In this document: one piece after another, positions 1-33,670 of the stretch | Layout of the letters: every line of letters begins with the position of its first letter | Position numbering within the stretch: position 1 is the first letter of the stretch | From: Candidatus Binatia bacterium | GTDB taxonomy: Bacteria; Desulfobacterota; Binatia; UBA9968; CAXXLF01 | Length of the DNA: 33,670 nucleotides | Reading direction: 5' to 3' | NCBI GenBank assembly: GCA_036443615.1 | Contig: JAZFYO010000326.1 | Coordinates: forward strand, 1 to 33,670 | Program-made: the position numbers and the translations under genes | Notes under the pieces: generated by a model | Database searches by the model: none | The model's input: the letters and a program-made list of their open reading frames with translations, nothing else | Told to the model about the DNA's origin: nothing

Positions 1-128
1 AGCTTCTTTTCCGGCTCCAGGTACGCCTTCCTGCGAAAAACCTCAAAGTATTCATCGTGGGCAAGCGTGTCAGACTGAAAGAGAGAAGCTACAGTTTCCT
101 CCATAGTCGGACCAGCCCCGTCGCGCAT
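1..128 (-). CDS. hypothetical protein, N-terminal fragment (runs off window start)
   Basis: Too short for the ORF track. Minus-strand ATG at 126..128, with AAGGAGG (rc of 134..140) 5 nt upstream. Reads MRDGAGPTMEETVASLFQSDTLAHDEYFEVFRRKAYLEPEKK and stays open to position 1. No family recognised. Confidence 0.35.
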   Translation of the reverse strand, partial: MRDGAGPTMEETVASLFQSDTLAHDEYFEVFRRKAYLEPEKK

Positions 129-254
129 AGAAACCTCCTTCTTATCCGCGAAATGATCCATTTTGTTACTCGGTATCTCTCTCAGTTTGCCATTCAAAGT
201 TCACGTGGATAAAGTATTTTTAATCCACAGCCTGTGCCGACACCCAAGGGCTTG

Positions 255-524
255 CTAGCTTTGTAGTTCCCACCCCTTCGAATTCATGCAGGCCCAGAAG
301 AGTCCGCGATTAACCCTCTGGACTTCCCTCGGACGGCCGAACTCCTCGTTCCTAACCTCTTTGACGGTTGCTCCCTGGAGACACTTGTATCGATCCTGGG
401 CCAAATCCAATCGGGTAGCCCCGGGCTTGCTCCATTGGCCACAACCCCCAAGCAGGAGCAGTCCAACGAGCGGAACTATTAAGTAAAATCTAGCCACTGG
501 TGTGTTCCTATCTGCCCTCTCCAT
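255..524 (-). CDS. small putative lipoprotein
   Basis: 89-aa ORF. The N-terminus ...ARFYLIVPLVGLLLLGGCGQW has a hydrophobic core followed by a lipobox-like LGGC. No SD before the ATG at 524, so an internal GTG (VARFYL...) could be the true start. Confidence 0.5.
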   Translation of the reverse strand: MERADRNTPVARFYLIVPLVGLLLLGGCGQWSKPGATRLDLAQDRYKCLQGATVKEVRNEEFGRPREVQRVNRGLFWACMNSKGWELQS

Positions 525-652
525 GTTTCTAAGGCTTAAACAATTTCCGTACGTAAAAAGTTCCGCTAAAAACCATTTGGAGAATAGGGATCTACTACAG
601 AGGAGGGAACTTTTTCTTGGTCACTTTTTGTTGAGAGAACAGAGGCTGGTGA

Positions 653-835
653 ATGAAACGAAAGGAAGTTAGAAAAATGATGTGGAAAAGTACACTGATA
701 ACAGTCCTGGTTCTGACAATGATTTTGGGACTTATGTCTGTCCCGGTAACAGCTTGTGAAGGCCTCGTCAATGAGGTCATCCGGCAGACGGTCTTTGACC
801 CCACAGACAATGTCCATTTCAGACAGACAGCGTAA
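653..835 (+). CDS. very small putative lipoprotein / exported peptide
   Basis: 60-aa ORF. Hydrophobic segment STLITVLVLTMILGLMSVPVTA followed by Cys (lipobox-like V-T-A-C), leaving a mature peptide of about 26 aa. AAGGAAG lies 8 nt upstream of the internal MMWKS start, so the start is ambiguous. Confidence 0.4.
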   Translation: MKRKEVRKMMWKSTLITVLVLTMILGLMSVPVTACEGLVNEVIRQTVFDPTDNVHFRQTA

Positions 836-850
836 AGGAGAAATTAAGCG

Positions 851-1258
851 ATGAAAGACAAGAATAAGACCTTTTTCATAACTCTTGGCCTCTCGCTCCT
901 CTTACTCTCTGGTGGATCTCTCCATGCTGAGACGATGCGATTTACGGAGAATCTCCGCAGCGAGACAGTCCTACTTCCCCCGTCGGCGCCGGACCGAGGT
1001 CAACTTATCCTAATTTCCTTTGTCACGATCGCCGCTGAAGCAGAAGCCATAGTCACAATGGCTGTTTATGATGATCCTCAAACCAGATGGTCAGTCGATC
1101 TCTTGGAGCTTTATGATGAGGCAGGGGCTCTTCTGTCAGTTAGCTGGGTTGATAAATTCGGCATCCGCAGGACCGCCATGGACCGCGGACTTCTTCAAGA
1201 AGAGACTTCCAGGCTCGAGGGAGTTTTTGTCCTTCTTCCAGAAGGAACTCCAGCATGA
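851..1258 (+). CDS. exported protein of unknown function
   Basis: 135-aa ORF. AAGGAG lies about 10 nt upstream of the ATG. N-terminal signal peptide MKDKNKTFFITLGLSLLLLSGGSLHA|ET. No family recognised. Confidence 0.55.
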   Translation: MKDKNKTFFITLGLSLLLLSGGSLHAETMRFTENLRSETVLLPPSAPDRGQLILISFVTIAAEAEAIVTMAVYDDPQTRWSVDLLELYDEAGALLSVSWVDKFGIRRTAMDRGLLQEETSRLEGVFVLLPEGTPA

Positions 1259-1360
1259 AGATAGAAGCGCTGAGAAATCGGTTCTAACTGAAGACAGGTT
1301 AGGTTTGGCTGCGTAGACGAAATTAGAGTTACTGAAACAACCCAATGATGAGGGCTTCTC

Positions 1361-1438
1361 ATGAATCTGTTCATTTTCGTTTCCTTTATAACAGCGGTCA
1401 TTGTTTTCCTCATGGCATGGAATCTTTTCGACTCATGA
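1361..1438 (+). CDS. candidate 25-aa hydrophobic mini-protein (paralog 1)
   Basis: My own reading: ATG 1361, TGA 1436..1438, MNLFIFVSFITAVIVFLMAWNLFDS. GAGGG lies about 8 nt upstream. Same length as the 1770..1847 mini-ORF, and the two align at I14, V15, M18, W20 and F23. Confidence 0.25.
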   Translation: MNLFIFVSFITAVIVFLMAWNLFDS

Positions 1439-1769
1439 CAAGAAGAACAGAGACCGTGCGAGAAAAACAAACCTCAACGCTTTTTCTGCTTTGCTACCAG
1501 GGAAGGAAAAATGACGAAATTAATAAGTGATCACCGGAAATTGAGCATATGGAAGCTCATCTTCCTGAAAAGCAAGGTGAAGGGTGATTTTTACCGCATT
1601 GGGAACTTTCTCCTGGCCTCTCCTTGTTTAGCAAAGCAAAGGCCAAAGAAAGCCAAGTTCCTTACAGAGATCAAAGAGGAGTACCTGATACTTCTTGAAG
1701 GCAGGCAAGGTTTGGCGGCGCAGGAACTGGAGAATGAGAAGCTTCAAAAAAAACCGAGGAGAAATGATT

Positions 1770-1847
1770 ATGGAATCACTTGTTGTCCATCTCATCTTGG
1801 CATCGCTCATTGTATTGTTCATGGTTTGGATTTTTTTTACTGCTTGA
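1770..1847 (+). CDS. candidate 25-aa hydrophobic mini-protein (paralog 2)
   Basis: My own reading: ATG 1770, TGA 1845..1847, MESLVVHLILASLIVLFMVWIFFTA. Good SD, GAGGAG 8 nt upstream. Single predicted TM span. Confidence 0.3.
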   Translation: MESLVVHLILASLIVLFMVWIFFTA

Positions 1848-1953
1848 CGAGTGCCATAGAGATTGTGTGGGAGGGAAGTGCCTTCACAAATAAGTGAGAA
1901 TTGACACCTAAAATAAGAATAGAGGAGATGATCATTAAAGGAGGTTAATAGTT

Positions 1954-2577
1954 ATGTTTAATTCGTTCAATATTCCAAAAGCAATCATGGCTGGTTTCTT
2001 AGGAACGGTGGCCATGACCATCCTGATGTATGCTTGGCCTCTGATAGGCCTTCCCAGCATGGACATCATAGCCGCACTGGGGGGGGTGTTTCCCTTCAAT
2101 ATGTCACCTTACGTCCTGGGATCGCTGATTCATCTCAGCATAGGGATCTCAATGGCTCTGATCTATGCCTTGTTTTTTGCCTCTCGGCTACCCGGTCCAG
2201 GTTGGCTACGCGGTGCGCTGTTTTCCTTTCTTCCCTGGATTTTCGCCATAACTCTCTTCGGCCCAGGCCTTCAACTAGCCAGTGAATTCTTCAAGGGAAA
2301 AGAGGCCATTGCGGCCAACCCGTGCTCTATATCGCAGCCCTGTCAAGTCCGCCCAGCGAATCCTTGTGCGGTGAACCAACCCCGATCCAATCCATGCGCT
2401 GCAAAGGTAAGCAATCCATGTGGAGTCAGTGCCAATCCTTGCGCTGTGGCGAATCCCTGCGCAGTGACCACGGCGCCCTCTAGGGGGCCTTCCCCCCAAG
2501 TTATGAGCTTGATTGTCCACCTGCTCTTCGGTATGGTTCTAGGTGCCGCCTACAGACCTTCAGGTGAGTTAGTTTAA
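1954..2577 (+). CDS. integral membrane protein with a Cys-rich [N/Q]-P-C repeat loop
   Basis: 207-aa ORF with AAAGGAGG 7-8 nt upstream. About four hydrophobic helices in residues 1-110 and one C-terminal helix (LIVHLLFGMVLGAAY). They are separated by ANPCSISQPCQVRPANPCAVNQPRSNPCAAKVSNPCGVSANPCAVANPCAV (nt 2314..2466). No family name recognised. Confidence 0.75.
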   Translation: MFNSFNIPKAIMAGFLGTVAMTILMYAWPLIGLPSMDIIAALGGVFPFNMSPYVLGSLIHLSIGISMALIYALFFASRLPGPGWLRGALFSFLPWIFAITLFGPGLQLASEFFKGKEAIAANPCSISQPCQVRPANPCAVNQPRSNPCAAKVSNPCGVSANPCAVANPCAVTTAPSRGPSPQVMSLIVHLLFGMVLGAAYRPSGELV

Positions 2578-2578
2578 G

Positions 2579-3106
2579 ATGAAATTCGCGTTGCTTGGAC
2601 AATACCCGGGACTCCAATCTACATCTGAGAGAAGAACCCGCCTGTTTCGAAGAACGGTGCTGTGGACTTTGATGCTGTTCCTTCTGCCCACAGGACCGGT
2701 CTGGGCCGACTCCCACGTCACCAGTGAAAACGGAGTGGTGGTGGTGACCCTGACCCAGACCCCTTGCCTTTTTGTCGAGGCAGAGGCCAATCCCCAAACC
2801 TACCGCTCCAACAAAGCTGCGGAATGCATTGCCATCAACAAACACACCGCAGGTCAGCGCCAATTCATGCCTCTTCACTTAAGAGCCGGGAAAGTGATCT
2901 TCCGAGTCGCAAATAATAATGTCCCCTATGAGCTAGGCTTTTGGGTCCGGGGACAGGGACTCGGACGCGTCACCCTGCCCTCGGTGTCAGGCGGCGGGCT
3001 GATGCCTGGCCAGACCAAAGAGTACGCTATCACCTTAAAGAAGGGGGCATACTGGTACAGCTGCCCGCTGAATCCTACGCCCAACTATCCGCTCATCGTC
3101 GAATAG
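2579..3106 (+). CDS. exported cupredoxin-like protein (canonical Cu ligands not evident)
   Basis: 175-aa ORF. The ATG sits 1 nt after the upstream TAA, indicating translational coupling. RR-containing signal-like N-terminus (SERRTRLFRRTVLWTLMLFLLPTGPVWA|DS). The C-terminal YWYSCPLNPTPNYPLIVE resembles the Y-x-Y-x-C end of cupredoxins, but the His/Met ligand pattern is missing. Confidence 0.6.
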   Translation: MKFALLGQYPGLQSTSERRTRLFRRTVLWTLMLFLLPTGPVWADSHVTSENGVVVVTLTQTPCLFVEAEANPQTYRSNKAAECIAINKHTAGQRQFMPLHLRAGKVIFRVANNNVPYELGFWVRGQGLGRVTLPSVSGGGLMPGQTKEYAITLKKGAYWYSCPLNPTPNYPLIVE

Positions 3107-3263
3107 TGCGTTGGTTTGCCAATCTGCCTGGACGATACGGTTTGGAGGACATCCCTGCCCCATCCTAAACGCTCCCCGCACATTTCACCGTACCAGGAAC
3201 TTTTCCCTAACCATAAGAGTTTGCCCTGGAGGAAAGGTCCTCCACTGTATTGGGTGAAGTGAT

Positions 3264-3291
3264 TTGCGGTCTCTGCCCTATAGGCTAAAAT
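3264..3291 (+). promoter_or_regulatory. putative sigma70-type promoter upstream of arsM
   Basis: TTGCGG (3264..3269), a 16-nt spacer, then TAAAAT (3286..3291), about 100 nt upstream of the arsM ATG. Pattern match only. Confidence 0.3.
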
Positions 3292-3389
3292 GTCATCCTA
3301 GAGAGCGTCGACCGAGGAATGATCGGCGATTTGGACGACCACCGTAAGTGAGGGCCCTTCAATCACTATAAAACAAAAAGGAGACTATT

Positions 3390-4598
3390 ATGAGTGAGGA
3401 GAGACAAGCACCCATCAAAGGAGTTAACAATACCAATAGTCGTGGATTAGATTTTGAAGAGGCGGTACTGCACCGCTATGAGAGTGCCGCCAAGGAGGCT
3501 GAGGCCGGCCTATGCGTTCCTGTCAGCTACGACTCTTCCCTTCTGAAAGTCATCCCTGAGGAGGTCATAGAAAAGGACTATGGTTGTGGAAACCCTTCTC
3601 AATACGTGAGGGAAGGGGAGACGGTACTTGATCTTGGCTCCGGGAGCGGGAAGGCCTGTTATATCATCTCACAGATTGTTGGCCCGAAGGGCAGGGTCAT
3701 CGGAGTAGACTTTAATGAGGAGATGCTAGCCCTGGCCCGCAAGTATCAAGAGACCGTCGGAAAGAAACTGGGCTATCATAACGTGGAGTTTCGCCGTGGT
3801 AGAATTCAAAACCTCAGGGTCAACCTGGATCTCCTCGATCAATACCTGGCGGCTAACCCTGTCCGTTCCGCCTCCGAGCTTCACAGGCTACGCGAATTTG
3901 AAGGGAAAATCTCGTGCGAAGACCCCATGATCCCAGACAATTCTATTGATGTCATCGTCTCTAACTGTGTGCTCAATCTGGTCCGGCCTGAAGATAAGAA
4001 GGAGCTGTTTTCTGAAATGTTTCGTGTGCTCAAAAGGGGAGGAAGGGCCATCATCTCGGACATCGTCAGCGATGAGCCAGTTCCGGGGCACCTGAAAATC
4101 GATCCCGATCTCTGGAGCGGGTGCGTCTCTGGTGCCCTTGAAGAGGAGGAATTTTTCCTCTCCTTTGAAGAGGCCGGTTTTTATGGAATCCATGTCGAAG
4201 AGATGAGGTCAGAACCCTACCAGACGGTGGAGGGAATCGATTTCCGCTCTATAACGATCTCTGCCTATAAAGGGAAAGAGGGGCCCTGTATCGAGAGAAA
4301 CCAAGCGGTGATCTACCGCGGCCCGTGGAAACAGGTCGTGGACGACGATAACCACGTCCTTCCCCGGGGGGTACGGATCGCCGTTTGTGATAAGACCTAC
4401 CAGATCTACTCCAAGCCGCCTTATCAGGATCAATTCATACCAATCCAGCCCAGGGAAGAGATTCCTCTGGAGAAGGCCGAGATATTTGACTGTGCCCGAA
4501 CGGACAGACGCCACCCGCGCGAGACCAAAGGAATGGATTACCAGGTGACACAGAGCCCTTCCGGTATCTGCGGACCTGGAGGCAACTGCTGCCCATAG
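3390..4598 (+). CDS. arsM: SAM-dependent As(III) methyltransferase (ArsM family) with a Cys-rich C-terminal extension
   Basis: 402 aa, with AAAGGAG upstream. ArsM hallmarks are present: DYGCGNP, SAM motif I VLDLGSGSGKA, SNCVLNLV and WSGCVSGA (positions of the As-binding cysteines). The tail ends GICGPGGNCCP. Confidence 0.8.
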   Translation: MSEERQAPIKGVNNTNSRGLDFEEAVLHRYESAAKEAEAGLCVPVSYDSSLLKVIPEEVIEKDYGCGNPSQYVREGETVLDLGSGSGKACYIISQIVGPKGRVIGVDFNEEMLALARKYQETVGKKLGYHNVEFRRGRIQNLRVNLDLLDQYLAANPVRSASELHRLREFEGKISCEDPMIPDNSIDVIVSNCVLNLVRPEDKKELFSEMFRVLKRGGRAIISDIVSDEPVPGHLKIDPDLWSGCVSGALEEEEFFLSFEEAGFYGIHVEEMRSEPYQTVEGIDFRSITISAYKGKEGPCIERNQAVIYRGPWKQVVDDDNHVLPRGVRIAVCDKTYQIYSKPPYQDQFIPIQPREEIPLEKAEIFDCARTDRRHPRETKGMDYQVTQSPSGICGPGGNCCP

Positions 4599-4678
4599 AG
4601 AGAGGAGAACTCCCATGCGGCCCTTTGCCCAAGAAATAAGGGAGGGCAGCTGCAGCGGGACCTTAATCCCTGAGGTCT

Positions 4679-5812
4679 ATGTTATTTTGGTCAATTATCA
4701 TTTTCAGCGCAACGATGTTCGTTGCCTACGCCAACGGGGCAAACGACAACTTTAAAGGAGTGGCCACACTTTTAGGAAGCGGGACGAGCGACTACCAAAA
4801 GGCCCTTTGGTGGGCCACGGTAACGACTTTTGCCGGCTCCATGACGGCATTATTTTTGGCCACAAAGTTAGTGGAAACCTTCCAGGGAAGGGGCCTTATT
4901 CCCGAAAGCCTGACAGGATCGGGGCCCTTTGCCGCTGCCGTCATTCTGGGAACGGGCCTAACGCTATTTTTGGCAACCAAGATCGGGGCGCCCATCTCAA
5001 CTACACACAGCCTAACAGGCGCTCTCATCGGAAGCGGCCTTATGGCTGTAGGTTCGGACTTTGGCTTTGTTGCTCTGTGGGACAAGTTTTTAATTCCGCT
5101 CCTTTTGAGCCCGTTGATAGCGGTGGGCTTGGCGGTTATCGTTTATCCCCTTTTCAGGCTCAGCGCTACCTTTATTGGTTTAACGAGAGAGACTTGCATC
5201 TGTGCAGGAGAGGAGCTCGTCCCCGTAGCCATTACACCGGGAGGACACTTCATGACTACCGGAACCAAGAGCGTGCAAGTTGTCGTGGATCAAGAAGCAA
5301 ACTGTGCGGAGAGCTATACGGAAAAGATTTTCGGTGTCAATGCCCAAACAGCCCTCGGCTCTCTTCATTATTTAAGCGCAGGGGCTTTAAGCTTTGCCAG
5401 AGGCCTCAACGACACCCCAAAGATCGTGGCCCTATCCCTGACTGCAGGAACTCTCGACCTACGTTGGTGTGTGTATCTGGTTGCACTTTTCATGGCTCTA
5501 GGCGGCCTGTTTCATGCGCAGAGAGTGGCTGAAACGATGAGCAAGAGAATCACAGAAATGGACTTCGGCCAAGGTTTCGCCGCCAACCTGGTTGCCAGTT
5601 TTCTGGTCATCTTTGCCTCGAGGTGGGGTCTTCCCGTTTCAACCACCCATGTTTCCTGTGGGGCCTTATTTGGGATCGGCGCAGTCAACGGCAAAGCCCG
5701 ATGGGGTGTCGTTCGAAGTATTGTCCTGGCCTGGGTGTTGACCCTCCCTGTCGCGGCACTGCTGTCGGGGGGGATATTCACGGTGTTGCAAGATCTCATC
5801 GGTAAAGGATGA
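4679..5812 (+). CDS. PiT-family inorganic phosphate/oxyanion transporter
   Basis: 377 aa and polytopic. The duplicated PiT signature is present (ANGANDNFKGVATL near the N-terminus, ARGLNDTPKIVAL in the second half), along with PISTTHSLTGA and PVSTTHVSCGA repeats. Confidence 0.85.
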   Translation: MLFWSIIIFSATMFVAYANGANDNFKGVATLLGSGTSDYQKALWWATVTTFAGSMTALFLATKLVETFQGRGLIPESLTGSGPFAAAVILGTGLTLFLATKIGAPISTTHSLTGALIGSGLMAVGSDFGFVALWDKFLIPLLLSPLIAVGLAVIVYPLFRLSATFIGLTRETCICAGEELVPVAITPGGHFMTTGTKSVQVVVDQEANCAESYTEKIFGVNAQTALGSLHYLSAGALSFARGLNDTPKIVALSLTAGTLDLRWCVYLVALFMALGGLFHAQRVAETMSKRITEMDFGQGFAANLVASFLVIFASRWGLPVSTTHVSCGALFGIGAVNGKARWGVVRSIVLAWVLTLPVAALLSGGIFTVLQDLIGKG

Positions 5813-5824
5813 CCTAAGCGGAAA

Positions 5825-7009
5825 GTGCAAAAGAAACTTATTAAAAACATGACCGCTTCTGTAAAGTCACATCTTCAAACAATTAGGTTCGACCGCAATG
5901 AGCTTTCGGGGGCATTTGGGGATATCGGCACAGACATGCCCCTAATTGTCGGGATGATCCTCGCCTCCAGGCTGGATAGTGCAAGTGTCTTGATCATGTT
6001 TGGCGCGATGCAGATCCTCACCGGTTTCACCTATAGGATTCCCATGCCCGTCCAGCCACTGAAGGCTATGGCGGCAATTGTGATTGCACAGAATTTGACT
6101 GGAAAAATTCTTTACGGAGGTGGGTTAGCTATAGGAATAACAATGCTCTTGTTAACAGTGACGGGATTAATTGATTGGCTAGGCCGAGTGATTCCCAAAA
6201 GCGTTATTCGAGGAATCCAGTTTGGATTGGGACTCAAACTCGCATCAATTGCACTCAAGAATTACGTGGGGGCGGATAGCATCCCTGGTTACTGGCTGGC
6301 AGCAATTGGCTTCGTGATAACTATCCTACTGATAGGTAACCGGAGGTATCCCCCAGCCATATTTGTCATAATTTTAGGCATCGTTTATGCTTTTTTCTTT
6401 AAATTAGACGCAGCCACGATAGTTCAAAGCGTAGGATTTAGCCTGCCTAATATTTATATGCCCACCTTACCGGATGTTTTTGCAGGGTTTCTAATTCTGG
6501 CGCTACCACAAATTCCACTCTCTCTTGGCAACTCGATATTTGCGACAAGGCAGATGACCCAAGACTTGTTTCCAGATCGATTAATTACTGTGCGTAAAAT
6601 AAGTCTCACCTATTCGTTGATTAATATTATCAACCCTTTCCTAAGCGGCATTCCTACCTGTCATGGCTCGGGTGGAATAGCGGGACATTATGCCTTCGGG
6701 GCGCGGACGGGGGGATCTGTAGTGATTTACGGTTTGATTTACCTGGTTTTAGGATTCTTTTTCAGCGGAGGCTTTGAAAAAGTTATTCAAGTTTTTCCTT
6801 TGCCTATTTTGGGGGTAATTCTTCTCTTCGAAGGTTTAACATTGATGCTTTTATTACGGGATGTTTCCGAGTCCAAGCAGGATTTCTCCATTGCTATATT
6901 GGTAGGACTGATGGCCAGCGGCCTGCCGTATGGTTTTGTTATTGGACTAATTGTCGGGACACTGTTGGCTTACCTGCCGCGAACGCGACTCGCCGGATTA
7001 GCAAAGTGA
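5825..7009 (+). CDS. putative sulfate/molybdate transporter (MOT1/SulP-like)
   Basis: 394 aa and polytopic. Has LSGAFGDIGTDMPL and CHGSGGIAGHYAFGARTGGS motifs, typical of MOT1-type (PF16983-like) transporters. The track start is GTG 5825; the in-frame ATG at 5849 is an alternative. Confidence 0.7.
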   Translation: MQKKLIKNMTASVKSHLQTIRFDRNELSGAFGDIGTDMPLIVGMILASRLDSASVLIMFGAMQILTGFTYRIPMPVQPLKAMAAIVIAQNLTGKILYGGGLAIGITMLLLTVTGLIDWLGRVIPKSVIRGIQFGLGLKLASIALKNYVGADSIPGYWLAAIGFVITILLIGNRRYPPAIFVIILGIVYAFFFKLDAATIVQSVGFSLPNIYMPTLPDVFAGFLILALPQIPLSLGNSIFATRQMTQDLFPDRLITVRKISLTYSLINIINPFLSGIPTCHGSGGIAGHYAFGARTGGSVVIYGLIYLVLGFFFSGGFEKVIQVFPLPILGVILLFEGLTLMLLLRDVSESKQDFSIAILVGLMASGLPYGFVIGLIVGTLLAYLPRTRLAGLAK

Positions 7010-7146
7010 AGGAATCGTGGCGACGGACTTTGCACCTTCGCCTAATACGGGCATTGCAGATCACTTGGTTCGCCGAAACGCTTCGCACTTCGCAAGGCCT
7101 GAAAACGCTATGCGAAACCTTAGAGTGAACCTATAAGTTCTGGAGG

Positions 7147-8697
7147 ATGACAATGTCACCCACGATCAGAGAGATCCCAACGGCGATCCGTCACATGATG
7201 ATCGGAGACGACCCTTTCGATCACCAGCTCATCGAAAACTGCCATCCCTCGAATTGGATCAATCCAACGGCCTCCGGCAAGTATAACCTGGTTGTTGTCG
7301 GAGCCGGCACGGCCGGATTAGTCAGCGCTGCCGGCGCTGTCGGGCTAGGGGCCAAGGTAGCCCTCATCGAAAGGACCCTGCTAGGCGGCGACTGCCTGAA
7401 CGTGGGCTGTGTCCCTTCCAAGGGGATGATCCGGGCCTCTCGAGCCGCCTTTGACGTCCTGGATGGGAGTACGTTTGGAGTTCACCTCAACTCCGCGCCT
7501 GGAATTAACTTTTCGGAAGCGATGGAGCGCATGCGCCGGCTCAGAGCCAACATCAGCAAAAATGACTCCGTCCACCGGTTCAAGAATCTGGGGGTTGACA
7601 TCTATCTTGGAAATGCAAAGTTTGTTGGTCCTTCCACCCTAGAGGTCGATGCTGCCTCCCTGGAATTTGACCGTGCTGTGATCGCTACTGGGGCAGCCCC
7701 CGCGAAGTCATCCATCCCTGGTCTGGAGGAAGCCGGCTTCTACACCAATGAGACCATCTTTACCCTGACCGAACTTCCGCGCCGGATGGTAGTTGTCGGG
7801 GCAGGTCCCATCGGTTGTGAGCTGGCCCAATCGTTCCAACGGTTTGGAAGCCAGGTCACCTTGCTAACGCACGGCACACGGATCCTACCCCAGGAGGACG
7901 GCGACGCCGCCGCAGCCATTTGCAGGCAGATGGAGCGTGAGCGGATGCGAATCCTCTATAGTGCCGTGCCTTTACAGGTGAAGAAGAGAGGGTCAGAAAA
8001 AATCCTGTTGCTCTCGCGCGATGGACGGGAAGAAGAGCTGGTCTGTGATGCCATCCTCGTCGGGATCGGCCGCAAGCCCAACGTAGAGGGGCTGGGACTG
8101 GAGGCAGCCGGCGTAAAGTTTTCTCCCAACGGCGTAGCGGTAGATAACCGGCTGCGGACGACGAATCCGCGCATCTACGCCGCAGGCGATATCTGCTCCC
8201 GCTTCAAGTTCACCCATGCCGCCGACGCAATGGCACGCATCGTTCTCGCAAACGCGCTATTCTTCGGGCGCCGTAAAGCAAGTGCCTTGACCATACCTTG
8301 GTGTACCTACACCGATCCGGAAGTCGCTCATGTAGGGTACTACGAAGCCGAGGCGCGCACGGCAGGTATCGAGGTGGCTACCCTCACGGAGAAACTCAGC
8401 CACAATGACCGCGCCATCTTAGATGGTGAGGGTGAGGGATTCGCCCGGATCCATTACAACAGGAAGGATGGTAAAATCCTCGGTGGAACCATCGTAGCCC
8501 GCCATGCAGGAGAAATGATCGGCGAGCTGACCCTGGCCATAACGACAGGGCAAAAGGTAAGCGTTCTCGCATCCACCATTCACCCCTATCCTACTCAGGC
8601 TGAAGTACTGAAAAGGATCGGCGACGACTATATGCGGCAGAGACTCACACCAACTTTAAAGAAGATATTCGAGAGGTGGTTTGCCTGGAAAAGGTAG
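7147..8697 (+). CDS. class I pyridine nucleotide-disulfide oxidoreductase (MerA/Lpd-like flavoprotein disulfide reductase)
   Basis: 516 aa. Has FAD GxGxxG (VVVGAGTAGL), the redox-active GGDCLNVGCVPSK, NAD(P)H-binding VVVGAGPIGCE, and the dimerisation motif HPYPTQAE. There is no NmerA domain and no C-terminal Cys pair, so I do not call it MerA. GGAGG abuts the ATG at 7147, so the ATG at 7153 is the more likely start. Confidence 0.85.
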   Translation: MTMSPTIREIPTAIRHMMIGDDPFDHQLIENCHPSNWINPTASGKYNLVVVGAGTAGLVSAAGAVGLGAKVALIERTLLGGDCLNVGCVPSKGMIRASRAAFDVLDGSTFGVHLNSAPGINFSEAMERMRRLRANISKNDSVHRFKNLGVDIYLGNAKFVGPSTLEVDAASLEFDRAVIATGAAPAKSSIPGLEEAGFYTNETIFTLTELPRRMVVVGAGPIGCELAQSFQRFGSQVTLLTHGTRILPQEDGDAAAAICRQMERERMRILYSAVPLQVKKRGSEKILLLSRDGREEELVCDAILVGIGRKPNVEGLGLEAAGVKFSPNGVAVDNRLRTTNPRIYAAGDICSRFKFTHAADAMARIVLANALFFGRRKASALTIPWCTYTDPEVAHVGYYEAEARTAGIEVATLTEKLSHNDRAILDGEGEGFARIHYNRKDGKILGGTIVARHAGEMIGELTLAITTGQKVSVLASTIHPYPTQAEVLKRIGDDYMRQRLTPTLKKIFERWFAWKR

Positions 8698-8701
8698 GGA
8701 A

Positions 8702-9355
8702 ATGACGGCAACCAGAAGAAAAATACTAATCTTTTCGGGACTCCTAGTGCTTATCGGGTTAGCCTACTGGCAGCGGAGCCACTTACGGATAGAACTCCTG
8801 GTGGAACAGATCAGGGCCCTGGGTCCATGGGGACCGGCGGCCTATATTATTCTCTACCTCATCGCCCCACCCCTTTTCATCCCTGGTTCCGTCATCACCC
8901 TTGCGGGAGGAGCTCTCTTTGGACCACTCTGGGGAACCCTCTACACCATCTTCGGAGCAACCGGTGGCGCCTCTCTGGCCTTCCTCATCGGACGCTACCT
9001 GGCCGGAGATTGGGTCGAGAACAAAGCCAAGGGAATATTGAAACGTCTAAAGGACGGTGTGGAAAAGGAGGGGTGGCGTTTTGTTGCCTTCACCCGATTA
9101 GTCCCGCTTTTCCCATTCAATGTTTTGAACTACGCCTTCGGTCTAACTAAGATCAGGTTCTTTCACTTCGTGGCTGCCTCCTTCTTCTGCATGCTCCCCG
9201 GGGCCGCGGCTTACACATTTATCGGCTATGCAGGACGTGAGGCAGCTCTGGGAGGAAAAGGATTGGTATTCAAAATAGCTGCCGCATGTGGGCTTGTTCT
9301 ATTCGTATTCATGCTTCCCAGACTTATCAAGGCCGTAAAAGGAGATAGCAAATAG
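8702..9355 (+). CDS. TVP38/TMEM64 (DedA-superfamily) membrane protein
   Basis: Motif LFIPGSVITLAGGALFGPLWGTLYTIFGATGGASLAFLIGRYL. The track start is TTG 8681, which overlaps the upstream gene; I prefer the in-frame ATG at 8702 (MTATRRKILIF...). Confidence 0.8.
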   Translation: MTATRRKILIFSGLLVLIGLAYWQRSHLRIELLVEQIRALGPWGPAAYIILYLIAPPLFIPGSVITLAGGALFGPLWGTLYTIFGATGGASLAFLIGRYLAGDWVENKAKGILKRLKDGVEKEGWRFVAFTRLVPLFPFNVLNYAFGLTKIRFFHFVAASFFCMLPGAAAYTFIGYAGREAALGGKGLVFKIAAACGLVLFVFMLPRLIKAVKGDSK

Positions 9356-9365
9356 GCTTCCTCGA

Positions 9366-10046
9366 ATGCTGCGTATCTCGGTTATTATTCCAGCGCTGAA
9401 CGAAGAGAGCATAATTGCCTCGACACTAGAGGCCCTCAGGCCGCTAGCACCGACGGAGGTTATTGTGGTTGATGGCGGAAGCACGGATCACACCAGGGAA
9501 ATAGTTGCGCGTACAGACGCCACGTTAGCCTCTTCCGCACGCGGGCGAGCAGAGCAGATGAATCACGGAGCTAGGCTGGCTCGCGGCGATGTCTTCCTTT
9601 TCCTCCACGCAGATACCCACCCCCCCCCCTCCGCCATAAGTGAAATCCGGTGTGCCCTGGAGGACCCTCGATGTGTAGGAGGAAGATTTGATGTGAGGCT
9701 CGAGGGTAATCATAGGATCTATGGGCTGATTGGCGCCCTGATCAATCTCCGCTCCCGCTTGACTAAGGTAGCCACGGGAGATCAAGCAATTTTTGTCCGC
9801 CGAGAAGTATACGAAGAAATCGGAGGGTTTCCGAACCTCCCCTTAATCGAGGATATCGCCTTTTCCCGTTACCTAAAGAAAAAAGGGAAGGTGGCCTGTC
9901 TCAAGAGTCGGGTTACGACATCCACACGTCGATGGGAAAGGGAGGGGATATGGCAGACTGTTCTAAGAATGTGGGCGCTCAGGCTTCTCTACTTGGCAGG
10001 TGTATCTCCATTCCGCCTTAAGCGCTTCTACGGCGATGCCCGCTAA
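9366..10046 (+). CDS. family-2 glycosyltransferase, TIGR04283-like
   Basis: 226 aa. Motifs: SVIIPALNEE, VVDGGSTD, LFLHADT, GDQAIFVRR, PLIEDIAFSR, TSTRRWE. Size and motif order match what I recall of TIGR04283; no HMM was run. Confidence 0.7.
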   Translation: MLRISVIIPALNEESIIASTLEALRPLAPTEVIVVDGGSTDHTREIVARTDATLASSARGRAEQMNHGARLARGDVFLFLHADTHPPPSAISEIRCALEDPRCVGGRFDVRLEGNHRIYGLIGALINLRSRLTKVATGDQAIFVRREVYEEIGGFPNLPLIEDIAFSRYLKKKGKVACLKSRVTTSTRRWEREGIWQTVLRMWALRLLYLAGVSPFRLKRFYGDAR

Positions 10047-10050
10047 AGAG

Positions 10051-10641
10051 CTAAGGCAAGCCCCTTAACGCCTGCAAGACCTGTTCATTGCTTGCCCTCT
10101 TTCTGTAGTCCACCTCGACAAATTTCCAACGCACCACTCCCCCCTTGTCGATCACATAGGTTGCGGGGTGGGGCCATCCAGGACCGTCAGGATTCAGAAT
10201 CCCATAACGGTCGATCACCTTGTGTTTTTTGTCCTCGAGCAGAGGAAAATCAAAATCTCCCGGATATTCTTTTCTCAGATCCAAAACAAACTTTTTCGAT
10301 TGCTCATGGGAATCGATACTAACGGCCAGTATCCGAACCCTTTCTTTCAATTTCTTTGTCAAGAGACTTTTCAGCTTCCCGAGCTGCTCTCCGCACCACG
10401 GTCACCAATGGCCACGGTAAAAAACAAGGACCACATTCATTTTGCCGCGAAAATCGGAAAGCGAAATTGCCCTCCCGTCCATATTTTCTAAGGTAAAATC
10501 CGGCGCCCTGTCCCCGACCTTAACTCTCTCCAAATCTGTGAGTCTTAAACCGGCCTTATCTTTGGGTCCTAACTGGGCGTATACTGAAGATATTAAAAGG
10601 AATATCAGTAATACCAAAGTATTGAAGGTGTGTTGAACCAT
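10051..10641 (-). CDS. exported AhpC/TSA (redoxin) family protein with in-frame UGA, a probable selenocysteine (U80)
   Basis: Track ORFs 10402..10641 and 10051..10362 are in the same frame, separated only by TGA (10402..10404). Read-through gives ...[21 protein letters not shown]...[12 protein letters not shown]...[11 protein letters not shown]..., with UGA at the first Cys of the W-C-x-x-C motif. The N-terminal signal peptide is [22 protein letters not shown]. Confidence 0.7.
10361..10391 (-). promoter_or_regulatory. candidate bacterial SECIS hairpin
   Basis: Minus-strand RNA starting 11 nt after the UGA: GAGAG-CAGCU-[CGGGA]-AGCUG-(AAAAGU bulge)-CUCUU. The G-rich apical loop begins about 20 nt after the UGA. 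Folded by eye only. Confidence 0.45.
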
Positions 10642-10731
10642 CGTTCCCCCTCTCTAATCCTAACAACCACGGTTGCTGATCCTCGGTTCCCCCAACCCTG
10701 AAAATTGACCAGCTTTTTCACGCTAAATTGC

Positions 10732-10760
10732 TTTACTTTTTCGCCCAATTCGAGTATAAT
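10732..10760 (+). promoter_or_regulatory. putative gyrB promoter
   Basis: TTTACT (10732..10737), a 17-nt spacer, then a perfect TATAAT (10755..10760), about 70 nt upstream of the gyrB ATG. Pattern match only. Confidence 0.35.
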
Positions 10761-10810
10761 TTCCAACTATAAAATCTAGCGTAAATTCAAGTCTTTACAA
10801 GGGATTTTAA

Positions 10811-13258
<2,448 letters not shown>

Positions 13259-13338
13259 CTTTTTGACGGCCAGTACGCTTAGAGACCAGGAGGCTATTCC
13301 GCTTCCTGGCTTTCCAGATTCCTAGCAGTAACCTAATT

Positions 13339-15798
13339 ATGGAAGCCAGCCTTAAGCAGCAAAAGGTGCCCGTCTATATTGAAGACGAGATGCGTCAGTC
13401 CTATATGGACTACGCGATGAGCGTCATCATTGGCAGGGCGCTGCCGGATGTACGCGATGGCCTAAAGCCGGTGCATCGGCGAGTTCTCTATGCCATGTAC
13501 GATATGGGAAATAGCTGGAACAACCCCTACAAAAAATCCGCCCGCCTGGTTGGCGACGTGATCGGAAAGTACCATCCTCATGGCGACGTGGCAGTCTATG
13601 ACACTATCGTGCGCATGGCCCAGGATTTTTCCATGCGTTACCTTTTGGTGGATGGACAGGGGAACTTCGGCTCGGTAGATGGGGATCCTCCGGCCGCCAT
13701 GAGATACACGGAGATCCGGATGGCGCAAATGGCCGGGGAGATCTTGGCCGATATCGAGAAAGATACCGTCAATTTTGTTCCCAACTACGATGACTCCATA
13801 AGTGAACCTACCGTCCTTCCTTCCCGCATTCCTACCCTCTTAATCAATGGTGGCTCGGGAATCGCGGTGGGGATGGCTACCAATATCCCGCCGCACAACC
13901 TAGGAGAAGTCGTGGACGGTTTGGTGGCCATGGTGGAAAAGCCGGATATCAGCATCGATGAACTCATGAACTACATTCCGGGCCCCGACTTTCCCACGGG
14001 GGCTTACATCCACGGCCGGGAGACCATCCGCCAAGCGTACAGGACAGGCCGAGGATCCATCCAGATGCGAGCAAGGTTCTCAACCGAGACGGTAAAGCGG
14101 ACAGGCAGAGAGCAAATCATTATCCATGAGATTCCCTTCTTGGTGAACAAGGCCCGTCTCATCGAGCAGATCGCGGGGCTAGCACAGGAGAAGAAGGTCG
14201 ATGGCATTGCAGACTTGCGCGACGAATCTGACCGGGAAGGGATGCGAGTTGTGATCGAACTCAAGCGCGACGCCGTGCCAGACGTGCTCATCAATCAGCT
14301 TTACAAGCATACATCCTTACAGGAGTCCTTTGGGGTCAATATGCTGGCCATCGATGACGGCCGACCCAGGCTCCTCAATCTGAAAGATGCCTTGAAGGCC
14401 TTCCTGGATCACCGCAGTGAAGTGGTGACTCGCAGAACCGCGTATGACCTGCGCAAGGCGGAGGAACGTCTGCACATCCTGGAAGGGTTAAAGATTGCGT
14501 TGGACCACTTAGATCAGGTCATCACGCTCATTCGGCAATCCACTGATCCCAAGACCGCCAAGGAAGGTCTTATGGCCAGCTTTGGTTTGTCGGACGTTCA
14601 GGCTCAGGCAATCCTGGAGATGCGGCTGCAGAGGTTGACGGGGTTGGAAAGAGAAAAGATTGTCAAAGAGCACCAGGAAACCACGGAGAACATCAACCAA
14701 CTACGGGCGATTCTGGCAGACGAGAGAGAAATCTTTCGAATTATTGTCGAGGAGATCAAGGATATCAAGGAACGGTACGGAGACCCGCGGCGAACCGAGA
14801 TTGTGGATCAATCAGAGGAGATCTCGGTGGAGGACCTCATCGTCGATGAAGACATGGTGGTCACCGTATCCCACGAAGGCTATATCAAGCGTAACCCGGT
14901 TACGCTTTATCGGGCGCAACACCGGGGTGGAAAAGGGAAAGTTGGGGCGACGACGAGGGACGAGGATTTTGTCGAATATCTCTTCGTTGCCTCCACCCAT
15001 GCCTACATTCTCTTCTTTACCACCATTGGGAAAATCTACTGGATAAAGGTCCATGAACTCCCCCAGGCCGGAAGGGCCGCTAGGGGGAGACCTATCGTTA
15101 ACCTCCTCCACCTAGGAGAAGGAGAGAAGGTTTCGGCCTTTCTCCCGGTCCGTGAATTCCAGGAAGGACACTTTGTTCTCTTTGCAACCAAAGGTGGATT
15201 AGTCAAAAAAACCGAGCTCATGGCTCATTCCAATCCACGGTCCACAGGGACTCGCGCGATCGCCCTGGAGCCAAAAGACGAGGTCATCGGTGTCCGCCTC
15301 ACCGACGGACAACAGGCGGTCCTCCTCTCAACCCTATCGGGCCAGTCCATTCGCTTCAAAGAAGAGCAGGTCCGTGCCACCGGTAGGGGAACCTATGGAG
15401 TTATCGGGGTCAACTTGGACAAAGGCGATCAGGTGGTGAGCATGGAGATCCTGAACCAACAGGCCAGCATCTTAACCGTGGCGGAGAACGGTTACGGTAA
15501 GCGCACCGGCATTGACGAGTACCGTCCCCAATCGCGCGGGGGTAAAGGGATCATCACGATGAAGACCACTAAAAAGACCGGGCACGTGATCGGGGTTCAG
15601 CAAGTAACCGATGATGACCAGCTCATGCTGGTAACAAATCGAGGCAAGATTATTCGCCTTAGGCTTAAAGACATCAGGACGATCGGGCGGAACACCCAGG
15701 GGGTCCGTCTTATCGAGATGGAAGAGGGCGAGCGGGTCGTCTCGCTCGCAAGGGTGGCGGAGAAGGAAGATGAGGACAAACTTCCGCAGGCTCAATGA
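13339..15798 (+). CDS. gyrA: DNA gyrase subunit A
   Basis: 819 aa. Motifs: [12 protein letters not shown], the QRDR-type [14 protein letters not shown], active-site AAMRYTE, the GyrA-box-like QHRGGKGK, and a repeated beta-pinwheel C-terminal domain. Confidence 0.97.
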
Positions 15799-15809
15799 AA
15801 AATGCAGAT

Positions 15810-15836
15810 TGTAAAATTTAAATTTTAAATTTTACA
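15810..15836. repeat. perfect 13-bp inverted repeat around a central T (27-nt palindrome), almost pure A/T
   Basis: TGTAAAATTTAAA-T-TTTAAATTTTACA, followed by TTTT. Lies between the gyrA stop (15798) and the gpsA start. Confidence 0.6.
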
Positions 15837-15856
15837 TTTTGCCTTCAATAGTGGCC

Positions 15857-16864
15857 ATGGGCCAAGCAATAGGGATTATTGGCGCTGGAGGCTGGGGGAC
15901 GGCCCTGAGTAAGCTGCTGTGTGAGAAAGGAGAAGATGTCAGCCTCTGGTGTCATGGAGAAGATACCTACCGCAATATTCGGGAGAATAGGGAAAATCGA
16001 TCTTACCTCCCTGGCGTTACCCTTCCACGCGCTCTTAAGCTCAGCCGCTCCCTAGAAGAAACGGTCTCTGGGAAGAGTATTCTTCTCTGCGTAGTTCCGT
16101 CCCATGCGGTGCGCAAGGTGATGCAGGGTACAGTATCCCATGTAGCGCCACACGCAACCTTGGTTTGCGGGACCAAGGGGATAGAGGAGGGGACCCTCAT
16201 GACCATGGGCGAGGTTATGGTCGATATCTTTGGCTTGTCCAAGAAGGAGAGGCTTGTCTTCCTTTCCGGTCCGACCTTTGCCCTTGAAGTAGCTCGCGGC
16301 CTACCTACGGCCATCACGCTGGCCAGCTTTAATGATGATGTGGCCAGGGATATTCGAGAAACACTGAGCACCCAGAGCCTTAGGATCTATACATCACGTG
16401 ATGTTGTTGGAGTACAGATGGGTGGGGTAGTCAAAAACGTGATCGCCATTTCCGCAGGTATCAGCGATGGGTTGTCCCTCGGTTATAATGCGCGCGCCGC
16501 TCTGATTACCCGTGGATTGGCTGAGATGACCCGATTAGCAATCAAGATGGGATCGGACCCCCGCACTCTTTCGGGACTTCCCGGACTGGGAGACCTGATA
16601 CTGACATGTACGGGAGACCTGAGTCGAAATCGCTGGGTGGGCCTGGAGATCGCCAAGGGTCGCAAGCTTGGCGACATTCTATCTGGCATGAGCATGGTTG
16701 CCGAGGGGGTACGCAATACCAGGTCGCTCCGCCTCCTGGCCCAACGGCTCGGAGTTGAGATGCCCATTGTGGAACAGATGTCCCTGGTCCTTTACGAAAA
16801 CAAGAAGCCCATGGAGGCCGTGCGCGACCTAATGCAGCGTACGCTCAAGCCTGAGGTACCTTGA
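15857..16864 (+). CDS. gpsA: NAD(P)H-dependent glycerol-3-phosphate dehydrogenase
   Basis: Has the N-terminal Rossmann motif IGIIGAGGWGTALS, and later GPTFALEVARGLPTA, GVVKNVIAI and GDLILTCTG. The track start at 15839 is TTG; I prefer the in-frame ATG at 15857 (MGQAIGIIGAG...). Confidence 0.9.
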   Translation: MGQAIGIIGAGGWGTALSKLLCEKGEDVSLWCHGEDTYRNIRENRENRSYLPGVTLPRALKLSRSLEETVSGKSILLCVVPSHAVRKVMQGTVSHVAPHATLVCGTKGIEEGTLMTMGEVMVDIFGLSKKERLVFLSGPTFALEVARGLPTAITLASFNDDVARDIRETLSTQSLRIYTSRDVVGVQMGGVVKNVIAISAGISDGLSLGYNARAALITRGLAEMTRLAIKMGSDPRTLSGLPGLGDLILTCTGDLSRNRWVGLEIAKGRKLGDILSGMSMVAEGVRNTRSLRLLAQRLGVEMPIVEQMSLVLYENKKPMEAVRDLMQRTLKPEVP

Positions 16865-16969
16865 AACAGAGATGTGCTGCTCGAAGGCCCGCAGAGGGCA
16901 AAATTGACAACGGGGAAGGTCTATGATTCAAATAAAGAACTATGGTTCTGTGCAGATTGAAAGATTGGT

Positions 16970-17131
16970 ATGAAGCGGACCTATCAACCGAGTAACATAA
17001 GGCGAAAGAGGACCCACGGATTCCTTGAAAGAATGGATTCCCCTGGGGGCCGCAAAGTCCTAAAACGGAGAAGGGCGAAAGGGCGTAAAAAACTGACTGT
17101 TGTGGTGCCTCCGAAGCAGGCCCGCTCATAG
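16970..17131 (+). CDS. rpmH: 50S ribosomal protein L34 (with a C-terminal extension of about 9 aa)
   Basis: Not in the track (53 aa). My reading: [53 protein letters not shown]. The canonical L34 core is followed by VVPPKQARS. Confidence 0.9.
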
Positions 17132-17145
17132 AACGGAGCGGACAG

Positions 17146-17496
17146 TTGTCGATGAGCCGGGAAAGGTTCCCGAAAAGGACCCACCTTACCAGACGCTCTG
17201 ATTTCCTCAGCCTCTCACGCGGAGGGAAGACGGTCTACACCCCTCACTTCATCGTCATAAGCAAGGCAAACGATAGGCGAGTTGATAGACTCGGCATCAC
17301 GGTCAGCGCGAAGGTGGGAAAGGCAGTGGTCCGCAATCGGGTCAAGAGACTCTTAAGGGAGTTTTACCGCAGGCAGCAGAACCCTCTCTCCCCCCATCGG
17401 GACTTCCTGATCATTGCGAGAAAGAGGGCTGGAGACCTATCCACCCATGAGATAGCCCGGGAACTGGGAAAGGCCTTCGCCGCCCCACGGAGATAA
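17146..17496 (+). CDS. rnpA: ribonuclease P protein component
   Basis: Sits immediately after rpmH. Basic 116-aa protein with VGKAVVRNRVKRLLRE (the RNR motif). The track start is TTG 17146; the in-frame ATG at 17152 is an alternative. Confidence 0.9.
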   Translation: MSMSRERFPKRTHLTRRSDFLSLSRGGKTVYTPHFIVISKANDRRVDRLGITVSAKVGKAVVRNRVKRLLREFYRRQQNPLSPHRDFLIIARKRAGDLSTHEIARELGKAFAAPRR

Positions 17497-17503
17497 AACA
17501 GGT

Positions 17504-17725
17504 ATGGTCAAACTGGTAAAGAGAGTCATTATTCTTTTGCTTATTGGGTACCGCCATTATTTGTCTCCGCTGCTGCCCCCCACCTGCCGCTTCTTCCCCA
17601 GCTGTTCCGGCTATACCCTTGAGGCCGTTCAACGACACGGGGGCATGAAGGGTCTCTGGCTTGGCCTGCGCCGGCTCCTGCACTGCCATCCCTTTCACCG
17701 AGGTGGCTACAACCCTGTCCCATAA
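17504..17725 (+). CDS. yidD: membrane protein insertion efficiency factor YidD
   Basis: 73 aa. Has YRHYLSPLLPPTCRFFPSCSGY...HCHPFHRGGYNPVP, the canonical YidD pattern, in the conserved position between rnpA and yidC. Confidence 0.9.
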   Translation: MVKLVKRVIILLLIGYRHYLSPLLPPTCRFFPSCSGYTLEAVQRHGGMKGLWLGLRRLLHCHPFHRGGYNPVP

Positions 17726-17733
17726 AATTTCTC

Positions 17734-19353
17734 ATGGAAAAAAACGCCCTCATAGCCATCGTTCTCTCCGTCTTGATTATCATCCTCTATCAATCATGGG
17801 TGAGTCGCTATTACGAACCTCCTCCCTCACCGATACAAGGGGAAGAAGAACCAAAAGAGGTCGCTCGCTTCCCAAAACCCTTGCGCAAGCTCCCTGAGCC
17901 CAAAGTGAAAATCAGCCCCACAGGTGCACAGCGGACAGCTAGGGACATCAAGGTCGAGACCGATCGGTACACGGCCATACTTACCAATCGCGGGGCGCGC
18001 CTGAAGAGTTTGCTCCTGAAGCAATACCGCGTCTCAGTCGAGGAGCAGAGCCCTCCCGTAGAGATGATCTCCTCTACACCGGGAGTCCCCTATCCACTGG
18101 GGATCCAGGTCCATGACCCAGTGCCTTTTAACGATGAGGAGATGGTTTACGATATCAAGAGTTATAGCCTGAGGCTCGCCGGTAATGCCAAAGGGACTCT
18201 CACCTTCCAAGGCCAGACCCCACAGGGGACAAGCTTGATCAAGAAGTTTACCTTTACCGGCTCCAGTTATGTGATCGAGCTAGAGGTCTCTATTGGAGGC
18301 GCGGACGGCTCTACACCTCCAAGCCTGCTTCTGAGCACCGGTGGAAAGAACAAAAACCTCACCCGGGATGCCATATTCGAAGGGCTACTGGCCCTCGCGG
18401 ATGGAAAGCTGATTCGCGAAGATGGAGAAGCGCTTAGCGAGGGGAAATATTTGAACGGCCAGATCTCCTGGGCCGGCTTTGGTTATACTTATTTTCTCTT
18501 TGCCTTGCTTCCCGAGGATGAGGGAAATCAGACACTCAGGGTAACCTCGACCGGACCCGGACTTCTGATGGACCTCGGAGGACAAACCGGAACGGGTGCG
18601 GGCGGAAAGACTCGCTACACCCTCTTCATAGGCCCCAAGGACTCCGATCATTTAAAGACTGTGGGAAGGGGATTGGAACGGTCCATTGATCTCGGCTGGT
18701 GGCTGTTTGCCATTGTCTCTGCTCCCGTACTCCAGATGCTGCGCTTCTCCCACCGCTATACGGGCAGCTACGGCCTCGACATTATCCTCCTCACCATCCT
18801 TATCAAGCTCCTCCTGGCCCCCCTGACACAAAAGAGCTTTGTCTCGATGAAGGCGATGCAAAAGCTGCAACCACAGATGCAGCGTATCAGGGAGAAATTC
18901 AAGGACGAAAAGGAGAAGATGAACAAAGAGATCATGGAGCTCTACAAGCGCAATAAGGTAAACCCCTTGGGTGGCTGTCTCCCGATGCTGCTCCAGATGC
19001 CGGTCTTTATCGGTCTCTACAATGCGCTGCGCACCCCCATTGAGCTGCGGCACGCCAATTTTCTGTGGATCAAAGACCTCTCACGTCCGGACTGGGAGTC
19101 CCTGCCCATAACCCTGATGGATTGGAATGTAGGGATTCCGATCCTGGTCCTTTTTATGGGCGCCAGCATGTTCGTGCAGCAATGGATGACCCCCACTGCC
19201 GGAGACCCCAATCAGAAGCGGATGATGTACATGATGCCGGTAGTTTTTACGGTAATGTTCGTGAATTTCCCTTCCGGGTTAACCATCTACTGGCTGGTGA
19301 ATAATGTCCTAACCATAGCGCAGCAGTACCTGATTAACCGTATGACCAAATAG
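17734..19353 (+). CDS. yidC: membrane protein insertase YidC
   Basis: 539 aa. N-terminal TM, a large periplasmic domain, then a conserved C-terminal core (LLTILIKLLLAPLTQKS, GGCLPMLLQMPVFIGLY, PSGLTIYWLVNNVLTIAQQ). Confidence 0.95.
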   Translation: MEKNALIAIVLSVLIIILYQSWVSRYYEPPPSPIQGEEEPKEVARFPKPLRKLPEPKVKISPTGAQRTARDIKVETDRYTAILTNRGARLKSLLLKQYRVSVEEQSPPVEMISSTPGVPYPLGIQVHDPVPFNDEEMVYDIKSYSLRLAGNAKGTLTFQGQTPQGTSLIKKFTFTGSSYVIELEVSIGGADGSTPPSLLLSTGGKNKNLTRDAIFEGLLALADGKLIREDGEALSEGKYLNGQISWAGFGYTYFLFALLPEDEGNQTLRVTSTGPGLLMDLGGQTGTGAGGKTRYTLFIGPKDSDHLKTVGRGLERSIDLGWWLFAIVSAPVLQMLRFSHRYTGSYGLDIILLTILIKLLLAPLTQKSFVSMKAMQKLQPQMQRIREKFKDEKEKMNKEIMELYKRNKVNPLGGCLPMLLQMPVFIGLYNALRTPIELRHANFLWIKDLSRPDWESLPITLMDWNVGIPILVLFMGASMFVQQWMTPTAGDPNQKRMMYMMPVVFTVMFVNFPSGLTIYWLVNNVLTIAQQYLINRMTK

Positions 19354-19381
19354 AACCGACTCTGCTGGAGGTAGTTTATTC

Positions 19382-20104
19382 ATGGATCACGTGGAAGCAG
19401 AAGGTGAAACCATTGACGCAGCTATAGAGAACGCCCTGAATACTCTAGGAGTAGAGCGCGAGCGAGTGACGGTCGAAATTCTCACCGACGGGAAAAAGGG
19501 AATTTTCGGAATCGGAGCACGCAAGGCCAAAGTACGAGTCTCGCTGCGAAGGGCCTTGATCCTAGACATGGAAGCCCGGGAAGAAAAACAGCCTCCTGCA
19601 GACAGAACAACGGAGAAAAGTGTATCCGCAGTGGGGGAAAGGGGAAAGGAAATATTGGCCGAGATCCTTAGGCTGATGGGAATGCAAGCATCGATCGAGA
19701 TTAAATCTGGAGAGACCGAGGAAGAGATAGTTCTCAACATCCGTGGAGAGAACGGCGGCCTTCTGATCGGACGCAGGGGACAGACCTTGGAAGCGTTGCA
19801 GTACATCCTCACTCGCGCGGTGGGGGAAAGGCCTGGGACGGAAGGCCCGCAACTCATCGTGGACACCGAAAATTACCATGACCGCAGGAAAAAGACACTG
19901 GAGGACATGGCCCTGCGGCTGGGGGAAGAGGCCAAGAGGAAAAGGAAGTCTGTCGGCATAGACTCCCTTAGCGCACGCGACCGCCGCATCATTCACCTAG
20001 CCCTGGAAGATGACCCCTGGCTTACTACTAAAAGTCTGGGCAAAGGGGCCTATCGCCGTCTTCTCATCATCCCTGAAGGGGACAGGAAGAAAAAGGAGCA
20101 ATAA
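19382..20104 (+). CDS. jag: Jag/KhpB-type RNA-binding protein (Jag_N, KH and R3H domains)
   Basis: 240 aa, directly after yidC. Has a KH-like region (GGLLIGRRGQTLEALQYIL) and an R3H region (LSARDRRIIHLAL). GGAGG lies 11 nt upstream. Confidence 0.85.
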   Translation: MDHVEAEGETIDAAIENALNTLGVERERVTVEILTDGKKGIFGIGARKAKVRVSLRRALILDMEAREEKQPPADRTTEKSVSAVGERGKEILAEILRLMGMQASIEIKSGETEEEIVLNIRGENGGLLIGRRGQTLEALQYILTRAVGERPGTEGPQLIVDTENYHDRRKKTLEDMALRLGEEAKRKRKSVGIDSLSARDRRIIHLALEDDPWLTTKSLGKGAYRRLLIIPEGDRKKKEQ

Positions 20105-20236
20105 CCGGCACGCTCCAAGGTAACACCTTTGGAGGTGTATGATCTTATAATCCGAGCAGTCAGCAAGAATTGGCTTCTTCAGAATTGAGTGGCTTGAGAT
20201 TTGGAGCTAGGATAGAAACGATCCGTTTCACAGAAT

Positions 20237-20277
20237 AAAAAAAAGGGGGAAGACCCGACCTGTCTTCCCCCTTTTTT
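20237..20277. terminator. bidirectional rho-independent terminator
   Basis: A8 - GGGGGAAGAC (20245..20254) - 7-nt loop - GTCTTCCCCC (20262..20271) - T6. Lies about 20 nt past the RRM gene stop (minus strand) and about 130 nt past the jag stop (plus strand). Confidence 0.85.
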
Positions 20278-20298
20278 ATTATCTGTCCTAAGTAAAAA

Positions 20299-20628
20299 CT
20301 ACCAGCGGTCGCGTCTGCCGCCCCCGCCCCCGCCACCTTTACCTCTATCTCTATCTCTGCCGCCTCCACCAGACCTCGATTCCTGTGGCCGTGCCTCATT
20401 GACGGTGAGCTCGCGCCCCTCAAGCTGTGTGCCGTTGAGGGCGTCAATAGCCTTTTTGGCCTCTTCGTCACTGCTCATCTCCACAAAACCGAAGCCCCGT
20501 GACCGACCGGTAAATTTGTCCGAGATCACCCGGGCTGACTCAACGGTCCCGTGCTCCTTAAAAATCTCCTCAAGCTGGCCATCAGTTACCGCAAAAGGAA
20601 GCCCGCCAACGTAGAGCTTATTTCCCAT
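20299..20628 (-). CDS. glycine/arginine-rich RRM-type RNA-binding protein
   Basis: I place the start at ATG 20626..20628, with AAGGAGGAG upstream (the track extends to 20721). MGNKLYVGGLPF (RNP2), RGFGFVEM (RNP1) and the tail SRSGGGGRDRDRGKGGGGGGGRRDRW. 109 aa. Confidence 0.9.
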   Translation of the reverse strand: MGNKLYVGGLPFAVTDGQLEEIFKEHGTVESARVISDKFTGRSRGFGFVEMSSDEEAKKAIDALNGTQLEGRELTVNEARPQESRSGGGGRDRDRGKGGGGGGGRRDRW

Positions 20629-21070
20629 ATTCTCCTCCTTATGGAGATTGTTAATGTCTTCAACCCTGTAATACTGACTACTAATAGGAGCAGAACATGG
20701 AGACTGGATAACTGGAACCAAGCTCTGGTCGGTTGTTCCTTTAGGGTCTCGTTATCAAGGTAAGACTTAATAGGCCTTCAACTCTCTTAACCATCCATCC
20801 CCAGGAGGCCTTATACCGAAGACAAGCCAAATCTACGCCTTTTTCATAGATTGTCAAACTGCGGGGATCCAAGCCTCGAAGCCTAATCCAATGACCTCAA
20901 TTGCTGCCCATTCATTTACGGCTTGATGAACCCCATGGCCGAATCCATCTAAACCGGTCACGTAAAAGGCCTTATCAGTCATCTCATTTCGAGCCCGTGC
21001 GATTAAGCGCCACAGGTGTGATCGGATGGGCTAGGGGGGCGGATGTTTGACAAAATTAAGTAAAAAAGTT

Positions 21071-21098
21071 AATAATGACCGGTTGGTCGGTCATTATT
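21071..21098. promoter_or_regulatory. probable TetR operator (11-bp perfect inverted repeat)
   Basis: AATAATGACCG-gttggt-CGGTCATTATT, ending 15 nt before the tetR-family ATG. TTGACA at 21047..21052 lies 17-18 nt upstream of an A/T-rich -10-like TAATAA that overlaps the left half-site. Confidence 0.5.
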
Positions 21099-21112
21099 AA
21101 ATAGATACGTAA

Positions 21113-21715
21113 ATGCCTATAATTGTTGATAAAAATAAAAAACGCAGAGAGATTCTCCAGGCAGCTATGCAGGTCTTTGCTAGAGAGGGCTACCACCGAG
21201 CAAAGATCGAGGCAGTCGCAGAGGAAGCCGGTATAGGCAAAGGAACCGTTTACGAATACTTCAGGAGTAAGACCGATCTCTTCCTGGCACTACACGAGCA
21301 TATGTTGTCCGAGTTGAAGAACTTTTACATGAAAGAGCTAGCCGAGATTCGCGAGCCCTCTCTTATGCTAGAGCGGTTCATCGCGGCGGCTTTTCAGACC
21401 TTTCGCCTATGGGAGCCATTTTTTCTGGTGTTTTTCGATTTCTGGGCCGAAGGTGGCCGGGGGGAACAGCAAACCCTTCTCCAGACGCGCCTCAGGGATG
21501 CATATGCGGCCTCGCGGTCCGATGTGGCGGCTATCATCACCGCAGGGGTTAAGGACGGGGCTTTTCGGTGCGAATACCCGTTATTAGCTGCCTCCAGCAT
21601 CCTGGCCTCCTTAGACGGACTTGTCCTTCAGTGGCTCTGCGACCGCGAGGCTTTCGACCTAGACTCGATGCGTGAAATGTTTTCCCAAACAATCTTACGG
21701 AGCCTCCGTCCATGA
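21113..21715 (+). CDS. TetR/AcrR-family transcriptional regulator
   Basis: 200 aa. The N-terminal HTH is REILQAAMQVFAREGYHRAKIEAVAEEAGIGKGTVYEYFRSKTDLF. Confidence 0.85.
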   Translation: MPIIVDKNKKRREILQAAMQVFAREGYHRAKIEAVAEEAGIGKGTVYEYFRSKTDLFLALHEHMLSELKNFYMKELAEIREPSLMLERFIAAAFQTFRLWEPFFLVFFDFWAEGGRGEQQTLLQTRLRDAYAASRSDVAAIITAGVKDGAFRCEYPLLAASSILASLDGLVLQWLCDREAFDLDSMREMFSQTILRSLRP

Positions 21716-22962
21716 CGAGACGCAACCTCTCCTTTCTTATCATCCTGGCGCTGGCGCTCCTGACGGCAGGTGGTGTTTATCTGATCCAGGCGATAGATGA
21801 ACCACGCCAGCCCAAGCCGGAACCAATCCCCGTGCCAGTGGAAGTAGCCAATATTGCTCCACGAGACTTCACTTACCGCATAGAGTCATTGGGGACCATC
21901 CAGGCCATCCGAGAGGCAGCAGTCGGTGTCGAAGTCTCGGGCCCCATCACGCTGATCCCTCCAGAGGTCGCCCTAGGTGCTACCGTAGAGCAAGGGACGT
22001 TGCTAGCTGAAATTGATCCTACCCCTTTTCGAATCGAGCTGAGCCGTCGAGAAGCCCTTGTGGCCCGCGCCCGGGCAGAGGTCCGGGGGCGGGAGGTTGA
22101 TCTGGCTCGACAAAAAGCACTCATCCCCCTTAGTCGGATGAAGCTTCGTCTTGCCCGTGCCGAGCATAAACGACTGGAGGATCTGCTTGAGAGAGAATTG
22201 ATCGCCCGGCAAGATTTAGAGCGTACCGAAATGGTCGTCCGTGGCATTCAGGAGGAGCTGGAGCGAACCGAAAGTGGGCTGCGGGAAGCGGAGGTGCAGC
22301 ACGCGGTCACGAAAGCTGACCTGGCAAGAGCCCTGGCTGAGAAGGAGCGGGCGCGGGAGGATCTGGCGGACACCCAGGTGCGAGCACCCTTCGCAGGAGT
22401 CGTTGCCGAAAAACAGATTACTCTAGGAGAGCAGGTCGCCCCCGGCAAGGTCCTTTTTCGTCTAGTGGACCTTACCGTCGTGAAGCTCCTAGTACGGATT
22501 CCTCCAGATGACATCGATTTTCTGCGTACCGGCATTATAGCGGACGTGAGCGTTAGCGGCTTACCCGGGAAGTTTCAAGGTCGGGTCGAACACATCGGAC
22601 CCAGCGCAGACAGCGAAACACGGACTTTTCCTGTAGAGGTGCTGGTTGAAAACAAGGCCTCAAATCGACTCCTTCCCGGAATGTTTGCCCGAGCCAAAAT
22701 TCCGGTGCGCACCTATCCACAAGCCATCCTGATTCCGCGCACAAGTGTTCTCAGGGACCATGGAGAACCGGTAGTTTTTATTGCCGACATGAAGCGCGGG
22801 ACTGCACACCGCCGCCCCGTAATCATCTCTAGGACCTTTGGATCTCGCCACCTCATCCATGAGGGACTCCAAGGCGGGGATCTTCTGATCATTACCGGAC
22901 AACGACTGCTCCTGGAGGGCGCCGCGATTCGTGTGACGGGGAATCTAGAGCTTAAGCCATGA
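21712..22962 (+). CDS. efflux RND periplasmic adaptor (HlyD/MFP family)
   Basis: 416 aa. ATGA overlap with the tetR stop. N-terminal TM, a long coiled-coil (LSRREALVARARAEV...ERAREDLADTQVRAPFAGVV) and beta-barrel motifs. Confidence 0.85.
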   Translation: MTRRNLSFLIILALALLTAGGVYLIQAIDEPRQPKPEPIPVPVEVANIAPRDFTYRIESLGTIQAIREAAVGVEVSGPITLIPPEVALGATVEQGTLLAEIDPTPFRIELSRREALVARARAEVRGREVDLARQKALIPLSRMKLRLARAEHKRLEDLLERELIARQDLERTEMVVRGIQEELERTESGLREAEVQHAVTKADLARALAEKERAREDLADTQVRAPFAGVVAEKQITLGEQVAPGKVLFRLVDLTVVKLLVRIPPDDIDFLRTGIIADVSVSGLPGKFQGRVEHIGPSADSETRTFPVEVLVENKASNRLLPGMFARAKIPVRTYPQAILIPRTSVLRDHGEPVVFIADMKRGTAHRRPVIISRTFGSRHLIHEGLQGGDLLIITGQRLLLEGAAIRVTGNLELKP

Positions 22963-25900
22963 AAACCCTGATAGAGTTCTCCGTCCACAATCGGGTCTTG
23001 GTAAACCTGCTCACCCTATTCGTCCTAGGGGCAGGGATAGTGACCTATCTCCGGATGCACCGGGAGATGTTTCCAGAGTTTTCCCGCCAGGCGGTCAAGG
23101 TTATGACCGAGTATCAAGGGGCGTCCCCAGTGGAGGTGGAGAAGCTCATCACGGCAAAAATCGAGGAGGAGGTAGCGGATATCGACGACTTGGATGAGCT
23201 CTTGTCAGTGTCACAGGAAGGTCAGTCAGAGATCCTACTGAAGTTCCAACCCGATACCGATATGAGTCGAGCCCTGAGTGACGTTCGGGCGGCCCTGGAC
23301 AATGTCACCGATCTCCCAGAAGAGGCCGAGGAACCTAAGGTGAGCGAAGTAAAGTCCACCTTCCCTGTGATCACTGTATCTTTGTCAGGGGACATCGACG
23401 AGGGAACGCTCCAGGAGATGGCCAAGGACCTCCGTGACGAGCTGCGTCGAGTCCGAGGAGTGGCCGCTGTCGGTATCCTAGGGATCCGGGAGCGGCAGAT
23501 CTGGGTTGAGGTGAACCCCGAACGACTCGACCAGTACCTCCTGAGCCTGGATGACCTCAGGACGGCTATTGCCAGCCACAACCGGAACGTCCCTGGAGGA
23601 ACCTTGAAGACTCCCCGAGGAGAGGTCCTCTTACGAACTTTAGGTGAGGCAGAAGGGGTCCGTGACGTGGAACGAATCATTCTCCGGGCCAAGAAGGACG
23701 GCCATCCCCTGACCATAGGAGAGGTCTCAACGGTACGGGAGACATTCAAGGATGCCACAACCATGGCACGCTTCAACGGACAACCAGCCATCAACCTGGT
23801 GGTCGCCAAGGAACGAAATGGAGATGCCATTGACATCGCCAGACGCATCCGACTCTTAGTGGAGAAAGTCAGGGGAAGGCTGCCGGAGACCGTAACCGTT
23901 GGGCTCTACAATGACTTTTCAGTCTTTATTCAAAACCGGCTGAATACATTGCGGTGGAGCGGAATGGTGGGGCTCGTCATTATCTTAACGACCCTATGGG
24001 CCTTCGTACGGGCCCGAATTGCCTTTCTGACCGCACTTGGAATTCCATTCGCCATGATGGGTGGGATTATCCTCATGTCGGCGTATGGGATCAGCCTGAA
24101 TATGGTTTCGCTCTTTGGCCTGATCCTGGTCTTAGGCCTCTTGGTTGACGATGCCGTTATTGTGACCGAAAACGTCTATCGCTACGTTGAAAATGGATTG
24201 GACTCCCGGCAAGCAGCCATCAGGGGGACCACAGAAGTGGCCTGGCCGGTAGTGGCAACGGTAATTACCACGGTATCCGCATTTGTCCCGCTATTGATGA
24301 TCCCAGGCACCATGGGAGTCTTTCTCTCAGTCATCCCTGTGGTGGTCTCCTTTACCCTGCTCGCGTCGCTCCTGGAGGTCCTTCTGATCCTCCCATCTCA
24401 CCTGGCAGACATTATCACCCCAGCATACGCTCAACAGGTCCGCCATCGGGAGCTTCCCTGGTTGTTATGGTCCCGCAACACTTACAGGAGTCTACTGGCC
24501 ATGGCGCTGAGATGGCGTTATGTGTCGGTTGGCTGCCTGGTCTCCCTAACCATGGTGCTAGGGGCTGCGGCCCTCTACCGAATTCCCTTTGTCTTGTTTC
24601 GGGAGTTCGAGTCTTCCCAGTTCATGGTCAACTTTGAAACCTCTCCTGGATCTAAGATCGAGGATACGCTCGAGATCGCCAAGAAGGCCGAGCAGGTGGG
24701 GCTAAATTTACCCGCCGGGGAACTCAAGTCACTGGCGACCAACGTAGGGATTAGCTTCCTGGACGTTCACCGGGCAGAACGCGGTCCCAACCTGGCGCAG
24801 CTGATGGTGGAGCTCGATGAGGACCGGCGGCAAAGCGTGGACGACGTGATCGCGGAACTAAGAGCCGGCATGGAGCAAATCCCAGGTATCACCAAGATCC
24901 AGTTCCTAAAGATCCAGGCCGGCCCTGGGGGGCCGGCCATCGAGGCGCGAGTCGTGGGGGACAAGATTCAAGTCCTGCGCAAACTGGCAAATGAAATGAA
25001 AGGGTTCCTGCAAGGGATTTCCGGCGTACGAGACATTCGGGATGACTTTACAGAGGGAAAGGAGGAACTACAGATCACCCTGCGATCCGAGGCGCGAGCC
25101 CTGGGACTGGACCTGGGTCAGATTGCGCGCCAGGTCCAGCAGGGATTCCTGGGGGTAGAGGCCTCAACCATCCAGCGGCGGGACGAGAATGTACCTATAA
25201 TCATTCGCTTTCCTGAAGCGCTTCGAGGAAGCCTGGAGACCGTTGCCAGGATGAAGCTCACGCTGCCCTCGGGCCAACGCGTATTCCTCCGGGACGTAGC
25301 CCAGCTGGAAACCGCCGTTGGCACAAGCAAGATTCGGCGTGATGACCAGAAGCGCGCCATCACCGTCTTAGCCGATATCGATTCTCGCGAGGCGAATGTC
25401 TACAAGGTCACAGAACGTTTGAAGCGGAAGTTCAGCAATGTAGGCAGCCGCTTCCCCGGATACCGCGTCATTGTCAAGGGAGAACGCCAGGAGGTGGAAG
25501 AATCACTGGCATCCCTGCCACAGATCTCGGTGATCTCCCTTTTGTTGATCTATTTCATCCTAGGCTCACTCTTCAAATCCTTCGTCCAGCCTTTCATAGT
25601 CATAGCCGCTATCCCCTTTGCCGTTAATGGAGTGATTATCGGACACCTCATTATGGGAGACCCCCTGAGTTTTCTCTCCATGATGGGGCTGATTGCGCTC
25701 GCGGGGATAGTGGTCAACGATTCTCTGATCCTAGTGGATTTCATCAACCGGGCCCGCAAAGAAGGGGTGCCACGAGACGAGGCGATCCTGGTCTCTGGGG
25801 TAGCACGCCTCAGGCCAGTTCTGCTCACTACGATTACCACTGTGGGCGGCCTGATCCCCCTGGCCTTCTTCGCCACAGGACAAGCCAAGTTTCTATCTCC

Positions 25901-26060
25901 CATGGCCGTCGCCGTGGTCTGGGGTCTCTCCTTTGCCACCATTCTCACACTCATCCTTATCCCCTGCCTGTATGCCATGTTGGACGACCTCGCGGCTCTG
26001 CTCAGGCGTTTCTTCGGTATCCAGACAAGGCCTTTGCTCCCCACCACCTCCGAACCCTGA
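22959..26060 (+). CDS. RND efflux transporter permease (AcrB/HAE family)
   Basis: 1033 aa. ATGA overlap with the adaptor gene. Duplicated 6-TM modules with VDDAVIVTENV and VVNDSLILVDF motifs. Confidence 0.92.
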   Translation: MKTLIEFSVHNRVLVNLLTLFVLGAGIVTYLRMHREMFPEFSRQAVKVMTEYQGASPVEVEKLITAKIEEEVADIDDLDELLSVSQEGQSEILLKFQPDTDMSRALSDVRAALDNVTDLPEEAEEPKVSEVKSTFPVITVSLSGDIDEGTLQEMAKDLRDELRRVRGVAAVGILGIRERQIWVEVNPERLDQYLLSLDDLRTAIASHNRNVPGGTLKTPRGEVLLRTLGEAEGVRDVERIILRAKKDGHPLTIGEVSTVRETFKDATTMARFNGQPAINLVVAKERNGDAIDIARRIRLLVEKVRGRLPETVTVGLYNDFSVFIQNRLNTLRWSGMVGLVIILTTLWAFVRARIAFLTALGIPFAMMGGIILMSAYGISLNMVSLFGLILVLGLLVDDAVIVTENVYRYVENGLDSRQAAIRGTTEVAWPVVATVITTVSAFVPLLMIPGTMGVFLSVIPVVVSFTLLASLLEVLLILPSHLADIITPAYAQQVRHRELPWLLWSRNTYRSLLAMALRWRYVSVGCLVSLTMVLGAAALYRIPFVLFREFESSQFMVNFETSPGSKIEDTLEIAKKAEQVGLNLPAGELKSLATNVGISFLDVHRAERGPNLAQLMVELDEDRRQSVDDVIAELRAGMEQIPGITKIQFLKIQAGPGGPAIEARVVGDKIQVLRKLANEMKGFLQGISGVRDIRDDFTEGKEELQITLRSEARALGLDLGQIARQVQQGFLGVEASTIQRRDENVPIIIRFPEALRGSLETVARMKLTLPSGQRVFLRDVAQLETAVGTSKIRRDDQKRAITVLADIDSREANVYKVTERLKRKFSNVGSRFPGYRVIVKGERQEVEESLASLPQISVISLLLIYFILGSLFKSFVQPFIVIAAIPFAVNGVIIGHLIMGDPLSFLSMMGLIALAGIVVNDSLILVDFINRARKEGVPRDEAILVSGVARLRPVLLTTITTVGGLIPLAFFATGQAKFLSPMAVAVVWGLSFATILTLILIPCLYAMLDDLAALLRRFFGIQTRPLLPTTSEP

Positions 26061-26129
26061 TTGAGCCATCAGTTTTCTAAGCAGTGTTGATGCCTCTGCG
26101 CTCCGGTTCCGTGCACCCAGAAACCATTG

Positions 26130-26159
26130 TTGACACCTCTTTGGTCGCTCCATTATAGT
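26130..26159 (+). promoter_or_regulatory. putative sigma70 promoter of ispG
   Basis: TTGACA (26130..26135), an 18-nt spacer, then TATAGT (26154..26159). The preferred ispG ATG (26166) lies 7 nt after the -10. Confidence 0.35.
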
Positions 26160-26165
26160 GGGATA

Positions 26166-27263
26166 ATGGTCTCGCGTAGAAAATCCCGTGAAATTCAAGT
26201 CGGCAGTGTCAGAATTGGAGGGGAGGCCCCGATAACAGTCCAATCCATGACCAAAACGGACACCCGTGACGTGGATTCTACCGTTCTTCAGATATGGGCT
26301 TTGGAGGCAGCGGGCTGTGACATTGTGAGAGTGGCAGTTCCAGTTCGCGAGGCGGCGGAACGACTCGGAGAGCTGAAAAAAAAGATCCGCATCCCTCTCA
26401 TTGCCGATATTCACTTCAATTACAAACTTGCCCTCATGGCCTTGGAACAGGGTGTGGACGGCCTGCGCCTCAACCCAGGCAACATCGGTCCTCTCTGGTG
26501 CATCAAGGAGGTCGTCAAATTGGCATCTGAGCGTAGGATCCCCATTCGTATTGGGGTTAATGGGGGGTCCCTAGAGAAGGACCTCCTGCAGAAGTTTGAT
26601 GGCCCAACAGCTGATGCCATGGTAGAGAGCGCCCTGCGCCATATCCGAATATTGGAGGACCTCGGTTACTGCGAAATCAAGATCTCCCTGAAATCATCAG
26701 ACCCAAGTGTGATGATTGAGGCCTACCGGATGCTCGCTGACAGGGTTGATTACCCTTTTCACCTAGGCGTCACCGAGGCGGGAACTCCCACCATGGGCAC
26801 TGTGAAGTCAGCGGTGGGAATCGGAACACTCTTAGCTGAAGGTATCGGCGACACTATCCGCGTCTCTCTCTCCGCTGATCCAGTCGAGGAGGTACGGGTG
26901 GGAATGGAAATCCTCAAATCGCTGGGTCTACGAAAGGAGGGACTCAACTTTGTCGCTTGCCCCTCCTGTGGTCGCGCAGACATCGACCTCGTGGGCCTGG
27001 CGAAAGAAGTGGAACAACGCATGCTGCCTTTCAGCAACAAGGATATCCACGTGGCCGTCATGGGTTGTGAGGTGAACGGCCCCGGGGAGGCCAGGGGCGC
27101 CGAGATCGGCGTTGCCGGAGGGAAGGGCATCGGTCTCATCTTCAAAAAAGGCGAAGTGATCCGCAAGGTACCAGAGACTCAAATCGTAGAGGCCCTGATG
27201 GAGGAGGTGGAAAAGTTGGTGGCAGAGAAAGAAGCGGCAAAAGCAGCAATTCTAGACGACTAA
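26166..27263 (+). CDS. ispG: 4-hydroxy-3-methylbut-2-en-1-yl diphosphate synthase
   Basis: MVSRRKSREIQVGSVRIGGEAPITVQSMT is the typical IspG N-terminus. Later motifs are LRLNPGNIG, RIGVNGGSL and the [4Fe-4S] cysteines CPSCGR...GCEVNGPGE. The track start is TTG 26127; 26166 is an in-frame ATG. Confidence 0.92.
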   Translation: MVSRRKSREIQVGSVRIGGEAPITVQSMTKTDTRDVDSTVLQIWALEAAGCDIVRVAVPVREAAERLGELKKKIRIPLIADIHFNYKLALMALEQGVDGLRLNPGNIGPLWCIKEVVKLASERRIPIRIGVNGGSLEKDLLQKFDGPTADAMVESALRHIRILEDLGYCEIKISLKSSDPSVMIEAYRMLADRVDYPFHLGVTEAGTPTMGTVKSAVGIGTLLAEGIGDTIRVSLSADPVEEVRVGMEILKSLGLRKEGLNFVACPSCGRADIDLVGLAKEVEQRMLPFSNKDIHVAVMGCEVNGPGEARGAEIGVAGGKGIGLIFKKGEVIRKVPETQIVEALMEEVEKLVAEKEAAKAAILDD

Positions 27264-27306
27264 TCACTTTATTCTCCATCTCGGTTCCATTTCACAAGAG
27301 AAGATC

Positions 27307-29034
27307 GTGCACTGGAGCACCACTTTCATCCCAACACTGAAAGAGGATCCCGCTGACGCTGAGATTATCAGTCACAAACTCCTAGTCCGCGCCGGAATGA
27401 TCCGTCAGGTAAGCCGAGGGATCTACAACTACCTGCCGTTGGGTCTGAGGACCATCCGTAAGGTCGAAAGGATTGTCAGAGAAGAGATGGACCTGGCCGG
27501 CGCCCAGGAGCTATTGCTGCCCGTCACCACGCCTGCGGAACTGTGGCGGGAGAGCGGACGGTGGGAGGTTTACGGCAGAGAGCTCCTACGATTCAAGGAT
27601 CGCCATGAGAGAGACTTCTGCCTCGCGCCCACGCATGAAGAGATCATTACGGACCTGGTCCGGCGGGTCATGCGCTCATACCGCGAGCTCCCGTTTAACC
27701 TGTACCAGATCCAGACTAAGTTCCGCGACGAGGTGCGCCCACGCTTTGGCCTGCTGCGGGGACGGGAATTTATCATGAAGGATGCCTATAGCTTCCACAC
27801 GGACGTGGAGGACTGCCGTCGCGAATACGAGAATATGTTTGAGACGTACAGAAAGATCTTTACCCGCTGTGGCCTACGATTTCGCCCTGTAGAGGCAGAC
27901 ACAGGGACAATGGGGGGCACCCTCTCTCACGAATTCCAAGTTCTGGCTGACTCGGGAGAAGATGCGCTCGTTAGCTGCAATGGATGCGACTTTGCGGCCA
28001 ACGTGCAAAAGGCAGAGGTCCGAAGTCAAAGGCTTACAGGTCGCAACCTGAAGGAGAGCCCGCCACCTTTAAAAAATGTCGCCACTCCAGGGAAGAAGAG
28101 CGTGTCTGAGGTGGCCGACTTTCTCGGGCTCACCCCGCAACGTTTTATTAAGACCCTGGTCTATAAGGTAGACGGGTCGGAGCTGGTCGCCGTTTTGCTG
28201 CGAGGGGATCATGAAATCAACGAGCTGAAACTCCAGAAGTTCTTGGGATGCCATGAGGCGAGACTAGCGGATGAGGCCGACGTGGAAACGGCAACCCATG
28301 TGGCACCGGGTTTTCTGGGCCCCATCGGACTTAAACTAAGGATGGTCGCAGACCAGGCAGTTCAAGGAATGCGAGACGCGGTCACGGGGGCAAACGAAGA
28401 AAATCACCACCTGGTAGATGTTGATCAGGAGCGAGATTTTACCGTTTCGGCCTTCGCCGATCTTAGAATGGCTACAGCAGGGGACCCTTGTCCCAGGTGT
28501 GAGCGTGGGATGCTGGAAGGTCACCGGGGGATTGAGGTGGGACAGATCTTTTACCTGGGAAAGAAATACAGTGAGACGATGGGTGCAACTTACCTCGACG
28601 CGGAGGGACGGGAGCAACATGTCGAGATGGGGTGCTACGGCATCGGTATCACTCGACTCTTTGCAGCAGCCGTGGAGCAAAATCACGATGAGAACGGTAT
28701 CATCTTTCCTTTCTCTTTAGCTCCATTCCAAGTCCTCCTCCTTCCAATCAACTACGGAGAGAGACAGATTCGAGAGGCGACCGACGCCCTCTACGAGAAG
28801 CTTATCAAACTGGGCATTGAGGTCCTCCTCGATGATAGGGATGAGAGACCGGGAGTGAAATTCAAGGATGCGGATCTTATTGGAGTTCCCCTTCGGGTCA
28901 TTGTGGGAGCGAAGGGATTACAGAAAGGGTGCGTGGAGGCGCGCAAGCGTTTAGGGGGAAAGTCCGAGGAAATCCCGCTTGCTGAAGCTCCGCAGATCAT
29001 CCTGTCGATTGTTACAGAAGGCATGAAGAACTGA
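27307..29034 (+). CDS. proS: proline--tRNA ligase (bacterial type with INS editing domain)
   Basis: 575 aa, GTG start. Motifs: FIPTLKEDPADAEIISHKLLVRAGMIRQ, class II motifs (FRDEVRPRFGLLRGREFIMKDAYSF, GCYGIGITR). Confidence 0.95.
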   Translation: MHWSTTFIPTLKEDPADAEIISHKLLVRAGMIRQVSRGIYNYLPLGLRTIRKVERIVREEMDLAGAQELLLPVTTPAELWRESGRWEVYGRELLRFKDRHERDFCLAPTHEEIITDLVRRVMRSYRELPFNLYQIQTKFRDEVRPRFGLLRGREFIMKDAYSFHTDVEDCRREYENMFETYRKIFTRCGLRFRPVEADTGTMGGTLSHEFQVLADSGEDALVSCNGCDFAANVQKAEVRSQRLTGRNLKESPPPLKNVATPGKKSVSEVADFLGLTPQRFIKTLVYKVDGSELVAVLLRGDHEINELKLQKFLGCHEARLADEADVETATHVAPGFLGPIGLKLRMVADQAVQGMRDAVTGANEENHHLVDVDQERDFTVSAFADLRMATAGDPCPRCERGMLEGHRGIEVGQIFYLGKKYSETMGATYLDAEGREQHVEMGCYGIGITRLFAAAVEQNHDENGIIFPFSLAPFQVLLLPINYGERQIREATDALYEKLIKLGIEVLLDDRDERPGVKFKDADLIGVPLRVIVGAKGLQKGCVEARKRLGGKSEEIPLAEAPQIILSIVTEGMKN

Positions 29035-29037
29035 GGC

Positions 29038-29796
29038 ATGGTTTCACGTCTGCAGCTTGTTCGTTCGCCAAGGTCGGTGCGAGACCGTTTGATCCTCGCT
29101 CTGGACCTAGACAACCTGGAGAGGGTGAAAAAACTGGTTAGGCTGCTCTCTGGAGAGATAGGAATGTTTAAAGTCGGGAAGCAGTTATTCCTCCACGCAG
29201 GACCTGTGGTAGTCAAACTCATCCAAGAGATGGGAGGCGAAGTATTCTTAGATCTCAAATTCCATGACATCCCTACCACTGTAGCCAAAGCAGCCATCGA
29301 GGCGACCCGTCTGGGAGTAAAGATGCTCAACGTCCACGCCTCGGGGAGTCTGGAGATGATGAGTCGAACCGTGAAAGAGGTGAACCGAGTCTGCCGCCAG
29401 GAAAAACTCAGGCGCCCTACGATGCTAGCGGTCACCGTCCTGACCAGCCTCGACAAAAACGACCTCTCAAAGGTCGGCGTCGGCGGAGAGGTTGTCGACC
29501 AGGTGGTTCGCCTAGCGCTTTTGAGCAGAAAGGCCGGGATTGATGGGGTTGTGGCCTCTCCCCACGAGGTGGCCCAGATTCGTGCGGCCTGTGGCAGGCG
29601 TTTCATCATTGTATCTCCAGGTATCCGGCCTCGAGGAAAAGCCAAAGACGACCAGAGTAGGGTCATGACCCCGGGAGAGGCTATCCGTGTGGGGGCAGAC
29701 TACATCGTTGTGGGACGACCGATCGTTGAGGCAAAGGACCCTCTGCGCGGAGCGAGGGAGATCATCTCTGAGTTGGAGGAGAGCGCTTCACGTTGA
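29038..29796 (+). CDS. pyrF: orotidine 5'-phosphate decarboxylase
   Basis: 252 aa, starting 3 nt after the proS stop. Motifs: [24 protein letters not shown], and the C-terminal YIVVGRPI. Confidence 0.9.
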
Positions 29797-29828
29797 TCTT
29801 AAAAGAGAAAATGATAGAGTAGTGCCCT

Positions 29829-30956
29829 ATGCCGATCGCGACCATTGAAGAGGCCATAGAGGATATACGCCAAGGCCGGATGGTCATCCTGCTGGATGAC
29901 AAGAACCGAGAGAACGAGGGCGACCTCTGCATGGCAGCTGAGAAGGTGACCCCGGAGGCCATTAACTTTATGGCTCGTCACGGCCGCGGCCTGATCTGCC
30001 TGCCCATTACAGAAGAGAGGGTAAAACAACTGGAATTGCCCATGATGGTCTCAGACAACACCTCCCCCTTCGGCACAGCCTTTACCGTCAGTATCGATGC
30101 GGTCGAAAACGTTACCACAGGGATTTCCGCTGCAGACCGTGCCGAAACCATTATCATGGCAATCGCTGATGAGACTATGCCCCAGGACCTTGTTACCCCC
30201 GGCCATGTCTTTCCGCTCCAGGCAAAGCGAGGTGGGGTTCTAGTTCGTGCGGGCCAGACAGAAGGGTCGGTGGATCTGGCTCGATTGGCCGGACTCAAGC
30301 CCGCTGGGGTCATCTGCGAGGTGATGAAAGACGACGGCACTATGGCCCGGCTTCCCGACTTGGAGGAATTCGCCAAAGAACAGAGTCTCAAGCTTGTCAC
30401 GATCGCGGACCTCATTCAGTATCGGCTAAGCTATGACTGCCTCGTCTATAGGGTCGCATCAGCACATCTCCCAACCCGTCTCGGAGGAGATTTCGAGGCG
30501 GTGGTATACAATACCCACGTTGACCAGAGCGAGCACCTCGTCTTGGTCAAAGGAAAGATCTCCCCTAATGAAGACACCCTGGTTCGGGTCCACTCCAAAT
30601 ATGTTCCAGGGGACGTCTTCGGATTTGAGTTCTTCGACACCGGCTCTGTCATAAAAAGCTCCATGGAGATGATATCCATGGAAGGCAAAGGGATTCTCGT
30701 CTATCTTCAAACCGAAGGAAAAGGAATGGGCCCCATCGACAGGAGACGGGAAAAAGGAAGAGATTTCAGGGAATATGGAATCGGAGCGCAGATTTTGAGA
30801 GACCTTGGTGTTCAGAAGATGCGCCTGATCACTACCAATCCAAGGAATCTCGTAGGTCTTTCGGGCTACGGCCTGGAGGTAACGGCCTGCGTCCCTTTTA
30901 AAACGCCCTTCAGTGAAAAAGGGGATGGAAGCGAAGCAAAGGCAAGCAGTCGCTAA
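29829..30956 (+). CDS. ribBA: RibB (DHBP synthase) fused to a degenerate GTP cyclohydrolase II-like domain
   Basis: 375 aa. The N-terminal domain has [11 protein letters not shown] and GHVFPL, but RAGQTEG where RxGHTE is usual. The C-terminal domain has [20 protein letters not shown] in place of RVHSECLTGD...RCDCG, so all three Zn cysteines are absent, and the following region is shortened. Confidence 0.8.
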
Positions 30957-30978
30957 GAACAACCCGAAAAGGTGGCCT

Positions 30979-31187
30979 ATGCCCATTTACGAATACAATT
31001 GTCGGAATTGTGATAACACCTTTGAGGAACTTCTCTTCTCTCCGCAAATGACCGTCGCCTGCCCCAAGTGTGAAAGCCATAGGTAGAGAAAAAACTCTCT
31101 GTCTTTCGCTCGCCAAAGAGTGATGTGGAGAAAGGCGTAGCCAACGGCGGATGCAGCTGCACCCCGAGCACGTGCGCCTGTCATTAG
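30979..31187 (+). pseudogene. FmdB-family CxxC zinc-ribbon protein, interrupted by a frameshift
   Basis: Frame A (30979..31086): MPIYEYNCRNCDNTFEELLFSPQMTVACPKCESHR, then TAG. Frame B (31083..31187): VEKKLSVFRSPKSDVEKGVANGGCSCTPSTCACH, then a stop. Together they match the usual family layout, and one extra nucleotide near 31081..31083 would fuse them. Confidence 0.6.
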
Positions 31188-31268
31188 CCCCGATCTAAAG
31201 ATAGATTGAGCACCCGTCCCGTTCCACAAAGGGGAAGCGGACCCATCTCCTCAAAAAACAAGTTATAT

Positions 31269-31297
31269 CGAACACGGGGTTTGAATCCCCGTGTTCG
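31269..31297. other. perfect 11-bp stem / 7-nt loop hairpin followed by ACCA
   Basis: CGAACACGGGG-TTTGAAT-CCCCGTGTTCG, then ACCA (31298..31301). Located in the convergent intergenic region. Two further hairpins follow (31304..31326 and 31358..31375). Confidence 0.5.
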
Positions 31298-31450
31298 ACC
31301 AAAGGGGAGAGATACCGCTTCTCCCCAATCCTCTTTGGAAACCCCATCGGCTTTGTGCCCGCCTCAAGAGGCGGGGTTAACATTGAATCAATAGAGGATT
31401 AGTGTGTTAGATGCTTTCCCGCTAGCCGCTGGGAAGGTGTCGGGTCGGGG

Positions 31451-31975
31451 TTAGATCAATTCTGACCGACTCAGGTAACCGTGTAACGAGGACCTCAGCT
31501 TCAGTAGCGCTTCATCGAGGTTTGCGAAAAGCTTCTCTCCTACCAGGTCGCCTTTAACCCAGTAGTCCAGCGAGGGGGCCTCGGTAAAGTTGATATCGAT
31601 ATACTTCTCTCCCACCGGTTCCCCTGAGATTAAGACCCTGACGGAATAGCCGGCATCGATGACCAGGGCCCTCGCATGGTGTGGGAGCCTTAACGTCTCC
31701 TTGATCCTAGAGAGTTTTTCGACAGGATATTTTCCCACTCCAAGGGACAGATAGCCCCACTCCTGGGGAGGTACAGAGAGCTCCTTGAAGACACGCTGGT
31801 TAATATCGACGACGCTCTGAAGCGCCCGATCCTGATTGTAATCTTTAAGCAACTCGTAGGCCCACCGCTCGATCAGTCCCTGCTGAGGCTCGGCTTTTTT
31901 ATCGCGTTCCTTTACCGGTCCACGCTCGATCCACCACTTGAGTTCTTCCACCGGTGTGGTCTTTTCGTCAGCCAT
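31451..31975 (-). CDS. hypothetical protein (174 aa)
   Basis: Long ORF with protein-like composition, co-directional with and 87 nt downstream of the PhtD-like gene. AGGAAAGG lies about 12 nt upstream. No family recognised. Confidence 0.6.
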   Translation of the reverse strand: MADEKTTPVEELKWWIERGPVKERDKKAEPQQGLIERWAYELLKDYNQDRALQSVVDINQRVFKELSVPPQEWGYLSLGVGKYPVEKLSRIKETLRLPHHARALVIDAGYSVRVLISGEPVGEKYIDINFTEAPSLDYWVKGDLVGEKLFANLDEALLKLRSSLHGYLSRSELI

Positions 31976-32062
31976 TGATGCTAAAAACCTTTCCTATGAC
32001 TTCTGGATACCAAATTCTGTCTTTTGAATTCTGGCTTCTGAATTCAGCTCCCAAAGAACTTA

Positions 32063-33055
32063 TTATACCTTGAAGTCGTCCAGGGTGTTAGGTGCAAAGA
32101 GACTTTCAATGTCCACACGCTTTTTGATCAGGCCCTGCTCATAGGAATATTGGACAAGGGTTTCCAGGACGTGCCTGTTGGCCCCCAAGCCATAAGGCCA
32201 AGGATCGTTTCCGAATAGATCCCTCTCCTCTTCCATCTCTGCAATCGACCACGCGAGCATGTACTTGAGGGCCGAATATTTATACATCGTCTCTTCACAA
32301 AGTTTCTTCGCTTCCGAAAAGGCTTTGCACAAACTTTGGGCTACCCAAGGGTTTTTTTCGTATACCTCCTCCCGCAGGGCAACGGTGTGCATAATAGGGA
32401 ATATTTTTGTGCGCCGATAGTAATCCTTCTCCAGCTCACGGAAATTTGGAAACAGCCTCCTCACTTTCGGAGAACGCCGCACAAGAGGAGAGGGTATATG
32501 GGCGCAGATCAAAGCATCGAGCTCCCCCTCCTCTAGCATCGCGGACAGGGTCCGATCCGGCCCGATCCATTGGATGTCGATTTCTTTTGGCAAATCGGGC
32601 CTGAGTTTCTCCTGACGGCCCGGATTCTCTGCCCCACCAGTAAACCACTTCATCTTCGCCGGCGGAACCCCATACTCATGCTGCAAAAGCCCCCGAACCC
32701 AAACAGCCGCGGTGATCTGGTATTCCGGCACCCCAACCTTTTTCCCGGCAAGATCCCCCGGCCCTTCTATCCCCGAGTCCGTGTTGATGTAGATGAAGGA
32801 GTGGCGAAAGAACCGTGAGGGAAATACTGGTATGGCAATGAACCGGGGAGCGCCTTTTTCCCGGGCCATCATATAAGAGCTCATCGAAAGCTCAGCGGCA
32901 TCGAAATCCTGATACCGAAGCATGCGCCAGAAGGTCTCCTCGACATGGAGAGGCAGATAAGTCAAGTCCACACCCTCGACTTGAACCTTCCCTTCCTGGA
33001 GGGCACGCGTACGGTCATATTCCCAACACGATAAGGTGAGACGAATCTTTCCCAT
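32063..33055 (-). CDS. 4,5-dihydroxyphthalate decarboxylase-like (PhtD / NMT1-SBP-fold family) protein
   Basis: 330 aa. The sequence tracks my memory of Pseudomonas Pht5 along its whole length: YDR..AL..G.V...GVD, ELS.SSY, IAIPVFPSR.FRH, GK.VGVPEYQ.TA.VW.RG, RRTKIFPIMHT and a C-terminal FK-hydrophobic end. Confidence 0.7.
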   Translation of the reverse strand: MGKIRLTLSCWEYDRTRALQEGKVQVEGVDLTYLPLHVEETFWRMLRYQDFDAAELSMSSYMMAREKGAPRFIAIPVFPSRFFRHSFIYINTDSGIEGPGDLAGKKVGVPEYQITAAVWVRGLLQHEYGVPPAKMKWFTGGAENPGRQEKLRPDLPKEIDIQWIGPDRTLSAMLEEGELDALICAHIPSPLVRRSPKVRRLFPNFRELEKDYYRRTKIFPIMHTVALREEVYEKNPWVAQSLCKAFSEAKKLCEETMYKYSALKYMLAWSIAEMEEERDLFGNDPWPYGLGANRHVLETLVQYSYEQGLIKKRVDIESLFAPNTLDDFKV

Positions 33056-33080
33056 TTCTACCTGATGGCGGAATTATTCT

Positions 33081-33287
33081 TTACCCTGTCTCCTTGACCC
33101 CTTGAAGTAGCTGGGAGGCAGCAAGAACAAACTGCTCCCCCTCTCCCTGGAGAATTAAGGCGGGTTCGCCTGTGGCAAGGGTGGTCTGGCTCAAGACTGT
33201 ATAGGTTTTGTTCCGAAACTCTAACTGTTGTCCGATCGCAAACCGGCCGATAAATAGATGATCCGGAAGCGGGTCTATTTTTTCCAT
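33081..33287 (-). CDS. hypothetical small protein (68 aa)
   Basis: ORF ending 25 nt upstream of the PhtD-like gene on the same strand. No recognisable motif. Confidence 0.4.
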   Translation of the reverse strand: MEKIDPLPDHLFIGRFAIGQQLEFRNKTYTVLSQTTLATGEPALILQGEGEQFVLAASQLLQGVKETG

Positions 33288-33475
33288 AGGGCTTTTATTT
33301 TACACGATCATGATCAAAGCTGAAATCACCCCTGGTTAGTATCTAAATTTAGGGATGGTGTCTACCATGAAGAACGTAAGCCTTTGGACCAAAGTCTTTG
33401 AACTCCTCCCCCTTGTTTATCATCGGAAATTGACCCGTTTGACATAACGGCCTGCTAAATTTACAGTCCGGCACA

Positions 33476-33670
33476 ATGGCACCAAAGGTACCTCGCATCG
33501 CCGTGATGGGGGCCGGAGCAGTGGGGGGATATTTCGGCGCAAGGCTGGCTGCCTCGGGGCAGGAAGTGGCGTTCATTGCACGGGGAAGGCACCTTGAGAC
33601 AATGAGGCAACAAGGCCTAAATGTAAAAAGCAATCAAGGAGACCTCCACGTCCCGTCGCTATTCACGTCC
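33476..33670 (+). CDS. panE: 2-dehydropantoate 2-reductase (ApbA/PanE family), N-terminal fragment
   Basis: My reading from ATG 33476: MAPKVPRIAVMGAGAVGGYFGARLAASGQEVAFIARGRHLETMRQQGLNV... The Rossmann GxGxxG and flanking pattern are typical of PanE. It stays open to the window end. The 94-aa minus-strand track ORF is its antisense shadow. Confidence 0.8.
   Translation, partial: MAPKVPRIAVMGAGAVGGYFGARLAASGQEVAFIARGRHLETMRQQGLNVKSNQGDLHVPSLFTS

Follow-up and report, generated by a model that had tools for sequence, protein, structure and literature searches.

Several described systems carry thiophilic species or reactive sulfur on protein thiols. The mercury system MerP-MerT-MerA co-encodes a Cys protein of the periplasm, a small polytopic membrane protein that exposes Cys, and a pyridine-nucleotide disulfide oxidoreductase (PNDR) of the cytoplasm, and the cargo goes from thiol to thiol. 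In SoxAX-SoxYZ, the GGCGG swinging arm of SoxY is a flexible Cys-bearing covalent carrier. Metallothioneins and phytochelatins are Cys-rich, poorly structured cytosolic molecules that bind soft metals and metalloids with a capacity that scales with Cys number. The cupredoxin fold has also been repurposed in proteins that lack a type-1 copper site, such as the Cup domain of EfeO and the Cu(I) chaperone CupA. DUF6789 (PF20587) and DUF1440 are small membrane proteins, and our literature search on DUF6789 found nothing relevant.

We analyzed a stretch of 33,670 nucleotides from a Candidatus Binatia bacterium, called the window here. Near its start, gene 1 encodes a membrane protein with a loop of seven [N/Q]-P-C units (the NPC array) and gene 2 encodes an exported protein; a set of transport, redox and arsenic-type genes follows (Table 1). 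The preliminary description of this DNA had placed the pair directly upstream of arsM and two transporters, and ArsM-like, PHO4/PiT and MFS_MOT1 genes are indeed found there. Our preferred reading, which we consider possible rather than probable, is that the NPC array and gene 2 form a periplasmic poly-thiol module that captures and hands off a thiophilic metalloid or chalcogen and that in this DNA is linked to genes of arsenic organification.

Table 1. Features of the window discussed in the text, with strand and basis of assignment
Feature	Position	Strand	Basis
Gene 1, DUF6789-family inner-membrane protein with inserted NPC array	1954..2577	+	207 aa; PF20587
NPC array, seven [N/Q]-P-C units, TM3-TM4 loop	2314..2466	+	sequence, DNA motif, predicted disorder, positive-inside rule
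Gene 2, exported cupredoxin-fold protein (predicted) without copper ligand set	2579..3106	+	175 aa; signal peptide; model and family alignment
ArsM-like SAM methyltransferase	3390..4598	+	402 aa; NF040538, arsenic methyltransferase PDB matches
PiT/PHO4-family anion transporter	4679..5812	+	PF01384 E 2e-65; weak match to CysP-type sulfate permease
MFS_MOT1 (molybdate-transporter-type) anion transporter	5825..7009	+	PF16983 E 1e-54
PNDR, MerA/glutathione-reductase-like	7147..8697	+	PRK06370.1-3
DedA/VTT-domain membrane protein	8681..9355	+	PF09335 E 6e-27
TIGR04283-family 'arsenosugar biosynthesis' glycosyltransferase	9366..10046	+	TIGR04283, 265.6 bits vs cutoff 182
Exported ResA/TlpA/Prx-like redoxin, in-frame TGA in GHW-U-PWC, predicted selenoprotein	10051..10641	-	translation; PRK03147

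AlphaFold predicted four transmembrane helices in gene 1 (residues 7-31, 52-75, 83-114 and 181-199) with the array between TM3 and TM4, in agreement with its earlier description as a small polytopic membrane protein with a loop between helices. A fold search of the PDB with this model gave no match. The Pfam match to PF20587 spans residues 7-106 (46.8 bits vs a cutoff of 27.1), and the same domain is present in all but two (P0086 and P0088) of the 120 matches listed among 304 gene 1 homologues. D37, H60 and H189 are invariant in the four-helix core that gene 1 shares with DUF6789. A canonical DUF6789 protein of about 150 aa joins TM3 and TM4 by a short loop, whereas the loop of gene 1 has about 62 residues because of the NPC array. 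Since a distant DUF6789 protein of 152 aa from Dehalococcoidia (L020) has a short, Cys-free loop, the array is a subfamily-specific insertion.

Residues 121-171 of gene 1 read ANPCS-ISQPCQ-VRPANPCA-VNQPRSNPCA-AKVSNPCG-VSANPCA-VANPCA and contain all seven Cys of the protein, six as NPC and one as QPC, just as first noted. The units follow the context N/Q-P-C-[A/S/G] (Q follows the QPC unit) at a spacing of 6-10 residues. Residues 119-175 are predicted to be disordered (pLDDT <50). The positive-inside rule orients gene 1 N-in/C-in, and the loop is probably periplasmic. At the DNA level, AAYCCNTGYGS occurs five times within 2359..2462, where 0.59 copies are expected in the whole window, and its window total of nine was reached in 0 of 100 shuffles. 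Third codon positions differ among the units (CCT/CCA/CCC, TGT/TGC) and Tandem Repeats Finder reported no DNA repeat. Together, the synonymous variation, from which peptide selection had already been proposed, and the lack of a repeat argue for selection on the peptide over recent slippage.

Conservation points the same way. Across the 120 listed homologues (of 304), which share 50-92% identity, NP precedes 731 of 742 Cys and QP precedes another eight, so that 739 stand in [N/Q]PC. There are 2-12 copies per protein (mostly 5-7), and the motif is under strict selection. It contains neither the GMTCxxC of MerP/HMA proteins nor the CxC/CC clusters of the metallothionein type. There is no Pfam or NCBIfam model of the array, and the only family model to match was Pfam's low-complexity Cornifin, which we regard as spurious. 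Our literature search found nothing on the array or on the gene 2 family. Selenocysteine variants (NPU, or U at a gene 2 Cys position) were absent from the fetched loci.

The array is not confined to DUF6789. When the loop was used alone, a word-indexed homology search gave no match, and an exhaustive phmmer search found NPC carriers on unrelated scaffolds: small secreted proteins, a SoxA/TsdA-like monohaem cytochrome c and a DUF5666-like protein. All of these other carriers have an N-terminal signal peptide, and copy number outside the gene 1 homologues goes up to 20. Such variation in copy number suggests an additive function of capacity or avidity, not a fixed folded site. The array is a portable, exported poly-thiol module that is predicted to be disordered. 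In one locus (L003), the array had been called on the wrong strand, and gene callers may therefore miss such arrays.

Gene 2 begins (ATG at 2579) 1 nt past the gene 1 stop codon (TAA ending at 2577), as previously described. This spacing is common only to the window and the 96%-identical L024; the gaps in L001, L012 and L025 are about 110-180 nt. The gene 2 model is a beta-sandwich (pLDDT 87.7). Foldseek matched it to PDB cupredoxin-type domains at E values of about 1e-5 (the EfeO Cup domain 7wgu, at 9e-6, the CuA domain of NosZ, and auracyanin 2aan), with query-normalised TM-scores of 0.40-0.45. Searches of Pfam and NCBIfam at E <=0.1 gave no match, including to the cupredoxin models PF00127 and PF13473, and a profile search of PDB sequences found no relative. 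More than 2,400 homologues carry no Pfam domain. Both proteins are uncharacterised, in line with the original remark that neither was recognised as a described family, and DUF6789 is the only match of gene 1.

In 121 sequences, C63, C83, C162, Y117 and several Arg residues of gene 2 are invariant and no His or Met is conserved. A weak hhalign alignment with a canonical cupredoxin (E 0.024) puts C162 opposite the copper-ligand Cys and Y117 opposite the first His ligand, and so C162 is all that gene 2 retains of the type-1 His...Cys...His...Met set. The model and alignment accordingly describe a predicted cupredoxin fold that lacks His/His/Met and keeps the ligand Cys, which bears out the initial impression of a cupredoxin-like protein without ligands. 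That description had also called gene 2 'RR-signal exported'. The signal peptide is present; of the 60 homologue leaders that we inspected, most lack the RR of this leader (SERRTRLFRR) and they resemble Sec-type leaders. We therefore rejected a Tat signal, as the S/T-R-R-x-F-L-K motif is not conserved.

We examined gene neighborhoods around both genes. Among 77 independently sampled gene 2 loci, 27 of 28 NPC arrays precede gene 2 on its own strand by no more than 4 kb (binomial p ~2e-18, ignoring kinship). Of the 37 gene 2 loci whose upstream flank is 2 kb or longer, 13 have such an array, in at least four gene architectures. The linkage between NPC arrays and gene 2 across lineages is genuine. 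The specific arrangement of the window is more restricted. Neither the pairing of DUF6789 with gene 2 nor its linkage to arsM is conserved: both are confined to the window and its close relatives L001/L002, L012, L024 and L025, and nine other NPC-DUF6789 loci have neither gene 2 nor arsM. These nine loci count against our capture and hand-off reading, as do the loci L104-L106, where gene 2 is absent from the 3.2 kb available downstream of an independently found NPC-cytochrome.

Most NPC or gene 2 neighborhoods contain c-type cytochromes, YeeE/YedE, DUF302, DUF6969 or MsrAB, company that is as suggestive of sulfur, selenium or general thiol redox as it is of arsenic. One alternative is that NPC arrays are SoxY-like swinging arms for sulfane sulfur, thiosulfate or selenium adducts, loaded by the SoxA/TsdA-like haem domain, with gene 2 as partner thiol protein and YeeE/YedE or DedA as importers. 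In the NPC-flanked cytochrome CxxCH is invariant, as is a further Cys about 38 residues past the haem His, and the protein matches PF21342 (SoxA/TsdA), though marginally (28-35 bits vs a cutoff of 27, with others below). Of the 77 gene 2 loci, 9-11 have YeeE/YedE and DUF302 on the downstream side of gene 2, and DUF302 and YeeE are located in Sulfitobacter sox clusters (PMC11034169). MsrAB adjoins gene 2 in some loci, FGE/EgtB/SenA-like genes occur in the neighborhoods of gene 2 and NPC arrays, and several selenoproteins are found there; DUF3179, Prx-like proteins and YeeE are known selenoprotein families in the literature. Beyond these sox-cluster and selenoprotein-family facts, literature searches on DUF6969, DUF302, YeeE and DUF3179 found nothing relevant. 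However, the window has no cytochrome, YeeE or sox genes, SoxB, SoxYZ and SoxCD were seen in no locus, and the ArsM/TIGR04283 context indicates arsenic. We consider a dedicated sulfur or selenium carrier unlikely.

An arsenic flavor of the predicted downstream cluster is supported by an ArsM-like enzyme with the catalytic Cys and by a TIGR04283 gene above its cutoff. The best PDB matches of the ArsM-like protein are the arsenic methyltransferases 4kw7 and 4fr0 (E 1e-33), with the Cys of YGCG, SNCV and GC..GA aligned and the catalytic Cys aligned to CmArsM. It falls below every NCBIfam ArsM cutoff (NF040538, 348/500 bits; PRK11873, 201/263; NF038099, 137/400). TIGR04283 is also encoded in L001, L012, L026 and L091, and TIGR04282 in L003 scores 190.9 bits against a cutoff of 134. 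To our knowledge, the 'arsenosugar' names of these two families are based on gene association, not enzyme assays, and our literature search on the names found nothing relevant. The window ORFs scanned, which among those of at least 120 aa were all but three (1511..1897, 13339..15798 and 31451..31975), gave no match to the arsR, arsC, acr3 or arsS families or to any radical-SAM family, which would include ArsS (TIGR04167). An ArsS gene may be encoded beyond these 33.7 kb. Rfam detected neither a riboswitch nor any other RNA across the window, and a promoter/terminator scan of it did no better than shuffles.

These data bear on a narrower proposal, in which the NPC loop and gene 2 serve specifically to bind As(III)/Sb(III), and thereby supply or shield the ArsM pathway encoded next to them. 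The ArsM-like enzyme and the TIGR04283 gene fit it, as does the PiT gene, whose family is known to admit arsenate. As(III) S3 sites typically have three Cys, which matches the number of invariant Cys in gene 2. The distant locus L091 resembles the window in content, with gene 2, DedA-PNDR, TIGR04283, TIGR04282 and ArsM, and ArsM accompanies gene 2 in two or more lineages: Binatia-like loci and L091 combine it with TIGR04283/TIGR04282, while L003 has TIGR04282. However, just 3 of the 77 sampled gene 2 loci have ArsM downstream, to which L091 adds a partial copy some 6 kb downstream. NPC arrays mostly keep company with cytochromes, YeeE/YedE, DUF302 and DUF6969 and no ars genes, and neither the subthreshold ArsM scores nor the lack of ars-family matches among the scanned ORFs helps the case. 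We judge an arsenic-specific role to be quite improbable.

The commonest downstream partner of gene 2 is the DedA-PNDR pair (VTT/PNDR), found within 3 kb in 21 of 77 loci; a DedA (COG0398)-PNDR fusion has been noted (PMC10127716). The window PNDR scores 740 bits against a cutoff of 620 for PRK06370.1-3. Its active site is CLNVGC and its C-terminus (...FERWFAWKR) has no Cys pair. It falls short of a MerA mercuric reductase: the C-terminal Cys pair is absent and its score is below the TIGR02053 cutoff (368 vs 454). The exported redoxin (with U written as C) matches PRK03147 at E 7e-20. Its TGA is kept in L011, L012, L015-L017 and L026 and in the Dehalococcoidia loci L018-L023, and the redoxin gene is a conserved neighbor of DUF6789 in two phyla. 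A simple fold found no significant SECIS hairpin 3' of the redoxin UGA. Other thiol-redox neighbors include a UxxC DUF3179 protein, a multihaem cytochrome with a thioredoxin-like domain (L104-L106) and TlpA-like redoxins beside small NPC proteins.

Such neighbors could also mean defense against envelope redox stress, with NPC arrays as periplasmic thiols that buffer oxidants or electrophiles or are sacrificed to them and are then recycled by (seleno)redoxins, and gene 2 and the PNDR serving the same defense with no specific ligand transported. UxxC redoxin and AhpC/TSA-type genes adjoin, as does MsrAB next to gene 2. The PNDR also has similarity to RclA and HOSCN-reductase types, though below cutoffs. 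Other NPC-DUF6789 genes have ECF sigma/anti-sigma, diadenylate cyclase and selenocysteine redoxin genes as neighbors; an ECF sigma gene and a zf-HC2 anti-sigma gene lie divergently upstream in L008, L009 and L011, with an anti-sigma gene also in L014. However, the ECF linkage may be plain synteny of related genomes. We downgraded it as a functional link since a small conserved gene (x136/x171) and others indicate broad synteny, and a sigma-70 gene beside NPC-DUF6789 in L013 was judged uninformative. Generic defense also leaves the transporters, the ArsM/TIGR0428x genes and the cytochrome fusions unexplained, and the strict N-P-C context exceeds what a thiol buffer needs. This account seems to us as improbable as an arsenic-specific one. 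It is very improbable that the loop is an incidental disordered spacer or a disulfide-crosslinking low-complexity segment beside a meaningless gene 2/arsM adjacency: its very low predicted order, variable copy number, Cornifin-only Pfam matches and the restriction of DUF6789-gene 2 adjacency to close relatives would fit, but the near-invariant Cys context despite synonymous DNA variation, the recurrence on unrelated scaffolds and the strong positional association with gene 2 would not.

We therefore return to the capture and hand-off module. The analyses above show its anatomy, conservation, fold, predicted topology and gene linkages; beyond that, we infer that the NPC thiols would be reactive, that the loop would bind a metal(loid) or a related thiophilic species, that cargo would pass from protein to protein, and which substrates come into question. 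Periplasmic (seleno)thioredoxin-like proteins and cytochromes would keep the NPC thiols reduced, as these Cys may otherwise be oxidised to disulfides. At the surface of the membrane the thiols would capture As(III) or a species of selenium or sulfane sulfur, and thiol exchange would move the captured species to the gene 2 Cys site. It would then go to a membrane importer, either DedA or, in other lineages, YeeE/YedE. In the cytoplasm, the MerA-like disulfide reductase would process it, joined in the lineage of the window by ArsM and the TIGR04283 transferase. The mixed neighbor sets (As-type, S/Se-type and MsrAB) suggest that the substrate may vary by lineage, or that the common theme is redox rather than binding.

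If true, this reading brings to light two protein elements without annotation, the NPC array and a family of several thousand copper-less Cys-cupredoxins, as partners in periplasmic handling of thiophilic elements. It would give a first functional lead for DUF6789 and for the common, unexplained DedA-disulfide-reductase gene pair, and would tie the NPC array and gene 2 proteins to the incompletely defined 'arsenosugar' gene set (TIGR04282/TIGR04283, ArsM). It would bear on the uptake and transformation of arsenic, selenium or sulfur by uncultured Binatia, Methylomirabilales and Thermodesulfobacteriota of soils and sediments. The gene 1 and gene 2 proteins are small and easy to express, which makes the idea testable. 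A broader proposal is that NPC arrays are an unrecognised class of extracytoplasmic poly-thiol arms, graftable on membrane proteins, cytochromes and small secreted proteins, and that with the >2,400-member Cys-cupredoxin family they are the core of a widespread, undescribed periplasmic pathway. Species of arsenic, selenium or sulfur would travel along it, covalently bound, between cytochromes, (seleno)redoxins and importers, in a new form of metalloid/chalcogen trafficking parallel to Sox and Mer. We regard this larger picture as doubtful.

The proposed relay follows the logic of both the Mer thiol relay and the SoxY swinging arm. Like MerP-MerT-MerA, the window encodes together a putative Cys protein of the periplasm, a small polytopic membrane protein whose Cys are exposed, and a MerA-type PNDR, and here too a thiophilic species would move between thiols. 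It differs in having no HMA/GMTCxxC domain and no MerT/MerC/MerF homology, in a PNDR unlike true MerA in score and C-terminus, and in thiols arranged as a disordered NPC array, not as Cys pairs. With SoxAX-SoxYZ the locus shares the flexible Cys arm as would-be covalent carrier and, elsewhere, NPC arrays flanking a SoxA/TsdA-like haem domain in which one more Cys is conserved. Unlike SoxY, NPC arms are multi-Cys, have the N-P-C context and lack a SoxY/SoxZ fold, and the arm in the window sits on a DUF6789 protein with no cytochrome or other sox genes. Metallothioneins and phytochelatins resemble the array in being Cys-rich and poorly structured, but its Cys are 6-10 residues apart, not CxC/CC, each is preceded by Asn-Pro, and the array is extracytoplasmic, either membrane-tethered or secreted. 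Gene 1 exceeds the PF20587 threshold and has the four-helix core of DUF6789/DUF1440 proteins, and differs from the canonical form by the array in its TM3-TM4 loop. Gene 2 is a predicted beta-sandwich with Cys at the canonical ligand position, like cupredoxins and repurposed proteins such as the EfeO Cup domain, and is unlike them in having no Pfam cupredoxin match, Tyr117 for the first His of the missing His/His/Met set, and an extra invariant Cys63/Cys83 pair.

ORF calling exactly reproduced the two ORFs of the preliminary description and the single base between them. The claim that the seven cysteines of gene 1 are its only ones was also correct: six NPC units and one QPC unit span residues 121–171, and no cysteine occurs elsewhere. 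DUF6789 is the sole Pfam family matched by gene 1 (46.8 bits against a cutoff of 27.1), with a sub-threshold match to DUF1440. AlphaFold, given 55 homologues, modeled four TM helices, with disorder in the loop at residues 119–175 (pLDDT <50); a PDB fold search with this model gave no match. Mean K+R counts per segment across the family (N-terminus 1.45, loop 1 0.47, loop 2 1.31, C-terminus 1.25) predict an N-in/C-in topology, which would place loop 1 and the NPC loop on the periplasmic side. Every sequence in the NPC-DUF6789 alignment keeps D37, H60 and H189: D37 lies in periplasmic loop 1 and the histidines level with each other in TM2 and TM4, about 8 residues from the periplasmic ends. In the membrane core they may form a site for a metal or haem. 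Counterparts of all three are visible by eye in L020, one Dehalococcoidia DUF6789 sequence.

Features of the window and of comparison loci (L numbers)
Feature	Locus	Coordinates	Strand	Remarks
Conserved small protein	window	3..161	-	136–171 aa; cut by window start
Conserved exported protein	window	851..1258	+	135 aa; function unassigned
Gene 1, DUF6789 membrane protein	window	1954..2577	+	207 aa ORF
Gene 2, exported cupredoxin-fold protein	window	2579..3106	+	175 aa ORF; one base after gene 1
ResA/TlpA/Prx-like redoxin, exported	window	10051..10641	-	in-frame TGA in GHW-U-PWC
TetR regulator, HlyD/CusB-type membrane fusion protein, AcrB-type RND pump	window	21113..26060		
Signal-peptide protein of NPCAAK repeats	L003	2078..2491	+	137 aa
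Public gene call, 'AAHG' repeat protein	L003	2185..2505	-	overlies the NPCAAK-repeat gene
DUF3179	L003	4656..5726		in-frame TGA in W-U-PLC; known selenoprotein family
DUF3179	L015	4841..5950		as for L003
DUF3179, two adjoining fragments by gene caller	L011	12604..13647		
DUF6969, His-rich	L072	6169..6936		HYPHDD, YYYHAH, HGHFH
CdaS/CdaA-like diadenylate cyclase, soluble	L008	8566..9150		directly after NPC-DUF6789
Same	L009	8681..9271		directly after NPC-DUF6789
Same	L011	8640..9239		directly after NPC-DUF6789
Same	L014	2854..3390		directly after NPC-DUF6789

Our search found 304 homologues of gene 1. Among the 120 listed, in which cysteine context was read, Asn-Pro precedes 731 of 742 cysteines and Gln-Pro precedes 8; arrays hold 2 to 12 copies, with cysteines 6–10 residues apart. 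In 2359..2462 there are five copies of the DNA unit AAYCCNTGYGS; the expectation for the whole window is 0.59. Since third codon positions differ between units and Tandem Repeats Finder detected no DNA repeat, the repetition is kept at the peptide level, as had been proposed. In the distant L020 protein (152 aa) the loop is short and lacks Cys, so the array is an insertion in one DUF6789 subfamily; gene 1 is a DUF6789 member carrying it. An exhaustive HMMER search with the NPC loop alone matched several kinds of signal-peptide protein, with NPCAAK-type repeats throughout or with a CXXCH or DUF5666-like domain between repeats. The array is thus a module. Pfam and NCBIfam have no model for the repeat and gave only spurious Cornifin matches, and a full-text literature search found no paper on it. 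The public call for the L003 repeat gene lies on the opposite strand, so NPC-repeat genes may be mis-annotated in databases.

To examine linkage we drew 80 gene 2 loci from metagenomes and kept 77 once duplicates were removed. Nearly all NPC arrays in them (27/28) lie on the same strand and at most 4 kb upstream of gene 2, a zone making up 19.6% of strand-bases (binomial p ~2e-18, kinship of loci ignored). Of the 37 loci whose upstream flank reaches 2 kb or more, 13 have an array; Methylomirabilales locus L003 has two NPC proteins about 4 kb upstream of gene 2. The architectures vary: (a) NPC-cytochrome-NPC, DUF6969, gene 2, DUF302, YeeE; (b) small NPC protein, C554-like multihaem cytochrome, gene 2 and, in some loci, YeeE; (c) small NPC protein, gene 2; and (d), the window type, DUF6789-NPC, gene 2, ArsM. 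Given this placement across architectures, the coupling to gene 2 that had been claimed for gene 1 holds for the NPC module and not for the DUF6789 scaffold.

The window, L001/L002 (a Binatia MAG), L012, L024 and L025 share the order DUF6789, gene 2, ArsM-like, with 110–180 nt between the first two genes in L001, L012 and L025. These loci are close relatives (flanking genes 73–88% identical), and the DUF6789–gene 2 pair is confined to them. In L008, L009/L010 and L011, NPC-DUF6789 instead lies between an upstream, divergent ECF sigma/zf-HC2 anti-sigma pair and a downstream diadenylate cyclase gene; L014 shows anti-sigma and cyclase genes only; neither gene 2 nor arsM occurs in these loci, nor in L013 and L015-L017. 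The sigma/anti-sigma/cyclase pattern is in part simply gene order shared by related genomes. The periplasmic domain of the anti-sigma factor is about 250 aa long. The 135-aa exported protein accompanies NPC-DUF6789 in L008, L009 and L012, and the 136–171-aa protein in L001, L002, L008, L009, L011, L012 and L014. The remainder of the window is not a mobile island but core chromosome (gyrB, gpsA, yidC, jag, ispG, proS, pyrF, ribBA and a TetR-regulated RND pump, the latter with no visible link to the NPC/gene 2 finding); gyrA is likely also present, by synteny with L001. The best-matching loci are from Binatia MAGs or MAGs labelled "Deltaproteobacteria".

A search with gene 2 retrieved 2,428 homologues, and no Pfam domain is assigned to any of them. 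Their sources are Binatia, Methylomirabilales, Thermodesulfobacteriota and numerous metagenomes of sediment or marine origin. Its model is a beta-sandwich (pLDDT 87.7) whose top PDB matches are the EfeO cupredoxin-like domain, the N2O reductase CuA domain and auracyanin (E ~1e-5). C63, C83, C162, E67, E69, N87, R109, Y117 and R124 are invariant, and no His or Met is conserved in the alignment. A weak profile alignment with a canonical cupredoxin matches C162 to the ligand Cys and Y117 to the first His ligand. Tested as a cupredoxin, gene 2 thus agrees in fold and fails on profile and ligand set, so the description "cupredoxin-like, ligand-less" was apt, with the addition that the ligand Cys is invariant, as is another pair of Cys. 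The RR signal read in its leader is not conserved, and family leaders look Sec-type. A Chondrinema plasmid encodes a distant homologue under the annotation "cupredoxin domain-containing protein"; in its vicinity are a metallophosphoesterase gene and a DUF2064 gene below the TIGR04282 cutoff (92 vs 134).

The NPC-flanked cytochromes (L052, L072, L083, L087, L100, L104-L107; proteins P0242, P0247) run from signal peptide through NPCAAK repeats and a SoxA/TsdA-like monohaem cytochrome c to further NPCAAK repeats. In L083 and L087 the cytochrome domain scores at the PF21342 (SoxA/TsdA) threshold or barely above it; CxxCH is invariant, as is a second Cys (VQxC..PM) about 38 residues past the haem His. 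A C554/ExtKL-like multihaem cytochrome comes next in L083, L087 and L104-L107, the same one following the independently found P0242 (L104-L106) and P0247 (L107). In L104-L106 it bears a thioredoxin-like domain, and no gene 2 lies within the 3.2 kb of downstream sequence. DUF6969 is the usual gene between NPC-cytochrome and gene 2 (L072 and about 10 other loci), and in such loci DUF302 and YeeE/YedE come after gene 2.

The window redoxin, which the ORF finder breaks into two ORFs, is a predicted UxxC selenoprotein. With its TGA kept, the gene stands directly upstream of NPC-DUF6789 in L015-L017 and elsewhere in the neighbourhood in L011, L012 and L026; Dehalococcoidia loci L018-L023 have two UxxC redoxin copies, likewise with the TGA, 0.5–2 kb from a Cys-free DUF6789 gene. 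The pairing of DUF6789 with the UxxC redoxin is thus conserved in two phyla. Further members of NPC/gene 2 neighbourhoods are DUF3179 genes with W-U-PLC, and in L009 and L011 small NPC proteins come after TlpA-like redoxins.

The commonest genes downstream of gene 2 are DedA/VTT and a MerA/GR-like disulfide reductase (PNDR; PRK06370.1-3), in 21/77 loci and occasionally fused. This pairing has been noted before, with function unassigned (PMC10127716). For this gene 2/DedA-PNDR sub-architecture the arsenic context is real. In the window, the 226-aa GT2 gene belongs to TIGR04283, "arsenosugar biosynthesis glycosyltransferase" (265.6 vs cutoff 182), and L003 has a TIGR04282 match (190.9 vs 134). 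In L091, whose gene 2 is 59% identical and directly preceded by MsrAB, a DedA-PNDR fusion, TIGR04283, TIGR04282 and, past another gap, ArsM follow from about 1.3 kb downstream. ArsM itself was close to gene 2 in just 3/77 loci and in L091. The window ArsM-like protein scores under every NCBIfam ArsM cutoff; its closest solved relatives are arsenic methyltransferases, and the As-binding cysteines align. Past the ArsM-model match (window 4598 region) it has an extension of about 65 residues with a Cys-rich tail (...SPSGICGPGGNCCP). No arsS, arsR, arsC or acr3 was found among the window ORFs scanned, a set without 1511..1897, 13339..15798 and 31451..31975.

These neighbour sets (ArsM/TIGR0428x; SoxA-like cytochrome, YeeE/YedE and DUF302; MsrAB; UxxC redoxins; MerA-like reductase) share covalent thiol chemistry outside the cytoplasm. 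Apart from anatomy, conservation, fold, topology and linkage, what we say is inferred. Our best overall explanation, held tentatively and at somewhat less than even confidence, is a poly-thiol capture arm working with gene 2. The flexible NPC array would catch a thiophilic metalloid or chalcogen species and exchange it with the gene 2 Cys site; redoxins and cytochromes would hold the thiols reduced; and importers (DedA, YeeE) and cytoplasmic enzymes (PNDR, in the window also ArsM and TIGR04283) would act downstream. The wiring points to arsenic in the window genome and to sulfur or selenium in other lineages. There are four rival readings. An arsenic-specific binder would suit the TIGR0428x loci and L091, less so the rarity of ArsM. 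A SoxY-like sulfur/selenium carrier would match the SoxA-like cytochrome and YeeE loci, less well the window's own neighbours. An envelope redox buffer would fit the redoxins and MsrAB, and less readily the transporters and the cytochrome fusions. An incidental or structural loop, for which disorder might speak, sits poorly with peptide-level repetition and the placement upstream of gene 2.

On the capture-and-exchange reading the NPC array and gene 2 would function much as the MerP-MerT-MerA relay or the SoxY arm does, but tests for the sequence features that define Mer and SoxY failed. That the two together define a new trafficking system is less likely than not, though the chance is a real one; we take both as fresh variants of kinds already known, the NPC array of Cys-rich binding or carrier modules and gene 2 of repurposed cupredoxins.

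Follow-up and report, generated by a model that had tools for sequence, protein, structure and literature searches.

An ArsM-like methyltransferase cluster of a Candidatus Binatia bacterium with a probable internal deletion of arsS

Gene content of the locus

The stretch of DNA analysed here (the window) comprises 33,670 nucleotides from a Candidatus Binatia metagenome contig, in which positions 1954-10641 hold eight co-directional genes on the plus strand and one convergent gene on the minus strand. The features of the locus are listed below; related loci and contigs are cited by L numbers.

606-616, plus strand: GGAACTTTTTC, ECF-type -35 motif with one mismatch, 5' of two ORFs
1954-2577, plus strand: DUF6789 membrane protein with about seven (A/S)NPC repeats in a loop (PF20587, 46.8 bits)
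2672-3106, plus strand: secreted protein of 144 aa with a predicted cupredoxin fold (alternative start 2579)
3196-3206, plus strand: GGAACTTTTCC, an ECF-sigma-type -35 element, 195 nt 5' of the methyltransferase start
3390-4598, plus strand: ArsM-like SAM methyltransferase (MT), 402 aa, with ArsM-type NCBIfam matches below cutoff and conserved Cys
4599-4678, plus strand: putative arsS deletion scar, the 80-bp spacer between MT and PiT, defined by local alignment to L174
4679-5812, plus strand: intact PiT/PHO4-family oxyanion transporter (PiT), 377 aa (PF01384)
5825-7009, plus strand: MOT1/SulP-like transporter (MFS_MOT1, PF16983), probable start ATG 5849
7147-8697, plus strand: FAD-dependent pyridine-nucleotide-disulfide oxidoreductase (FADred, NF004991)
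8702-9355, plus strand: VTT/TVP38 (DedA-superfamily) membrane protein (VTT; PF09335, 95 bits)
9366-10046, plus strand: TIGR04283-family GT2 glycosyltransferase (GT283), 226 aa (265.6 bits)
10051-10641, minus strand: secreted AhpC/TSA-family redoxin with an in-frame TGA at 10402-10404, converging on the glycosyltransferase

A preliminary description of this DNA had recognised an arsenic-type cluster centred on genes for an ArsM-like methyltransferase and a glycosyltransferase of TIGR04283, a view that holds, as do most of its gene identities. Its count of nine co-directional genes with short gaps does not, since one of the nine is convergent and two gaps are longer: 283 bp 5' of MT, which holds a promoter-like motif, and 137 bp 5' of the reductase.

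The seven best NCBIfam matches of MT are all ArsM-type models, every one of them below cutoff (NF040538, 348 of 500 bits; PRK11873, 201 of 263; NF038099, 137 of 400), and its closest PDB match is CmArsM (1.4e-33). Cys42, Cys66, Cys193 and Cys245 align with the CmArsM motifs YGCG, SNCV and GC..GAL, are conserved in 163-164 of 164 family sequences, and have the same spacing (24/127/52) as Cys30, Cys54, Cys181 and Cys233 of BgArsM (PMC8552651). Family-specific Cys300, Cys333 and Cys368 and a C-terminal CGPxxxCC tail are also present. The initial designation as an ArsM with all arsenic-binding Cys motifs is thus right for the four cysteines, but the protein scores below every NCBIfam ArsM cutoff. 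From the HMM matches and the four cysteines, we infer an ArsM-like enzyme of the arsinothricin-ArsM subtype that would methylate trivalent arsenic.

Both transporters are what they had been taken for. PiT matches PF01384 over its full length (221.3 bits, gathering threshold 33.7), below the PitA and CysP equivalog cutoffs, and MOT1 matches PF16983 in two stretches (183.8 bits, gathering threshold 30). MOT1 occurs, among related loci, only in the clade of the window (L006, L001, L005 and L174), with a dN/dS of 0.18 against L005. The membrane protein with the NPC loop is likewise confirmed, as a DUF6789 protein; it is also found in L004, L174 and L002 with a variable number of repeats, and its dN/dS against L004 is 0.28. 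The protein downstream of it, described as cupredoxin-like, has no family match in Pfam or NCBIfam and more than 2000 homologues. Its AF2 model (pLDDT 89) matches EfeO, the CuA domain of N2OR and amicyanin in Foldseek (E 1e-5 to 1e-4, TM about 0.45-0.5), which supports the fold at the level of a model. The type-1 copper ligand set (His, Cys, His, Met) is unmatched, with Cys32, Cys52 and Cys131 invariant in the family and no invariant His or Met copper ligand across the homologues.

The oxidoreductase belongs to NF004991 (740.1 bits, cutoff 620, residues 19-516) and is, as first described, a MerA-like CxxxxC flavoprotein (redox centre CLNVGC) lacking MerA-specific extras. It carries an N-terminal ENCHP motif and ends in ...FERWFAWKR, with no C-terminal Cys pair. 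Identification as MerA was rejected on this ground, on the absence of an NmerA domain and on a TIGR02053 score of 367.8 bits, below the cutoff of 454.45. In 38 of 45 orthologues the reductase is fused to a VTT domain; in the window the VTT gene starts at 8702 or at an alternative TTG at 8681, and therefore abuts or overlaps the reductase gene, which ends at 8697. The glycosyltransferase is a full-length member of TIGR04283 (model positions 1-221 of 221, cutoff 182 bits), and its orthologues in relatives score 226-278 bits. The 'arsenosugar' label of this family is annotation by association.

The redoxin had been described as a selenocysteine peroxiredoxin whose stop codon lies 4 bp from that of the glycosyltransferase. 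The convergence and the 4 bp are correct; the TGA lies in a thioredoxin-type W-U-P-W-C motif, and the closest NCBIfam match is ResA, below cutoff. This TGA is kept in three of the four relatives compared, including L004 and L001, and is replaced by CGA in L005, and the 30 nt 3' of it are invariant among the relatives compared. A search for a SECIS hairpin at the TGA gave a folding energy no better than that of shuffled sequences (z = -0.59) and no Rfam match. Homologues of the redoxin lie close to MT in L011 and L040.

The MT-PiT spacer and the cluster in relatives

Profile searches of the window returned no arsS, arsR, arsB/acr3, arsC or TIGR04282/DUF2064 gene, in agreement with the preliminary description, which had taken these absences for a variant architecture with unexplained chemistry. 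That interpretation gives way to one in which an internal deletion of about 915 bp took out most of arsS and left both its ends recognisable at 4599-4678. On the sister contigs L174, L005 and L001, arsS occupies exactly this position, between MT and PiT; the L005 product scores 441 bits on TIGR04167 (cutoff 300), and the gene order of L174 is that of the window plus arsS.

The spacer was aligned locally with the L174 interval from the MT stop to the PiT start (989 nt) and scored against 1000 shuffles. Its 5' part, comprising the arsS ribosome-binding site (4599-4614) and first nine codons (4615-4641), maps to nt 1-43 of the interval with a score of 47 (shuffled 16.8 +/- 2.2; 0/1000 shuffles), and its 3' part (4658-4675), comprising the last six or so arsS codons, maps to nt 961-981 with a score of 26 (shuffled 16.5 +/- 2.2; 3/1000). 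The two ends are collinear with the L174 interval, and the stop codon has been knocked out of frame by a 1-nt deletion. An ordinary intergenic gap was rejected as an explanation of a spacer that keeps both arsS ends.

The scar junction was observed on a single metagenome contig, and the junctions in L006 and L004 differ.

An assembly artefact could account for an exact junction that is confined to one contig while the junctions of close strains differ there. It is nevertheless highly improbable, as the arsS ends have diverged from L174 about as much as the flanking genes and include the 1-nt deletion in the stop codon, unlike a collapsed assembly, and as L004 and L006/L088, from two independent samples, also lack arsS after the same MT.

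Among related loci with 60-85% MT identity, ArsS (TIGR04167) adjoins MT in 75 of 80 and follows PiT in two more (77/80 in total), and the order MT-ArsS-(PiT)-VTT::FADred-(DUF547)-GT283 is shared by more than 60 related loci. The expected association of these genes with ArsS and MerA-like/TVP38 proteins, and the conservation of their order, are thus confirmed. None of the outcomes that the preliminary description had named as refuting its view was clearly obtained. PiT, previously presented as part of an odd architecture, regularly belongs to this type of cluster, lying behind ArsS in roughly one in three related loci. None of the MT-anchored loci checked (by named genes; the second glycosyltransferase-like matches tested were TIGR04283) contained TIGR04282, so there is nothing unusual in its absence from the window; L177 was the only locus in which a DUF2064 gene was seen, beside a homologue of the cupredoxin-fold protein. 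The block represents, in degraded form, a known cluster type that is defined by annotation, and it probably derives from the widespread MT-ArsS-(PiT)-VTT/FADred-GT283 arrangement through the loss of arsS by the deletion described above.

The remaining genes are intact and, in a comparison of two contigs lacking arsS, under purifying selection (dN/dS 0.14 for MT, 0.15 for FADred, 0.17 for VTT and 0.15 for GT283, a range of 0.14-0.17), and therefore still do something useful. Such selection would also be expected with arsS acting in trans.

It is conceivable, though rather less than probable, that the pathway is intact but split, with arsS moved elsewhere in the genome and the block still supplying an organoarsenical (arsenosugar-type) route that depends on ArsS. 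In OZ244621.1, a complete Binatia chromosome, the gyrB-linked locus (L021) has no arsS, and a stand-alone arsS (P0228) lies about 750 kb away; it encodes a protein 74% identical to L005 ArsS and adjoins ECF sigma/anti-sigma genes. The lack of arsS in the block is therefore no proof that the genome lacks it. L173, a sister assembly of the same project, likewise contains a stand-alone arsS, and the purifying selection seen for MT, FADred, VTT and GT283 is compatible with the full pathway still being in use. However, no ArsS more than 80% identical to that of the clade was returned with an NCBI source, where a copy from the window organism would be expected at about 82-90%, and the L021 reductase is broken into fragments, a sign of a decaying locus more than of a neatly divided pathway.

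The gyrB-linked lineage has seen at least two losses of arsS, one in the window clade and another in L017, L021 and L098, and MT and GT283 were kept each time. Repeated loss with MT, the VTT-coupled reductase and the glycosyltransferase staying intact under purifying selection might reflect an ArsS-independent role of the 'arsenosugar-associated' module, which we consider unlikely; such a role could be, for example, to handle methylated arsenic or another thiol-reactive metalloid at the membrane under ECF-sigma stress control. If true, current family labels would be misleading. The stronger proposal that MT-FADred-VTT-GT283 is self-sufficient, its main job never having needed ArsS and with arsS, PiT and MOT1 as optional accessories, is more doubtful still. 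The substrate of such a module at the membrane might be methylated arsenic, or else a different soft metalloid or a thiol-reactive compound. Besides the repeated losses, this proposal can draw on L004, which retains only these four genes (dN/dS about 0.15), and on L177, where the cupredoxin-like homologue adjoins VTT-FADred-DUF2064 without MT or ArsS. Against it, 77 of 80 loci outside the gyrB-linked lineage keep ArsS by MT, which argues for tight functional coupling, and the L021 reductase decays once arsS has left the locus.

Promoter motifs and proposed working

The element GGAACTTTTCC is followed after 18 nt by GTTT, has three exact copies on the contig where 0.01 are expected, and is conserved in L004, L005 and L174. 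The pattern GGAAC-N14-18-CGTT occurs 5' of MT in 47 of 143 loci; the reverse strand gives 5 and coding controls give 0. The related copy GGAACTTTTTC precedes a small ORF (about 678-833) and a 135-aa ORF (851-1258), and its downstream spacing and TGTT match those of the motif copy on the contig at L007 511-521 (minus strand). These motifs suggest that the missing arsR is probably replaced by control through an ECF sigma factor.

In relatives with the complete cluster, such a promoter would drive expression, as its conservation suggests, and MT would methylate trivalent arsenic. ArsS would then attach a 5'-deoxyadenosyl group to dimethylarsenite, a transfer that is established for the ArsS family (PMC13598754; bioRxiv 10.1101/2022.09.23.509062; PMC8552651, citing Xue et al. 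2019). Downstream steps or redox support may, judging from association, fall to the VTT/flavoprotein reductase at the membrane and to the TIGR04283 transferase. With the adenosylation step that forms the C-As bond apparently gone from the locus, the window block alone could provide at most oxyanion uptake (PiT and MOT1) and arsenic methylation, and would work in the manner of a methylation-type detoxification system as long as no other locus supplies arsS.

Comparison with known systems

The MT-ArsS-PiT-VTT::FADred-GT283 type occurs very commonly in soil and groundwater bacteria of Binatia, Methylomirabilota, Omnitrophota and related groups, and is known only from annotation by association. 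Natural variants with arsS deleted are ready-made genetic controls that indicate which genes stay selected without the C-As-forming enzyme, and they warn against reading new chemistry from a gene missing on one contig. The ECF-sigma motifs where ArsR would be expected, the MT of the arsinothricin-ArsM subtype and the nearly always VTT-fused reductase offer handles on non-phototrophic organoarsenical synthesis.

Like classical ars operons, the window has an arsenite-methyltransferase-like gene, together with oxyanion transporters that could admit arsenate; unlike them, it has no ArsR, arsenite efflux pump or arsenate reductase, and its regulation is apparently of the ECF-sigma type. The reductase shares with MerA of mer operons the class I flavoprotein disulfide reductase architecture and the CxxxxC redox centre, whereas its score below the MerA cutoff, its lack of an NmerA domain and C-terminal Cys pair, and its membership of NF004991, with orthologues usually fused to VTT, set it apart.

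The arsinothricin arsQML genes of Burkholderia gladioli are similar in that BgArsM is represented by NF040538, the best HMM of the window MT (348 bits), that the four catalytic cysteines are identically spaced, and that in relatives of the window MT is partnered with a radical-SAM enzyme that forms a C-As bond. They differ in that MT remains below the 500-bit cutoff, that the window has no ArsQ permease, and that relatives pair MT with canonical ArsS (5'-deoxyadenosyl transfer) rather than ArsL (ACP transfer).

The reference system is the ArsM/ArsS arsenosugar pathway of Synechocystis sp. PCC 6803 together with the NCBIfam 'arsenosugar biosynthesis' set (TIGR04167, TIGR04283, TIGR04282 and NF038099). 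The window departs from this set in its apparent deletion of arsS, in having no TIGR04282/DUF2064 gene, in an MT that is not of the NF038099 type, and in the addition of PiT, MOT1, DUF6789, the cupredoxin-like protein and ECF-sigma promoter motifs; its hosts are non-phototrophic Binatia-like bacteria, unlike Synechocystis. It resembles the set in its bona fide TIGR04283 glycosyltransferase, in the associated MerA-like reductase and TVP38 protein, and in the co-oriented TIGR04167 radical-SAM gene that adjoins the ArsM-type methyltransferase in its relatives.

Gene content and cluster type

HMM scans of the block at 1954-10641 mostly bore out the gene calls of the preliminary description, including the DUF6789, PHO4/PiT, MFS_MOT1 and VTT/TVP38 proteins. 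The features needed here are, in window coordinates:

1954-2577, DUF6789 membrane protein with a loop of (A/S)NPC repeats (protein residues about 120-172)
2672-3106, secreted cupredoxin-like protein
3390-4598 (+), 402-aa ArsM-like methyltransferase (MT)
4599-4678, 80-bp spacer between the MT and PiT genes
7147-7300, conserved ENCHP motif N-terminal to the FAD domain of the reductase (residues about 20-45)
10051-10641, convergent AhpC/TSA-family redoxin with an in-frame TGA (10402-10404, -) in a W-U-P-W-C motif

The glycosyltransferase passed TIGR04283 (265.6 bits, cutoff 182), and the CxxxxC flavoprotein reductase, described as MerA-like with no MerA-specific extras, passed NF004991 (740 bits, cutoff 620). 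It failed the MerA model (368 bits, cutoff 454), and identity as MerA was rejected. The genes listed as missing, namely the radical-SAM gene arsS, arsR, arsB/acr3, arsC and DUF2064 genes, were not found in the window either. What had been counted as nine co-directional genes are eight co-directional genes and one convergent gene, and the gaps are not all short, two of them measuring 283 and 137 bp. The genes had been read well, and the stated association of such glycosyltransferases with ArsM, ArsS and MerA-like/TVP38 proteins was right; a literature search on TIGR04283 by name returned no paper. The (A/S)NPC repeats, which vary in copy number (about 7 in the window, 6 in the related locus L004 and 3-4 in the Methylomirabilota locus L002), could form a soft-metal or metalloid-binding loop.

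The window proteins and one ArsS were placed by tblastn on 167 related loci, in which the usual order is MT-ArsS-(PiT)-VTT::FADred-(DUF547)-GT283, where VTT is the TVP38-type membrane protein, FADred the reductase and GT283 the glycosyltransferase. Among the 80 loci that have MT identity of 60-85% and extend at least 1.3 kb downstream, ArsS lies immediately 3' of MT in 75 and after PiT in two, and is missing from three, all of them gyrB-linked (L017, L021 and L098). The ArsS of the related locus L005 passes TIGR04167 (441 bits, cutoff 300), and the glycosyltransferases of the relatives pass TIGR04283. A VTT/TVP38 domain is fused upstream of the reductase in 38 of 45 distinct orthologues, with VTT as a separate downstream gene confined to the window clade, and the ENCHP motif is present in 34 of the 45. 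In five Methylomirabilota loci (L002, L009, L039, L043 and L171), the genes after ArsS or PiT encode a 172-aa GRDB/PrdB-like protein, which is a fragment of the selenoprotein B family, then an 86-aa protein, VTT, DUF3047 and GT283, an accessory set that differs from the Binatia type.

The window is a section of the 37-kb metagenome contig JAZHCB012118080.1 (GCA_044232445.1), with its first base at contig position 2298. Downstream of the block lie gyrB, gyrA, gpsA, rnpA, yidC and jag, followed by a TetR/RND pump, ispG, proS, pyrF and ribBA, which places it in an ordinary stretch of the chromosome close to the genes of the replication origin. Two 'Candidatus Binatia' genomes show the same linkage, and their GyrB shares 80-81% identity with that of the window. 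A small RNA-binding regulator of RRM type (NF058537, 112 bits), unrelated to the arsenic-type block, is encoded at 20302-20721 (-), with jag on one side and the TetR/RND genes on the other. An Rfam gathering scan and a tRNA scan of the window gave no match.

Secondary deletion of arsS

The preliminary description had taken the absence of arsS as a sign of a variant architecture whose chemistry is not explained by described pathways. It is instead a secondary deletion, as the spacer between MT and PiT keeps both ends of the gene, and the block is a degraded form of a common, annotation-defined cluster type.

Gene order in the window and related loci, with MT identity to the window
L174 (84%): DUF6789, cupredoxin-like, MT, ArsS, PiT, MOT1
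L005 and L001 (81-82%): cupredoxin-like, MT, ArsS, PiT, MOT1, FADred, VTT, GT, redoxin, gyrB
Window: same gene order, with the 80-bp spacer where arsS would be
L004 (90%): MT directly joined to FADred
L006 and L088 (98%): MT joined to MOT1

The spacer was aligned with the 989-nt interval from MT stop to PiT start in L174, with dinucleotide shuffles as the null. Its 5' 43 nt correspond to L174 nt 1-43, comprising the ribosome-binding site and arsS codons 1-9 (score 47 versus 16.8 +/- 2.2; 0/1000 shuffles), and its 3' part to nt 961-981, comprising the last arsS codons and the stop (26 versus 16.5 +/- 2.2; 3/1000). Taken alone, the 3' remnant was not significant with L005 as the reference, but was so with the closer L174. 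The match at both ends therefore indicates that about 915 bp of arsS were removed in frame, and that the loss of 1 nt afterwards shifted the stop codon.

Two close strains, L006/L088 (1640-1700) and L004 (7306-7360), carry differing deletions that both begin only a few bases from the MT stop, which points to a local deletion hotspot. As their junctions at this place differ, the central part of the cluster is undergoing trimming in the window lineage. The deletion in L006 turned the MOT1 ATG into ATA, and no remnants of arsS or PiT could be recognised at the junctions of L004 and L017. In L001 and L005, which both keep arsS, the cluster is flanked or interrupted by IS elements. A DDE transposase lies upstream of it in both, and in L005 a Transposase_mut insertion separates MOT1 from the reductase. 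Each of the two assemblies has PiT as two ORFs, owing to either a real frameshift or long-read error (transposase and split-PiT features at 7121-8497, at L005 14673-16007 and at 12199-13351).

The retained genes of the block all have their full length. In a comparison of the window with L004, both lacking arsS, dN/dS is 0.14 for MT, 0.15 for FADred, 0.17 for VTT, 0.15 for GT283 and 0.14 for the cupredoxin-like protein, with 0.11 for GyrB as a comparison, and these low values therefore indicate purifying selection on the retained genes. Unlike the intact window reductase, that of the arsS-less gyrB locus L021 is fragmented. With the L005 ArsS as the query, a search matched a stand-alone copy in the L021 genome (P0228, on the 4,459,497-bp chromosome OZ244621.1), about 750 kb from the gyrB locus and neighboured by ECF sigma/anti-sigma, Pyr_redox, DUF3179 and glycine-reductase-like genes. 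A similar stand-alone copy is present in a sister assembly (L173). The lack of arsS in the block is therefore no proof that the genome lacks it; the search yielded no ArsS with an NCBI source at the identity expected (>80%).

Promoter motifs and accessory proteins

The 283-bp leader 5' of MT is conserved in L004, L005 and L174, including the GGAACTTT block. The motif GGAAC-N14-18-CGT(T/C) occurs within 350 nt upstream of MT in 47 of 143 distinct loci (median position -156 relative to MT), against 5 on the opposite strand and 0 in coding controls. The exact 11-mer GGAACTTTTCC, with (T/G)GTT or GTTT some 18 nt further on, has three copies on the window's contig (0.01 expected), which is numbered L007 where it extends beyond the window:

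L007 511-521 (-) and 563-573 (+), two motif positions at the ECF sigma gene (L007 650-1306, immediately beyond the window), one preceding this gene and one divergent from it
window 3196-3206, copy before MT
window 606-616, additional one-mismatch copy

On this one contig, motifs of this type lie ahead of MT as well as of the ECF sigma gene and two small ORFs. ECF sigma and zf-HC2 anti-sigma factors are likewise encoded beside the clusters of L002, L004 and L169. From these motifs, we infer that ECF-sigma control may replace ArsR. A generic scan for sigma-70 promoters and terminators remained at background level.

The cupredoxin-like protein belongs to a family of >2000 hypothetical proteins, and its model (pLDDT 89) matches the cupredoxin domains of EfeO, N2O reductase and amicyanin. 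Three cysteines are the only invariant ones in the family, with no invariant His or Met, and classical type-1 copper binding was rejected because the copper ligand set is missing. On a Methylomirabilales contig (L177 8001-12106), a homologue is encoded immediately 5' of VTT, Pyr_redox, DUF2064 and NUDIX genes, which shows that the family travels with the reductase module even without MT or ArsS. The redoxin TGA is kept in L004 and L001 and is CGA (Arg) in the near-identical L005 (about 19450). All four sequences compared are identical over the roughly 30 nt that follow, and the hairpin 3' of the TGA had no significant SECIS-like stability by predicted folding energy. Redoxin homologues also occur near MT in L011 and L040.

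Putative chemistry and the methyltransferase subtype

Published work establishes that ArsM is the source of methylated trivalent arsenic and that ArsS converts dimethylarsenite by adenosylation into 5'-deoxy-5'-dimethylarsinoyl-adenosine (PMC13598754; bioRxiv 10.1101/2022.09.23.509062; PMC8552651 citing Xue et al. 2019). Intact relatives would run this ArsM/ArsS chemistry, with PiT possibly letting arsenate in and the VTT-coupled reductase and GT283 probably acting downstream or in redox support. The window locus alone would carry out at most oxyanion uptake and arsenic methylation, and C-As adenosylation would need a trans copy of arsS, if one exists. The recurrent loss of arsS with other genes retained, the BgArsM-like MT subtype, the VTT::reductase fusion and the ECF promoter motifs are the more useful leads.

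The MT family is strongly conserved, with 66-77% identity across Binatia, Methylomirabilota, 'Deltaproteobacteria' and Udaeobacter, and 52-63% in Omnitrophota, cyanobacteria, planctomycetes and verrucomicrobia; among the GTDB representatives, which do not include the window's species, the best match is 77%. The seven best NCBIfam matches of MT are all ArsM-type models, each under its cutoff, the strongest being the arsinothricin ArsM model NF040538 (348/500 bits), and the Synechocystis-type arsenosugar ArsM model NF038099 gave only 137/400 bits. The closest solved structure is CmArsM, with which the YGCG, SNCV and GC..GAL cysteines align. Cys42, 66, 193 and 245 are kept in 163-164 of 164 family members, as are Cys300, 333 and 368 and the C-terminal CGPxxxCC tail across the same 164. 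The 24/127/52 spacing in MT is identical to that of Cys30/54/181/233 in BgArsM (PMC8552651).

Follow-up and report, generated by a model that had tools for sequence, protein, structure and literature searches.

The window analysed here, a 33,670-nucleotide stretch of DNA from Candidatus Binatia bacterium (GCA_036443615.1, JAZFYO010000326.1:1-33670), carries on its minus strand, at 10051..10641, a single reading frame of 196 codons that opens with ATG at 10639..10641, terminates in TAG at 10051..10053 and contains one internal stop, a TGA at 10402..10404. A purine-rich, Shine-Dalgarno-like sequence (GAGAGGGGG, 10646..10654, minus strand) lies 4 nt 5' of the ATG and may function as such. The sequence-only reading that drew attention to the locus had held that its two minus-strand ORFs, 10402..10641 (79 aa) and 10051..10362 (103 aa), share a frame and are parted only by the TGA; they are indeed halves of the same frame, the TGA is its sole internal stop, and translation through it returned the same protein that had been written out. 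The public annotation (contig JAZHCB012118080.1 of the metagenome assembly GCA_044232445.1) places two separate genes here, of 79 and 103 residues. Read through, the frame gives a protein of 196 aa with the active-site motif R-G-H-W-U-P-W-C, in which codon 80, the UGA, would be read as selenocysteine (Sec). The whole would constitute a complete gene for the precursor of a UxxC selenoprotein with a peroxiredoxin fold.

Domain matches span the two halves. With Cys substituted for the stop, Pfam AhpC-TSA matches residues 42-172 (2.3e-33) and Redoxin residues 41-188 (7e-22), and both matches cross the TGA. A contiguous AhpC/TSA/redoxin fold had been proposed for the locus at first. The redox motif U80-P-W-C83, a thioredoxin-like UxxC, is encoded at 10393..10404 (minus strand). 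A six-frame scan of the window for other ORF pairs joined by a single TGA gave no further credible case, the rest being spurious antisense or out-of-frame pairs.

A search for related proteins returned 2767 relatives, and the best 120 of these 2767 were classified. Eighty of the 120 carry the motif F-Y-R-G-x-W-C-P-x-C at about 45-53% identity to the window protein, and the UGA faces the first Cys of their W-C-P-x-C, the very position to which the initial reading had assigned it. A closer group of 22 relatives (50-73% identity) shows W at the UGA position; these are JGI/ENA gene calls from short contigs, evidently products of translating TGA as Trp (code 4). Seventeen others are C-terminal fragments of 113 aa, beginning just past the UGA position. 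Where genuine homologs have a sense codon at this site, the residue is Cys and never Trp or Gly.

The same site was inspected at the DNA level by scanning one genome for each GTDB species, a search that gave 559 relatives. All of the best 80 of these 559 loci have an in-frame TGA at the site, 79 of them at the same codon and one, L041, one codon earlier. Locus L038 has an extra TAG besides its TGA. The best 80 loci come mostly from Binatia and "Deltaproteobacteria", and the rest from Acidobacteriota/Blastocatellia, Methylomirabilota, Verrucomicrobiota and Chloroflexota. The in-frame TGA is likewise present in some 60 other distinct sequences from metagenomes; added to the GTDB loci, they make up a Sec-type set of 139-142 distinct sequences. 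Even a metagenome scan seeded with Cys-type sequences recovered mainly TGA forms. Cys-type genes for use as DNA controls numbered five by a first motif pattern and nine on a wider re-scan; five distinct ones from encoding contigs brought them to 14. Conservation of the single UGA at the cysteine position is a direct observation. The genome locus closest to the window, L001 (JACZXR010000009.1), is syntenic with it, and its GyrB is 89% identical.

Immediately past the UGA, the message can form a hairpin. Its core, CAGCUCGGGAAGCUG at 10372..10386 (minus strand), consists of a 5-bp stem, CAGCU/AGCUG, and an apical loop, CGGGA; the core begins 15 nt and the loop 20 nt past the UGA. Bacterial SECIS elements are modelled with a loop of 3-9 nt, an upper stem of 4-16 bp, a G within the first two loop positions, a UGA-to-loop distance of 16-37 nt and an energy of -7.5 kcal/mol or below (PMC13188914). 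The window element lies within this geometry, with its 5-bp stem, its CGGGA loop containing the required G and its spacing of 20 nt. The hairpin originally drawn was longer (GAGAGCAGCUCGGGAAGCUGAAAAGUCUCUU, 10361..10391, minus strand, loop CGGGA, -7.2 kcal/mol) and was said to begin 11 nt past the UGA. It exists, it starts at the 11th nucleotide and its core at 10372..10386 is conserved; its lower stem, GAGA/UCUC (10388..10391 with 10363..10366), is peculiar to the window sequence, and only 47% of the corresponding cells are paired in homologs.

The conservation of the core is apparent in a gap-free alignment of the 57 nt from the UGA onward in 139 distinct sequences. RNAalifold finds a single conserved structure in this alignment, a hairpin at columns 19-33, whose five core pairs CAGCU/AGCUG are 99.6% paired. 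Outside the core, position six pairs as C-G in 78 sequences, as U-A in 13 and as G-C in 3; the other 45, the window sequence with its C.A mismatch among them, leave it unpaired. Position seven pairs as U-A in 53 and as G-C in 12. These sixth and seventh pairs covary. The observed covariation score was reached by none of 500 shuffles, and pairing was lost when the partners were slid against each other.

The core also encodes protein. Across the family it follows the pattern CAGCU(N)GGN(N)AGCUG, in which codons +6 to +10 specify Q-L-G-(E/K)-L (Q-L-G-K-L in the window), and constraint on the protein was for that reason put to a codon-usage test as the explanation of the frozen stem. Gln+6 is CAG in 141 of 141 Sec-type sequences, against 63% of the Gln codons elsewhere in the same genes. 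Leu+10 is CTG in 139 of 141, against 33% of Leu codons elsewhere. Codon +9 is GAG, AAG or CAG and never GAA, AAA or CAA, although GAG and AAG account for only 52-57% elsewhere in these genes. The joint pattern occurs in 138 of 142 Sec-type genes, where 9% would be expected from their own codon usage with the amino acids given. The palindrome is present in just one of the 14 Cys-type genes.

The energetics are borderline. The window hairpin folds at -7.1 to -7.2 kcal/mol, short of the -7.5 threshold by 0.3-0.4 kcal/mol, while the family median is -8.5 and 58% of its members pass. Folding the window sequence alone (81 nt) gives no thermodynamic signal (z = -0.09). In a 64-nt context, the pair probability of the core is 1.4%, and a competing structure pairs the nucleotides beside the UGA. 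This competing fold was set aside because the 10 nt beside the UGA that it uses would sit inside the ribosome during recoding; with those 10 nt excluded, the minimum-energy structure contains the core, whose pair probability is then 0.6 (family median 0.93). Searches of Rfam at the gathering threshold and at a permissive E-value matched no SECIS or other relevant family. Of the two kinds of support that had been sought for the hairpin, conservation is found (138 of 142) and thermodynamic stability is borderline. The support is comparative, and the window sequence alone contributes no thermodynamic signal to it.

The features that set this element apart could be read in another way. Set against the bacterial SECIS consensus (bSECISearch, E. 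coli fdhF type), the conserved stem is very short, at 5-7 bp, and nearly invariant in sequence from phylum to phylum, which most bacterial SECIS elements are not. So short and so uniform a stem, with an energy at the borderline, might suggest that the CAGCU..AGCUG palindrome has been frozen for a reason other than Sec insertion, as a DNA site or as the target of another RNA-binding regulator, with Sec inserted through some other element. Yet the palindrome is restricted to TGA-containing genes, apart from the single Cys-type exception, it stands at the canonical distance from the UGA with the required G in its loop, and RNAalifold detects it as the sole conserved structure within the 57 nt that follow the UGA. 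A non-SECIS reason for the conservation of the palindrome is very unlikely.

A second question is which amino acid the UGA specifies. It might be a standard one, either through a reassigned code (Trp in code 4, Gly in code 25) or through SelB-free read-through by a near-cognate Trp or Cys tRNA. The JGI/ENA callers did place Trp at this position in the 22 homologs described above. Furthermore, ARAGORN, applied to the window and all loci, and tblastn with E. coli SelD and SelB sequences as probes gave no selA, selB, selD or tRNA-Sec, either in the window or across the 1.36 Mb of related loci, whose flanks, of 10 kb at most, are too short to make this absence informative. Against a standard residue, TGA ends 9 of the 19 other Pfam-supported genes of the window and is internal in none of them, which shows it to be an ordinary terminator and the code not to be reassigned. 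The sense-codon homologs, with Cys and never Trp or Gly, do not point to either reassigned meaning, and a conserved, covarying hairpin at the SECIS position would be pointless for simple read-through.

The loci of relatives add to this argument. They hold other redox genes with TGA at a Cys position: OsmC-like genes (U-L-L-T) in 11 loci, DUF3179 (W-U-P-L-C) in 6, AhpD/CMD-like genes (C-S-Y-U) in 6 and a TGA-bearing cytoplasmic peroxiredoxin-like paralog in 4. One locus, L003, has four such genes inside 4 kb. The OsmC-like, AhpD-like and DUF3179 families all occur in the selenoprotein literature, and the presence of several such TGA-at-Cys genes, from families already known for selenoproteins, indirectly supports Sec decoding in these lineages. 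Insertion of a standard amino acid at codon 80 thus has very little chance of being the correct explanation.

The gene might, finally, be broken. On this account, what was once an intact redoxin gene of the Cys type has been cut short by a nonsense mutation, and the ORF past the TGA is in decay or silent, which would fit the two ORFs of the public calls and a single-sequence fold devoid of significant structure. Neither random mutation nor decay had seemed probable from the sequence, and the comparison with relatives bears this judgement out. Some 140 distinct genes, among them all 80 of the best GTDB loci, share the in-frame TGA; the window gene has no other stops; and the hairpin is specific to Sec-type genes. 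Past the TGA, the relatives show neither frameshifts nor a dN/dS near 1. The frame stays intact there and evolves under purifying selection, with dN/dS 3' of the TGA at 0.18 for the window gene against L001, 0.13 against L003 and 0.07-0.18 across the relatives compared, values that show the downstream half to be translated and under selection. A pseudogene is extremely improbable. Equally hard to credit is a split redoxin, in which UGA termination is normal and two small proteins, an N-terminal peptide of 79 aa and a C-terminal domain with a start of its own, assemble: a TTG at 10362 does open the 103-aa ORF and the 113-aa database fragments begin at varied codons, but the cut would fall in the active-site UxxC turn, the C-terminal piece would be left without a signal peptide, no Shine-Dalgarno sequence is visible 5' of 10362, and the internal starts, an M, L or V whose position varies, are unconserved and mirror the choices of gene callers. 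Pseudogene, code reassignment and a split gene all run counter to what the comparison with relatives shows. The preferred reading is that the minus-strand frame 10051..10641 forms a single functional gene whose product is an exported selenoprotein, with Sec inserted at UGA-80 by means of the SECIS-like hairpin, and we place its probability at about 0.88.

A comparison of this protein with thioredoxin-like oxidoreductases and peroxiredoxins shows affinities with both. A single-sequence search of the PDB has ResA and pneumococcal Etrx as its top matches, with U80 and C83 facing their CxxC. Pro159, encoded at 10165..10167 (minus strand) within G-W-P-H-P-A-T, is placed by the ResA and AhpE alignments and is invariant in alignments A1 and A4. 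It faces the second, conserved Pro of the G-P-L-P-T loop of ResA, which we take to be the cis-proline of the fold. The family profile, in turn, has M. tuberculosis AhpE as its top match (5.7e-21), and pairs V-F-F-P-L-A-F-T-G-I-C of AhpE without gaps with V-F-Y-R-G-x-W-(U/C)-P-x-C. An AlphaFold model of a Cys homolog, P0094 (mean pLDDT 88; not the window protein), likewise has AhpE as its nearest structural match (target-normalised TM-score 0.87).

Despite this likeness to AhpE, the residues of the peroxiredoxin active site are largely replaced. U80 faces the Thr of AhpE and C83 its peroxidatic Cys. Measured against the PxxxTxxC set, the family has Sec or Cys for Thr, Arg76 for Pro and the invariant Pro159 for the catalytic Arg, Arg116 in AhpE. 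The canonical motif P-x-x-x-T/S-x-x-C is absent, and only the column of the peroxidatic Cys is kept, as C83. The absence of the peroxiredoxin Pro, Thr and Arg, together with Sec at the Thr position, identifies a thioredoxin-like UxxC oxidoreductase. Judged by these aligned residues, the scaffold is peroxiredoxin-like and the residues that define the chemistry are those of a thioredoxin-like CxxC oxidoreductase. The initial description as peroxiredoxin-like with a W-C-x-x-C motif was sound in its WCxxC framing and in the fold, and must be amended in that the canonical peroxiredoxin Pro, Thr and Arg are missing. Every NCBIfam model stays below its cut-off: ResA, the best, at 71.7 bits against 170, DsbE at 33.2 against 123, TlpA at 36.4 against 230 and PrxU (NF040737) at 48.7 against 270.

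Known systems share parts of this design. TlpA, ResA, CcmG (DsbE) and Etrx also have W-C-x-x-C at the start of a helix, a Pro loop and an exported location, the last being predicted for the present protein; here, however, Sec takes the place of the first Cys, and the overall structure, as modelled for P0094, is nearer to AhpE. AhpE itself, a 1-Cys peroxiredoxin, is the best profile and structural match, yet it has P-L-A-F-T-G-I-C and Arg116. PrxU (NF040737) belongs to the same fold superfamily and likewise has Sec in the active-site turn, but its Sec is peroxidatic (TxxU), whereas here Sec replaces Thr, the Cys is retained (UxxC) and the peroxiredoxin Pro and Arg are missing.

The closest counterpart is a class of peroxiredoxin-like selenoproteins described by Zhang and Gladyshev ("Prx-like protein" or "Prx-like 1"; PF00578), in which UxxC replaces TxxU and for which WP_010940744.1 serves as reference. 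This family was first listed in 2005, was represented by 225 sequences in the GOS survey and by 28 organisms in a 2016 survey, and is rated "predicted with high confidence" in the literature, with no experimental verification there. Exported thiol-oxidoreductase selenoproteins have been described as well as peroxiredoxin-like UxxC ones. The window protein resembles the peroxiredoxin-like thiol:disulfide oxidoreductases among them in its AhpC/TSA domain, its UxxC, its Cys homologs and a hairpin directly 3' of the UGA, a likeness drawn from the definition of domain and motif. The present clade differs by its predicted signal peptide and by its distribution, chiefly among uncultured bacteria of soil and groundwater such as Binatia and Acidobacteriota. 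The window protein is a new, probably exported, soil-lineage member of this known peroxiredoxin-like UxxC class, described in 2005-2008.

The case for export comes from the N-terminus. Residues 1-22 (10576..10641, minus strand) form a predicted Sec-type signal peptide with a hydrophobic core and a V-x-A site, followed by QLGPKD. A hydrophobic core and a small residue-x-A, then the conserved QLGPKDG, are common to Sec-type and Cys-type homologs. The signal peptide of the window sequence is devoid of a basic n-region, and in the P0094 model the N-terminal helix is of low confidence. The hydrophobic N-terminus had been taken as a sign of export, and its signal-peptide-like character and conservation in homologs suit that prediction; the protein would leave the cytoplasm by the Sec pathway.

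The neighbours of Sec-type and Cys-type genes are different. A divergently transcribed dsbD adjoins 11 of the 14 Cys-type genes, while dsbD or ccdA is near none of about 149 Sec-type genes within the retrieved flanking sequence. Transporters of the DsbD family are known to supply both TlpA-like proteins of the periplasm and an envelope peroxiredoxin with electrons (PMC3322552). Clustering of the neighbours around Sec-type genes gave no conserved redox partner, the genes found being those for SDR, ketoacyl-synthase and methyltransferase proteins. A DnaA-box scan near rnpA-yidC-jag gave no cluster.

These observations suggest a model in which SelB dependence and selenium incorporation, as well as export, substrate and reductant, are inferred. 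Translation would start from the ATG at 10641. With the ribosome at UGA-80, the stretch of mRNA ahead of it would fold into CAGCU-CGGGA-AGCUG and act as a bacterial SECIS, as in the standard bacterial mechanism. The hairpin would recruit SelB-GTP-Sec-tRNA(Sec), and selenocysteine would be inserted in place of termination. The resulting 196-aa precursor would be exported by the Sec translocon, losing a signal peptide of 22 residues, and act in the cell envelope as a thioredoxin-like U-x-x-C thiol:disulfide oxidoreductase on an AhpE-like peroxiredoxin scaffold. There, the selenolate of U80 would be the attacking nucleophile, and C83 would resolve the reaction via a selenylsulfide. Re-reduction would probably fall to a membrane electron transporter of the DsbD/CcdA type, as the Cys-type relatives suggest.

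A bolder reading, which we hold to be doubtful, is that these genes form a distinct and widespread multi-phylum clade of exported soil and groundwater selenoproteins, in which Sec forms far outnumber Cys forms, the SECIS is reduced to a minimal, near-invariant CAGCU-N-GGN-N-AGCUG fixed within the Q-L-G-(E/K)-L codons and linkage to dsbD is absent. If it were true, the traits of the clade would suggest a gene-plus-SECIS module that spreads horizontally. It might also define an envelope selenol redox pathway whose reductant or substrate is unlike that of the DsbD-fed Cys enzymes.

The selenoprotein reading has consequences for annotation and for the study of recoding. The split public calls, the Trp-translated relatives and the lack of an NCBIfam model suggest that annotation errors probably affect hundreds of these genes in MAGs of Binatia, Acidobacteriota and their relatives. 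The family also provides a clean SECIS test case of about 140 sequences, with a stem frozen at synonymous sites and Cys forms that are free of it in all but one of 14 genes. How selenoproteins work is understood no differently for it, and the class dates from 2005-2008; in the literature searched, selenocysteine was found nowhere mentioned together with Binatia. What the gene at 10051..10641 adds is that selenocysteine use, and with it a putatively exported redox enzyme based on a selenol, would extend to abundant uncultured soil lineages.

Orthologs of Prx-like(U), the predicted exported UxxC selenoprotein gene, are clustered in relatives' loci with further redox genes that bear a TGA at a Cys position (L003, L004, L006, L007, L018, L021, L051 and others). 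The cluster in L003 spans 5921-9856 and contains a DUF3179 gene with a W-U-P-L-C motif (7440-8543), an OsmC-like gene with a U-L-L-T motif (8623-9123) and, on the minus strand, an AhpD/CMD-like gene with a C-S-Y-U motif (9248-9856). L003 thereby holds four putative selenoprotein genes within 4 kb, and the TGA is aligned in 6-11 loci for each of its gene types. The DUF3179, OsmC-like and AhpD/CMD-like TGA genes are absent from the window.

In four loci (L021:9274-9765, L018 at ~3155, L046 at ~1769 and L051 at ~9461), the main gene is preceded, ~800 nt upstream, by a second Prx-like UxxC gene devoid of a signal peptide. The product of this second gene carries the motif FYRGSW-U-PYC...LADFQSH and matches Pfam AhpC-TSA at 2.9e-22. 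The hairpin that follows its UGA, ACUGCCUUCGGCAGU, begins just 4-5 nt past this codon, nearer than standard SECIS spacing. Two loci of the main gene type, which have an in-frame TGA at the active-site codon (Sec-type), depart from the common pattern. The TGA of L041:10001-10588 is shifted one codon earlier, giving G-H-U-W-P-Y-C rather than the usual G-H-W-U-P-Y-C, while L038:10001-10549 has an additional TAG at the first codon of the hairpin (Gln). Genuine variation, decay or assembly errors could account for these anomalies.

Homologs with Cys at this codon (Cys-type; L164-L170, L082-L085, L091, L137) adjoin a divergently transcribed dsbD in 11 of 14 loci, a linkage found at none of the Sec-type genes within flanks of 10 kb or less. 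This dsbD encodes ~745 aa with DsbD_N, DsbD_TM and Thioredoxin_7 domains, and further AhpC/TSA, DSBA, DUF2911 or DUF3179 genes frequently come next.

At window 3390-10046 lies a plus-strand block whose synteny with the Prx-like gene is shared by L001, the nearest genome locus, and in part by L004, L008, L010 and L011. The block encodes a 402-aa SAM methyltransferase, a PHO4 phosphate transporter, a MOT1-type molybdate transporter, a 516-aa pyridine-nucleotide disulfide oxidoreductase, a DedA/VTT membrane protein and a GT2 glycosyltransferase. At 851-3106 the plus strand carries four small ORFs (135, 128, 207 and 175 aa); one matches Pfam DUF6789 (4e-12), and the other three have no Pfam match. 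Plus-strand housekeeping genes at 10829-20104 (gyrB, gyrA, gpsA, rpmH at ~16990-17130, rnpA, yidC and jag) form a context of the type usually near a replication origin. Neither dnaA nor dnaN is present at 10829-20721, and no DnaA-box cluster occurs near rnpA-yidC-jag. The ~1-kb stretch past jag includes a minus-strand RRM_1 RNA-binding protein gene (20299-20721).

Among the protein search matches P0001-P0023, genes called by JGI and ENA on short contigs from metagenomes have the Sec codon rendered as Trp (FYRGHW-W-PYC), and one Logan-derived protein, P0016, has Ser at this position. The Trp apparently arises from gene callers choosing a TGA=Trp code, and such calls silently conceal selenoproteins in protein databases.
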